A stretch of 64,000 bases of DNA, taken from the NCBI GenBank assembly GCA_946965045.2, contig OX337236.1, positions 124,001 through 188,000 on the forward strand, read 5' to 3'. The stretch is from Epithemia pelagica. Its lineage: Eukaryota > Protista > Bacillariophyta. Below the pieces are notes generated by a model, which was not told where the DNA came from, did no database searches, and saw nothing but the letters and a program-made list of their open reading frames with translations. Position 1 is the first letter of the stretch. Each line of letters opens with the position of its first letter. Below are positions 1 through 64,000 of this stretch, one piece after another. The position numbers and the translations under genes were made by a program.

Positions 1-7
1 CCATCCA

Positions 8-376
8 ACCTCAGGATCCCTTTCTCTCGCGCAAACACAAAGACAAACAGCAGAATCAAATCTCATTAGATTCTCGCAACCGTAAACACTAGTTTAGGTT
101 GTGTTGTGGGGGGAAGGGTAATCCTTCACCACTCAGGGTCCGATCTGGCATAATGCTCAGACAGGGGAACCGGCCCAAAAGAACAAAAAGAAAGACCCAA
201 ATCAAGACTCCTGTTGGATCCGCTTGTGGCCCACCAACGCGATCAAGTTGCACCATGCAATCGCAAAGGCGGAAACGGACAGGGGACGCAATCGGCTCAA
301 ACTCTCTCTCTAATGGACAAGAAGCGAAGAGGCCTTGCCATGTCAGCCTCAACGCAACTTGCCAGTTCCAGAAACC
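8..376 (-). repeat. Terminal repeat B of the YR (Ngaro-like) retrotransposon; copy of 6573-6941
   Basis: 369-bp direct repeat, offset 6565, from ACCTCAGG to CAGAAACC; 2 substitutions seen between the copies; the other copy lies directly 3' of the YR ORF. Confidence 0.85.
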
Positions 377-426
377 AGGGTGGGAAGGGAGGGAAAAAAG
401 AAGAAATGGGTACTATCCGTACCCAC

Positions 427-768
427 GAAAGTTGGAGTTTCAACTCTTTAGAAATCAAGAACGGCGCCAAAGGGGATCAGACCTTCGCCGACGAACCGTA
501 GAAAACCCAAAGAGTGAGCTCTCCGTGTCCCTCTTGTTTTGTTTGCTGCGTCTTTGCTTGTTTGTCATGGATCGCATGTCGCGCTCCATTAGGGATCCAT
601 TGTTGGCGCATTGTTGTTTGATTCAAGAGTGCCCATGCCTCTTGAATCGGACGATCCTCTATTTGGAGGCAGTCCACTTTGAGATATGGAATGGAAGAGG
701 CTTTGTCGCGGTAGATGGGATGCACATGTTCTTTTTGGAACTTCCTCTTCCGAGTTGCACGCCCGTTC
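427..768 (-). repeat. Terminal repeat A of the YR retrotransposon; copy of 14816-15157
   Basis: 342-bp direct repeat, offset 14389, from GAAAGTTGG to CCCGTTC; 2 substitutions seen; the other copy is the 5' end of the YR element. Confidence 0.85.
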
Positions 769-1992
769 AAGTTTACCAGAGACGAGAAGGAACTGACCAT
801 TGAACAGTTTGCAGAATTGGTGTCAGAGCATGTGGAGTTTCACGGAATGGATGCTGAGTTCTACCTTCCAGATCCCCAGAATCCGACACAATTGGTCAAC
901 ATTCTGCATGAGGACTCGGAGTTCTCACCCGCTTATGTTGTCACACACTTCCGAAATGCTCAAGCAGCGACAACACCACTGTATGACGACTACTCCACTA
1001 ACAATATGGACCTCGCATACAAAGCAATCATGGCTGTGTTAGATGAAACGGTGAAAACAAGCATTCGGCCACTCCTACCTAGAGATTTGCGCTACGGACC
1101 CATCCTTTGGATTTACGTCGTTCGCGAAGTGCGCACAGCCTCATTCCAACGAATCAAGGCTCTCAAGACCCAGTTGGAGTCTCTCAAGCTGCGGCAAACA
1201 CCAGGCGAAGATGTTAAGGTGTTTACAACCAAGTTTCTTCAGACTTGCGTTGAGTTGGGTCGCAATGTGCCGAGTGATGCTCCTTTCATCCTCAATGAGC
1301 AGCTGTGTACGTCTTCGGTTGAACAGTTTCGAGTGAAATTTATGGCACGGAGTACTGCCGTGAACCAGTGGGTCACAAAAGTGCATGGCTTATCCAAAGC
1401 TACCATTGATGCACGATCAGCTGAACCTGACTATGTTTCTGTGCAAGACTTGGTTGAAGAAGCCAATGCAGAGTACACCCTCCTTTCGACTGCCGACCGC
1501 TGGGGCCCATCCGGAAAGGCCGATTCGGGAAACCCACCGGAAGCATTGACCTTCACCAAAGCTGAAATAAACAATCTCGTGCAGAAACAAGTGTCTGCCG
1601 CGATCAAGAACAAGAATGGTAATGGTAAAGGCGGAGGAAATGGACGCAAATGCTATCTTTGTGGTGCCGAAGACCATCTAAAGAAAGACTGTCCCAAGAA
1701 CCCTGCAAACCAACACGGTGGCGACAAGACCAACAAAAAGTCTAAAGCTCCCAAAGCACCGTGGAAATCTATTGCGCCTGGACCAAACGACCCAGAAACG
1801 AAAAATGTGAACGGCACTGACTGGCACTGGTGTGCCATTTGTGGTTTCTGGCGATTGTCCCATGGCACCGCCACACATCGAAATGACTTGCCTTCTTCGC
1901 AAACTGGCGACAAGAAAGCAGCCAAACCTGCCGGAGCAGCCTCCCTAGCTTTTGTTGGCGCTGCATCCATCCTTGATGACGATGAAGAATGA
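769..1992 (+). CDS. gag: Copia Gag, 5'-interrupted at 768 by repeat A
   Basis: CYLCGAEDHLKKDC zinc knuckle and WCAICGFW..SH motif; homologous to the gag relic at 39715-40863; the listed ATG at 715 lies inside repeat A and is not the native start. Confidence 0.85.
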   Translation, partial: KFTRDEKELTIEQFAELVSEHVEFHGMDAEFYLPDPQNPTQLVNILHEDSEFSPAYVVTHFRNAQAATTPLYDDYSTNNMDLAYKAIMAVLDETVKTSIRPLLPRDLRYGPILWIYVVREVRTASFQRIKALKTQLESLKLRQTPGEDVKVFTTKFLQTCVELGRNVPSDAPFILNEQLCTSSVEQFRVKFMARSTAVNQWVTKVHGLSKATIDARSAEPDYVSVQDLVEEANAEYTLLSTADRWGPSGKADSGNPPEALTFTKAEINNLVQKQVSAAIKNKNGNGKGGGNGRKCYLCGAEDHLKKDCPKNPANQHGGDKTNKKSKAPKAPWKSIAPGPNDPETKNVNGTDWHWCAICGFWRLSHGTATHRNDLPSSQTGDKKAAKPAGAASLAFVGAASILDDDEE

Positions 1993-4900
1993 CTGGTTGG
2001 GCGGATTCTGCTTGCCCTTTGGAGTTTCTTGGTATTGCTGAATCTACAGCCCATTTTATCCTTCGTCTTTGATTGTTGTTTGCGATTGATTCTCGCCATC
2101 GGGCGACTACTACACCAAAACCTTTGGCCTCGCAAACCGTATCGTCGGCATCGCCGTGCCTGTCGCTACTATCGTCGCTCGCCACTTGCAGTCTTACCCA
2201 AGCTGCTCGTGTGCTATTCTGCCATAATCATGAGCACCCAAGCCATGACAAACGTACTTGGCGCACCGTTACACAAGTTTCCTTCGTTGATTGTCGCAAG
2301 TCGGCAATACGACCACCGTGTCCGTGGTCCTCCTCGCTGGCATGATCGTCATGCGCCACGCGCTAGAGTTCCGACACAAGAGCCCGACGAAGTGGAACCA
2401 ACGCCCTTCGACTTTCCGGAGCCACCTACTACGGGACGGCCTCCTCCTGAGATCCCAGAATTCGCCTTGCTGCTTCCACCCAACAAAACGGAAGCCAATG
2501 TTGCTGCACCGTCAACAGAGGGAGCTGACGTACCATTCACATGGACATCGCTCTTCTCTTCCAAACCAAAAGACTCTTTCCTAGTGACCTTCGATTCAGG
2601 GGCAACGATAACCATCTCGCCTACCAAAACTGATTTTGTTGAGTATACCGAAGTGGAAGGTTCCGTCTTGCAAGGATTGGCCAAGGGTCTTCCGATTGCT
2701 GGAACCGGGAAAGTCTATTGGGGAATAACCCTTGATGATGGAACTACAACGACCATCACCACGCCTGCATACCATGTACCTACCGCTCGTTGTCGTTTGC
2801 TTTCACCGCAAAGTTATCTTCAACATATGAGTGCCGAGGCCGGTCAAGACTCTCCAGAAAGCTTTGTCATCCGTGGAGCCAAATTTGAATATCACAAAAG
2901 TCACGCCAAACATGCTTCTGTCTCTTACAGTGAAGACAACAACCTTCCAACGTGCTCCATGTGGAATACCAAACCCTCCGTGCCTGCACCGGCAGCCAAT
3001 ACAACTGGGTGTGTTACCAACGAGCACAACCCCAACCTTACATCGCCTCAAAAAGAGCTCCTGAAATGGCATTATCGTTTGTGCCATCAGGGCCTTGCTT
3101 CGTTCCAACGTTTGCTGAAAACCGGCGCCCTTGGCAACTCTCCTTTGTTGCGCGCCGCCTCCAAGTGTGATCTCCCCAAATGTGCGAGCTGTGAATTTGG
3201 CAAAGCCCCCCGTCGTCCGACAGACACTACCACGAAAACCTCTGTGCCTGAGAGGGAGTATGGCCTTAAGAAGGAAAACCTGTTCCCTGGCCAACGTGTC
3301 TTGATGGACCATTTCACCGTTACGCAGAAGGGTCGCCTGTACTCGTCCAAAGGCAAAACCCACACCGACAGTATGTATTCGGGCGGTTGTATCTTTGTCG
3401 ACCATGCAACAGGCGACATCCACATCGAACATCTCGTCAATTTTACAGCCACAGAGACTATCGCGGCTAAACAACGATACGAGAAACGCATGTTTGACAT
3501 GGGAGTGACTGTCCAAGCCTACCAATCGGACAATGGGATCTTTGCTTCGAAAGCTTTCGTGCAAGAAATTGAGAATGGTCTACAGAATATTAAGTTTAGT
3601 GGAGTTGGAGCGCATCACCAGAATGGCATCGCAGAGCGCAGCATTGGTACCATCCTTACAAAAGTCCGCACAATCTTGATTCACGCTGCCATTCGATGGC
3701 CTGACGCCGCTGATATGAGCTTGTGGCCTATGGCCGTGGACTATGTCGTGCACCAGCACAACCATATGCCGAGAGCCAGTGCAGGAATGATGTCTCCGTT
3801 GGAATTGGTTTTACGGACGAAAGTGTCGCGTGCCTCTTTTCAGGACATGCATGTTTGGGGCTGTCCGTGTTACGTTCTTGAGCCGACCCTTCAGGACGGA
3901 CACAAGCTGCCAAAGTGGAAGCCCCGTTCTCGCCGTGGAATTTTTATCGGATTCTCTCGTCGTCATTCGTCGCGTGTACCATTGGTCTTGAATACTCGGA
4001 CCGGTCACATCTCGCCGCAGTTTCACGTCGTCTTTGACGACTGGTTTACCAGCGTCATTGGAACAGCCCGCGACGAACCATTTGATACCAACCAGTGGAC
4101 CCAACTCTTTGCAGATTCGAGGTACCACTATGCTTTTGACGACGATGACCCCGTCGTTCTGGCTGATGAGTGGATGGACCGATATGCCGACAACGCTGAA
4201 CGTTCTGCACAAATTCGGCAAGGCCAAGACCAGCCTCAGCAGCAGAGGGAGCCTCCGCCACTTCGAACAGACGATGTATTGCAGGATCAGAGGGAGAGGC
4301 AACATCCTCCTAACCCTGATTCTCCACCATTACAACAACAACGTCCTGAACAGCCTCGAGAGACAGAAGAACCGCCGCCAGCACCACCGGATGGAACCGA
4401 CGAGCCAGTGTTTGATCCACCACCACCGCCTGTGCCGCCGTCACCAAACTTGCCTTCCTCCCCTTCTCCAGGAGTACGACGCTCCGGTAGACAACGAAAA
4501 CCTCCTCTCCGTTGGGGTTATGATGGAACCCAAGGAGCAGGATATCAAGCCCTGGAGAGTTTCGCTCTCTTTGTTTCAGACGCCACGACAACGGCTGCTT
4601 ATCAAGCCTATCTGGATGTCGATGATGAAACAGACACGTACGGATTCCGTGATCCAATTGTGTACCAATCCTCAACAAAGTCCAAGAAGAAGGATCCCGA
4701 CTTGCCTTCGTATTTTGAAACAATGACCGGGGACGACCGCGAGGGATTCACCGAAGCAATGGGAAACGAAGTCCGTGAATTGGAAGGAAAACACACATGG
4801 GACTTAGAGAAACGCTCCACCATGGAAGCAAAAGGTCGCAAAGCATTGCCCTCAACGTGGGCATTCCGGCGCAAACGGTATCCAGATGGATCCATTCGGA

Positions 4901-6288
4901 AACTAAAAGCAAGGTTGTGTGTGCGAGGCGACAAACAGATCGAAGGAGTAGATTTCTTTGAAACCTACGCTCCTGTCGTGCAATGGACAACGATCCGCCT
5001 TGTTTTATTGTTGAGTCTGGTGTTCAATTGGGTGACAGTCCAAACGGACTATTCGAATGCGTTCGCCCAAGCGACTCTCGAAGAAGACGTGTATATGGAG
5101 CTGCCGAAGGATTTCGCCCCACAGGATAACACAGAAGATTATGTCTTGCGATTGCGCAAAACCTTATATGGCCTGAGACAAGCTCCCCTTTCTTGGTATG
5201 ATCATTTGAAAGGCCACCTGGAGCAGCGCGGCTTCACTCAGAGCAAATATGATCCATGCCTTTTCTTTGATGCGACAAAGCAAATATTGTGCCTTGTCTA
5301 CATTGATGATGTGATTTGGGTGGCACCGGATGAAGCAAGAATCCTGAAAGTCTTGGACTCTTTGAAAGACGATCTCGAACTGACAGTAGAGGGAGACGTC
5401 TCCGCCTATCTGGGCATCGCCTTTGAACGACTGGATGACGGCCAAATTAAGTTGAAACAGTTGGGACTGATTGAACGAGTGTTGAAAGCAACAGGGTTGC
5501 AAGAGTGCAATCCGGATAAGACTCCTGCGAGTCAGACTCCACTTGGAACAGACAAGGATGGAGCTGAGTTTTGCGAGAAATGGAGCTACTCGTCAGTGGT
5601 CGGCATGTTACTATATTTGGCCTCCAACTCCAGGCCGGAGATTGCGTTCGCCGTGCACCAGTGTGCAAGATTTACCCATAATCCAAAAGCCTCCCATGGA
5701 CAAGCTGTCAAACGGATATGCCGATATTTGAAAGGGACCAAAGACCGAGGAATGATCTTGACACCGTCCAAACACTTGACCGTTGATTGCTATGTTGATT
5801 CGGACTTTGCCGGACAATGGAATGCCGAGGATCCACAGGATCCATTGTGTGTAAAATCAAGAACCGGATATGTCTTGATCGTGGCCGGGTGCCCTGTTCA
5901 CTGGGTATCAAAGCTTCAATCGGAGATTGCTGTGTCCACAATGGAAGCTGAGTACATCGCTCTCAGTCTTGCCATGCGTGATTTGCTACCGCTTCGGGGA
6001 CTGGTTGCTGAAATTAAGGGAATGTTTGGCGCCAAGATCCTTCCATGCCGTGCCTATTCAAAAGTCTTCGAGGATAACAATGGGGCTTTGCTCTTGGCCA
6101 CAACACCAAAGATGACGCCCAGATCAAAACATATTGCTGTGAAGTACCACTTTTTCAAGGAGAATGTCTCAAAGGGTGAGATTCAACTTGTAAAGGTCGC
6201 TTCCGAAGATCAAATTGCTGACTGTCTTACCAAGGGGTTGGATAAGACTTTATTCGTCCGAGCAAGAGAAATGCTAGCCGGATGGTGA
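1993..6288 (+). CDS. pol: Copia Pol (protease, integrase, RT, RNase H), uninterrupted and in frame with gag after a single TGA
   Basis: FDSGAT protease; WHYRL and CASC zinc finger; MDHF/SDNG/AERSI DDE integrase; KARLCVRG, QTDYSNAF, YIDD RT; YVDSDFAG, EAEY, EDN, ADCLTK RNase H. Confidence 0.95.
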   Translation: MVGRILLALWSFLVLLNLQPILSFVFDCCLRLILAIGRLLHQNLWPRKPYRRHRRACRYYRRSPLAVLPKLLVCYSAIIMSTQAMTNVLGAPLHKFPSLIVASRQYDHRVRGPPRWHDRHAPRARVPTQEPDEVEPTPFDFPEPPTTGRPPPEIPEFALLLPPNKTEANVAAPSTEGADVPFTWTSLFSSKPKDSFLVTFDSGATITISPTKTDFVEYTEVEGSVLQGLAKGLPIAGTGKVYWGITLDDGTTTTITTPAYHVPTARCRLLSPQSYLQHMSAEAGQDSPESFVIRGAKFEYHKSHAKHASVSYSEDNNLPTCSMWNTKPSVPAPAANTTGCVTNEHNPNLTSPQKELLKWHYRLCHQGLASFQRLLKTGALGNSPLLRAASKCDLPKCASCEFGKAPRRPTDTTTKTSVPEREYGLKKENLFPGQRVLMDHFTVTQKGRLYSSKGKTHTDSMYSGGCIFVDHATGDIHIEHLVNFTATETIAAKQRYEKRMFDMGVTVQAYQSDNGIFASKAFVQEIENGLQNIKFSGVGAHHQNGIAERSIGTILTKVRTILIHAAIRWPDAADMSLWPMAVDYVVHQHNHMPRASAGMMSPLELVLRTKVSRASFQDMHVWGCPCYVLEPTLQDGHKLPKWKPRSRRGIFIGFSRRHSSRVPLVLNTRTGHISPQFHVVFDDWFTSVIGTARDEPFDTNQWTQLFADSRYHYAFDDDDPVVLADEWMDRYADNAERSAQIRQGQDQPQQQREPPPLRTDDVLQDQRERQHPPNPDSPPLQQQRPEQPRETEEPPPAPPDGTDEPVFDPPPPPVPPSPNLPSSPSPGVRRSGRQRKPPLRWGYDGTQGAGYQALESFALFVSDATTTAAYQAYLDVDDETDTYGFRDPIVYQSSTKSKKKDPDLPSYFETMTGDDREGFTEAMGNEVRELEGKHTWDLEKRSTMEAKGRKALPSTWAFRRKRYPDGSIRKLKARLCVRGDKQIEGVDFFETYAPVVQWTTIRLVLLLSLVFNWVTVQTDYSNAFAQATLEEDVYMELPKDFAPQDNTEDYVLRLRKTLYGLRQAPLSWYDHLKGHLEQRGFTQSKYDPCLFFDATKQILCLVYIDDVIWVAPDEARILKVLDSLKDDLELTVEGDVSAYLGIAFERLDDGQIKLKQLGLIERVLKATGLQECNPDKTPASQTPLGTDKDGAEFCEKWSYSSVVGMLLYLASNSRPEIAFAVHQCARFTHNPKASHGQAVKRICRYLKGTKDRGMILTPSKHLTVDCYVDSDFAGQWNAEDPQDPLCVKSRTGYVLIVAGCPVHWVSKLQSEIAVSTMEAEYIALSLAMRDLLPLRGLVAEIKGMFGAKILPCRAYSKVFEDNNGALLLATTPKMTPRSKHIAVKYHFFKENVSKGEIQLVKVASEDQIADCLTKGLDKTLFVRAREMLAGW

Positions 6289-6337
6289 ACCAAACTGTGA
6301 TTGCTCAACTGCAATCGCTCCTCCGTCTGAGAGGGAG

Positions 6338-6572
6338 TGTCGTGACAGTGGGGAAGTTTACATGCTAGTGGGGTAGCAGCCTTGGAGCGCGCGAGTCGAG
6401 CCAAGAAAGTAGAATAACTCCCACACACAGTTTGGAATCATAATTTCGCTTTGTTTGATTGTTGCATCTCTTCTCCCTTCCGTTCCCTGCCTACCGTCAT
6501 CATTTGTTGACCATAGTGATCATTTGACCGCTGACTACGACAAGAGACGCATCTATAACGATAGATTGCGGC
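6338..6572 (+). repeat. 3' LTR of copia 1, first part; probably resumes at 15158-15178
   Basis: Starts TGTC right after the PPT; cut at 6572 by repeat B; sequence after the YR element ends ...GTGTGACA at 15178, giving TGTC...GACA ends (256 bp total). Confidence 0.65.
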
Positions 6573-6969
6573 ACCTCAGGATCCCTTTCTCTCGCGCAAA
6601 CACAAAGACAAACAGCAGAATCAAATCTCATTAGATTCTCGCAACCGTAAACACTAGTTTAGGTTGTGTTGTGGGGGGAAGGGTAATCCTTCACCACTCA
6701 GGCTCCGATCTGGCATAATGCTCAGACAGGGGAACCGGCCCAAAAGAACAAAAAGAAAGACCCAAATCAAGACTCCTGTTGGATCCGCTTGTGGCCCACC
6801 AACGCGATCAGGTTGCACCATGCAATCGCAAAGGCGGAAACGGACAGGGGACGCAATCGGCTCAAACTCTCTCTCTAATGGACAAGAAGCGAAGAGGCCT
6901 TGCCATGTCAGCCTCAACGCAACTTGCCAGTTCCAGAAACCCCCTCCACCGAGAATCTTGGTTTGGTCG

Positions 6970-8545
6970 TCACATTGCAGAACTGTACCGGAGAAACGGC
7001 CCCACAAGCATCGACAGGTCTGCATACATGTGGTCAATGGCCCCGCCTGGTTTATTGGCTCCTGCTTTCTCCTTTATTCTCCATCGGTTGACAGTTTCAA
7101 GGTCTGGCTGCTCAACGCCCACCTCTTTTGCTCTTGTATTCGAACCCCGTCTGAAAGATCGGAACACAAAGTATTTTGTGACGATGTCCTCTTCCCCTTT
7201 GATGGCAGTCAGAGGAAAAAGGTTTTTGTCGTTGTCGAAAAGTTTGCACAAATGTCGATGCAGGATGTCATCCAGCATTCGTGGCGCGATGGGTACACCC
7301 TTTCGATCCATCATCAACGGCCCGGTCGTTCGTCCAATGTCCCGAGACAAGACCATTGCTCTGTTCAACCATTGGCGAACTTTGATTCCACTCCCTGTTA
7401 CATTGCAGCAGGGGAGGAGATGAGCCCGTTCAGAATGCTCGCCTTTGAATTGGCCCCAAAGACAAACCACCACGCAATCCCGGTCCTTGTAAAGATCTGC
7501 GTATCGAGTCATGGCTCCTAAATCAAGGAGCAGCCCTTCCGGCCCTCTCAAGGACAAAGCGAAAGACACAGCATAAAAGGTTCCCGCCATAACCGTCACA
7601 AATGGGTCCGTCACATTGTTTGCGCGCCTCAATTCTTCTTCCAAGGAACCCAGCAACGCAACAACCAACTCGCTAGATATTGCTTGGTCCGGGCGCCAGT
7701 CTTGGCCCATCCGTCGGCGACAACCTTCAACAAATCTTGAAAACCATAATGATCCGCTCTCGTCTTGGCCCAACCGAGAGAAGGCTTTCCCATTGTTGTC
7801 CGTCAAAACCAGGGGTCGATTATCAACCAAAGTGGCCGGTGTTGCTCTAACGTGATTGGAGTACACCGATCGAAATTTCCGGATGGTGTCAAATTGCTTT
7901 CTATCCGTATGATACTTTCCCTCGTCCAACGAACTGTCCAACATCAAATATGCCACTTGGTACCCACAATGATCGTAACTCGGGAACGGGCCATGGCTCA
8001 TGAACGGTCCATAAGGGATTCCCACTTTCATTGACTTCTCAATCATCTTTTTGGCATTTCTAGTGTTTTGCGCGACCGTGCTTGTTGCCCGACTCCAAAA
8101 TGCATCGAGATTCATGCGTCTCACACACACCATCAAGTACTTGTCTTGCACGCTTTTCGGGTCCGGTTCCTCACCTCTCAACTTTCGAAAGATGCACCAA
8201 TCACACTCGAAAGGAGTCATCAAGTGATCACCCGCTCGTGCATGACTATAATCTTCTCGTCGGTCCTTTGTGCGCGCTCTCCAAGTGGCTGCTACGATCC
8301 GGTCCGCGTCCGACTCTTCCACCATCAAGTTCCTGGAAGCCACAAAGAACCGACCCTCATCGTTCGAAGAATAACAACTTGCGCACCATGCGTTTCGACA
8401 TGGACTGCATTTTCCAACACTGAACGCAAAATTTCCGCAGAAGATCCCTTCCACCCACTGGATCTTCTTTCCACAATTTGCGCAATTGGCGGTCCATTGA
8501 GAACATTTTTGGGGTGCCCCGCAATTGCCACGGCTGTGCCCTAAT
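6970..8545 (-). CDS. Tyrosine recombinase with N-terminal Cys-rich finger
   Basis: CGNF..KCSPCRNAWCASCY; LSLRGPEG (R), GQFKGE (K), RSFRRG, NRWR, HMYAD (Y). Confidence 0.85.
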
Positions 8546-10892
8546 AAAAGGAAAAAAACAAGACCAACGATGAGAGGTTCATAATTTCCTTCAGGCCAAA
8601 AAGAAGTTCCAGCAGGGATCTCCATAACCAAATCGCATGCCTTGTGTAACCGCTTATACCATTTCGGAGTAAGCAGGCGTTGACAAAGAAAAATATGCAT
8701 GGAAGGTTGTCTTTTGTGACGTGCTTTTCTCAATTCCTCGAGAGCCACATCAGCTGCTCCTGGAGGCGGAGCCCACACAAAATGTCCTGGCCGAAGGATA
8801 GGCAGGGACAGTTTGTTATGTTCTGTTGGGAGGGACCATCCCCGGATGTCGTGGCCTGTTGTGAACCAGTCCATGGGGGTTAGTGCTTCTGCTTTGGGTC
8901 CCAACCAAGAACGAACCCATTCGAACAGATTCTCGGACATCTGGAATGGTGTCTTGTGAAGAGGAATATAGGATAACATGGGAGTCCCAGCCATGACTCC
9001 CTCGTTCAATTGCCCTCTAGAAATGCCATCCACTCCCACAGCGATCATCCTCTTTCCTGATACGTGGGAGATATGCAGCCGTATTGCATGGCGCATCTCT
9101 AGTCGTCGTAGACGGATCACTAGTTCTAGCAGTTTTGGACTTGATGATGAGCCCTTGTAGAAACAACGTTCGACGGTTGAGTTGTCTGTGAAGAAGAAGA
9201 CTTCTGTGTTGTCCAAATGGCCCAAGGACGCTTCTTCCTCCAGCGACTCTACACAGTTGGTAAACACCTTCCAGTTGGAAGATTCACCTACCACGATGTC
9301 CTTTCCCCATGCTCCCACTCTATACGACAGTTTCTTTTGAGGGAGTTGGAAGGCTGCCCCGAATCCACATCCCGAAGCATCGCCACATCCGAATAATGCA
9401 ACAAAGATGGTGTCCGAAATGACTTGGACCTTGGGAGGATCCTCTGAGCCTAGCATGACCGCAATGGCTCGTACATCGGTTCGCAGCCTCGGAACTGCCT
9501 TGACCCGTGCTGGTGGAATGTCCTTTTCTTTGTTGGTTGGTTCTGCATGCGAGTCTTCATCTTCATCTGTGTCTAAGAAACCACAAATGGTGTTGATTTC
9601 TTCGTCCCCAAACTTTTCTTGTAACTGGGAAAGCCACTCCCTTGTTGACAGCTTCCATCCCTCGCCATTGCGCCCGGGTCTCCAAACATTCATAGTCAAA
9701 TAGAATCCCTTTAAGAAGGGCATTAGCGAATTGTAGGTCAGCGCTTGATGAACGAAGAAGCCCACGTCTCGTTGCATTTGCTTGTGTTCGAACGTGGGAG
9801 AGTCACTCTTGGTATATGCATCCACGTATTTTTCCAGGAGTTTCTTGCCCTTGTCCCATTTCTTTTGGGTGAGGGTTTTTGATATGGTCGTGGCTGAGAT
9901 ATGGTGTACACCGCCAGCCCATGCGCCGGGAGTTTTGGAAGGTGGTCTCCGCTTTCGAGGTGCGTCTTGAATTCCTAGATATTGCAATCTAGCCCCAAGT
10001 TGGCGTGCCACCTGCCATGCATGTTCGGCTGAGGAACCGACCGTTCGCAAGTCGTCCATGTAGGTAACTACATCTCCCGTAATGTTGTCGAGTCTAGAGC
10101 TCCACTTCATGACCCAAGGCAAAGTTGGGGTGTATTCGGCGGAGCCAGGGATGTTGAAGCGAATTGAATCAAAACCACACGGATTGGTTGGATCCTGTGG
10201 TGCTCCTTTTGCTATTTCCTCAGCCAGGTAGTATTGGCGGGCGGCGTGGAACGGACTCGGAAGCATACCCATAAATAAACGATTCCACCGCACCCTACAA
10301 GATTCAGGAGAGAGGGCTGTAGCTTCTGGGGTGAGGTGTGACTGGACAGGATTCATGTCTACACCAGCATAGGGTCGAAGGTGTACGTCCATGGGGAAAT
10401 TCAAAAACATTTCCCCCAAATCCATGTCCCCACAGTAGGAATCGGTGGTCAATAGTCGTAGAGCCGACTCAGACGTTGGTAACCAAAAATTTGGTGCCCA
10501 CAGAGACTTATTCAACCCGCAGCTTGTGCCATTATAGACCATCCGAATGTCATTGTCGCCTTTTGGAACAGCGAAATAGTCGGCCATGCTGGAGGGAGGA
10601 GAGACACCGTCCAAATAACCACGCTCGAGCACGGTCGATAATTTCTTGGAAACTTGAGGGAGTATTTCCGCAGGAGGAGCACGCTGACGCCGATGATAAG
10701 AAGGAAGAGCATCGGTGACATGGATGGGAGTGCCAAACCAGGCATCTGCTTGTTGGGAGAGGCCGTTCCAGCGCCAAAAAATCAACGAAGAACCCGCATC
10801 CCAGTCCCACCAGGTGGAACGAAGAAGTTGGGACAAGACACGGCGGCCGGCGGATAGCAGTACGGGAAAGGAATCGAAATTGAAAGACTCCT
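8357..10892 (-). CDS. DIRS-type reverse transcriptase / RNase H; native C-terminus overlaps YR in another frame
   Basis: DYFAVPKG, DMDLGEMFLNF, YMDD; GDASGCGFG, FTDNS, VDGISRG; the tail FPFIRAQPWQLRGTPKM..* (stop 8357) needs one more T at the A7 run 8552-8558. Confidence 0.85.
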
Positions 10893-12091
10893 CCCCCCCC
10901 CCCCCCCCCCCCCTGGAGTGGTGAAGAGGCCACTAAGGCTGGCCAATTCGCACCAAACCGCAAGCGTAAATAAGCCAAGAAACTCCGCACCAAGGAGCGA
11001 CGCCACCAAAGCAAAGCCAACAAGCGGAAGCCTGAAAGCGCCGAATCTGTGATCCAAGGGTAGATGCCCCGAATCCGCCCATCCCAAATCCAAAAAGGGG
11101 CCAGGGCGTCGTCTGCCTTAACCGCAATATCCGCAATCTTGGAATCGTCGAGCCACGCGTCATGAGGGAGAAAGGCGGGCAAGAAGGAAAAGGTGGTACC
11201 CAGGACGCCATCTTGGACAGTTTCCGAAAGAGGGGTCAACCAACGGCCGCGTTTGCAGGGACGAAACGGGGATGAGGGTCCACCATGTTTGTTGCCGGCG
11301 GTACTAGTGTGGTGAATCAGAACAGGGTCCAAGTGTGGTAAAGCGGAATTCAACACTAAAGCTGGGATCTTGATGGGAGTAACTCGCGGATGAATCATGT
11401 GGGAGCACCACCAACGAAAAGCAATCGTATCATCGATGACCCAAAGCGGCAAATCGAACGCCGTTCCAATTTCTTCATCAGTAAGCGGACGACAACCCCA
11501 ACCCGTCTTTGAAAAGTGCGTGGACAACGTGGACAACCGAATAGACTTGAAAAGAGCACGGGTGTGCAACTGATCGTCACAGGAGTAATAAGGATCAGGT
11601 AGAGTGGGCGCCCCACACGGGGAAGGACGGATTGAATGCGAGATGATCGAACCCAGCGTGCGCCGCGTGGTGACATGGAAAAACAACGGAGGTATACCAC
11701 GACGCCCAACGTGGACACGAGCGGTCGTGACACCACCACATTGACGATGGGTGACCGACAACCATTGGACTTGAGGAAGGGTGGGGCGACTCCATCCCGA
11801 AGGAAGCAACAATGAAACAGGCCAACTCGGAGGGACGAAAAGCAAGGAAGACGCGAGGTAATCAGGATCGCCTTCCAACAGTACAACCGAAATGATCCCT
11901 CGTCCCAGAACAACATCGATGCTTGGGACTAAGTGGAGCTTATCCCCAAAATGAAGCAAAACGGCACGCCAAAAGGGGTTCTCTCGTCGTGCTTCATACT
12001 CAGCAGCCAACATGTAAATGCCGTGCCAGTCCCCGAGACTGAGACCAAGTCCCCACGAAAGGGATGTTTGACCAAGGATAAGACACGACAA
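10893..12091 (-). CDS. YR-element ORF2 N-terminal region (degenerate C5-methyltransferase-like), separated from the RT frame by a G21 tract
   Basis: Open frame; SVTHRQCGGVTTARVHVGRR and CRPLTDEEIGTAFDLP motifs; reads into RT if the G tract is 20 or 23 nt. Confidence 0.55.
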
Positions 12092-12307
12092 GTCACTTCG
12101 GAAGACCCGTGATCCGCGATCAGTAGGACGATGCCTGGAGCGTTTGACCGAAACGACAATGCTAGGCGGTGGTGAGGCTGGACGTTTGGCGCCAACACCA
12201 CCAGGAGAGCCAGGTCCCAGACTGCTTAAAGATGATGCAATACTACCAGCGTCTAAACCAGAGTCAACATACGAAACGTTTTCATCTAGTTTAGGCGCGG
12301 CACACCG

Positions 12308-14558
12308 TCACTTCTTGTCACCGTTGGTAGATCCTCCACGACGCTGGGCTTGTTTCTTCAATTCGGTCACATCCTTTTTGACACTGTCCACAGTGCTGCT
12401 GGCCGTGTCGGAAGCTTTCTTGGCCGAGGTAACATCTTTGACCAACTGAGCAGAGGTACGCTTCAAGGATTCCACTTGATCTTCTAGCGTCTTGAGGGAC
12501 TCGAAGCCCGAGTTGGTGGAAAGGAAGCGAATGTATTCGCTTGAAACGGACGGATGGTTCTTGAAACGAGCTTTGACGTAATCGCTCATAACATCGTGGG
12601 TACGAAGAACGCCGTAAAGGATCCATGCGCACTGGCCAGCACTATCAGTGGTCAAAAGAGACGAGTAGACTTGAGCCCTAACCTTGTATAAGTCCATGAA
12701 GAAGCGCCTGACCACTTGGATACCAACTGAAGGCCTTGCGGGTAGTAAACTTCGACTTGATAGTGAGTTCATTCATGGTTTCATCAAAATAGGTTACCAA
12801 TTCACGGCAACAACCCACCGAAACAGATAGCATAGATAAGGCTAAGGAATGGGCTTCAGGTTCATTGGCCATCGTTGTGGCAATTTGTTCTCCGAACATA
12901 GAATTCATGTTGCCTAGACGATTCAGGATTCGGTCACGAACTCCCGTCTCGGGCGACTCCCAATCCGAGTACTCTTTCATCGCAGTGAGAAACGAAGGGT
13001 CCCGCCCGGTGCCAGGGAAATCTTTGTACAAGAGCTGGGGAAATTCATTCTTCATCGCATAAATCGCTCGAGCTTCATTTGTTGTCGCGATCTGCATCTT
13101 GTGTCGTTTTTCCATGGTAGTCAGCATGGATAAAACATCCCCATTCTCCTGCGGGGCACACCATTCAAGCACCAAGTTGAGATCAAACAAAAGACTGTAC
13201 GCTCTTGACCCAAACTTGAGGGCCACCCAGGCTTTGCAGTCATCAACCGTTGCTACGCCGAGATTTCCGAACTTGATGGTGGAAGTGTCGACCTTGCCCT
13301 TGAGACGTTGCATTTCCAAATTGGCATCTCCCAAGAGGGTCCTCAAATTCGCGATTTCCCCTTCAAGAGCAGTGACTTTGTTTTGAAGGGCTGGTGATCC
13401 TGTGTTGGATGTCGTCTGTGTTGCACCGAACATCTGCGGGGAGGTTCCCAGTTGGCTAAGAAAAATTTCATGGGACGACATCTTGTTTTCAATGGTCAAG
13501 ATACGGTTGGTGAGCGTCGTGTTGGATTCAAGGGCCGACAAGCGATCGAGGATTCCTTTGAAGCCTTGCACGAATTGGTTTCGAAGCTTGTCTACCGAGT
13601 TACGAGTCTCAACTTGGGTCGAGGACAACTTCGAAGAGACTTGGCCTTGGATGGTTGAGAAGAAAGTAGCAATAGAGGACTCAACCGCGGCAAGGCGACT
13701 ATCCACAGCACGTTGGTGAGATTCAGTCGTCGAGGGAGAGGATTCTTGAATGGAACGAATCATCGAAGAGATGATTCCCCAGAGGGTCGGGGCTTGGTAC
13801 TCGTCCGGCAAGTCCTCTCGAGGTCCAATTTCCATGGACAGTTTATCAAATTTGATTCCTAGAGCTTCAACGGCTGTGCTGTTTTGACGCGAAATGGCTT
13901 GTTGTTCCAAGGACAAAGTCTGGATCACTTCTCCTGCTTCCATCACCGAGTCTTCGATTTCGCGAAGAGTTATTGGAACCAAGGAGGAGTCAACAGTAAT
14001 CTTCCGAATCACATCCTTCAGATCCCCGTCCAAAATCTTGTGGTGAGGAGAGAAATTCTCAACGACGAAGGAGGTGGAGGTAGAGGTAGCTTTCTTGAGT
14101 GTAAACGGGGTACGGAGGGAGTCAGCCTTGGAGATTTTATGCTCCGTTTCCTTCAGACTGGCATCCAGGTGACCTTCTTTCTTAACTTGATTAAGACGTT
14201 TCATAGCAACGAATTTCTTCGTCCATTCTTCCATAGTGTGTTTTTCATGCTGGACTTGGTCCAGTGTCTCCTGAGAGATCTCACTCAACGAGATAACCGG
14301 AGTGCAAAAGGCAGAGGCAGGGTTCTTGGTAATGAACAATCCTCCTGAGGGTCCCAAGTCGACGGGAGCTAGACCAGTTCCATGGTCCCCGGCTTTAGCG
14401 CACTTGGGGTCGATGCAAAAGGTTGCTCCGCCGCGCTTGAGACCCAAACACAACAACTTGTCTGCACATTCGCTTGCGCGAAGTGCCACGACACCAAACT
14501 TACTACCACCGGTAGAGCGTCCAAGGACAGTAGGGTCCATGGTGCTCTCGGGAAACAA
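12308..14558 (-). CDS. YR-element ORF1 (gag-like, coiled coil), frameshifted near 12720; may start at 14779 upstream of a G24 tract
   Basis: 626-aa and 154-aa ORFs overlapping as ...TTRKAF / QVVRRFFMDLYKVR; N-terminal CLG..GATFCIDPKC..H finger. Confidence 0.7.
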
Positions 14559-15297
14559 TGCGGTTTCCGTGCCTTTGAACCATCATCTCATCCGTGGGAG
14601 GGTCAGCAGCAAAGGAGATTTGACCGCGATCCCCCCCCCCCCCCCCCCCCCCCCAGAGCCGCCGTAGAAGGACGGGCGGCCCCAGCCGCAGGGGTGTTAG
14701 CCACGGAGGCCGAAGCGACGAGCGCAGAGAGGAGCGTATCAGCATCCTGTGCAGGAGGAGGAGGAGGAGGAACCGACATGGTAGAAGGAGTAAGTAAGAG
14801 AGCGAAGTGAGCAGAGAAAGTTGGAGTTTCAACTCTTTAGAAATCAAGAACGGCGCCAAAGGGGATCAGACCTTCGCCAACGAACCGTAGAAAACCCAAA
14901 GAGTGAGCTCTCCGTGTCCCTCTTGTTTTGTTTGCTGCGTCTTTGCTTGTTTGTCATGGATCGCATGTCGCGCTCCATTAGGGATCCATTGTTGGCGCAT
15001 TGTTGTTTGATTCAAGAGTGCCCATGCCTCTTGAATCGGACGATCCTCTATTTGGAGGCAGTCCACTTTGAGATATGGAATGGAAGAGGCTTTGTCGCAG
15101 TAGATGGGATGCACATGTTCTTTTTGGAACTTCCTCTTCCGAGTTGCACGCCCGTTCTGCCTCATTCTTTGTGTGACAGCGAGGCCGGCTCTTCTTTTGG
15201 GTGGACCGCCCGACTTGCACTCCAACGCCAATGCTCAGACTTCATGACGTGGCCTGACCATGTTCCTTGGTCCCATCTTGACTTGGGTGTACATTGA

Positions 15298-15387
15298 GGG
15301 TCACAGGATGGAGTCCCTGTGGAAAAGCAAATTTGTAGTGAGTGTGTAGAGTTTGGTAGCGACTGATGTTTTAAAGCTTAAGAGTAA
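15298..15387. repeat. 90-bp inverted repeat pairing with 19919-20008
   Basis: Reverse-complement match with about 5 substitutions. Confidence 0.85.
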
Positions 15388-15460
15388 GCCAGTAGAGCAT
15401 GAGGTATCGCAGATTCGGCGCCAACCTACCACATTAAGGGGGCCACATCGGTAACCAATT

Positions 15461-15556
15461 AGCGCGAGTCCCTTCTAGGAGGGGCGGAGATTTCCTGGGG
15501 CAGTGTCTAGCGCGAGTCCCTTCTAGGAGGGGCGGAGATTTCCTGGGGCAGTGTCC
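15461..15556 (+). repeat. Tandem duplication of a ~47-bp unit inside the MITE
   Basis: AGCGCGAGTCCCTTCTAGGAGGGGCGGAGATTTCCTGGGGCAGTGTC twice. Confidence 0.9.
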
Positions 15557-15576
15557 ACCAATGTGGCCCCCCAGTT

Positions 15577-15745
15577 TTATCTTTTGAAAAGGGGAAGGCT
15601 TATAGGGATAAGCGGCTATTGGTCGAGTGGTCGGGCTTATCCCTATAACCCTTCCCCTTTTCACTCAATCCAAAATCACTTCTAGAAAGTTGTACTAGCC
15701 AAGCGTAGCTAGCGGACAACGGTGGAGCAGCAATCATGTTCAGAT
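15577..15745 (+). repeat. Direct repeat with 20014-20157; the first copy carries an extra inverted segment
   Basis: TTATCTTTTGAAA...GTCGAGTGGTCGGGCTTATCCC...CATGTTCAGAT shared. Confidence 0.8.
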
Positions 15746-15895
15746 AAACTCGACCAATAGCGGCTATTGGTCGAGTGGTCGGGCTTATCCCTATAACCCT
15801 TCCCTCGACCAATAGCGCTAATTGGTTACCGATGTGGCCCCCTTAATGTGGTAGGTTGGCGCCGAATCTGCGATACCTCATGCTCTACTGGCTTA

Positions 15896-16049
15896 CCAAG
15901 AAACAACCTCGTTGCTGGATGAAATATCGTCCAAAACAAAGAAGTGTCTACTTTATCTACCAACAACAGAAGCGACTGGCGAGGGGCTACGGCTCGCCGA
16001 CAGATAGCTAGATCGCCCAAATTCCGCCCACTACCGCGACCATTTCTCG
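15896..16049 (+). repeat. ~154-bp direct repeat, second copy 19764-19918
   Basis: CCAAGAAAC..CCTCGTTGCTGG...GACCATTTCTCG in both places. Confidence 0.85.
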
Positions 16050-19000
16050 GTCCCCTCGCGATTCCATCGTCCACTGACGAGGTGATCGTGCCTCTAGTTC
16101 TCCTTCTTAAGCACCAAATAAACCACCTTTGTCATCGCATCGTGATCAAACAACTCACAAAGTACATGGGGAAGTATGCAATGCATAGCCAGAGCCAACA
16201 ATCAAATACATGGGTCGAGTCCAAATGGATCTTGTTCAGGCAATTGCATGAGAACAACCAAACCATGACTCTGACCCTCGTGCTCTCCCATATCCGATCA
16301 CAAATTTCATACTCCTGGTAGTGGCACTCAAGCCAATCTCATATTCCTGGTGGTTCCGCTCATTACGTACATCCACCAGTCAAACTTTATTCTCTTTGGT
16401 GGTTCCGTTCCACACGTACATCCACCAACACAACACTGTATCTGACTTTGTGGTTCAACCAATCCAACGGTCTTATCCACAATATGCATCTCTCCTGATG
16501 GAAAACAACATAGAAAAACCATCTCAATCTCTCTGTGGTTCGGCAAGACCATTTTGCTGCTTACTCCACAGTTCCATTCATCACTCGACCCCATTTTGGA
16601 GCCAAATTCATTCAACAGATCCAGAAATAGGGGCTCAAAGAACCATTTTAGCTCTCAGGTTGAATACTGTCGTGTCCATGGAAACCAGGGCCTTCAGCCT
16701 TTAATTCCTTCGAGACACCTTTTAGCTTCATTTTGTCCTGCTGAAATCTCAGAAACGGACCATCATTTTTCAAACATGGCATTCTTACGGACGCCAACAC
16801 GTACAATTTCTCGTCCACAAGTGAAACAATGACCATTTCAGCTGTCAAATCAAGACAAAAGTCAGAAATTGGCATTCTTCTCCCAAAATTGGATTCTAGC
16901 ACTCAGCCTTCTTTCCTTGCGTCACGGGAAAACTCGAGAAAGGGTGTTTTTGTGATCATTGGTGCATTTCACAAAAGGCCACTCCGACATTGATGACAAA
17001 TAAAAATCTCAGAAAGAAAGAAGACAATCCATTAGCAACGAAACATCAGGTCAAAGGCACAAGACCATAAAAATCAATGTCATTCGTTCACTGTCTTGTT
17101 TCATATATTCCATTCAGGCCACTTCTCCCTCTTTTCAACATGACCATGGCAATTCTTACCCACTCAGATCATCCTCTGACTGAAATAGGGAGTTTCCAGG
17201 TCACCAATTGAACCAGTCTTGGGCCAAGCCACAGCAGCAAAGCCGACACCTCTGGGGCCTCATGGCAAAACGTCTTTAGCGGTCATCTTCCACTTAGCTT
17301 CAACTCGCCACAACACAATAAAATCTCAAGTTATGACTGGCTCAAGAAGTACAAAGCTGGTCCCAGCAAATTTGCATTGATATTAGGGTCACCACCGACC
17401 ATCACCAGTTTGCTACTTGCCATTTTTAGATTCACACCATAGTCTGCCAACGCAATCGAGCAACAACTGGCCTTCATCTGAACAAAAATTCCATCGGTCC
17501 ACACTCATTGATCCTTGTCTTCTCGTCCCCGTCCCCATCATAGAGGACGATACTTAGCCGCCTTATGAAGGACAATCTTCTTGTGCACAATCTCCGGAGC
17601 ACTCATCGGAGCATATCATGAGTTGTGGCCTTCTAGCTTCCATCTTATTCCATTCCATTCTTGCCTATCCAAAGTCCATCGGATTTGCTTTTCAAATAGA
17701 AGCCTTGTAAAGTCATAGCATTCTAGTCGTCGCATGACTTGGGCAAAACATCATGCGAGCAATGACCTTGGACCTTAGCAATGATGACAAGGAACAAAGT
17801 CCTCAAAACATTCTTGGCCATGACAAACATTCCATGGCACCATCATCTGTCGAGCACTCACGACAATGGCCAGCACTTCAAAGGACTCAAGCAAAACCAT
17901 ACGCACCAATTGGAACACAAAATCAGTGTTCGTGCGAACAAGTTAAAACCCATAGGGGCGAATCTGTCAACCATAGACAGAGTTCCACAAGACAAACTCG
18001 AGTGACTTATGTAATCAAAGGGGAGTCATTTGACTTTGCCAACGCAGTGGGAAACCAATGACTGGTTACATGAAGCAATGTCGGCATGACAGACATACCA
18101 ACAACCACACACCACGAGAAGGCAAATGCATAAAACACATCATCAGTCCCCTTTCAAATGTGGGTCCTCCACGACATCTCGGCCAACAAGACACAGTTCT
18201 TCATGCGACAAGGACTAAATGGCTACCGGATTGAGGCACTGCATCAATCAACAACCTTGTAACTGCTAATTTCCTGCCGAATATCCACGTCATGGATTCC
18301 AAGGCAATGTCATTGGGTCATGGTCTAGGGGGCTTGACGACGAGTCCCCTCTCAATGATGGGTGCTCTGTGCCGCGTCAACGTAAACAGCAACAAGACAG
18401 AACGCGGCCCAGTCAACAACAAAATTCTTCATCAAGCATTGTCCACTACACAGTCCTTTCCTGCTTTTCCACAGCACAACAAGGATTGTCACAAATTGTA
18501 TTCTTTAGCATACAATGGTTGTGGGCAGTAACTCCCACGGTCTCCACCAATCTTATGCCCAAATCATTGACAGCCGGACCAACCAATGGACAAAATAAAG
18601 GATAATGGCATCCGGACTCAAGTCACCGACACATCATAGCCATCATTCTTAATCAAGACAAAAACAGAGCCAACGAAAGGGTTACACTCTTATTTCACCC
18701 TGCTCCTCAATTAACGACAAGGGTTCATCCAAATAACTTTCATAAAATATGAAAATCACATCACCATCGTTTCCTTGATGGTAGTTGTCCTCAGTCACGG
18801 ACACACAAAAACGGTGAAATCGACACCACAAAAATGACAGATCAACTCATGATCTCATAGTACTCATGCCAACTGCTAGACAAGCAGAGGCTTGACTTCA
18901 ATACTCGTTGCCTGTCCATTTCTTTGGCGGTGTATAATACATATCACCAATCCAAACACAGAGCAACCAAATCTCACAGGATTGTCATCATAGGCAACAA

Positions 19001-19763
19001 CAGCCCAGAACACTGCATGATCTCATGATTCAACAATCAATCGTAGTATTTTGAAAATTCATTTCAAGAACAATGCGCTCTCTGCTTGAAGCGCACAACC
19101 AATCATGGAGTAAATCATCCATGCTCAACCCACAAAAGGGGTTCATTTATAAAAGGAGACATAGAGTCCCCTGTCCCCTGTCTTCGACAGGCATTTTCTC
19201 ACCGTCCAACTTTGCACCTCATCATTGGTGCCTCCATTGCGCTTCACTGCACTTTCATAGTGTGCGACTTCCTTTGTCAGCACCAAGCTTTCTTTGTCAC
19301 TTCTCATATGGGTGCGTCTTCCTTTGTCAGCACCAAACTTTTCCTTTTGTGACTTCTTCTCCCTTACGGAACCAAACCATCGTCTCATTCATCGTGACTT
19401 TCCGGTGTTCCATTCATTCAGCGATTGAGCATGCACAGCTGCATTATCGTTCCGCGTCACATAAGTGATATTTTATTATCGCTGGTCCGCATGGCAGGCT
19501 TCTCCTTTCAACGGCAAGGATCGACGCGTCCGTCATTGCCCAGGGTGTGCGCATAGCAGACCACACCCCTCCACTAGTCCGGTCTGGCTCCGTTGCAAGT
19601 CAGATATTCAACGAGACTAGTGGTACAACATTCTTAGTTGACCATGGGCGGATCATATGGACCTTCTTAGTCCGATCCAGATATTTTCACTACCTTCCCA
19701 GGCCATTGTGCAATCATAGCTCATCTTCCTTTTCGTCTCAGCTCAGAGTCTTGGGTCTGATAA
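16050..19763 (-). pseudogene. Heavily decayed transposon relic (family uncertain; faint SWIM-like remnant near 18090-18110 could indicate MULE)
   Basis: No long ORF, visibly CpG-poor and CA/TG-rich relative to neighbouring genes; C-G-C-W..L-S-C-R-H fragments across frames. Confidence 0.3.
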
Positions 19764-20946
19764 ACCAAGAAACGACCTCGTTGCTGGATGAAATATCGTC
19801 CAAAACAAAGAAGTGTCTACTTTATCTACCAACAACAGAAGCGACTGGCGAGGGGCTACGGCTCGCCGACAGATAGCTAGATCGCCCAAATTCCGCCCAC
19901 TACCGCGACCATTTCTCGTTACTCTTAGGCTTTACAACGTCAGTCGCTACCAAACTCTACACACTCGCTACAAATTTGCTTTTCCACAGGGACTCGATCC
20001 TGTGACCCCAGTGTTATCTTTTGAAAGCTATTTGTCGAGTGGTCGGGCTTATCCCTATAACCCTTCCCCTTTTCACTCAATCCAAAATCACTTGTAGAAA
20101 GTTGTACTAGCCAAGCGTAGCTAGCGGACAACGGCGGAGCAGCAATCATGTTCAGATCAAATTGGATTTTCGGCCATGATTGGAATGCTCTGCATGTGGC
20201 TGTTTCCACAGACTCTCAACCTGTACCACAATTGAGGGTCTCCTGTTCCGGTGAAGGAGCCGATGCGGAGCGATGCAACGTGTCATAGACCCAAGAGTTT
20301 GGAAACCACACAAGATGTGCTCGATCGACACGACTGGCGCGCGATCATGCCAATGCGTGACGTGCGCGAATGCGGATGCGTGCGCGCTGTCACCACGTTT
20401 TGCACCTCTCGAACCATGGAGAGGACGAGAGAGGACCTCTCATGTTCATATCATCTTTTCTCATTTACAACTCTGAAGACGCGTTGTGTTGATCTCCTAT
20501 CATCAGAAGCATCCTAGCTGCAGTGAACTGTAAAATGTCTGGTTGCGAACGGGAGGCATCAAAATTTGAGGCCCATGCCTCGCACGATGAACAATGAGTT
20601 ACGCACGTTTGACATCATCCGGAAGCGCTATGTAGATCTTTCGTGAGGCGCCGAACGAACTTTTTGTGGATCCGTGAGACGAGGACTCGTTTATTCGACA
20701 CCCTTCCTTTCCATTGGAACTTGAACCAAGACCATCGCTTCCGTTTGCCAGACGTAGTCGAAAGGAAACTAAACAAAGCATCCACAATGATCTTCGATGC
20801 ATCAGTCCATACAAAGTGCTAAATATCGCCGTTCTACACTTGTTCCCAAAGTTCCTGGCCAACGAGGAGGACGCCACGTTTGTGTTGCCACTCGACACGT
20901 TGTACTTCTTCTTCTTCTTGTTGGAACAAGTCGTCTCGCCGCCGCC

Positions 20947-21546
20947 ATGCAAACACGGGTGATTCATCGTTTGAGTAATGGGCACATTCACCAACTGTGG
21001 TCCTTGTATCAACGAGAATGGTGGACCAAACAACGCACATTGGAAAAAACCCAGGCCCTTGTGGTCGGATCACAAGTAACGATTGGAATTGTTGCGGTTC
21101 CATCCTCCTCTACTACTAGTACCAGTCCAAATGGTGTACCGGCGGTTACTCCGGATACAACGACAATTGCAAGGAAAGACGTGTTCCACACTCGTACTGC
21201 TCCCCAAATAGCTGCGATTGCCCCTGAGGACCTGCCAAACGAGATTCACGAGGTCAACATGGACCAAGACGGCCAACTGATTGGCTTTGTCCGTGTCTTG
21301 ACAGATTTCACAATCAAAGCCTTTGTTTTTGATGTGATTGTGGATTCCGACTATCGAGGACTGGGATTGGGAAAGCAACTCATGACACTGGTCTTGGAAC
21401 ATGACCGATTGGCACAGGTCCAACAGTTTGAATTGTATTGCTTGGAGGAAATGGCACCCTTTTACGAATCCCAATTTGGTTTTTCCAGCAGCGCCGTCAA
21501 CAGCCTGGTCCTCATGCGCAGGACACAAACCAAAAGTACCTGCTAG
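20947..21546 (+). CDS. GNAT-family N-acetyltransferase
   Basis: LIGFVRVLTD, FDVIVDSDYRGLGLGKQLM (acetyl-CoA motif A), ELYC..MAPFYE..GF. Confidence 0.85.
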   Translation: MQTRVIHRLSNGHIHQLWSLYQREWWTKQRTLEKTQALVVGSQVTIGIVAVPSSSTTSTSPNGVPAVTPDTTTIARKDVFHTRTAPQIAAIAPEDLPNEIHEVNMDQDGQLIGFVRVLTDFTIKAFVFDVIVDSDYRGLGLGKQLMTLVLEHDRLAQVQQFELYCLEEMAPFYESQFGFSSSAVNSLVLMRRTQTKSTC

Positions 21547-21801
21547 ACGAAACGACTCTTGTGTACAAAATCCAACGCTTGGAAAAAGCCTGGGAAGGGA
21601 AATCTTCGACATGCCTATTGGTTTGTTATATTAAAGGCAGCAGAAGTGAATCCGATCCATGGTTTTATTCGTACTGTCATTATGACTTTTTTCTGAAAGA
21701 GGTGCTGGCGTTCTGTGGTCGAAATACAACTCGAGAGAAGTACTTGGTGTGTGATGGTCGTTTTTTTTCTCGAAGACGTGTCGCGTTTTTCAGTTTTTCC
21801 T

Positions 21802-21999
21802 CTAGATGCGATCGGGTAAGGGTGACGGTGACGGAGCCTTGGTAGATTTGGGAGCCTTGGTGGACTTGGGCGCCGGGGTGGATCCATCATCGCCAGAGTC
21901 AGCTTTGGTTTTGCGGGGTGGGTGAACCACTGCCGATACCGTCATGGAGCTACTGACAATCAGGATGAATGCAACGAGTACGGAGCGAGGGAGGATCAT
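21802..21999 (-). CDS. Small putative secreted peptide with KSTKAP repeats
   Basis: Signal-like MILPRSVLVAFILIVSSSMTVSA followed by PKSTKAPKSTKAPSPSP; only 65 aa. Confidence 0.4.
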   Translation of the reverse strand: MILPRSVLVAFILIVSSSMTVSAVVHPPRKTKADSGDDGSTPAPKSTKAPKSTKAPSPSPLPDRI

Positions 22000-22868
22000 G
22001 TTTCGCAACGTGTAAAAATTACAAGAAGAGGAAGGCGAATCAACGGCCAACTTGTCCAAAGAATGAGGACTCGAACGAGAAAACCATCCTTGTGGATGGG
22101 CCAACGATGAACCGGCAAGCGTACATGGAAGTGTGGTGTCAGAGATTACACAGTCTTTGAATCGCTCCGCCAATGTTGGTACACCCACTACAGTCACCCT
22201 CATTGCAATCATGTCCTCAGCTGCTACCTAGTTGACCCAATCGCTCGAAGATATTGCTCGACAAAGATGGACCGGCGTTCATACGCAGATGAATCATTCT
22301 CTCGGAGGTTCGCCACCACTGTCCAGATTGCTCGACAAGGAAGGACCGGCTCAGCTTTATCATCGCTCCGTTTTCGTCTGTGTATACCAAGGACTACTAT
22401 GAAGACAATTGTGTCCACGGCGGTCCGCGGATCGAAAAAAATGTTTTTGGAACGGCCCAAAAACGAAGTACCCAACAAAGACAGAGTGGTGAGTACGAAT
22501 GTCGTATCAGGCATGGATGCCGTTTTGTTCCAGATATACTCCCGTCCTCCACCCGGCAAAAAAGACTCCTGTCCCGGCCAAGGGGCCTGGACGGAGCGAT
22601 TCAATCTTGCACGGGAATACAGCAAATGACGGTTCGAAATCCCACAAAAGATGCGACCAGTCATCACGCAACAATGTTCGCCGGGACGACTCTACCAACA
22701 CGACGAGCATGATCCATGGGAACGAACAAAAATACACCACGTGCAGCGGTATCTCACGTTATATTAGATAGGTTTACAATAACATATCCTTCAAGCTTCG
22801 TCAGTACACAGAGATATAGTCGGTTCCATCATTTCACGGGGTCGCCATAGTCGCCTTCCGGATGTGGT

Positions 22869-22930
22869 CAGACAGACAGACACTGAGTCACTCATATATC
22901 AGACAGACAGACACTGAGTCACTCATATAT
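22869..22930 (+). repeat. 31-bp tandem duplication containing TGAGTCA
   Basis: CAGACAGACAGACACTGAGTCACTCATATAT twice. Confidence 0.9.
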
Positions 22931-23031
22931 ATTGCGAGACGTGGATGGCGCCCTGTCTTTCAATCGCAACACTTCTGTTGAAACTTCTAACAAGCCGTGC
23001 CGTAAAAGCAACTCTTTATAGGCTTATCGAA

Positions 23032-24939
23032 CTACGTATTCTCCATTGAATAAGCGTTGGCTCTCTTGTTCGTTCTTTCGTTGCTTTTGCCACGTCTACA
23101 AACCAATGTCCATGATTCCGCCTCTTGCGAATGGCCTATATCTTGCGCATGGCCAGTCGCACCTTGGTCCTCTATATTCACCGGTTGCTCTGCTATCCTC
23201 AACACACTCCTTTGTGCCGAGGAATGATATTTACTATCCGATGGTACATTCATGATGATATCACGCAATTGGTAGAAGATGCGACCTTGTAATGGCTTGG
23301 TAAAAAAATCGGCGACCATCTCTTCAGTCGGACAGAATGCAATATCCATCTCTTTACGCTTGATGCAGTCCTTGATATAAAAGTAGCGAAGGTTGATATG
23401 TTTGGTTCGCTTTGAACTGGATAGCCGTCCATTTTTCGCCAATAGAATACTACTCTGATTGTCTTGATGTAGGGTTACGTCCTTGATCTCATGGCCTTGG
23501 GCCTGTATGAAATTCTTGGTCCAGATGATAGACGGGAGTACATCGTGTACCCCAATGAGTTCACATTCAGTTGAACTACGGGCCACGAGTTTTTGTTTCG
23601 ATGAAGCCGTCACCACTGCTCCTTTTCCCATGGTCATGAAACCCCCAGTGTGTCCTTTTAGATCGGGGTGAGTCGCATAAGATGCGTCAACCCACCACCA
23701 GAGATGCATCATTGGGTCACCTTCTAGACGCAGGATCAAATCGCGTGTGGATTGTAAATACTTCAGAACCCGTCCGAGTTTGCGGTAGTCATCATCATCA
23801 GGAGCCATGACACGGGTGCTGAGAAAAGTTACGGCAGTCCGTATATCAGGGCGACCACGTTGTGCCATGTAAGCGAGTTGCATGGTCACACTGTGGAACC
23901 GGTCTGATTTTGTTTCATCCAGCTTGTGAGCCTTTGGGTTCACATGATAAAGGTGTTTGGCTGCGGGACTACGGGCTCGACCGATCCATTCTTTTGGTAA
24001 GTCAAGTAGGATGGTCTCCAGATAAGATCTCATATCCACTTGAACCACACCATCTTCCCCATAGTCGAGGAACATGCCAAGGTAATCGTGTCGAGTACCC
24101 TCAGACACTGATATCTCGCCCAACTGTCCGAACTCCGCTCGTAGGTCATCCAAAAATTGATGAACTACCTTGCCATCAACGTGCGAGACTTTTAAATCGT
24201 CAATATGCCACGTCACAGTGAGCTGTCGATCGTTTACTTGTTTGTTTGCAACACACGAGTCATATGGATTGATAACAAATCCCCAACTCTTGAGCACGGC
24301 GGTAAGCTTCTCCCAAAACAAACGAGCGGCACGAAGCGTGCCGTAAAGAGCTTTCAGCATCTCCACATAAATCACCGGTTGACCCTTCTCATAGGTCAAG
24401 AAAGGAGCGTAGGTGTCATAATCCACTTCCAGCAATAGCTCAGCCATCAACCCATCTAGTCGCATATATACGTCGGGGTCCATGTCGGAGTGCATGAATG
24501 CCCCTGGTATATCAGCTACTGCAACCACGCGTCGTTCTAGAGCGTCAATCACGGCAGTGATGAAAACGGATTCAGTAGCAACTGTGGGTGATGCCGATTC
24601 GGGTTTGTCAATATAAGCTCTTTGCTTTCTCCCGTCAGCGCAGCCTCTTCCTTTGATTTTGCCACAGCGCTTGCGTTTTAGGAACATCAAGTATCCTAAC
24701 GCTTCTTGCACTTGGTTCCAAGTTAGATCAGTTTTATGAACAGCCCGTAGAACACCGCGGTCGTGTAACTGCTGTATCTCCACTTTCACAGCAGCCACGC
24801 CTTTATCACCGAACAACTTGATGCCTTTTTTCATTGGCATTTGTGGTGTGGCCATATTGATTTCCGTTGACACCAGATACAGGATTCCATCTCGCAAAGC
24901 TTCTTTGTCGATTCGGCCGTAAATTGTATCGGGGTTCAT
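23032..24939 (-). CDS. pol: Copia RT / RNase H; ORF runs into the 3' LTR
   Basis: KGRGCADGR, ADIPGAF, KALYG, WHIDD; WVDASYA, STECEL, HQDN, KHINLRYF, ADFFTKPL. Confidence 0.93.
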   Translation of the reverse strand: MNPDTIYGRIDKEALRDGILYLVSTEINMATPQMPMKKGIKLFGDKGVAAVKVEIQQLHDRGVLRAVHKTDLTWNQVQEALGYLMFLKRKRCGKIKGRGCADGRKQRAYIDKPESASPTVATESVFITAVIDALERRVVAVADIPGAFMHSDMDPDVYMRLDGLMAELLLEVDYDTYAPFLTYEKGQPVIYVEMLKALYGTLRAARLFWEKLTAVLKSWGFVINPYDSCVANKQVNDRQLTVTWHIDDLKVSHVDGKVVHQFLDDLRAEFGQLGEISVSEGTRHDYLGMFLDYGEDGVVQVDMRSYLETILLDLPKEWIGRARSPAAKHLYHVNPKAHKLDETKSDRFHSVTMQLAYMAQRGRPDIRTAVTFLSTRVMAPDDDDYRKLGRVLKYLQSTRDLILRLEGDPMMHLWWWVDASYATHPDLKGHTGGFMTMGKGAVVTASSKQKLVARSSTECELIGVHDVLPSIIWTKNFIQAQGHEIKDVTLHQDNQSSILLAKNGRLSSSKRTKHINLRYFYIKDCIKRKEMDIAFCPTEEMVADFFTKPLQGRIFYQLRDIIMNVPSDSKYHSSAQRSVLRIAEQPVNIEDQGATGHAQDIGHSQEAESWTLVCRRGKSNERTNKRANAYSMENT

Positions 24940-26220
24940 TTTCGGGTTGGTTGTTGTTCTCCTGTTCAGGATCTACATCCATCCCTAAGTCCTCCTCTGT
25001 GAGAGATGCTTCTTCTTCGTTCTCCTCCTCTACTCCACCGGCTAGCTCCATTCCCTCGTCCTCCTCATCAGCATCCATATCCATCACAACATCCTCCAAA
25101 GCATCATCATAGGTCGAATCGTTACTGACTTGTTCATGCGCATCATGATATTGTTCATTGTCTACTGGGTCAGGCAGATTGGCTTCTGCCCCCACTCCTT
25201 GGATTTCCAACGGTTCGAGATCCAAATTGTCCAACGGCTGGTTGGGCTCTGGCTCGTTTATGACATTTTCAACATCAGGCACGTCATCTTCAGCTAATTC
25301 ATTCTCAACTAGATCATCGTCATACCGCAGATCCTCATCCATGTCCTGTACATCTTCATAGGACTCGTCATCATCATCAAACAGTTCATTGTTCTCGTCT
25401 AGGAACAAGATTCTGTTGTCACGATTGCCGAACGCTAGTCCCGGTTGCATTTCCTGACTTTGTGCCAACTGATGTACTCGTTGAATGACTTCTGCTGGCA
25501 TAGGTAAAGCGGTGGCGTGATTCCTTGTGATTACTCTGCCGCTAGTGAGGCTAAGGAAGTAATAACTACCTTGCCTGTTACCGGTTGGCCTCAATGCGAT
25601 AGCTCCGATGGTTCTTGGGGCCATGGTGTTATCGTGCTGCTCATGGCACTGCACGTATTGGCCAAATTCATACCGACAATGTTTGTTGAAATCGACATGC
25701 TCACCGGTCACGAGTAGACGTGGACTTTGTGTTTTGGAAATGCCGGTGTGATGTGGGAAGCAGTTTAACCAAAACGTGGCAAATTTGGCCAGTTCTATCA
25801 ACATGACCTTCGGTAGGGCATCGAAAGGAAGCGTGTTATAAACACAGCGCATCCTTTCCTTCACAGTCCTGATGTAACGTTCCACATCACCTACATGCTC
25901 GTCCCTGGCAGTGGGATTGATGGTGATGCCGAGGAGTTGAAGACTGGCTTGCATATCATCACTTGTAAATGCACCATCAGCCAACACAATTCTCGGTCTA
26001 ATCCCGCCACGTCGGTAAACTGCCACAGTCTTCTTCAGGGATTGTATGATATTGGTGTCAGTGGTTGATTGTATGGCGTCTATCGTCCCGAAATGTATTT
26101 TCCTTGACGTGGTGACAAGGAATGGTACATTGTTCACGTGCATGACGTCAATGGTCAATGTGACATCCTTGTGCTTCTCAGCAATACGAGGTGGTACTGT
26201 CGTGGACGTGTCGACAAATG
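24806..26220 (-). CDS. Copia integrase
   Basis: TIDVMHVN, LADGAF, HVGDVERYIRTVKER (DDE); acidic linker; frame break to RT near 24870-24900. Confidence 0.88.
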
Positions 26221-27933
26221 GGGACTTACATCGTCAGTAGTAATGTTAGCGTTTGGTAGTAGGTTGTGCCTTAGGATATGAAGATAATCCTTGGTAGAAG
26301 GCCGTCCTATCTTCGCTAGGAGTGATCTGGCCATCTTGGCTCTACGGATTTCTTCCGGGGAGTAAGAATCTTCGTTATCGCTAACAGTTGTTACGAAGCT
26401 ACTCTGTAACGTCGATGTGTCCAGGTAGAATAAACCTTCTGGGCTTGGATTGAACTTGTGTTTTAGCCTACCAGTGGCTCGGTCATGTAAGGAAAATGAA
26501 TTTCCACGGTCGCTGTCATATTTGATGTGAAATCTTGTGTGTGCGTTGTTTAGAGAGATGATGTTGGCTGGACCCTCAGGATCATGCCATACGATGCCAT
26601 ATCCAGGCAGGAGTCCTCGCAACTGAAGAGTCCTCTGTCCGGCATGACTCTGAATGACGATGGGAGTCTCAGACGAATGAATATTTTTTAATAAGGATGG
26701 ATCTTTGATGATGTCAACGGTGGACTGATTGTCCAGTAACAGCCATTGAGGGGGAATGCTAGCACCTCGATTGGATTCATTGTTACCCTCGGCTTGTGAG
26801 TTGGTTCGATTTGAGCGACTCTGTGTTGTCGATGCTTGGGAGCCACTTGTATGTGCTCCTGTTGCAGTTGTCGCATTGGAGTGGCCTGTCATGGTGGAAT
26901 CGGGCAAACTCGTCTCTCCACTTGTTACATACGCCACACCGGTGGCGTTGTCGGGCTGACCGTTGCTCTGACCAGGATTGTTCTTTGGTTTTCCTGTCAT
27001 TCGATTGTCCAGGATCGCACGAGCATTGGCAAGCGTCTTGGGGTATACATTCTGTCCATCCAAGAACATATTTTGCAAATGTGCTTCGTACTCCTTGTTG
27101 CCACAAGATCGGATGAATCGAATGGCAATACAACGATTTTGGGCGTCCTCGTGGTCGTCGGAAGAAGGTGTTGTGTGTTTCTTTTCCTTCGCCACTCGTT
27201 CCAACATGTCCTTATCGTACAGGACAATCCCTGCTTCATTCATGACCTTGACTTTGGCTCGGAATACCTCGTAATATGAATGGAGGCTTTGATTATTTCG
27301 TCGCCTCAGACTATAGAAATCTTCCTTGAGCTTATCTCGGGCGACAAGAGTGAATATGCGTCCGGAATCAAAGGTGAATGTGATTTGCTTGATAAGTTTC
27401 AAGAGATCCACACCGTCACGCATCTTCTTGATCTCTCCAAAGGTCTCGTGGGCCTGTAGCTTATCCTTGAGTAGCGGAGTACACTGTCCCATAATCAAGC
27501 TGTATAGAGCTGCCCGAAAGTTTTTGTAGAGGACCATTTGGTCTTGGCGTGCTTTGTACGCCATCTTCCACTCTTCCACTTGGATCATATCTGTGGGGTC
27601 TTTTGGTTTTGTTGCTTCTTCTGGGTCGGGTAGTTCCAATGCTTCGAGTGCTTGTTGGAACTCTTGATTGTGTCGATCAAAATTACTACCGACGTAGCCG
27701 ATCAATAACTCGACGTTTCGTAGATAGCGCTTCGATTGCGGATCCTCACTGTAGTCGAATATGCATTCTTTAAGCGACGGTTCTTGGCCTTGAAATCTAG
27801 GCGAGTTGGATTGTTGAGCCTGATTCTGCCATCCTCGTCCTCTTCCTCGTCCGCCTCTGCCTTGACGTTGTCCACTCGACCGGGAGCTAGACTCAACCGT
27901 GTCTGGACGATTTGCGTTGTCTTGTTGAGACAT
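26221..27933 (-). CDS. gag: Copia Gag-protease
   Basis: LIMGQCT gag motif, LLDNQSTVD protease; after NITTDDV an apparent deletion shifts frame into the integrase. Confidence 0.85.
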
Positions 27934-27938
27934 CTCGT

Positions 27939-28637
27939 TTAAACAATCGCAATGCTGTCACGATGGCGGCGGTGTTCTTCTGTATCGTTGATGATGGGAT
28001 TCCAAATCTTGATAAAGTGATATAATGTGCCGTGGCGCGACACTGTGCCTTGGAGATGTGTTCGTCCCACTGTTTCCTTCAACTTGAGAGTATTCAATAC
28101 CCAAACGCGAGTTCCAATTGGAATCCACCGTGGGAGTACGCCTCTTTGTGGTGGAATAGCGGGGATGATTGTTTCTGTTTCGATTTCACCGTCCGGTGTT
28201 TCTCGGCTCAGGTCAACGAGAGCGACTGGAGATGCGCGACGATCTTGATTCTCTTCCGCATTGTTTTCTTGGTTCGGGTTTTCTTGGTTCGGTTCCACAA
28301 GATACGCTTCAGCGGAGCGCTCTGGGTATGTAGCCGCGCAGGTTGATGGGCCTCGCTCAGCCCGCTTGATTTTGTCTAGCAACGTGCGTCGCTTTTCCTG
28401 TATCTCCTCGAAGATCAGCTGTTTCCGAATCTCCGTCTCCTCGTAATCGTTGTCTCTTTCGATTTCTCGTTGTCGCTCCAGTGCAGCGATGGACTCGCGA
28501 TGCTGCGCCTCCTTGGTGCGAAAGCGTTGTTGGTAGCGCTGTTCCGCTTCGTGTAAGAGATCCTCTTGTTCGATAGTGAGTTGGGCCAGTTCCGATAATA
28601 AAGATTGTACGCGGTCACTTGTGCCCTCTTCACTCAT
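27939..28637 (-). CDS. Extra ORF upstream of gag inside copia 2 (coiled coil plus small beta-rich domain)
   Basis: 232-aa ORF between PBS and gag; stop 5 nt before the gag ATG. Confidence 0.65.
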   Translation of the reverse strand: MSEEGTSDRVQSLLSELAQLTIEQEDLLHEAEQRYQQRFRTKEAQHRESIAALERQREIERDNDYEETEIRKQLIFEEIQEKRRTLLDKIKRAERGPSTCAATYPERSAEAYLVEPNQENPNQENNAEENQDRRASPVALVDLSRETPDGEIETETIIPAIPPQRGVLPRWIPIGTRVWVLNTLKLKETVGRTHLQGTVSRHGTLYHFIKIWNPIINDTEEHRRHRDSIAIV

Positions 28638-28681
28638 AAGAGTACTTCACGTCAACAACGGAGGTACTTAGTGTAATGAAT

Positions 28682-28695
28682 TTCAATGGAGAATA
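28682..28695 (-). promoter_or_regulatory. Primer-binding site complementary to the element's own LTR (28757-28770)
   Basis: TATTCTCCATTGAA abuts the 5' LTR and is the exact reverse complement of TTCAATGGAGAATA in the LTR; no TGG tRNA-type start. Confidence 0.75.
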
Positions 28696-28981
28696 TGTTG
28701 AAACTTCTAACAAGCCGTGCCGTAAAAGCAACTCTTTATAGGCTTATCGAACTACGTATTCTCCATTGAATGAGCGTTGGCTCTCTTGTTCGTTCTTTCG
28801 TTGCTTTTGCCACGTCTACAAACCAATGTCCATGATTCCGCCTCTTGCGAATGGCCTATATCTTGCGCATGGCCAGTCGCACCTTGGTCCTCTATATTCA
28901 CCGGTTGCTCTGCTATCCTCAACAACTTCCATCGGACTCCGACACATTAGACTTTCGTTTGTGTTGTAAACGTTACTTGAG

Positions 28982-30100
28982 ATGGCCTCCACAGTTCAAC
29001 GATCTCTCGGTCGTCTTGGCCAGTCATCCTTTTCACCACATGGCATCCGTGGGCCGATCAAAACAACACGAACAAGAATCAGAATACAAAGTGGGTGTTG
29101 TAGCAGGTTTGTTTCATCCTCCACCCAGCGCTTGGAATGGGCGACGGAATGGATCCATCCCTCTTCCCCAAGTGGTACGACTACTACAGTGCAGTCTTCC
29201 TCCACCAATACGAATGACAACAATCGCCGTGCCGTCGTTGTCTTTTTGCATGGCTTGTTGGGCAACAAGCGCAATGTCAAGAGTTTTGCCAAGTCGGTTT
29301 GCGCGTCACTGGGTGTACCGGGTGTGTTGATGGATGTGCGAGGACATGGAGAGTCTCATGTGGAACCGTCCAATTCCTCCCATACAACAACAACTCCTAA
29401 AAGAACTACGTTTGAGGACTGTGTCCGAGACATGGATCACACCTTGGCGCGCGTGGTACCGGACCTGGACGATCGACAAGTCATTCTCATGGGGCATTCC
29501 ATGGGAGGACGTCTGTCTCTCATGTATACACTGGCCCATCACGAGGTTCGCGTGCGACCCTCCCATGTCTGGTTGTTGGATACGGTTCCGGGACGCATTA
29601 GTGGCTCGGTGCAACATGTGTTGAATGTGGCACAGCAATTGGTCCAAGAGGAGACCACCAAGCAGGACCGACACCAACTAGCCACCATGAAACGAACGGA
29701 ATTGGCCGACGTGTTGATGCAACAATTCCGTGTCGAAGAAGGGACGGCACAATGGTTGGCCGCCTCCTTTGATCCCAAGTTGGATCGCAAATTTAAATTT
29801 GATTTGTCCGTGGCCCAGGATTTGGTGGAGGAATTTCATCGACACGATTTCCTGGCCGGATTGCAACAAGTTCGTGCCCAACAACCCGAGGTGGGAATTC
29901 ATTTGGTACGAGGAGGGGCCAATGCCGCCTGGGAAGACTCGGATAGTTTGGAGTACTTTGAAACCTGGGAACAAGAAGAAGAGGATCGTTCGCGATTTTC
30001 CTTTCATACGCTGCCCGATGCCGGACACTGGGTTCATATTGACGATCCACGAGGCCTGTTGCGATCGGTCGAATCGATCCATAAAGAGCCGGAACTGTAG
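28982..30100 (+). CDS. Alpha/beta hydrolase (ABHD11/YbfF-like esterase)
   Basis: FLHGLLGNKRN, GHSMGG nucleophile elbow, LDTVP, AGHWVH. Confidence 0.9.
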   Translation: MASTVQRSLGRLGQSSFSPHGIRGPIKTTRTRIRIQSGCCSRFVSSSTQRLEWATEWIHPSSPSGTTTTVQSSSTNTNDNNRRAVVVFLHGLLGNKRNVKSFAKSVCASLGVPGVLMDVRGHGESHVEPSNSSHTTTTPKRTTFEDCVRDMDHTLARVVPDLDDRQVILMGHSMGGRLSLMYTLAHHEVRVRPSHVWLLDTVPGRISGSVQHVLNVAQQLVQEETTKQDRHQLATMKRTELADVLMQQFRVEEGTAQWLAASFDPKLDRKFKFDLSVAQDLVEEFHRHDFLAGLQQVRAQQPEVGIHLVRGGANAAWEDSDSLEYFETWEQEEEDRSRFSFHTLPDAGHWVHIDDPRGLLRSVESIHKEPEL

Positions 30101-30523
30101 CAGTAATAGAAGGTCTCGAGAGTATGTGCTTTGTTGTTTATGAATAGGATCTCTGTATACTACAAAAATGCGTACATGTTTGCTTTTGTTGAGAACTTAC
30201 TCACATGCTGCTGGATATAACTTTAGAAGAGGGGATATGGATGCCAGGTATCTACATCATGAGTAGGATTCTCCCATTGACTGGCGTCCTAATAATAGGT
30301 GGAAGGACAAACCGCTGTTCCACAATGTGCACACAAAAATATATCGACTACTGGATGCTTCTTTTATCCTACTACGGTACTACTAGCAGCACTGGTTTTG
30401 TTTCGTTCGTGCATTTCGTTTGGTTGTTGTTGCTCTTGCCAATGGTTTTGTTTGGCTTTGATATGTTGTAGCTTATTCTTTGTGGGATGACTTCACTTTT
30501 GGTCAGTTCCTATTTTTCCGTTT

Positions 30524-31657
30524 TTAGGATTGAACGGCCATGATACTGTCTTGTTTGGCTTGGGATACATGATTGAGTTTGTGCAAGACTTGGTCAGCCA
30601 AGTCTTGAATTTTGGTTTGCAATCGAAAGGCTTCATCTTTGGACACATGTTCGAGTTTGCCCGCGACACCCTGTTTGACCACATCCAAATGTTTGCGTCG
30701 AATGGCTCGTAATTTTTGTCGAATGTGCTCCGTTTTCTTGGCCACTTGTTTGCACGTCTTTTCTCGCGTTTCCATGGAGATGCGAGGGAGGGGAATGCGT
30801 ACCACACCGCCCTCTTCGACGGACGGATTCATTTCCAATTGGATTCGAATGGCTTCGCACACGGGGGACGCGACGTTGGGATCAAAACACGTGGCATGGG
30901 CTACCGTGGAAGACGTAATGACGACTTGGGCAATGGTTTTCAAGGGTACCGTTTCGCCATAGACGGGGACAGAGACATCGTCAAAGAGTTCCGGGGTCGG
31001 TTCCGCCCCTCGAATCTTTTGGAGGGAGTCCGTAAAGGATGCCAAGATTTGATCCATGCGTTCCTGGACAAGTTTGGGATCTGGCAAGCCATCATCCTCG
31101 TCTTCGTCTTCATCAAGAGGCTCGTCATCATCAAAATACACGTGTTCCGAATCGGCTTCCACAATCTTGGCATTGGGAATGGTCTCCTTTGCGTCTTGGT
31201 TGTCATTATCATCATCATCATGTTTGCCCTTTTTGCCCTTTTTACCCTTTTTCTTTTTGCCACGAATTTGTTGTACCGCATAGAGTTTATTCTTGTGGTT
31301 GTTTTGTACAAGCTGCTGGGTTGGTTCGTCATGGAACACGGGTGCTACTTGTCCCCAAACCGTCGTGTTTAAAGCAGAAGAAGCAGATGTCATGAGCAAG
31401 GAGTGATGAGGCCACGAACAATACGAACGGGTCGTTATTCGTCCATGGTGGTTGGATGGTCTCTGTGACACTGCAAAGAATGATACTGGTGCGGCCAAGG
31501 GCGTTGTGGATGTTGATGTTGTTGTGCGAATCACGTTTTTTTGTGGTTGCCATACAACTGTGTGGATTGCGGGTGGGGTTCGGATTCGATGACTTAAGAG
31601 CCGACGGCTACGAATGAATGGCAGCAAGGATGATGACGAGGATGATACGGATTTCAT
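30524..31657 (-). CDS. RRF: Ribosome recycling factor, probably mitochondrial (377 aa)
   Basis: LQKIRG..PTPELFDDVSV, PLKTIAQV, GVVRIPLPRISMETRE, LRAIRR; Arg/Ser/Thr-rich leader without a signal peptide. Confidence 0.88.
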   Translation of the reverse strand: MKSVSSSSSSLLPFIRSRRLLSHRIRTPPAIHTVVWQPQKNVIRTTTSTSTTPLAAPVSFFAVSQRPSNHHGRITTRSYCSWPHHSLLMTSASSALNTTVWGQVAPVFHDEPTQQLVQNNHKNKLYAVQQIRGKKKKGKKGKKGKHDDDDNDNQDAKETIPNAKIVEADSEHVYFDDDEPLDEDEDEDDGLPDPKLVQERMDQILASFTDSLQKIRGAEPTPELFDDVSVPVYGETVPLKTIAQVVITSSTVAHATCFDPNVASPVCEAIRIQLEMNPSVEEGGVVRIPLPRISMETREKTCKQVAKKTEHIRQKLRAIRRKHLDVVKQGVAGKLEHVSKDEAFRLQTKIQDLADQVLHKLNHVSQAKQDSIMAVQS

Positions 31658-31742
31658 TGTGGATTGCAACAAACAATCGAACGACAAGGGACCACGACGC
31701 AGATGACAACAACAAGGGTCAATGATGAAAAGATACCCACAC
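31098..31742. repeat. 645-bp direct repeat (RRF 5' region), second copy 43177-43821
   Basis: Same length, offset 12079, identical translation; first copy ends exactly at the hAT left TIR. Confidence 0.95.
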
Positions 31743-32331
31743 CAGGGTGTGGAAGTCACTAGCGAAAAATTTTCTAAGTTCTGCAACTTTTGAACTTTTT
31801 CACCATAATTTCACAAATCAAATCATATTACTAGCCTTTCCCAAACGAACTTTTTGCACAAAGTCAAATCGCTCACATTTTTCATCGAACTTGACTTGGA
31901 CCCATCCAACTTAGTTATTTACAAGCTCTTATTACCGGAACATTGGCACACACCAATGTAATTATCCAAGTTGCAATTTTCTCACATAGTTCAATCAAGT
32001 TACATGTCTCCACTTATTGACTCGAAGTCTAAAGTCTAATTGCAAGTCTCAAGATTAGAACTAAATTCTCCAAATCAAGTTGTAATTTTACTTCATTGCA
32101 ACTAGTGTCAGTGTCGACTGTCGACACTTAGTCACTTGGCACTATCCTACAGTAACAAACACAGTCAACAAGATATAATCGGTACTGGCCCCTTACCTCT
32201 TAACACTGAACCCAACACACAATCTCTTCACCTCTGTTGTGGCTTGTTGCAGCGTTACAGCACACGAATGAGGTGTGATTTTTCCAGTTGACACTGTCGG
32301 AATCAAACAACCAATCTCTGGTTGAAAGCAC

Positions 32332-35300
32332 ATGTCTTTGTTGCCAATCGAGGACATTGAAGTAGATTTGAACTCCCCTGCTGTTTCCAGTCTTTCATCA
32401 GCGACATTCATGTATACCATGGCTCCCCAAGGAAAGAATCAACAGCAGTCATCTCAATCCTCCAAAGAAGCTCGACTATTGTCAGCAACTGGAGGTGACG
32501 ACAACAATGAAGAACCCACGAACCCACCGACAACAACCAATGAAAGAGAAAATGAAAACCAGGCGCCTCCTACAACAGCCAACAATGAAGACAACTCTCA
32601 ACAAGTTGCTGCTCCTGCTCCTACGGACGGGGGACCCTTGACACAAAGCCGAAAGGATGAAATCAAACAAGAGAAATCACATGTCTCGTTTTGTCCACCT
32701 CCGAAGAAGCTCTTTCGAAATTTCCAAAATTCGTTCTTTGGAAAAGTTCGTTACCTGAACTTCAAGAAATTGACCAGCACGAAGAAGACCTTAAAATCAA
32801 ACCCCGCTGTCAATTTGGGGAAAATGCCAGGTTTATTTTCGTGTCTGCAATTGTTAGAGTCAGCTTCTGATGAAGACAAAGAAATGAACGATGGCTATCA
32901 TTCCATTGTAAAGAAGCTTGTTGTTTGTCCACATTGCTTCGACGACCCGACTGTTAGTCTCGACAAATGTCTCCTTGGTCTTGGCAGAGGCCTTTCGTCC
33001 AACATCAGCACACACTTCGGTAAATACCACCCCGAAGTCGTGGAAGATACTGCCTCTGTTGCAACCAACCCTACTCAACAACCCATTTCCATGTATTCTG
33101 GCACAATGGTTAGCAAACAAGATGCCAGAGTAATGTTTCATCAGTCAATTTATAAGTTCGTGAATGACTGTGGTTTCCCGGCATCAACTGTTGAGAAGGA
33201 ATCGTTTAGAGATCTTCTTAAGTGTGCAATTGCCAACGCCCCAAAGCTCAAGGAAAAGGACTGTTCCATAAGCAACAAAGCAATCACTCGGATGAGATTG
33301 GAGTCCTACAATGATTTTCTCAAGACCGTTACGGAACTTGGAGAAAACGTACGACAAGCGTACCATGATCTATGCAACAAACCCATCGCCTTTTCTACGA
33401 TAACACACGACATCTGGCAGGGAAATGACAAGGATGTCCTTGGGGTTTGTTTGATGTTCACCGATCCTTGGAACTGTAAATCTTACAGACTTCCGATTGG
33501 CCTTTGCTCAACAAAGGGCCATACAGCAAAACAAGTAGCCGACCACACCTCATCAATCCTCAACGCTGTCGGCTTTACGCAACAAGACCTCTCTGCCTCC
33601 GTGAATGACAACACGAACTCCGCCGTGTTGGCTGGAAAGTATATAGTGGGTAATAAGACAGGCGGCAAGTGCGACATGCACAGGGCCGAACTGATCTTGA
33701 AACACTCCACAGGTCTGGCAGTCCGGAAAAAAAAGGCGAAGTGGTGGACAGTAACGAGGAATTCATGACTGTTTATAGAAAATTCTTCAAATTTGCAGCA
33801 TGGATGATGAGTTCGCGTGCCAAAAGATTTGAAAAGCTACGTTCCTACGCCCTAGAACATGGGAGGAAGGTCATCAAAGTCTCTATTGCCGAATACAACC
33901 CGTGTTGGAGGCTGCATCATTACCTTTCATGACCTATTCCGGAACAAATTTGTAACGGATATGTATGCAAAAGAGAAATTTGAGTACAAGGACGACGAAT
34001 TCATTAAACATTATCCCTCTGAAGAGGACTGGCAGCTCTTGGCCGAATTCGAGGGAATCTTGGCCCCACTCAAACAAGTCTCCATGTCACTCCAAGTTGA
34101 CGACCCTTCTGCATCGGCTTGTTCATTGCTGGAAATCTTCACCAGTAAGCATTGTGTGGAAGTTATGAAAGATAAGGGATAAGGGAGTGCCCGTGTTGAC
34201 TGTTACTGGGCCTAATGCACGCCCATGGGATGCCAGTCTCACCATCGCCAAGCTTCAATTGTATCGAGACATTGTAACATAGGACAAATTGTCAGAAAAG
34301 AGTCAATTGTTGATCGAGCGAGTACTTGTGGAATATACAAACTACATTCAGGAAGGCCATGACTCCCACGCTGAACACGCCATGTGTGGACATCCTTTCC
34401 TTGCATCTTATGGTCCCAACATACTGAAAACCATAAAGGTTTACGACGATGAGAGTCTTAAACGGATTCGGAAAGAATTTGTGATGGACATTGTCCGCAA
34501 GTTCTCGCAGCCAAAGAAGAATGGCACCAATCCCCAGTCCAAGTCGAATCAGCAGGAACGTGAACAACAAAAGGAAAGTACACCTGTGGAGATCATCGAG
34601 GACGAAGAGGAAGAGTCTTCAGTCCCAAAAGCTGTCTCGAATGTAATGGACTGCTTTAACATCTTCAAGACACATCGCATCACCAAGGAGAAAGAAAATG
34701 CTGCACTGATGGAGGCGACGGCAACAAGTACCAGTACAGATGACCAAGTTGATAGAGCCAAGCTATACAAGATGTGTGATGAACAGTTCGGACGCTATCT
34801 CGAATTCTGCGAGAACATTGTTCATGGATCCTGGGAGGACTTGATTTGCCAGTATCCCACTGCCGCATTTCTGAAACTATCTGGTTCGTGGAGCCGTGAA
34901 AAACGACAAGAATTCAAGTTGGCCTGTACGGAACACTATTTCCATGTCGTTGGGAAATATTTTGACGTCTTGAAATGGTGGTCGGACAACAAGATGCTAT
35001 TCCCCAAACTCTTTCCTAGTGCCTTGATTTGGATATCGAAACCTGCGACAAACGCATTCCAGGAACGCGTGTTCTCTCGGTCGTCGTTCATGGATAGGAA
35101 TCCCTTAATGAGACGCCAACAAGACAAGAACTTTGAAATGCGCACCATGGAAAGTATTACAAGGGAGGTGCGATCTGAGATTGTCAAGAATGAAAAGCTA
35201 CTCAAACAAGGCGCGACCTCCAACGAAAAAAAGGCAGCCAGTGGCCGCCAAGCAAAGAAGGTGATAGATCTCAGCCAGGAATCTAAAGGGGAAGAAGTCA

Positions 35301-36004
35301 GTCAGGTACAACAGACCGCACAACAACGCACCCCGGCAGCAGGAACACAAGTTCCTGTTGTCCCACTGGAAAAAGCCACACCAACACAATCCGATATGAC
35401 TCGGATGGAAACGGTACTACGAGCAACGTCGAAGCTGGAACTCTACGAACTGTCCGGAACTATTGGTGCCCACGGCATAACGGCGGAAACAAGTTACAAG
35501 TTCAAGTCAGTCAAAATGGTTGATAAGAAGACAGTTGTGAGCGATGCGACATGGGACAACGTCGAATTGGTTGATCTGGTAGACGATCCACGAGATGAAG
35601 ACCAACTAGAGGCTTTGGATCGAAAAGTTGTTGCTCCTTACGACGATGACGAAGACAAGGAAGATTCCGACACGGCGTTAAAAGAAGCCATCCAGGAAAG
35701 AAAGAATGAACTCATTCAACAAACCGCGTTGGAGAAGACTGTTGCTAGTCTGCCCGTTGCAAAAGCCAATGAAGGCACGAAAGGAGATAGTGGGAAACGT
35801 AAAGCCTCTTCAACTATTCAAAAAGGAAGGAAACGGACGAAACAGAATTCACTCTCTGAGGCACTCGCAAGAACTGTGGTTAGAACACCACGCCAGAAAG
35901 ACAATCGCAAACCACCCCCAACCCCAAACGACTCGCCAACGAGAAGAAGCTCAAGACTTGCAGAGAAGGAAGTCTCAAATGCGGACAATGACGGTACCAG
36001 TTGA
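32332..36004 (+). pseudogene. hAT transposase, disrupted
   Basis: BED-like CPHC..H, ITHDIW, NDNTN, CDMH, PNTTR, EEDW..LAPL, WW..FPKL..KPATNAFQERVFS; breaks at A8 33727-33734, near 33895, 7-bp duplication 34172-34185, TAG 34280-34282. Confidence 0.88.
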
Positions 36005-36106
36005 TCTCCGACCACGAACGTCACTGAAGGTGACAATGGAAGAAACGTCACGGAAACTATACATCCATAATTGCAGTGCATTTAGGTAAATACAATATAT
36101 TGACAG

Positions 36107-37949
36107 TCATTTAGTATATTCTTTTATCAACTGCAGAAAGAAATACTTGAGATGGCGAAGATTCGCTGGAAATTTAGATTCCGATTGGTCATGAGAGTGA
36201 GCCAAAATAAAAGACTCCATTTGTTCTTGGCACTTGCTTCTGGTCTGTGATTTGTTAAGTAGTTGTCCTAGAGAACCAAATAAAGGATTGATCTCCTCCC
36301 ATCGTTCTTTAGGAAGCCATGATTGAAGGTTCAAAGAGCATTCCATGCCGTCATTGATATGAGACTCCGTCCAATTGAGAACCTTAGTTGATCGGATAGC
36401 ATGAATATCTGAGGGAATTCCTTCCGTCCGGCCAAATGCCGTTTGTAGAATGATTGTTCCCGTCTTGTGGCCAATTCCAGGTAAGGTCATAAGCTCAGTA
36501 AGGGAAATGTCTTTAGGAATGCGACCTTTGTGTCGCTGGACGAAATAGTCCGCAGCGTTGACTATGCGTTCCGCATTGACACGATACCGTCCTGTTTCTG
36601 CAAACAAACTACAGAAAACATCCATCCCAAAATATGAAGACACTTCAATTGTTCCTTGTGCACTAGTGATGCCCGATTGGAATAAGCGAGGGATCACTTG
36701 AGAGAGACTTTGATCTGATGTGGCCGAGCTCATCAAGATAACAATGGGACACATGAAGGCTGGGTCAGAGTCTTCATATTCCGACATATTGTTGGTAATC
36801 CATTCGGACCATGTGTCTCTGGGGGCTTCCAAACCAGACTGAAGGAAATACCGACGTAAATGGGAAAGATTATCAAGTAAATACAGCCGGGAATCAATTG
36901 TGGATTGGTTTCTAATGGGGATGGAAGGGCGAAACATTCTGGTCATGACAGGTTTGGTAATTGCAGGTGTCCCAGGCATGTGTCTGTCGCCATAGACTAT
37001 CTGTTCCTTGGCGGCACATGATTGCAATAAAGCATGGCAGAAAACAGTTTTTCTTTGCCGAGTCAAGACATGGGCAGTGGGGGAAAATTGTCGCTTGGTC
37101 CAATATTCATCAATGACGGGAGAAGAAGCCCAATATTCATGGGTGACAGAAGTAGAAGCGTTGTTGCTATTTGGGCCCATGGTAGATTGAGAAGCTTTGG
37201 CAACTGGAGTTGATGGAGGACTTGTATCAATAGGAGGAGGGGACGTCGTTGTATCCAGTTTCATTGAGTAAGGGTCATCCTCCTTTGTGCTCTTCTTAGT
37301 ATGCGCAACAATGTCCTCAACAACGATGTCGATGCTTGGACTTATAAAAATAGGACACTCTGTCCGTAGGTCAAAGGAATTTCTAACCTGGATTCTGGCA
37401 TTGTGTCGGGTTATCCAGGTTAGAAGATTCCATTCCACGGAAAGTTTAGTGTAGTTGTTTTGCTGATGGTAATCGGCATTGAATTTTTGAAAAGCTCTGA
37501 GACCATTGGAGCAAGGCAAAGAAAATATTGGTCGGCATTTTCCTTCAATGGCGATGAAGGGGAGGTCGTCGGTGGGGGGGGTTCATCTCGTATGTGACTT
37601 GGAATGAGTCTTCTTCTTGGGAATACAGACCCGTAAACACTATTCGACAGACAGTGTTCAGTAAGCTTTCGAATGACATGCGACTTGGAGATAAACAAGG
37701 GTGGCTTGTGTTGGATGGATAGTCGACTTGTTGGTAGTGCAGACTTCCATTGTACCGGGTAAGCCACAGCAACACCACATCTTTTATGTTCTCCATTGCC
37801 AAGTCTTGTGTCGCCTTTTCCAAGGGAGTGGTTAACAAAGTTGAGTCCTCTAGCATCATGGTCATGAACGACATTGGAATATGGGTCACAGTGATGACTT
37901 GGTGACAAGTCACATCGAGGTTGATTGTAGGGTCATCTGATGCTTCCAT
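36107..37949 (-). CDS. Endonuclease III/NTH-like HhH-GPD DNA glycosylase with N-terminal extension; one frameshift at G8 37574-37581
   Basis: ILMSSATSD, LMTLPGIGHKTG (HhH, catalytic K), GIPSDIHAIR (catalytic D), WLPKERWEEIN; the 37545-37949 ORF joins the 36107-37519 ORF if the run is 7 nt. Confidence 0.88.
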
Positions 37950-38888
37950 TGTACTTGAATATTAGATGCATGGGGTTGGGGATGGGGAAATAATAGTGGC
38001 AATGAGAAATGAGAAGGGCGGGAAAACTGAAGGTTTTGTCGTTGATGGAAAGGAACAGAGGTAAAGGTGACAGGTGACAGTGGATTGGTGAATGTTGGGA
38101 GGTTGAGAGTTGTGAGTGTTGGTTGAACCTCTGTCGTGAGTCGTGAACGTTCTACTCCTCTGGGAGTGATATTGGTAAATATGTGCAGGAAGAGTGTGAA
38201 TAAATATGTAGAAACAGATAAGAGTGAATGGTTCCTCTGAATAAAAGTTGTTGTTTGTGACTACGACAACGAAGAAGTTGCAACTAATAGTTGTAACTAT
38301 GGAGGTGACAGAGGGATGAAGTTTAATTACAAGGGGCAAAGTTGCAACTTGGACTTGTTTAGTCTAGTTGCAGACTCAGAAAAGAAACTACGACTTTCAA
38401 AGTTAGTCTTAGTTAAGTTGCAGGTTCTTCATTGGAACCATATTTAATCTAGTCAAGTTAGTACCTTAGTCGTGTTAGACTATTAGTTGCAAGTTCATTC
38501 TGTATCGTGGTTTTGTGACTTGATTAGTTTAAGTTAAGTTAATCATACATGTTGAACTAACTAGTGGGTACAAGTCGCATCACAGTAAACTGTCTAATGA
38601 ATTATTAGTTGGGAAGTTAAGTCTAATGGCTGATTTTCCAACTTCCACACCCTGCCCCCAAACCCGAAACATTTCCCCGAGCCCCAAGTCAGCCCCGAGT
38701 CCGTCGGTTCCGCCCGCCCGCCCATCAATTGTGTCACGCCGCGCGCTGCATGCTCCATCATGGCGGTCGGCTGGCGACCTTCCCGGTACAAAACGCTGTT
38801 CGTGGCGGACGGTGCATCTCCTCTCTCACACTTTCTTTCTTCTCCCCATCTTTGTCCTGTGTGCTTCTGCTTGAGTGAATTCTAGACG

Positions 38889-39400
38889 ATGAGCGCCTCT
38901 CGAATTGAATACAGTGAAAAATATGCTGACGATGTGAACGAATACAGGTGAGAATAAAATTTTGGTTTGAAGGCAGCAAGATTTCGAGGCGACTTTCATA
39001 AGAATAGTCCTCCGTTGTGACATTTTCATCATTTTTTGTTCTTACGTTCTAATGTTGCATACGAACAGACATGTGATCTTGCCAAAGGAACTTGCGAAAA
39101 CTCTTCCGAAGTCACGTTTGTTGACGGAGTCTGAATGGAGGGGAATTGGGGTTCAGCAAAGCCGTGGATGGCAGCATTATGCAATTCATCGGTGAGTAGT
39201 TCGGCCATCTTAAGCAGGCCTCCAGACGTCATTCTCATATCAGTATTTGTTTCGACCTCGACAATCGCAGACCAGAGCCCCACATTCTGCTTTTTCGACG
39301 CCCCTTAGGAACCGATCCACAGAGTGGTCGAGTGGACGCAGAATTGGAACGCGCGGCTCGAGAGGAATACAAGAATCAGTTTGGTCTTCGACGCAAGTAA
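38889..39400 (+). CDS. CKS1: Cyclin-dependent kinase regulatory subunit; exons 38889-38947, 39069-39191, 39271-39400 (103 aa)
   Basis: [54 protein letters not shown] after removing two GTGAG...AG introns; 312 nt in frame. Confidence 0.96.
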
Positions 39401-39599
39401 AATTAGTTACGAATATTCCAGTCGTCCTATCTCAAACGGGGAGCACTCAATACACACCGTGCCCTTACCTCTCTGAACTGGCTTGTACCTGTGGTTGAGT
39501 CGTTTGGAATACGCATCTCACCGGGTCCTTTTTATCGAACGGCACTGAAACTAGTATTCATAATCCTTTGTGTTTGAGGAATTAAGGATTTTACATTGG

Positions 39600-40863
39600 C
39601 AGCTTTCTTGGCATCTTCTTGGGCATTGAACACGGAGTTCTTTCCCTTCGTTTTAGAACCGTGCCAGTCATTGCTGCTGCATAATTCATTATACTTAGTT
39701 TCGGCTAAGCGAAGTTAAACATCAACTTCCAAACCACCAGTGTCATCAGGATCCCCTTGAAGTTTACCAATGTCCCGTGCCATTGTGTAAGTTTGCTCGA
39801 TATAGCGGAAGTAAGAGTTAAATTTGCCAACGGATGAAGTTTGCATGACCTTTAGCACTTGCTGATTAAAGCGCTCTGGAACTTTCTTGACCCATTTCAA
39901 GCGCTTGTGTGCACCACGGATCAAACTTACAACACGAAGAACATTTTCACCTTGAAACTCATTAATCTTCAAATTCTTAACCAAATCTTTCAAGTGATCA
40001 ATAGCGGCTTCCGAACTTGAAACCAGGATGTTCATCATAATGACGAAGAGCAGAGGACCCCCTTGTTGAATGGTAGGGTAAGTCTCGAACTGTTCGTAGC
40101 ATTTTTCAAACAGACTTTGAGTCATGTTATTTTCCAGATGCTTGTAGGTTAGTACCAAATTCTCCCGGTACCAATCCTTCTTGGTCCAGCGGCGATACCA
40201 TTCACAACTTGCTGCAACTTCATCGGGAGTAACTTCCTCATAATTTAAATATAGATCTACAGTACGAGACTCGATACTCGGGGATCCCTTTGACTTGGGG
40301 AACACAATCGTGAACACGTCATGCATATCGTATACCATATGCGTGTCCTTGGTCTTGGAAATCATGATGGAAGTGTTGTAACACTCATCCAATTTCTTTT
40401 CATCGGTCAAACTCATACTCGTGAAAGTATATTTCGTTTGCGATGTCTTCACGGCCTCCTTGAAGAGATCTTGCTTCTTCTCCGAGGACATTTTCTCCCT
40501 GTTCTCTTTCCGATATAGAGGTCCTTGATCCGCGACACCATATCCCCTTGAACCTGGTTCCACCAGTTCAACTGCCAGTCCCCCAACCATGAATTGGGTA
40601 TCTGTATCTAACGGGTAGTCATTGCTCTTTGAACTCTTATCCGAATTGTTTTCATCGCTTGTTCTTCTCTGTCCTCTCTCATTAAGACCCTGAAGCGTTT
40701 CGTCGAGTGCTCGGAATCCAAAGTCGGATTCCCGATTGTCGGTTCCAGTCTGATCTTCCGCTGAGGCGTCTTGATAGTCCTCATCGTCTCCCGTGTTAGC
40801 CGGTGCTGCACCTGAAGCGGGTGAAACATTTGCCGAGTCTTCTGCTCGCGCCATTGTTCTCAC
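39600..40863 (-). pseudogene. gag: Truncated copia gag (premature TAA at 39715, no zinc knuckle or pol)
   Basis: GGPLLFVIMM..LKINEFQGENV..MQTSSV aligns with the gag at 769-1992; frame continues LRLAETKYNEL..DWHG after the stop. Confidence 0.7.
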
Positions 40864-41036
40864 CTTCTCTCTGTCCTATCTTGCCAGAGCACTCACTTCC
40901 TTGTCACCGTACGACCTTGGGAAACCTTCTACAGCGTAATACTTGGGCTCAGAACCTGCGAGTAGTGGAAAAGAACGGCGGTCTCTTTCCCATTGAGCAA
41001 TCCGTAAAAGGATACTTATTCTGATAATCACTATTA

Positions 41037-41204
41037 TGTTAGTCCTAAATTCTCACTAAATTCACTTGGATCTTTTCTTCAATATCTTTTGGATGAGTCA
41101 TTCCATCCATTCGTTCACATCTACGTCGCTCATCATTCGTGATTGATGAGTCTTGTTGCCGGGTATAAGCTTGCTACCCCAGCTATACTCGCATGTTCGC
41201 GACA
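41037..41204 (-). repeat. Possible 5' LTR of the gag relic
   Basis: TGTCGCGAACA...ACTAACA ends; shares TGTCG start and TGGGGTAGCA with the copia 1 LTR; no second copy in the window. Confidence 0.35.
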
Positions 41205-41237
41205 CAAGACACACTCTTGCGGTGGACGTTCATTGTA

Positions 41238-43736
41238 TTATTTATCAAATTCAAGAGTCATGACATACTGACAGATTGACGAACGCGCTTTCCGCTTGTC
41301 TGATTCTGAGATGGTTGCCACATTCGAGGAAATGGACCCACCTGTTGTTGTAGCCACCTTTCGTCGCTTTCGGCTTGTGGCTGCCTCACCCGCCTCTGAA
41401 CTCCAGTGGAACTGTTGAATAGTCTTCCAACCATTGTCAAACCGCTCGGGTGGCACAATAAAAACCAGAGAAAAGGGATCATCTTCAGAAAGACCAAAGG
41501 ATTTCCTTTGGCGAATATACTCGGGCCCTGATACGGTGTGGGTCTTTTGTAAAGTTATCTGAAGCCCAAGGTCAGCCCCAACCATCCCATCGACGTTACA
41601 GTATCCGTCGGGAGGCAAATGCAATGACTTCGATGATTTCAGCATTGGGAGTGCGTCGCTTCGCTCCTCATACGCCATTCCCTTTCCATTCGCTTTTACG
41701 GTGTCTTCAAATGCTGCAGCATCGGGGGATTCGTTTATCTTGTAGAAAGGATGGTTTCCGGTCGTCGAAAACAAGACATTGTTCTCATCAAGTTTTTCGG
41801 ACACGTTCACCCCTTGTTCGGTACCAGCAACCCCAGAGCCAAGTAGCTTACGACAGCGGGTTTTGATACCGATCTTTCTCATTCCTGCTTCGCCAAGGGA
41901 CAAGAATATGAGCACAGTTCGCTCAAAAGCGAGACCGATATCAGAAGCATCACGTTGGTTCCTCCACATAATGTCCTTATGAATCTTCTGTAGAATAATC
42001 TTTCCTGCTGCCTTGGCCGCCCCTGGAGAGACAAAATCAAGCGTCGCATACAACCTGTTGGGATTGTATCCATTCTCATCTTCTCCGGCACGAAGTGTGA
42101 AGAAACGCGTTAATAGTTTTTCGGAGGTAGAATCAGAGAAAGACGTCCCTTGAGCCAAGGCATTGAGCAGCGCTGGAGCATGCGTTTCAGCCTTTTCGGG
42201 TGTGATCTCAGCTATGCGTTTTCTATTTTTGTCGTTGTCTGTCAGATAACGGGGCAGTCCGCCCAAAATGTAGTAGTTCTCTTCCATGAAGAACAGCGTC
42301 TTGTCGAAGATGTGCTTGTTGGTTTGAAACACTCTAAGCGGTTCGTTAAACACCATGTACGGGAAAGCCACTTTCAGTTCCTCCAGTTCCCAAGGGCCGA
42401 GCACTAGTTCGGTCATTTCGCTGGAGGCCTTGAAGGCGCTTCCGAGGTGTCGGTCGTCTGGAGAAACGGGAATGAAGCGATGGCCACGTGAACTTATAAG
42501 TCTTGACGGAGTTGGTTCCACGGTTGGAGGGAACCAGGGTGGGTCGATCACAACGTCGAGAACGGAACAGTCGAGCCACTCCGCTGGTAGATTGATGCCT
42601 TCTTTGAGACGATAAACCGTCCACGCAGCACCGGCGGCTCCGTCGCCTTCTGACATGAACAAGTGCAAACTACGATTTTGATTATTCTGACCCTTCTCAA
42701 AAAGGATTGGCCTTCGTCGCTCTGCGTCTTGGTTCATGAGTGTTTTTATGTAGATCAAGGAAGCCCAACTCTTGCCGATACCGGGTGATCCGCGTACGGT
42801 GATTGTGACCGTGGCGTCATGCAGCAACCGCCGAGATTTCTGGAATGCGCACTCGACAACATCCCTCTGTTCTTTTCGAGTAACCACGTGAGGAGAAGCT
42901 GTGTCATCATCGAGTAGACTTTGCGACATTTGAGTGACTTCCACGCCTTTCCCCGCGGCTTGAGGCTGCGTGTCAGCAAACGTGCGATACGCGGCTGTCC
43001 ACCGCTCGTCCTTCTGCCACACAGCATCCAGAATGGCAGGAACCTGCTCGTTCGGAGCATTCGATACCCGTACATCAAGTATCGGTTCTGGAAACTCCAT
43101 GTCATTGTCCTCCTGATCTGGATCCAAGGACGGAGATGGAATGGCTTGCAGCAGTGTTGTTGGAATCAGGGGTGGGTCGTCTTCGTCTTCATCAAGAGGC
43201 TCGTCATCATCAAAATACACGTGTTCCGAATCGGCTTCCACAATCTTGGCATTGGGAATGGTCTCCTTTGCGTCTTGGTTGTCATTATCATCATCATCAT
43301 GTTTGCCCTTTTTGCCCTTTTTACCCTTTTTCTTTTTGCCACGAATTTGTTGTACCGCATAGAGTTTATTCTTGTGGTTGTTTTGTACAAGCTGCTGGGT
43401 TGGTTCGTCATGGAACACGGGTGCTACTTGTCCCCAAACCGTCGTGTTTAAAGCAGAAGAAGCAGATGTCATGAGCAAGGAGTGATGAGGCCACGAACAA
43501 TACGAACGGGTCGTTATTCGTCCATGGTGGTTGGATGGTCTCTGTGACACTGCAAAGAATGATACTGGTGCGGCCAAGGGCGTTGTGGATGTTGATGTTG
43601 TTGTGCGAATCACGTTTTTTTGTGGTTGCCATACAACTGTGTGGATTGCGGGTGGGGTTCGGATTCGATGACTTAAGAGCCGACGGCTACGAATGAATGG
43701 CAGCAAGGATGATGACGAGGATGATACGGATTTCAT
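41238..43736 (-). CDS. Chimeric ORF (832 aa): ~186 aa RRF leader fused to a Crinkler/RHS-type P-loop ATPase and restriction-endonuclease-like domain
   Basis: N-terminus identical to RRF; VRGSPGIGKS Walker A, LGPWELEEL, LGGLPRY, GLAFE, P..YCNVDG, LQITLQKTH, LVFIVPP..F. Confidence 0.8.
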   Translation of the reverse strand: MKSVSSSSSSLLPFIRSRRLLSHRIRTPPAIHTVVWQPQKNVIRTTTSTSTTPLAAPVSFFAVSQRPSNHHGRITTRSYCSWPHHSLLMTSASSALNTTVWGQVAPVFHDEPTQQLVQNNHKNKLYAVQQIRGKKKKGKKGKKGKHDDDDNDNQDAKETIPNAKIVEADSEHVYFDDDEPLDEDEDDPPLIPTTLLQAIPSPSLDPDQEDNDMEFPEPILDVRVSNAPNEQVPAILDAVWQKDERWTAAYRTFADTQPQAAGKGVEVTQMSQSLLDDDTASPHVVTRKEQRDVVECAFQKSRRLLHDATVTITVRGSPGIGKSWASLIYIKTLMNQDAERRRPILFEKGQNNQNRSLHLFMSEGDGAAGAAWTVYRLKEGINLPAEWLDCSVLDVVIDPPWFPPTVEPTPSRLISSRGHRFIPVSPDDRHLGSAFKASSEMTELVLGPWELEELKVAFPYMVFNEPLRVFQTNKHIFDKTLFFMEENYYILGGLPRYLTDNDKNRKRIAEITPEKAETHAPALLNALAQGTSFSDSTSEKLLTRFFTLRAGEDENGYNPNRLYATLDFVSPGAAKAAGKIILQKIHKDIMWRNQRDASDIGLAFERTVLIFLSLGEAGMRKIGIKTRCRKLLGSGVAGTEQGVNVSEKLDENNVLFSTTGNHPFYKINESPDAAAFEDTVKANGKGMAYEERSDALPMLKSSKSLHLPPDGYCNVDGMVGADLGLQITLQKTHTVSGPEYIRQRKSFGLSEDDPFSLVFIVPPERFDNGWKTIQQFHWSSEAGEAATSRKRRKVATTTGGSISSNVATISESDKRKARSSICQYVMTLEFDK

Positions 43737-44623
43737 TGTGGATTGCAACAAACAATCGAACGACAAGGGACCACGACGCAGATGACAACAACAAGGGTCA
43801 ATGATGAAAAGATACCCACACAGAAAACAAAGGTCCGGGTTACACTGACATCAAACGGTATGGGAGTGGTCGCGCATCAGCCGCTGGTAGGTCACTCCTA
43901 ACGAATGACCGTTCGTTGCTCACTTTTTGACGAAGAAGACTCCAAAACCCCAAAATGACCTCTCTCTTTTGTATGCGGATGAGCAAAATGTTCGAGTGAA
44001 TATAATCCTCCTCCTGCTCCCATCGTAAAAGTACACAACCAATCACTCTACGACGATTCACCCAAAAACACTATGGCAACGACGACGACGACGACAATGA
44101 CCACCATGGCAGCCGAGACCTCCGATCCATCCGTCGTGTCGTCATCGGATGTCGAATCACCCGTGGTAGGTCGTCTTGAGTGGCCGATCCAGATGTGTTC
44201 TTGTTGTTGTTTTTCTTTTCTTCTTCTTCTTCGTTGCTTCCTACTGATGAGACTCACAGTTTACTTGCTCAGAGATTTCGAGCAACGGGGTCTACTCCGA
44301 ACAAGGGATGCAATGCAAAGACACACACAACACGCAACAACTTTGTGGTGTGTTTGTTGTGTTTGCTCTTTTGTGTTGTGTCTCTTGAGAAAGAGTGTGT
44401 CCCATCATATCGTTGCCATGAAACCAACCATGTGCTAATCTTCTCTCTGACAGGACAACTACGAGAGTGAGGAAGAAGAGTAGAGGAGCGACGAGAGAAT
44501 TTAGTGCTCCTCGTGTGCTTGTGTATACTGGGCCAAGTGTTTGTCTTGTCAAAGAACAAAACAAAAAAATGGATTCCTTTACTGTCCACTCACGTATCTT
44601 TTGGCTTTACTTGATTTCAGGCG

Positions 44624-45461
44624 TTGGCATCTCAAGAACGCGAATCGTTACTCGTCTCATCTCCTTCGTCTCCGTCGTCGTCGTCTCGTGTTGGTGCCGG
44701 AGGTCCTCGCATGCAGGTTCCAGTGGGTGCCTGGAGGGATGACTTGTTTGATATTTTTCAACATGGCTACTGTCATGCCTCGGCCGTCTGGTCCTGTTGT
44801 TGTGTCCCCATTGCCGTGGCGCAAGTGGCCACACGGTTGCACTTGACCTGGTTGGGGACCAGTGGAACCGTCTCGGAATCCACCGTCACCTTTCGCAAAC
44901 TCTGGTACCTCATGTGGACCTATTGTGCCATTCGAGCTACCATGCTCTACCTCATTTATCTTGGTACGTGCGTAGTTCCGTATTCGATCGTAGAAACACA
45001 GAGTTTGGATTGTGTGGGAGCTGGTGTTGTATTCTGTCGTATTTACATAGCTTCCTGTGGTTTGTATGTTTCGGACACTGAACTCTCACAATCCGATTCA
45101 TACATTTCTCATACATTTCTTATCAAATATATGTACAGTCGATCCCAATGTGGACAGTGTGGAATGGGTAGAACCCTCTCAGGCCTATCACATTGTCTGT
45201 ACGATTGACGACTTGTTTTCCTATGCCTACCTCTTGTTTAGCATGGTCATTTTGTACAATACACGCCGCTACGTACGATCCAAATATGCCATTCCCGAAG
45301 GCGATCATTGTCCTTCGGGTTGTGAAGATTTTTGTTGTTCTCTCTGGTGTCCCTGTTTGTCGGCCGCTCAACTGCTTCGGCATACGGCCGATTATCAAGT
45401 CTATGGAGCTCGATGTTGTTCCGATACTGGATTGGCCCCCACCGCGCCCTCCATTGTATGA
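44624..45461 (+). CDS. PLAC8-family Cys-rich protein; intron 44964-45138; start uncertain (ATG 44711 or upstream)
   Basis: GAWRDDLFD, SCCCVPIAVAQ, RRYVRSKYAIP, CEDFCCSLWCPCLSAAQ. Confidence 0.85.
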
Positions 45462-46048
45462 ATGGGGTGATACCTATACTTTATTTTTGGCTGGATCGCA
45501 TATTATACCGTGGGATCCTCTCAGTGGTTATGATCCGCATGGTCAGTGTTGTTGGGAACCAACCAAAAAAGAAAAACAAGGTATCGTCATGCCACACCAA
45601 ACATGTCAAGATATTATTATATATAGTATCATCCATCACCATGACAGCCAAAAGTGCAGAACGGAGTCCATGCTGCGACACGTGGTCCATGATGATGGAT
45701 CTTATTGAGACTCTATTCTAAACTCGAACGGGGTTTCACCTTCCAATCCAATGGTTCCATAATAACCAAAAGAGTCCAGTGCCTACTAGATTCACAGCTG
45801 CGAAAAAGTGCTAGTGAAACAAAAAAATTAGCTTTCTCATACTACAACAGAGTGTATATTCCTCTCGTCTTGCCGTGGAAAGGCCAACTCTATAGAACAG
45901 GTACGCGTCCTTTATGCCCTTTCGGTTTCCTTCACGCACAGGATACTGCCAACCATGGAATGATTTGGATCGCTTTGTGAGAGCGATTCCATCCATGCTC
46001 CCTTATTCCAATTCGCAACCGGACGACACACCTACACACAAAAGCCTT

Positions 46049-48071
46049 TCATGGAGGAGGAGACTGGTGATTGTCTTCCATTTCCTTCCCGGCCGAGGCC
46101 AATCGATGAATGAGTCCGACATAAATGGGAATTCCTTGCAAAAAGACCGATTTGGGAATGTATTCATCATTTTCATGCAACATAATTTCGGTTCGTGCCA
46201 TGGGCGAAAATCCCAAGGCCCGAATGCCCAAGGCGCGCAAAAATCGCGAATCCGTGGCGGCGGGAAAGACACTGGGTTCCAGGGACAATCCCATGTCTGT
46301 CATTTGATCGTAAAAGAGACCATACCATGGATTGGTGTGTCGATCGGTAGATGTAATGGAATGTTGTTGCAAATCGTTGGATCCTTTCACGGAGTTCCAT
46401 TGCACCGTCAACTCTTCATCCGTCCTTGCTTGGTCCTGATTGCTACTGCATTCGCGACACCACAAGTCCAACATGGCACTAATTTCGGGAGGTGGCACAT
46501 GAGGAGAAATGCGAATGTCCAACGTCATGCTGGCCGAGCATGGAACACAATTGAGAGCATAGGAATCGCCGACTTTGACACCCTGTGTGTGTCGACGACA
46601 ACAGAGTCGCACCGCAAAGAGAAGGAGAGAGAAAAACAAACAAACAATGTCACAACAAGGATATGCACGAGACACACATACAGAGCGCATATTAAATGGT
46701 CAGGTATTCGATCCCATGGCATTCTCCCGAAAAACAAGGTTCCCCAACAAAAGGACAAGAGCAACCTACCGCTTCGAGTCGGGTGATATTGAGCGACGTG
46801 ACATCTCCCAATTCCTTCTTCTTTTTTTGACGTGCATTTTTGGCCGCCACGGCATGGGCACAATTTTCATGCGCGGTCAAGCCCAATTGAGAGCGTTGTC
46901 CTTGTCGAAAGGCCAAGGCCTTGTTGGCCAGTTCCAGTAGTTGTTCGACGGCCGTGTGATCAATAAAGCGGGATCCATGACCCGTCGGACCCGTGGCGGT
47001 AATATTGACCCACCACGGACATCGTTCCCCATAAAAGACGGAATACGTCTCGGTCGGACTGGCCAAGCCTTCGTCCAAGGCCAAGGCAATGCCCGGCAAA
47101 CTCTTGTACGTGGAGGATTCCAAAAAGGCTGCCATGCCGGCGCCGCCCACTTCTGTTTAGAATAGTATAGAGAGTATGTGTTGGGATATATAGATTCCAA
47201 TACAGAGAGGAGAGGAGTTCGTGTGAGTTTCACCACGTCCACGTGCCCTATAGTACATTCATGTCACCACACAACACACTCGCTGCCATCCTTCACTCTC
47301 TCGTTCTCGTTGTGTTTGTTGCACGTTCCCACACACGTCGCTCTATACCATACACGTACCTTCATCGGGCACAAAGGTGAGATAAATGGATCGTTCCGGT
47401 TGCCAGTCGGGCCACGTGGTATGCAATTTCTGAATGGCCTCGATATATTGAATGCAGACACTCTTCATATCTTGGGTGCCCCGTCCATAAATTCGGTCCT
47501 CTTGTTGAAGACCGGCAAAGGGTGGAGCGACAGTCCAATCCTTGGCGTCGGCGGGTACCACATCGTAATGAGAATTCAACAACAACACGGGTAAGTCCGG
47601 ATGACGACCCTTCCAAACAGCCACCACGACGGGCGAATGATGCGGGGCTTCGGGCAAGAACCATACGTTGTCGGATGAGATGCAGGGGATGGCCCGTAAT
47701 TGGTCGACCAACCAGGTCGCACACGCGCGATAGGCACCCGTTGTGGGAGCGACAGAAGAAACGGTTTCAAATTGAATCAATTCCACCAATTTCTCGACCG
47801 CCCGTGTCGCTTCCGTCTCGGTCAAGGTCACCATGGGTGCTGCTGGTTTGAGCTTTTTGGCCACTGGTTCGTTCGGATCCTTGTTCAGTATTTCGGACGA
47901 TTCCAACGTTGGCTTTGGATTGTCCTTGGGTTTCTGTTGTTGTTGTTGTTGTTGTTCGCCACCAGCAGCATGGTCGGTCGTTGGAATGGTGGTAGCGGGT
48001 GGAATTCCCATGGTCCAACACACAAAAGAAGAAACGCGAGTCACAGAATTGGCGAAAGATGAGAGAGGCAT
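46049..48071 (-). CDS. ACY1: Aminoacylase-1 (M20 peptidase); exons 47360-48071, 46770-47152, 46049-46582
   Basis: LNSHYDVVP, YGRGTQDMK, PDEEVGG, ALDEG, GPTGHGSRF, FPAATDSRF, LHENDE; spliced length 1629 nt in frame. Confidence 0.93.
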
Positions 48072-48079
48072 GACATCAT

Positions 48080-48198
48080 CAACGTCTGGCCATAGTCAGA
48101 ACCTCAAAAGCGACTAACAAGCGATCCTCTCCCAAGGCTCAACGTCTGTCCATAGTCAGAACATCACAGCGACTAACAAGCGATCCTCTCCCCAGGTT
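48080..48198 (+). repeat. ~60-bp tandem duplication in the ACY1/IMPDH divergent intergenic region
   Basis: CAACGTCTG.CCATAGTCAGAAC...GCGACTAACAAGCGATCCTCTCCC twice. Confidence 0.85.
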
Positions 48199-48371
48199 GG
48201 GTTGACAGCCATCCAGATGACTTTTTGTGTCTCTCTCTCATTCTTTTCCACTGGGTTCGACGATTGGATGGGCCAAACCAGCACCATCTTTCTTGACTCA
48301 ACGCAGACAGTGGCATCGACAACAACAACAACAACAACAACAACAAGAGCAACAAGAAGTAGAAGAAGAAC

Positions 48372-50042
48372 ATGAATGGCACGAACGAACTCATGAATGG
48401 AACGACACCTCCGACGACCACAACGACGACCAATGGGGTCAAGACGGCCGCCGTCGTGACTCCCACTGCCCCCGCCACTGGTACAATGCCTATTATGGAA
48501 GAGTTGGACGAGGAAACCTTGAATTCGGGTGCGGAAGGTTACACACCGTCGCAAATCTTTGTCCAAAATCCGGCCTGTGTCGCGTACACATACGACGATT
48601 TGATCATGATGCCCGGTCACATTCGCTTTAGCTTGGACGAGATTGACATTTCGTCCAAAATTACCCGCAATATTTCGTTGCAAGCGCCCTTTGTGTCGAG
48701 TCCCATGGACACGGTGACGGAACATCAAATGGCCATTACCATGGCCTTGCAGGGTGGCATGGGCATTATTCATTCCAACATGTCGGCTCAAGATCAAGCG
48801 GCCGAAGTCCGCATGGTCAAGAAATACAAGAATGGTTTCATTACCGACCCTGTCTGTTTGTCGCCCCAACATACGGCACAACATGTCTTTGAAACCAAAT
48901 CCAAACTGGGATTTTCCTCCTTTCCCATTACGCAAGATGGAAAAATGGGTGGCCGTTTGTTGGGCATTATTTCCAATCGCGATACCAGTTTTATTGAAGA
49001 TCCCAGCGTCTCGGTCGAATCCTTCATGACACCCCGCGAATCGCTCGTGGTGGCCCAGGAGGGCATTTCCTTGGCCGAGGCCAATGAAATGCTCAAGGTT
49101 TCCAAAAAGGGCAAATTGCCCGTGGTGAATGAACACGACGAATTGGTGGCCCTCATTGCCCGGACCGATTTGCAAAAGAATCGAGACAATCCCTTGGCCT
49201 CCAAAAATCCCGTCAACAAACAATTGTTGTGTGGCGCCGCCATTGGAACGCGACCGGCCGATCGCGAACGAGCTCGTCTCTTGATTGCGGCTGGTGTCGA
49301 TGTCATTGTCGTGGATTCCAGTCAAGGCGATTCCATTTATCAACTCGACATTATCCGGTACCTCAAACAAAACTTTCCCGACATTGATGTGATTGGTGGC
49401 AATGTTGTGACGCCCTCCCAAGCCTTGAATTTGATCCGGGCCGGAGCCGATGGCTTGCGTGTGGGCATGGGCATTGGATCCATTTGTACCACGCAAGAAA
49501 TTTGTGCCGTGGGTCGAGCCCAAGCCAGTGCCGTCTATCATGTCAGTAAATTTGCTCGTCAATTTGGCGTCCCCACCATTGCCGATGGGGGAATCAAGAG
49601 TACCGGACACATTACCAAGGCCTTGGCGCTCGGTGCCGGCTGTGTCATGATGGGATCCATGTTGGCTGGAACCGATGAAGCACCGGGCGAATACTTTTAT
49701 CAAGACGGTGTCCGATTGAAACGATATCGGGGCATGGGATCGCTGGAAGCCATGCAAAAGGGCAGTGAAACCCGTTATGTCTGGGATGACTTGTCGGCTC
49801 CGTCCGTCAAGGTGGCGCAAGGCGTGAGTGGTGCCGTCCAAGACAAGGGAACCTTGCGCCGGTACATTCCCTACTTGATGCAAGGTGTCCGTCATGGATT
49901 GCAAGATGCCGGATGTCCCAGTGTTCAAACCGCCCAAGAACGATTGTATGCCAATACCTTGCGGTTCGAAATTCGATCCCCCGCCGCCCAACGGGAAGGC
50001 AATGTCCATGGACTCCACAGTTACTCCAAACGATTGTATTAG
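48372..50042 (+). CDS. IMPDH: Inosine-5'-monophosphate dehydrogenase
   Basis: SSPMDTVTE, two CBS domains, [17 protein letters not shown] (catalytic Cys), IADGG, YRGMGS, VAQGVSG. Confidence 0.98.
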
Positions 50043-50572
50043 GCAGAATTAGAAAAGAACACAACACGACACTTTGCGCCAACCATGTGATTCTTTTATC
50101 CGATATACAACATTCAAAAGGGAAACAACGGTCCGCCGCGGGGACCAATCAGGAAGAGAATGGGCCGAATCGATTCTCTCTCGTTTTTTAGTAGTTCTAT
50201 ATACATTCTAATAATGATGGAATATTCCTTTCTGGAACGAGTATAATATAATAGCCTATTTTAGACAGACTTGAAAACATATTCGAACCGGATTGTCAAG
50301 GTTGGCTGGATAGGACCGCTGCACACTATTGTATGCCAAAGCAGAGAGATTGAACACCTTTTGGCACGGATTTTATACGCGGCCCGGTGGTCGCGCTTAT
50401 TCAACACGTGGCTGACCGTGACGAGGTGTGCTCGTAAAGGTATTGGGTGTGTTGACCATGGCAACTCAAACCGCACACTAGAACCGCGCTGAAACACTTA
50501 TTATTCATCGATTGCCTCCGAGTCGACAGTTCTTGTTTGGAAACGAGTGTGTATCATCGAACGTTATTGGCA

Positions 50573-52315
50573 ATGATTATCGGAACAATAAGAACAAGGT
50601 GGAGTTTGTTGGCTCGAATGCCTCCGCGCCTGTTGGGGATTGCATTCTTTGTTATGGTCCTCGTTTGGATGATTGGATCACCACCACAACAACAACCACA
50701 GTGTGAAGATGGTGTCTCGTTGATGGTTCATGGCCTTGTCATGCCCCTGCTTCGCATCCCTCCGAGAAGCTCGTTGGTCTTGTTCAGCAACAACAACAAC
50801 AATCCCTTGGATACATCCTGGACTGTACCGGAGGACGATCCCAACGATCCTCGTGTCATGCGACGAATGAGACGAGAGCAGCAACAACAGCAAAATAACA
50901 ACAAGAACCAAAAGAAGAAGAAGGATCCAGCCTCGGCGGCGTCGTCGTATCGGCAAGCACGATCTCAAGTCTCGAAACAACAACAAGCGTCGGCCGCCTT
51001 TGATTTACCACAACAACCGGTCGTCAAAACCATTGGAGGTGGAACGGCCATGATTTTTGCCATGGCACAACGCATGTGGGAACAAGAACGAGCCGATGAT
51101 AGTAGTACTACCACTCCAAATACTAATAACAACAACAACAATACACCGAAGAACAATCCACAAGCCTCCACGACACCCATAACCACCACCACAACATCGT
51201 CCTCGTCCTCGTGGACTGTTCCTCGATGGCGACCCACGGCCACACAAACGGTGGGAATTTCCAATTTCAATCCCGAATTTCGAACCCAATCGCCACCCAT
51301 GAACAGTCAAGGCTATGCCAGTACCATTTGGCGCAATGTCCGCAAACGCAACAAACCCAGTTTGTGGCGTCATGCCTTGAGACTCTACGATCGCATGGAG
51401 GAAGCCACCACCACACTGGACACGAATGGGAGTAGTAGTAGCAACAACAAGAACAAGAAAACGACAACGACGACGGTTCCACGCACCAATGAACATTATC
51501 ATGGAGCCTTGTTGGCGGCCGCCAAATTGGGATTGTGGGAAAAGGCCATGGAAATTTTTGATGAAGTACAAGAACGACAAGCCCAACAAGAGCAATCCTC
51601 AATGACCTTGTCATCGTCGTCGTCCTTACGCAAGCCCTACAGCAATAGCAACCGTGGAGGACTGCAAACGTCCAACAACAACATGATCAACAATAACAAC
51701 AATGGTCTGGCCAACAACAACAACAAGCTAAACAAACCATCGCCGCGAGTGCATGTGACAGATTACATGGTCGTTTCGGTTCTCTATGCTTGTGTTCGAG
51801 CCAGTCGGAACCACCAGTCCTCCTCGGAGGAAGAGGACGACGACGAACCCTTGTCCATTGACGAACGTCGTCAACCCTTGGATGCCGCCCGTGCCATGTT
51901 GGAACAAGTGTCGTCTCAATACGATTTGATTCTTTGTCAACGGCATGTCAATCCATTGGCGGCGGCCTATTTGCAATTGCGGTTACGATCCGACGCCCAA
52001 GACTTGTTGCAGGGGTGGTTAAAGGATCGTCAAATTGGTCCCGAACCGGAAGATGGCGTGGCACCCTTTAACATTAACGATATTGGGACCAAGGACAAGG
52101 CCTCGTATACGCTCTTGGTAACGGGGGCCGTCCAAGACGATGATTGGACGGGAGCGGTCCAAGCCCTGTCCAACATGACCCGGGCCGGACTCTATCCCAC
52201 CCAACGACATTTGAATGCCTGGAATGAAGTCTCGGAACGCAAAACCAAACATCGGACCACCCGGAGTTGGAAAAAGAAACGAGATGAATTGTGGATTGAA
52301 CGAGGATTGCGATAA
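50573..52315 (+). CDS. PPR-like helical repeat protein with hydrophobic N-terminus (start uncertain)
   Basis: HYHGALLAAAKLGLWEKAMEIFDEV; SYTLLVTGAVQDDDWTGAVQALSNMTRAGLYP; poly-N/Q/T linkers. Confidence 0.65.
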   Translation: MIIGTIRTRWSLLARMPPRLLGIAFFVMVLVWMIGSPPQQQPQCEDGVSLMVHGLVMPLLRIPPRSSLVLFSNNNNNPLDTSWTVPEDDPNDPRVMRRMRREQQQQQNNNKNQKKKKDPASAASSYRQARSQVSKQQQASAAFDLPQQPVVKTIGGGTAMIFAMAQRMWEQERADDSSTTTPNTNNNNNNTPKNNPQASTTPITTTTTSSSSSWTVPRWRPTATQTVGISNFNPEFRTQSPPMNSQGYASTIWRNVRKRNKPSLWRHALRLYDRMEEATTTLDTNGSSSSNNKNKKTTTTTVPRTNEHYHGALLAAAKLGLWEKAMEIFDEVQERQAQQEQSSMTLSSSSSLRKPYSNSNRGGLQTSNNNMINNNNNGLANNNNKLNKPSPRVHVTDYMVVSVLYACVRASRNHQSSSEEEDDDEPLSIDERRQPLDAARAMLEQVSSQYDLILCQRHVNPLAAAYLQLRLRSDAQDLLQGWLKDRQIGPEPEDGVAPFNINDIGTKDKASYTLLVTGAVQDDDWTGAVQALSNMTRAGLYPTQRHLNAWNEVSERKTKHRTTRSWKKKRDELWIERGLR

Positions 52316-52641
52316 GAATTTAAAAGGATTTGTTACTTTTTTTATTGCAAAGAGTCGTATTCTTGCTCTTGGAGTGTCAATGAGCCGATGCATGTGTCCT
52401 TGTGTCATTAGAGAGAATGATGATGATGACTGAATAGGACCCATCTGTGCTGTCGTTTTGTTGGAGCTGCTGCTTCTCCACAGGAAGCACAGATTACCCA
52501 CAGGGAAATACTCGCATCCGTCTCTAAAAAGGGAGCATGTTTTGGAAAACCATGGTCTCTAGTAAACTATAAAGTGTTTTGTACAAAAGCAGACGATTTG
52601 TCTTTTGTTCATTGTGTGGAAACCAGACTGCCTCCAGGAAG

Positions 52642-54975
52642 CTAGTCTTCCTCCTCCTCCACCACCTCACCTCTGCTGCTGCTGTCCACATTGTCGTCGT
52701 CGTTGTCTTTTGGGTCCAACAAAGGAGGTGGACAAGAGAAAAGGGAGCATGGATTGTCCTCGTCATCATTGTCCGTGACCAGTACCAAACGATGTAAGAT
52801 TCGATCTCGTCGCTTGGGAGTCGCGGTAGGTCGTTGGGTATTGTGAATGGTGGAGGAACCAGAGTCCTCCGAAACAGCCGCAACAGCAGCAGGATGGTCA
52901 CACTGCCGAATACGCAATTTGGCAAATTGACGACCATGCTTGTCGTTTCTATTAGCGTTGTTGTTGTTGTTGTTGTTCGTGTGGATACTGCGGATGCTGT
53001 CGCTGGATGCCAGCAGGGCCGTCAAACAAATCATCAAGCAGGGATCTTGTCGGGGAGGGATTTTGATTTTTCCTCGGAGCATGTGCAACCAGGTTCGTGG
53101 AAAAGGTCTGTTGCTGTTGCTGTTGCCGTGTTTGGGAGTGGTGGTGGTGTGAGACGACGAGGAAACGTGAATCACCACATCGGGGAGTGGTTGTTGTTGT
53201 GGGACGGACAACGATTGTTGGGTGACCGGAGTGGTTGGACTGTATTGTGGTTGTGGTTGTGGTTGTGGTTGTGGTTGGAAGGGGTACGGGTGATGCGTTG
53301 TGGAAAGAGAGGAGAGAGACGAAACGGTTGTGGTTTGGGAGACTTGAATGGCACGTTCCAATAGTTCGGGAGTTGTGGTCGTCGTCGTGTTTGGTGTAGT
53401 ATTGGTGGAATGAGTGGGGGAAGAATCATAATAATAGAAGGGACCATCTGGCTGGTCCTCTTCTTCGGGACAAACGGTCCACATGGGTTGATACCGGGAT
53501 CCATTCCACAAGGATACAACGGGACGACGACGACAACAAGGACCATCCCCCTGATCCATCAGATCCAATTGATAGCGTGGAAAAAACGCGTCCGGTCCAT
53601 GGTGCGACACGGCCGTGTCGTCGTTCCACAGGGGTACGTGGCCATCCAAAAAGTACCGTGTCTGGTCCGACAAGGATGGTTGTGGTTGCTGACGACAAAA
53701 CAAGAGCGCCGTTGCAGTTGTTGATGATTGGTCCTCCTCCCGCGTGGATGAGACATCGCAGAGCAGGAATTGTCCTCCTGGTGAAATGGTGCAGGATGGA
53801 TCCAATTCCAAGAGTTGCAAAGTCTTGTTATTAGTGTGATGACTGATACCGCCCTGTGTTTCGTTTTGTTGTTGTTGTTGATCTGTGACAATGGTAATGG
53901 AGGTGACAGTGTCAGGATTAATGTTGTTGGTGTTGGTACGGGTTTTTCGGATTGTTGCTGCTGGTGATGGACCTCCGGACGATGCGGATTTTTGGAGAAA
54001 AATGGATCCTCCCTCTTGTTCAATCGTTTCCAGACTGGTCCCCTTGCACAAATCCGAACCCGATGACGATATGGAACTGCACGTTGAAGCATGGATGCTA
54101 TCTCGAGGTACTACTACTTCTGCCTTGTCGTTGTCGTTGTCCTTGTCGTTGTCGTCTTGCTCGGTGGTGTGTCCACCACCACGTCTCCTTCCCCGCCGAC
54201 GACGTTGTCGCGCTGGAACAACAGGAAGAGACTCCCATTCTTTGTTTGTTTCTGTTTCGGGCCTTTGTGTTTCTGCAGTGTCTTGCGTTGGTTCCAAGGA
54301 TGAGGATGCAGTAACGACTGGCGGAGGATGGTCCGTCACTTGCAACTGTTCCATACAACTGAGAATCTGTCCATCCTGTACCGTTGCGGTACAGACCAGA
54401 CACTCAAAGGCTTGGTGTTGTGTTCCAGGAGTGACCGTGTTTGCCTCTTCCTCATTCTCCTGGTTGGAAGAGGAGAATGATGAGGTTGATGGTGGTTCCA
54501 CCACGAGTGTAAAAGTGAGCACATGAGGATCCGACACAATTTGCAACTCATGCAAGGTGACCCGTCGCAGTGCTTGATTCCACGGAGCAAATCGATGCGT
54601 CCACAACGAGGGACCCTGCAAAATTTGAGGAGATGATGAGGATGATGACTGCGTGGTTGTTGTGGTTGTGGTTGTGGTGATGACCAGGACCGCTGTGGGG
54701 GCAAAGACGGCTTGTACGGCACGTTCCAAGACAGCCGGCACGGTCCGTGTTCCATCGTACAAGGATATCAACTTTTGCAATCGACTCATGACATTGGTCA
54801 AGGGAGATCGCAACGGTCGAGGCGACCGACGAGGCGAGACTGTGGCAGGTGGTGGTGGTGGAGATAAGTGCAAGGAATCATTCTTGTTGTTTCTTGTGGT
54901 ACAATCATCGGAACGATGCTTTTCGTGATTACTGCTATGAGGTGATTGAATCTCGTCGTCGTGGTGGAATATCAT
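52642..54975 (-). CDS. Hypothetical low-complexity protein (777 aa), possible NTF2/SnoaL-like segment near the N-terminus
   Basis: Long uninterrupted ORF with host-like repeats; VFAPTAVL..G..ATVQDGQI pattern only suggestive. Confidence 0.55.
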   Translation of the reverse strand: MIFHHDDEIQSPHSSNHEKHRSDDCTTRNNKNDSLHLSPPPPPATVSPRRSPRPLRSPLTNVMSRLQKLISLYDGTRTVPAVLERAVQAVFAPTAVLVITTTTTTTTTQSSSSSSPQILQGPSLWTHRFAPWNQALRRVTLHELQIVSDPHVLTFTLVVEPPSTSSFSSSNQENEEEANTVTPGTQHQAFECLVCTATVQDGQILSCMEQLQVTDHPPPVVTASSSLEPTQDTAETQRPETETNKEWESLPVVPARQRRRRGRRRGGGHTTEQDDNDKDNDNDKAEVVVPRDSIHASTCSSISSSGSDLCKGTSLETIEQEGGSIFLQKSASSGGPSPAATIRKTRTNTNNINPDTVTSITIVTDQQQQQNETQGGISHHTNNKTLQLLELDPSCTISPGGQFLLCDVSSTREEDQSSTTATALLFCRQQPQPSLSDQTRYFLDGHVPLWNDDTAVSHHGPDAFFPRYQLDLMDQGDGPCCRRRPVVSLWNGSRYQPMWTVCPEEEDQPDGPFYYYDSSPTHSTNTTPNTTTTTTPELLERAIQVSQTTTVSSLSSLSTTHHPYPFQPQPQPQPQPQYSPTTPVTQQSLSVPQQQPLPDVVIHVSSSSHTTTTPKHGNSNSNRPFPRTWLHMLRGKIKIPPRQDPCLMICLTALLASSDSIRSIHTNNNNNNNANRNDKHGRQFAKLRIRQCDHPAAVAAVSEDSGSSTIHNTQRPTATPKRRDRILHRLVLVTDNDDEDNPCSLFSCPPPLLDPKDNDDDNVDSSSRGEVVEEEED

Positions 54976-55190
54976 GGAGATGATGTCGAGAGAAAAGAGT
55001 CAATCTGCTGTTTTTGTGTGTCTCTTTTATTACTGAGTGTGGTGTTTCCCTTTTTTGGAATTGTGAAGGAAAAAACTGTGTGCCGTTTCTACGATCCATC
55101 CCTGTCAAATCACACATTGCCCAACCAGTGTTCGCAAACAAATATCCCTGTTATGGATCGGCGCAACAAATTTTTACGAACTCCTTAACG

Positions 55191-55340
55191 CTTATTCTAT
55201 TGTACTCTCTAACAGTAAATAATAGAGGCAATAGAGAATGGAATGTCCCAGTCCCATGTCGCTGACTTATTCTATTGTACTCTCTAACAGTAAATAGAAG
55301 AGGCAATAGAGAATGGAATGTCCCAGTCCCATGTCGCTGA
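55191..55340 (+). repeat. 75-bp tandem duplication, intergenic
   Basis: CTTATTCTATTGTACTCTCTAACAG...GTCGCTGA twice. Confidence 0.92.
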
Positions 55341-56118
55341 GACATACTTTCGGGTACGTACGAGGAAACTCTATCCGTCCATTTCATTGAAGCTCCACAA
55401 TTCAATTATGATCCGAGATCGTACCGCTCGAAAGTTCCTGCGTCATCTTCACTATAGACAAGATTGTATGAAGAAGAACGTTCGCATCTTGTGGGAACTC
55501 TTACCAGCGCAGCTGGTAGGGACAGTGTATTCCGGTGAGCTCAGGGACCATGGTCTTGTTTTTCCCGGCGACTGTATCGCGCCGGCATGTCCACGGCGGC
55601 TGCTCGTCCGACACACACACGTACGCACGCAGGACGTTCGGTGGGGGAGATTTTGCAAAGACGTCGGCAAACCATCTGTTGCCATTGCTTCGTTTTGGAT
55701 TCGTGCCAAGGCAATTCTATATTTTTCTCTATCCAAATTCACAATTCACAATAGCAGAGAACCAAAGAACGAACGAACGAACCCAGTCCAAGTCGATCCC
55801 AAACAATCGTCATCCACATCACATTCTCTCTCTCTTTGGAGTCTTCTCGTTCTGGATCGGAATTTCGATTCGAGACCACGTTTTCCCAGAAAATCATTGA
55901 CGGCGTGTGGTTTCTATTTCTATCGTGTCGCTACAATATCTCAACTCGATCGAGACTCTCGTCCAAAAGTCCAACGTGTGTTGGTGGTGTGAAAGCGCGA
56001 CAGGTGTAATAACACTGCAGTGCACACACCGTCTCATTCCATACCAAAGAGAACCCGTGATCTTTTAGTCTCTGGACGCAGCTCTCCTTGGGCAACCTTG
56101 TTGTGTCATTCATTCACC

Positions 56119-58836
56119 ATGGTGTTATTGTTGGGAGGACAACCAAGATTCCTGATGGTTCGCAGTGTCTGTTTCTGGTGGATTGCCCTGATTGTCACTG
56201 GCACGGAGGGATCCTCCTTCGTGCGAGCGCCCGTACAACGAGGCCAGAACCAAACCATTCGTATAACGTCCCGAATGAAAGCTACCACCACCAGCAACGA
56301 AAACGACAAGAACACTGTGCTGCAAGACTCGACAACGACCAGGACCACCACCACCACCACCACCGTCTTACCGGTGGGTGACGTGAATGTGTTGGTGGTG
56401 ACTGATGTCCATTCGTGGGTAGCCGGTCACAATGTCCAACACGAACCGTACTGGAATGTCGATTATGGCACCCTGCTCAGTTTCTATGAAACCTTGCAAG
56501 CGCAAATTCCCAATCTTGTCTTGGTCATGAATGGGGATTTTATGGATGGGACCGGGTTGGGCTTGCACGTCGAGCGGTTGTTTCCCATTTTGGAACGCAT
56601 GCCCTTTAGTGCGTTGAATTTGGGCAATCATGAAGTCTTGCGCAATGACCATTTGCAAGCCATGCGAGACAAGGGCTTTCTCGATCATTGGCAAGGCACC
56701 TATCTCACCTCCAATACCCTTTGGACCGATACGAGACGTCCCATTGGTCATCGCTATACCTACCTCACAGTTCCACAATCACAATCATCACAACAACAAT
56801 CACCAACATCCTCGTCGTCGTCCTCGTCATCGTCACGTTCCCGAACCGTGCTTGTCTTTGGGTTCTTGTACAATATGAAAAATTCCTGCTCGGCGGCTAC
56901 TGTGGAACGTGTCCAAGATGTGGTTCAACAAGAATGGTTTCGAACGGTCCTCTTGGCGGATCAAGAACAAGAGGCAGTCTTATCGTCCTCGTCGTCTTCG
57001 GACACCACCACCACCACACCCTTGGTTCGTCCCTACCATGCCATTTTGGTCTTGGCGCACATGGACTATCAAGACCCATTGTTGGACGTGATTCGAAGGG
57101 CCATTCGAACCATTACCCAAAATGACCAAGTGCCCATTCAATTTTTAGCGGGTCATTCGCAAGTGCGAGGTCACGCCGTCCTGGATGAATGGTCTACCGT
57201 CGTGGAAGCCGGACATTTTCTCGATACCATTGGTTTTGTCAGCTTTCCGACCCTGTCGTCACCCATCACCACAAACAACAAGAACCACACGGTCCAACAA
57301 CAACAAGAACTGCTGGAGGACGAGGACGACACTGTCCCTGACGTGGATGAGGAACAATCCTTGGATAGTAATACTACCATGGCAAACGACCCGTCTCTCG
57401 GTACCAACACGAAATTTCGTCATGTCTTTTTGGATGCGAATGAACAAGTCTTGAGAAATGCCTTGTTTGGAGGCAGTGGTGTTGATGGCGATTTGGATAG
57501 CAGCAGCAACAACACCAAAACGGCGAATGGCACAAGTGTGTCCTCGACCGATTTTAGTACAGGTCGCGGACGAGCCTTGTCCCATTTCATTCAGGGAACA
57601 CGTTTGTCCATGGGTTTGACGCAAATTGTGGGTTGTTCGGGTGGACCCTATTCCTTGAGTTTACCGCTCGACGACCCACGATCCTTGTGGGGACTCTATG
57701 TCCGGGAAGTCCTTCCGCACGCCTTGCAAAACAATCGTTCTCGCATCTTGGTCCAACGCACTCGAGGGAGTTTGCGCTACGATTTGTTTACCGGACCCAT
57801 TACCGTCGATGATGCGATTGCCATTAGTCCCATGCACGATCGGATTGTCCGTGTGTTGGATCGTGTGGAAACACTCGAGTTGTTGACCTTGTTGCACAAA
57901 CTCCAAGTCTCGGCCCCCGATGATTTATATCCGCACTTGCCCCGCTATGCCATTGCGCCTTGGCCGCATCCCTTGCATGGACGACCCTTGCATACCTTTG
58001 AATTGTATACCATGGAAAGCAATTGGCCGGCCATTCAACAAGCGTTGATGGATTTGTCGCAAGTGGACAATTCGTCATGGTTTGCCACGGATTGGACCAC
58101 CTTTTCACCCTCCCTCTATCGGGGAGGCAAAAAGGGCAAGACCATTCAAACCTCTCATGGAGTATGGGTGGACTTTTTTCGAGACAAGTGGCCATGCCAG
58201 TTTCCAAATCACGACGGCATTCAAAACAGCAATAACAATCGAGATGACAAATTCAATCAACAACTCTTGATTTGGCTCTGTGTCTTGACGGCCCTCATGG
58301 GTGTAGCTCATTATTATTCCTGGCTCTATCAACATCATCATCCTCAAGATCCATCTAATCACGAAGCCTTTCGAACCACGGAACGATCTCGCAATTACAT
58401 TCGCATGGCCGGTGTCACGGCCCGACGACGACGACACCATCATCCTCATCATCATTACTACAACAACAACAACAATTCCAAAAAGACACCTTCTCCACCC
58501 CCCGGGTGGAAACGATTGCAGGTACCATCGCCAATGGCATCCTCGACACAAAACGAACAAGGATCCGTCGTGCAGGCCGACAAGGAACAAGAGTTTCATC
58601 ATCACCACGGCGGCACTCTTCCTGCATCGTCGTCCTTGTCGTCGTCCTCCTCTCGATCTCCATCTCCCACCCACAAATCGCGACGACATCGTACCAAAAC
58701 AAACAAGGGTCGATCCTCTTCGTGTTTCAACGCCAATGAAACGACAGTCTTGTTACAAGCACTTTCCCGAGAGGATGACCATCGACCCTCCTCGCGGAGG
58801 TTGTACCATGCCACGGACGAAACGAGAAACTCCTAA
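56119..58836 (+). CDS. Calcineurin-like metallophosphoesterase / 5'-nucleotidase family, signal peptide plus C-terminal TM
   Basis: TDVHSW, NGDFMDG, GNHE, LAHM, AGHS motifs; hydrophobic LLIWLCVLTALMGV. Confidence 0.85.
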   Translation: MVLLLGGQPRFLMVRSVCFWWIALIVTGTEGSSFVRAPVQRGQNQTIRITSRMKATTTSNENDKNTVLQDSTTTRTTTTTTTVLPVGDVNVLVVTDVHSWVAGHNVQHEPYWNVDYGTLLSFYETLQAQIPNLVLVMNGDFMDGTGLGLHVERLFPILERMPFSALNLGNHEVLRNDHLQAMRDKGFLDHWQGTYLTSNTLWTDTRRPIGHRYTYLTVPQSQSSQQQSPTSSSSSSSSSRSRTVLVFGFLYNMKNSCSAATVERVQDVVQQEWFRTVLLADQEQEAVLSSSSSSDTTTTTPLVRPYHAILVLAHMDYQDPLLDVIRRAIRTITQNDQVPIQFLAGHSQVRGHAVLDEWSTVVEAGHFLDTIGFVSFPTLSSPITTNNKNHTVQQQQELLEDEDDTVPDVDEEQSLDSNTTMANDPSLGTNTKFRHVFLDANEQVLRNALFGGSGVDGDLDSSSNNTKTANGTSVSSTDFSTGRGRALSHFIQGTRLSMGLTQIVGCSGGPYSLSLPLDDPRSLWGLYVREVLPHALQNNRSRILVQRTRGSLRYDLFTGPITVDDAIAISPMHDRIVRVLDRVETLELLTLLHKLQVSAPDDLYPHLPRYAIAPWPHPLHGRPLHTFELYTMESNWPAIQQALMDLSQVDNSSWFATDWTTFSPSLYRGGKKGKTIQTSHGVWVDFFRDKWPCQFPNHDGIQNSNNNRDDKFNQQLLIWLCVLTALMGVAHYYSWLYQHHHPQDPSNHEAFRTTERSRNYIRMAGVTARRRRHHHPHHHYYNNNNNSKKTPSPPPGWKRLQVPSPMASSTQNEQGSVVQADKEQEFHHHHGGTLPASSSLSSSSSRSPSPTHKSRRHRTKTNKGRSSSCFNANETTVLLQALSREDDHRPSSRRLYHATDETRNS

Positions 58837-59066
58837 GGAGCAATCCATCCGAATCAAAGCTCACACTTTTTTTTGCTTTCCACCACACCATGGTGCCGTT
58901 TGTAGAAAACTCTTGTTCTTGTTGCTACTGTTGTTGTTGTTCTTACTAGAATAGATCTTTTCAAGGCTACCTACTCTGCTATTTTCTGTCACAGAATCAC
59001 ATACATGCACCTAATAGGATACTCTTTCTCTGTGGAAAGGACTTCTTGTTTCTTTGTTCCTTAGTA

Positions 59067-60101
59067 TTAGAGTCCTCCTTCCACTGGTTCTTCTTCTTGG
59101 TCGTCATCTTGAAAGTCCAAGGCTTCCTTGTGGTGTATTTGAAGATCAAGGCTGTCACAACGAGACCATCGAGGGCGGCTTCGGCTTGCCACGGAATGAC
59201 AGTCGTATAGGCCACACCCCGTGCCATGAGTGTGGCGCCAAGGGAATACTAAACAAGGCCAAGAGTTCGGCCGTGACCAATGTCTTGATGCGACTGGCCA
59301 ATTTCTCGGTCATGCGTGGCCACTCTCCCGATTGGGCTTGCAAGACACTCCGTTGAATCACCTTGATGGTCACAAAAATCGAGGCGGAAAAGGTAATGCC
59401 CACCAATCCCAGCTTGAGCCAAAAGAGGGGTTTCGTGTTGATAAAAGTCCCACCCCTTACCGTACAGGGTGACACGCAAAAATAGCCGGACACCAAGAGC
59501 GGAATACTATTCAACCCCACACCCACATCGGCCATGGTAAAGAGTTGTTGTTCGTCATCGGACATGTCCGGTTTGATCAAGGACCGTTCCAACGACAAGA
59601 GTGCCGCCATGCCCAAAAGGGAAAAATAATGCACATAGGCCGCAATGGCACTGGCAATCACATTTGCACCACCGGATGTGGTGGTGGTTGCCGCCAGGGC
59701 CATTTCCGGAACGATGGTCATGAATGCAGTCCCTCCGAATAGTATGAATAAAGCACCAAGAGACCCAACAACTGTCAAGTCAGAATGCTCGTCCACCCAT
59801 CTCGTTGTTGGGGAAGTGATGGTCTTTTAATCATTATCATCACCGTCCATGGAATGTCGGCTCATGTTCGGCTTGTTATTATCATTGTCATGGTTGATTG
59901 GCAGAGATGAGAGTCCATGCGTCCAAGTACTCCTTGGTCGTATGAAAAGGATGGATCGTTTTCCTCCTCGTGGTGTCGTTTGGAGAGTGGTTTGGGGCGG
60001 TGTAAAGGCGTGTGCACTACTACCACTAAATCATTCCAAGAAGGCCCACCACCCAGAAGGAACACAGCAACAGCAAGAGAATGCAACAATACCCGATTCA
60101 T
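59067..60101 (-). pseudogene. DUF2214-type membrane protein with plastid-type leader, several frame breaks
   Basis: AYVHY, ERSLI, RVTLYGKGWDFYQHE, PLFWLK, ATLMARGV spread over three frames; in-frame TAA at 59828-59830. Confidence 0.7.
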
Positions 60102-60370
60102 GACAAACGGTCTCACACAAAACGTAGATGCTATACTACGAATCGATGGTTGGTTTGGTTCTTGACGTCAACGATGATGATCGATATTTCAAAATTGGAT
60201 CTTTGGGAGTGATGGGTCGCGGATATTAAGCATGACAGATCATAGGATGCCAACATCGATCTTTTTGTGCTCTCTCGATCCTCTCTCTCTCGACCAAACA
60301 TCCCAGTTCCCATACTTCTATTATCCATCCAAAATCCAAACTGTCCTACTGGTCTACCGTCTCTCCAAGA

Positions 60371-60898
60371 ATGCGTCGAGGCACTGCTTTGTTTCTGGAG
60401 GCAAGAGTCCTATTACTACTATGGATTCCAATCCTCGGTTGCCAATGCTTTCATCCTGTTCCTCCTCCCCGAATGATAACGAATGGTGGGTTCCAGGGTG
60501 GTGGTGGTGGTCCCTTCCGATACGTGTCGTCGTCGTCGTCATTGTCATGGTCGAATCGGTCACCACTCGCTGGATGGAATGGTCCTTCTCGTCGTCACTA
60601 CACTTGTCCCACGGAATTGTACGGCTCGGATGATGACGATGATGGGTGGATCGATGATACTAGTACGGACAACGGCAAGGGGACTTTGGAGAAGGATGCA
60701 CTCTTGAAACGGTCCGCCAAAGACCAAAGAAGGGATCAATCGATACAATCACCACCACGAGAAGCCGAAACAGAAGAACGAGATTTGTTTATTCCCATTT
60801 TTACACTCGTATCATTGGCGGGCTTGTTTGGAGCCTACGGATACGAAATGCTTCGACTCTATTTGCGAGGAGAACTCTACCTGCCCTGGAATTCCTAG
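60371..60898 (+). CDS. Small putative plastid-targeted membrane protein
   Basis: Signal-like start ending GCQC-F; C-terminal RDLFIPIFTLVSLAGLFGAYGYEMLRLY..GELYLPW helix. Confidence 0.6.
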   Translation: MRRGTALFLEARVLLLLWIPILGCQCFHPVPPPRMITNGGFQGGGGGPFRYVSSSSSLSWSNRSPLAGWNGPSRRHYTCPTELYGSDDDDDGWIDDTSTDNGKGTLEKDALLKRSAKDQRRDQSIQSPPREAETEERDLFIPIFTLVSLAGLFGAYGYEMLRLYLRGELYLPWNS

Positions 60899-61183
60899 AG
60901 TCAGTACTATATTCTAGAAGACAGGTTATCGATTCATACTCCAGTAGGTGTTCGGACCACGAGGAGAAGCTAAAGAGTCGAGCTCGTTTCCACCGACGTT
61001 TATAGCCCTTTACTTCCCAGAATAATGGCCGCGACCAGAAGGAGAGTCTCTGTCATGATGTTGGCATGTGGAAATGATCCATTGCTCATTGTTGTGTATC
61101 ATGAATGATGGACCCTCTCTCTCTCTCTCTCATTTGCTTTGGCGTTTGGATACTATGCTGTTGTCCGTGCTGTAATACGGTCG

Positions 61184-62596
61184 TCACTGTTTGGTTGTCG
61201 TCGTAGAAGTAGTAGTGGAAGATGATGACAAGAGGCAATTCCCATTGGCACATAAGTGTTGCAGTCCCACGAGATGCGGATTTGTCCTGTTGTTCTTGTT
61301 GCTTTTGGTATTCTTATTCTGGTCCAACAACCATTCCGAACTGGGCAACAAGAGAGGTGTCCCTTGCAGTTCTCGCAAGGTGAGTTGATTGGCTCGTTTC
61401 TTCCAGTCATTACTGTCCGTGTCATTGTTGTTGGCGGGAATCCAGTGCGAAAAGAATTCCAACCCCGTGGCGGCTTCCAAATCCGTCCAACAGACGAGAA
61501 ACTGTGCCAGCGACGACGGTTTCTTCTTCTTCTTCTTGTTAGGCTGATTGTTCTTGTTGTTGTAATTCTTGTTGGTGTTGCTGTCGTCGTCGGTCCATGT
61601 TTGGGGATCGCTATTGGCAAGCACAAAACAAGCAAAGGCGAGAATCTGGGGAATGGAGTCCTGTCGTATTAGTTTCTCGTCGTCGTCATCCTCCTTGTCT
61701 TCTTGCACAATGAGCACCAGTTTGAAAAAGTGTGTGGGCACATCCACTGTTTGTGGAGGATCTCCCAAGGCAAAATGTCCATATTGAAATTTTTGAGGAC
61801 CCACGGGTCGTTTCGGCAACCACAGAGGACCAGTAACGACATAGGTGGCACAAATCTTGTTGTTCTTCTTGTTGTTGTTGGCGTGAGGATGATCATGGGT
61901 CGGTACGTTGATCCATTGCTCGGGGTGTTGGGCGACCCGTCGCGTCCAAGCCTCGAGTTGCGCCCAAATGGTTCGATTCAAGATGGAATTTTGCGGACAC
62001 GTGTTGGTCAAGCAAAAGGATTGGACAAAGTCCGAGTCGTTGTCGTCGTGAAAATCGGCCGCCGGTGCCATGTGACCCCGATCGTATTCCGTCCCTTGAT
62101 AATGCGCATTGCGACTTTGAAAGAGGGGCGACAAGGACGGTTCGGCAAAAAAGCGCGGTCGTTGTCGTTGTCGTTTGGTGTTGCCCCCATCTTGTTCTTT
62201 GCTGGGTGCCACCAACCGTTCCAGTACATAGACTGGGTTGCGCGTTCGAGTATCGTAGGCCACTTGAAAGTTGGGACTGTAGGAAAAGATGCGAATGGGA
62301 GATGTGGGTGCGGCCCACGACAATCCAGATGGAGTAGGGTTCAATCTGGTTGTAACCTTCTTGTCGTCGTCGTCGTCCTTGTTCGTTTCAGGGTGGGCTG
62401 GCCTTGTCTTCTTGTTTGTGTCAACCTCCTTTTTGTTATTCCAAAAGAGTTGGACGCGTTGTGAAGACGACAGAGATCCATTAGCTGCGACGACCATGCC
62501 AACCGGCAACAACACCCCTACTGCAAAGGACGACGTCCATTCCCAGTGGCGGCGAGAAGAGCGAGCCCAACGGAACCATCCCCCTGGATGACTCAT
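61184..62596 (-). CDS. ENDOG: DNA/RNA non-specific endonuclease (EndoG/NUC1 family)
   Basis: YDTRTRNPVYV, YDRGHMAPAAD, LTNTCPQ, LNRTIWAQLE, VTGPLWLP, VPTHFFK. Confidence 0.92.
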   Translation of the reverse strand: MSHPGGWFRWARSSRRHWEWTSSFAVGVLLPVGMVVAANGSLSSSQRVQLFWNNKKEVDTNKKTRPAHPETNKDDDDDKKVTTRLNPTPSGLSWAAPTSPIRIFSYSPNFQVAYDTRTRNPVYVLERLVAPSKEQDGGNTKRQRQRPRFFAEPSLSPLFQSRNAHYQGTEYDRGHMAPAADFHDDNDSDFVQSFCLTNTCPQNSILNRTIWAQLEAWTRRVAQHPEQWINVPTHDHPHANNNKKNNKICATYVVTGPLWLPKRPVGPQKFQYGHFALGDPPQTVDVPTHFFKLVLIVQEDKEDDDDEKLIRQDSIPQILAFACFVLANSDPQTWTDDDSNTNKNYNNKNNQPNKKKKKKPSSLAQFLVCWTDLEAATGLEFFSHWIPANNNDTDSNDWKKRANQLTLRELQGTPLLLPSSEWLLDQNKNTKSNKNNRTNPHLVGLQHLCANGNCLLSSSSTTTSTTTTKQ

Positions 62597-62799
62597 TCTG
62601 TGCTGTTGTTAGTATGATCGTCCATGCCTGCCACAATCGTTTGTTGCAGATGCACGCAACAAACCCAACAAGAGAACACAGCGTACCTTGGTGACTCTAT
62701 GTAGTATGATCGAGAATCGAGAAAACAACACCACACAATATCACTGATTCTGCCCTTCACTCTTTGGCCACGCGCGCTGGTTACACGTGGAAACTGCGC

Positions 62800-63030
62800 G
62801 AAAGAGCCGCGAAAATCTGGAGTTGGCAGATTCGAGCAGATCTGCCGCAGATTAACACGGGCTATCGCGTGAAGACGACGTCGCAAAAATGTCGTCGCGA
62901 AAATGTCGTCGCGAAATCCGGTTGGCAGATTTGAGCAGATCTGCCACGGGCTATCCTGTGAAGACGACGTCGCGAAAATGTCGCGAAAATGTCGTCGCGA
63001 AAATCTGGAGTTGGCAGATCGCAGATAAAT
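62800..63030. repeat. CpG-rich cluster of short repeats between the divergent ENDOG and HDAC genes
   Basis: Multiple GTCGCGAAAAT, two GAAGACGACGTCGC, two AAAATCTGGAGTTGGCAGAT and GCAGATCTGC palindromes. Confidence 0.75.
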
Positions 63031-63184
63031 ACGTCCGTCTCAAGCGCAGAAAAGTTTCGTGACACCCATCAAGATCCAACGATGATAGGAGAGCAGATCT
63101 TTTGCTCTTCTCTCTCTCGTCGTATGATATATAGAGTGTTTACACAACACAAACCAACTTGCAGCAAGCTCTATGCACGGCTGA

Positions 63185-63830
63185 CCACTACACTACGAAT
63201 TGTTTTCTCATTCGATTCGTCGCTCGCAATCGTCGGTATCCTTTTCCATATGGTTCTTTTTATTGCTACGGTGGTTCGATCCAACTCTGTACAGCCGTTC
63301 TTTGGGTGCAGTTGCTCAAGCCTTGTCCCTGTCCACCACGAGCAGCAGCAGCAGAAGTACAAGGGTCTATTTTGACTCTTCTAATGCACTTCATCGTGAT
63401 TTACGCTATCATCCCGAACAACCCGAACGCATTACAGCAACGATACGAACTCTCTGTCACGACACGGTGCTCCATGACAAGGCACCATTCTTGGAACTCA
63501 TTGATGTCGCTGACGAACCACAGGATTTGCTGATTCAGGATGGCACGTCGTCGTCGTCTGTGTCGATTCAAGGTCAACCCTTTACTCGCGAAGAACTGGA
63601 CCATGCCAAACACGTGCTTGGTCAAACGCATTCGACCGACTTTGTTGCACGACTGGAACTCCAGTGTCAAGAGGCTCTACAACGTCGTCGAGAACAGGGC
63701 AAAGAAGACCTCTTGGGTCACATGGGCTACATCGATGGAGGCGATACCTATTGGACCACGTATAGTTTTGCCGTCTGTTTGCGTGCCACGGCCACGTGGA
63801 TTCGAGCCCTCGATCAACTCCTTCTCGATC

Positions 63831-63892
<62 letters not shown>

Positions 63893-64000
63893 CCACCACC
63901 ACGTGATTCACCACCACAACAACGGATTCCCACAGCCATGGCCTTGACACGTCCTCCGGGTCATCATGCCATGCAACAAGATTCCAATGGCTTTTGTCTC
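63185..64000 (+). CDS. Histone deacetylase family protein (class II/HDA14-like), runs off the window; start unresolved
   Basis: Frame absent from the ORF track: LRYHPEQPERI, DGGDTYW, poly-Q, ALTRPPGHHA..SNGFCL. Confidence 0.88.
63830..63892 (+). repeat. (CAA)21 microsatellite encoding poly-Gln in the HDAC
   Basis: Perfect CAA run in the HDAC frame. Confidence 0.9.

Follow-up and report, generated by a model that had tools for sequence, protein, structure and literature searches.

An RRF 5' end joined in frame to a Crinkler/RHS-like ATPase gene: a very young chimeric open reading frame in the diatom Epithemia pelagica

On a contig of the diatom Epithemia pelagica, an open reading frame begins as RRF and continues as a Crinkler/RHS-like (CR) ATPase. 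Is it a genuine fusion, how did it arise, and does it work as a gene? An earlier note on this DNA regarded it as a newborn gene made by header swapping, in which one N-terminal module replaces another. Here, we analyzed the window, the whole stretch of 64,000 nucleotides from contig OX337236.1 (ctg1327l), and followed its parts to their sources. The results support a genuine, very young fusion in which the start of an RRF gene runs on into a copy of a Crinkler/RHS-like ATPase gene. The features are collected in Table 1.

Table 1. Positions of the fusion, its two parents' DNA and the inserted elements (numbering of the window)
Feature	Position	Strand	Details
Parental RRF gene	30524-31657	minus	377 codons + stop, unspliced; CDS 31657-30524
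Repeat copy A1	31098-31742	minus	last 70 nt of upstream DNA, 16-nt 5' UTR, RRF codons 1-186 + 2 nt
hAT transposon	31743-38654		6912 bp; terminal inverted repeats CAGGGTGTGGAAGT(C/T) at 31743-31757 and 38640-38654
Segment Y	38655-39594		940 bp
Copia-type retrotransposon, internal piece	39595-40955	minus	gag-like ORF 39715-40863; copied along with the CR gene
Copia LTR	40956-41193	minus	238 bp
CR/RHS-type gene copy	41194-43175	minus	44-nt 3' flank, native CDS 43100-41238 (620 codons + stop), 75-nt 5' leader of locus I type
Chimeric ORF	41238-43736	minus	832 codons + stop (stop codon 41238-41240)
Junction base C	43176	minus	templated by neither parent (three-way alignment of chimera, RRF and L001/L005)
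Repeat copy A2	43177-43821	minus	RRF leader joined to the CR gene
Ancestral upstream DNA of RRF	43822-43988		common to the divergent spliced PLAC8-like gene

The two copies of the RRF leader, A1 and A2, are 100% identical over 645 bp, and identity is lost sharply at both edges. A2 supplies the chimeric ORF from M1 (43736) to codon 186 plus 2 nt, confirming the claim that the first ~186 amino acids are those of RRF. Codon 187 is completed by the lone C at 43176, after which no stop interrupts the 646 further codons that had been reported; 25 of these are the 5' leader of the parental CR gene, and the native start of the CR family corresponds to M213 of the fusion (43100-43098). The break in the CR parent therefore lies in its 5' leader, 75 nt upstream of the native ATG. 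In the parental RRF protein, the RRF domain occupies residues 209-373 (Pfam, E 1.3e-34; 113 bits against TIGR00496 frr in NCBIfam), so the repeat stops 22 residues short of it, in agreement with the earlier reading, and Pfam detects no RRF domain in the chimera, which holds RRF residues 1-186 only. The first 100 residues of the leader contain no acidic, 11 basic and 33 Ser/Thr residues; this composition supports a presequence-like character and is in line with the proposed mitochondrial type of the leader. A2 is the copy that retains the ancestral upstream DNA of RRF. The PLAC8-like gene on its other side has a spliced contig in the RNA-like run X4, beginning at 43989 with GT..AG joints at 44164-44620.

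The non-RRF part shares 98.9-99.4% identity with L001 and L005, beginning exactly at 43175. No parental CR copy was found within the 64-kb window. The parental gene whose search the earlier note had proposed was found as locus I, P0001 and P0144, and the latter two match from the first base past the junction. The ORF of the CR copy is intact, and six of its seven private substitutions are non-synonymous; the private bases lie at 41557, 41587, 42172, 42387, 42640, 42664 and 42939. On ctg1355l, a separately assembled haplotig, the parts follow one another in the same order and differ by 14 substitutions over their whole extent. A1 and A2 differ at 0 of 645 positions on both haplotypes, and a 744-aa version of the protein starting at M89 is coded identically on two contigs. 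Divergence between the haplotypes is ~1 substitution per kb in 29240-43850, compared with 32 per kb to 14% outside, and rises to 32 substitutions per kb from 43851.

The CR protein has a P-loop NTPase module of the CR/RHS type. In the chimera, the P-loop GSPGIGKS lies at residues 317-324, Walker B (VLDVVIDP) at 392-399 and NVDGM...LQITLQKTH at 714-733. The GSPGIGKS and D..LQIT..H motifs were thus correctly noticed, and both are kept in 17 homologues; the family shows no variation in Walker A (RGSPGIGKSW) or Walker B (DVVIDP). A basic patch, RKRRK (residues 789-793), is also conserved in the family and resembles a nuclear signal. The protein has 21 homologues and 233 HMM relatives. Homologues begin 20-60 residues ahead of the conserved core. 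Scanned against Pfam and NCBIfam, the chimera, the native 620-aa protein and 17 homologues gave no family match other than weak generic AAA ones, and a sequence search of the PDB with the protein and its profile gave nothing relevant. The CR protein itself does not match Pfam RHSP. However, six distant relatives (profile E 7e-19 to 2e-9) match RHSP (PF07999) at E 3e-5 to 7e-3 and 16-24 bits, below the curated cut-off of 25 bits, which indicates a remote kinship rather than membership. ESM features agree with the Crinkler/RHS clusters at 0.98-0.99. The predicted shape matches a Crinkler-N cluster at TM 0.45/0.49 and an RHS cluster at TM 0.40/0.68 (the higher value is by target, and 287 residues superpose at an rmsd of 3.6); Foldseek of the full model against the PDB gave weak AAA+ matches (ORC and RFC, E 5e-3). 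Language-model features, predicted fold and transitive HMM matches together support a tie to the Crinkler/RHS-type P-loop proteins.

The nuclease half of the proposed Crinkler/RHS ATPase-nuclease fared less well than the ATPase half. The C-terminal domain was modeled well, with a pLDDT of 82.7 and a pTM of 0.82. In VIA-align, most of its top rows are PD-(D/E)xK nucleases (SgrAI, BspD6I, McrC, Bse634I, Cfr10I, and FokI), with a best Z of only 4.0, and Foldseek found nothing for this domain in the PDB. The domain conserves E, D and Q and lacks an invariant catalytic lysine. The model thus weakly suggests a restriction-endonuclease fold. The Crinkler header PF20147 was found neither in the chimera, the native 620-aa protein and 17 homologues nor in 20 distant relatives. 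The family thus has no such header, the break falls in the parental 5' leader, and the rearrangement has the look of a patchwork put together without homology and associated with a hAT end. The exchange of a CR header module is therefore not supported, and header swapping is borne out only in part. What emerges is a diatom family of Crinkler/RHS-like proteins outside Pfam coverage, whose N-termini change through DNA rearrangements.

Could the fusion be a functional newborn gene, with the RRF promoter driving its transcription and the RRF presequence taking its product into mitochondria, to act there as an ATP-dependent nuclease? Its ORF is intact and the same on both haplotypes, the leader is presequence-like in composition, and the P-loop is kept along with every family-invariant residue. 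Moreover, A2 has the ancestral upstream DNA and the same transcript start region as RRF. However, no transcript across 43176/43177 was seen in X4, the one RNA-like run from which expression was judged; the earlier note had itself named a junction that is not transcribed as a refuting outcome. In that run a 1352-nt contig runs from 31673 (equivalent to 43752 in A2) through the whole RRF gene, showing that the RRF gene proper is intact and expressed; at 43177 this contig does not fork but passes straight on into the RRF body. RNA contigs of the CR type part from the window sequence at 43175, where they follow the 5' end of locus I instead; they have the paralogue base at the private sites and carry no chimera-private alleles. 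The run therefore gives no support for expression of the fusion, yet a low level is still compatible with these data because contigs lose rare variants; expression is probably low or absent. The predominance of non-synonymous changes is consistent with no constraint, the basic patch looks like a nuclear signal, and zero divergence has left no time for selection to show. We therefore regard a functional gene as unlikely. Expression and import of the fusion, if shown, would make it a naturally occurring case of a nuclease-like protein retargeted to mitochondria, for which present evidence gives no support.

Between A1 and the CR copy lie further pieces of DNA. The hAT transposon contains a Dimer_Tnp_hAT ORF. 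Its 8-bp flanks, ACCCACAC and CCCCCAAA, show no target-site duplication, and neither matches the other or TCGTCTTC. A transposon tip is present at one edge of the insert only (31743); the other edge (43176) is CR leader DNA. With a single tip and no 8-bp duplication, the insert is not a canonical hAT composite insertion, and the pattern of alternative-transposition composites, with tips at both ends and an 8-bp duplication, is absent. Positions 43176 and 43813 were also considered as a possible second hAT-like end, which would make the insert a macrotransposon; this was rejected, as neither site resembles the inverted repeat or has a fitting 8-bp duplication. Searches with the 478-aa and 558-aa ORFs of the hAT element and the 84-aa ORF of segment Y recovered nothing beyond the contig of the window itself and relatives sharing ≤42% identity, with no other record for the Y ORF; among the fetched loci, segment Y is present only here and on the allelic haplotig. 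The copia piece shares 99.2-99.3% identity with L006, L007 and L008, where it lies 3' of their CR genes and extends into gag-pre-integrase and RVT_2 ORFs; homology ends sharply at 39595. The LTR forms a direct repeat pair 6.9 kb apart in these three loci, and its depth is ~25-35x single copy in the DNA runs X1 and X2.

The structure, both of its parents, its junctions, its presence on both haplotypes and its young age are established by these data, and they record a very recent DNA-level rearrangement in a diploid diatom. We consider it likely that a break at a hAT end was repaired with filler DNA and that the product later spread by gene conversion. The ancestral order was RRF body, leader A and upstream region; the present order is RRF body, A1, hAT, Y, copia fragment plus CR gene, A2 and upstream region, with a repeat unit of 12,079 bp. 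One edge of the duplicated leader lies exactly at the tip of the hAT inverted repeat. A break at this end, made by transposase or associated with replication, may have been repaired by end joining or template switching, a process that would have captured filler DNA and copied 645 bp of the target a second time. Repair of breaks after hAT activity is known to generate duplications and chimeric genes (PMC4270019, PMC1592236). A 3.58-kb copia-plus-CR piece was copied as DNA from a locus I-type CR locus, starting 75 nt upstream of the CR start codon, and its end meets RRF codon 186 bluntly, with a single untemplated base between them. By chance (1 in 3), the two are in frame, the 75-nt leader being open in that frame. 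The product would be a mitochondrial-type presequence and an acidic/basic linker ahead of a complete P-loop NTPase and nuclease-like protein. Gene conversion then probably carried the rearranged tract onto the homologous chromosome; diatoms are known to undergo mitotic recombination between homologues (bioRxiv 10.1101/2020.11.08.373134).

The CR cassette could itself be the mobile unit: a selfish element that inserts at widely staggered breaks, made or used by its ATPase-nuclease, leaving each insertion flanked by long host duplications and often gaining a host N-terminus, with hAT and Y as passengers. The family does show a lineage-specific multi-copy expansion with recombining N-termini. In this one assembly it comprises 6 near-identical proteins at at least 4 loci with 99% identity and 3 kinds of 5' context, and its paralogues evolve in concert. 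However, the copies have no common boundaries (different events place the 5' edge at -75 or -4, and the 3' edge lies within copia here but kilobases farther on when locus I is compared with II), the cassette showed no terminal repeats, and loci I-III have no flanking host duplication within 10 kb, only copia LTRs. A selfish cassette is thus unlikely. Broader still, and likewise unlikely in our estimate, the CR/RHS-type genes of this diatom might be self-propagating cassettes that repeatedly land in host genes with target duplications of hundreds to thousands of bp and gain promoters and leaders, mitochondrial here and possibly plastid-type at locus I; if so, the same nuclease would be aimed at different compartments.

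The chimera is no assembly artefact. In X1 and X2, the 645-bp repeat is an exact unitig with a depth of 285/310, compared with 142/152 for the adjoining single-copy contig, and A1's two flanks are loose ends on A2 in X1, X2 and X4. The length of the repeat is far below that of typical long reads. An apparent joint from 43734 to 44079 in X2 was set aside because it reflects an unrelated contig matching through low-complexity sequence. That the repeat led the assembly to join the RRF and CR loci falsely is extremely improbable. The two copies are indeed exactly alike, a single sequencing project supplied all the DNA evidence, and no record among the matches listed bridges 43176/43177; against this, such a join presupposes the repeat beside CR already, all junctions are common to two haplotigs with different SNPs, and the repeat unitig, at 2.0x single-copy depth, ends at both edges in the two DNA runs and runs on in the RNA run.

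How does this locus compare with known systems? In the account of Zhang et al. 2016 given in PMC5289972, Crinkler-RHS-type (CR) proteins have NTPase and REase C-termini. Like these and the trypanosomatid RHS proteins (PF07999), the diatom protein combines a P-loop NTPase, a helical region behind it and, at the C-terminus, an alpha/beta domain that finds its best structural matches among nucleases of the restriction-endonuclease fold; near-identical multi-copy paralogues adjoining retrotransposons, variable N-termini and a conserved basic nuclear-signal-like patch are also shared. Unlike them, the diatom family lacks the Crinkler/Ubl header, the LxLFLAK motif and a conserved (D/E)xK lysine, its link to RHSP is transitive and under the curated cut-off, with no direct Pfam match, and its host is a free-living diatom rather than a parasite.

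New genes can also form by DNA-level duplication and fusion that takes a host 5' exon and promoter, jingwei in Drosophila being an example. The diatom event is much younger than such genes (0 differences in 645 bp), was not retroposed and has as yet no evidence of expression or selection; as in jingwei-type genes, a promoter and an N-terminal coding part stand ahead of the body of another gene, and both parents are retained. In maize, alternative transposition of Ac/Ds (hAT) elements gives chimeric genes and composite insertions (PMC1592236, PMC4270019). The diatom insert differs in having a transposon tip at one edge only, no 8-bp target-site duplication, no second element or fractured end nearby, and filler from at least one distant locus. 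It resembles the maize products in the hAT terminus exactly at the rearrangement junction, the duplicated flanking host DNA, the internal junctions with 0-1 nt of homology typical of end joining, and the new in-frame chimeric ORF. A gene fusion with both parents and all junctions preserved at essentially zero divergence is rare, and this preservation allows the mutational mechanism to be read directly from its blunt joins, its filler DNA and the transposon tip at its edge.

The intact RRF (ribosome recycling factor) gene and the chimeric ORF share a perfect 645-bp direct repeat (copies A1 and A2, respectively; spacing 12,079 bp), whose identity stops sharply at both edges and which flanks an 11.4-kb insert. 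The repeat and the ORF reading of the window bear out the earlier note, which described an RRF-identical leader running in frame into 646 further codons. On the coding strand of the chimera, RRF sequence ending in GAAGACGA is followed by one C and then by CCACCCCTGATT, which comes from the leader of a paralogous locus (locus I); the C (43176) has a template in neither parent. At its opposite edge, A1 directly adjoins the terminus of a hAT element of 6912 bp, whose inverted repeats are CAGGGTGTGGAAGT(C/T). Its 8-bp flanks differ (ACCCACAC versus CCCCCAAA), so the element has no target-site duplication. Segment Y, which among the loci compared occurs only here and in the allelic haplotig, separates it from the copia piece. 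The hAT encodes the Dimer_Tnp_hAT protein and contains several further ORFs (478, 443, and 134 aa). The word search returned no relative above 42% protein identity, so the element may be single-copy.

Features of the rearranged region and of the paralogous CR (Crinkler/RHS-type) loci
Feature	Position or locus	Strand	Details
Copia-type element, ~6 kb	22897-28930		229-bp LTRs 22976-23204 and 28696-28924
Intact RRF gene, unspliced	CDS 31657-30524	minus	5' end = A1; Pfam RRF residues 209-373, E 1.3e-34; TIGR00496, 113 bits
A1	31098-31742
hAT element	31743-38654
Y, 940 bp	38655-39594
Copia LTR, 238 bp	40956-41193		homology to paralogue loci continues through LTR
Chimeric ORF, 832 codons	start codon 43736, stop 41238-41240	minus	186 RRF codons in A2, then 646 in-frame codons
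A2	43177-43821
PLAC8-like gene, spliced	43989-45200	plus	GT..AG introns 44165-44619 and about 44963-45137
Locus I	L001, L005		690 and 688 aa; upstream ORF extension
Locus II	L007, L008		622 and 620 aa
Locus III	L006		620 aa

The chimeric ORF is genuine and very young. Contig ctg1327l is identical to the window. It has a collinear partner, ctg1355l, in which the flanking genes are 91-99% identical, the parts follow in the same order, and the 744-aa ORF matches exactly. In two DNA runs, the repeat forms an exact 645-bp unitig at depths of 285 and 310, whereas the contig next to it, which is single-copy, has 142 and 152. Among the sequencing-run contigs, loose ends at 43177 and 43821 correspond to the A1 flanks, with one contig overlapping the border of A2 with its upstream DNA. 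No record directly bridging 43176/43177 was among the matches listed for these contigs. We consider it highly improbable that an assembly artefact produced this structure.

The parental CR gene that had been postulated has counterparts in the same public assembly (ENA ERZ21939226), where five other proteins of the 90%-identity cluster are encoded at three loci. Homology of the window DNA begins exactly at 43175 for locus I, the first base past the junction, and at 43104-43105 for loci II and III, just upstream of the family ATG (43100). It continues beyond the stop through the copia LTR and 1.36 kb of copia interior, ending sharply at 39595. This extent shows the copied piece to be 3.58 kb of genomic DNA from a copia-bearing locus of the locus I type. 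That the CR copy is instead a precise mobile element is argued against by its boundaries, which vary among loci I-III and the window, and by the lack of flanking duplications within 10 kb of loci I-III. Of 1912 positions, 14-15 distinguish the window CR copy from each paralogue. Seven differences occur in this copy alone (6 non-synonymous), and all CR copies together show 18 non-synonymous versus 4 synonymous differences.

CR paralogues within one haplotig (L001/L007 on ctg1352l; L005/L008 on ctg1322l) differ at 3 of 1912 sites and alleles at 5-8, a gene-conversion pattern between loci ~20-40 kb apart. The locus I ORF extension (L001:10001-10130, L005:10001-10130) opens with a hydrophobic signal-peptide-like start ending AAA, then W, followed by an acid-free Ser/Pro/Arg-rich stretch. 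It looks like the bipartite plastid-targeting signals of diatoms and may represent an N-terminus captured in an earlier event. Contigs of X4, an RNA-like run, reach into this region. DNA-run depth over 40596-41193 (LTR and adjoining copia) reaches some 12-35 times the single-copy level; the copia family concerned is abundant.

The downstream part matched nothing in Pfam and NCBIfam scans and no relative in a PDB sequence search. It is a member of a conserved family (21 word-search and 233 HMM matches, the close ones from diatom or marine data), across which Walker A (RGSPGIGKSW), Walker B (DVVIDP), the block PPDGYxNxDGMxGxxxGxxxTLQ, and a basic RKRR patch close to the C-terminal end are invariant. 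Remote homology marks the parent as Crinkler/RHS-like, the type named in the earlier note, on three lines of evidence: ESM features (scores of 0.98-0.99 against Crinkler- and RHS-named clusters); matches of the AlphaFold model (pLDDT 68) in the ESM Atlas to a Crinkler-N-containing cluster (TM 0.45/0.49) and an RHS cluster (TM 0.40/0.68, rmsd 3.6 over 287 residues); and Pfam RHSP scores just below cut-off (16-24 bits) in six distant relatives, themselves found at E 7e-19 to 2e-9. Header swapping describes the event only loosely, because the downstream parent has no header, PF20147 being absent from the protein, its homologues, and 20 distant relatives. The homologues start 20-60 residues ahead of the conserved core.

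X4 has the character of an RNA run: the neighbouring gene has GT..AG joints in it, and intergenic repeats have zero depth. From 43752, its leader contig (1352 nt) runs on unbranched past 43177 and into the body of RRF. CR contigs are abundant and, at 43175, pass from the window to the 5' end of locus I; at chimera-private sites they carry the paralogue base, as do DNA contigs, which collapse minority variants. RRF is thus expressed and the CR family highly expressed, whereas the proposed transcription across the junction is unsupported, although contigs cannot prove absence. A promoter region of ~240 bp is common to the PLAC8-like gene and the A2 leader. As to the suggested mitochondrial targeting, leader residues 1-100 are free of acidic residues, include 11 Arg/Lys and 33 Ser/Thr, and have no hydrophobic signal-peptide core, a composition that would fit a mitochondrial presequence. 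The C-terminal domain modelled alone is confident (pLDDT 82.7, pTM 0.82), and most top structural matches are restriction-endonuclease-fold nucleases (SgrAI, BspD6I, McrC, Bse634I, Cfr10I, FokI). The best Z is only 4.0, Foldseek with this domain found nothing, and the family alignment has no invariant lysine in it, so these matches hint only weakly at a nuclease. The putative fusion protein would also keep the basic patch.

A1 equals A2 on both haplotypes. Between 29240 and 43850 the haplotypes diverge at ~1 site per kb, with zero in A1, A2, Y, and the CR gene, versus 32 sites per kb right of 43851, rising to 7-9% further out (3-9% over 43851-53598), and ~14% left of 29240 (290 bp, 28950-29239). 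By this contrast, the rearranged tract is far younger than the surrounding alleles, and its presence on the homologue must stem from copying; for diatoms, mitotic recombination between homologues has been documented (bioRxiv 10.1101/2020.11.08.373134). The ~6-kb copia-type element of this haplotig is an insertion polymorphism, the allelic contig having 35 bp in its place (L002:12469-12503).

The chimeric ORF is the product of a transposon-associated patchwork rearrangement, whose whole repair mechanism we infer. A break would have occurred at the hAT end, because the duplication edge matches, to the base, a tip without target-site duplication. The joins are blunt and the filler DNA has its source elsewhere, which suggests that end joining or template switching repaired the break, re-copying 645 bp of target. 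Landing in frame takes no more than a 1-in-3 chance. The 75-nt leader is open in the chimera frame because it belongs to the ORF extension of locus I. Maize hAT elements make duplications, composite insertions, and chimeric genes (PMC4270019, PMC1592236); with one transposon tip only and no 8-bp duplication, this locus falls outside the definition of the maize composite insertions.
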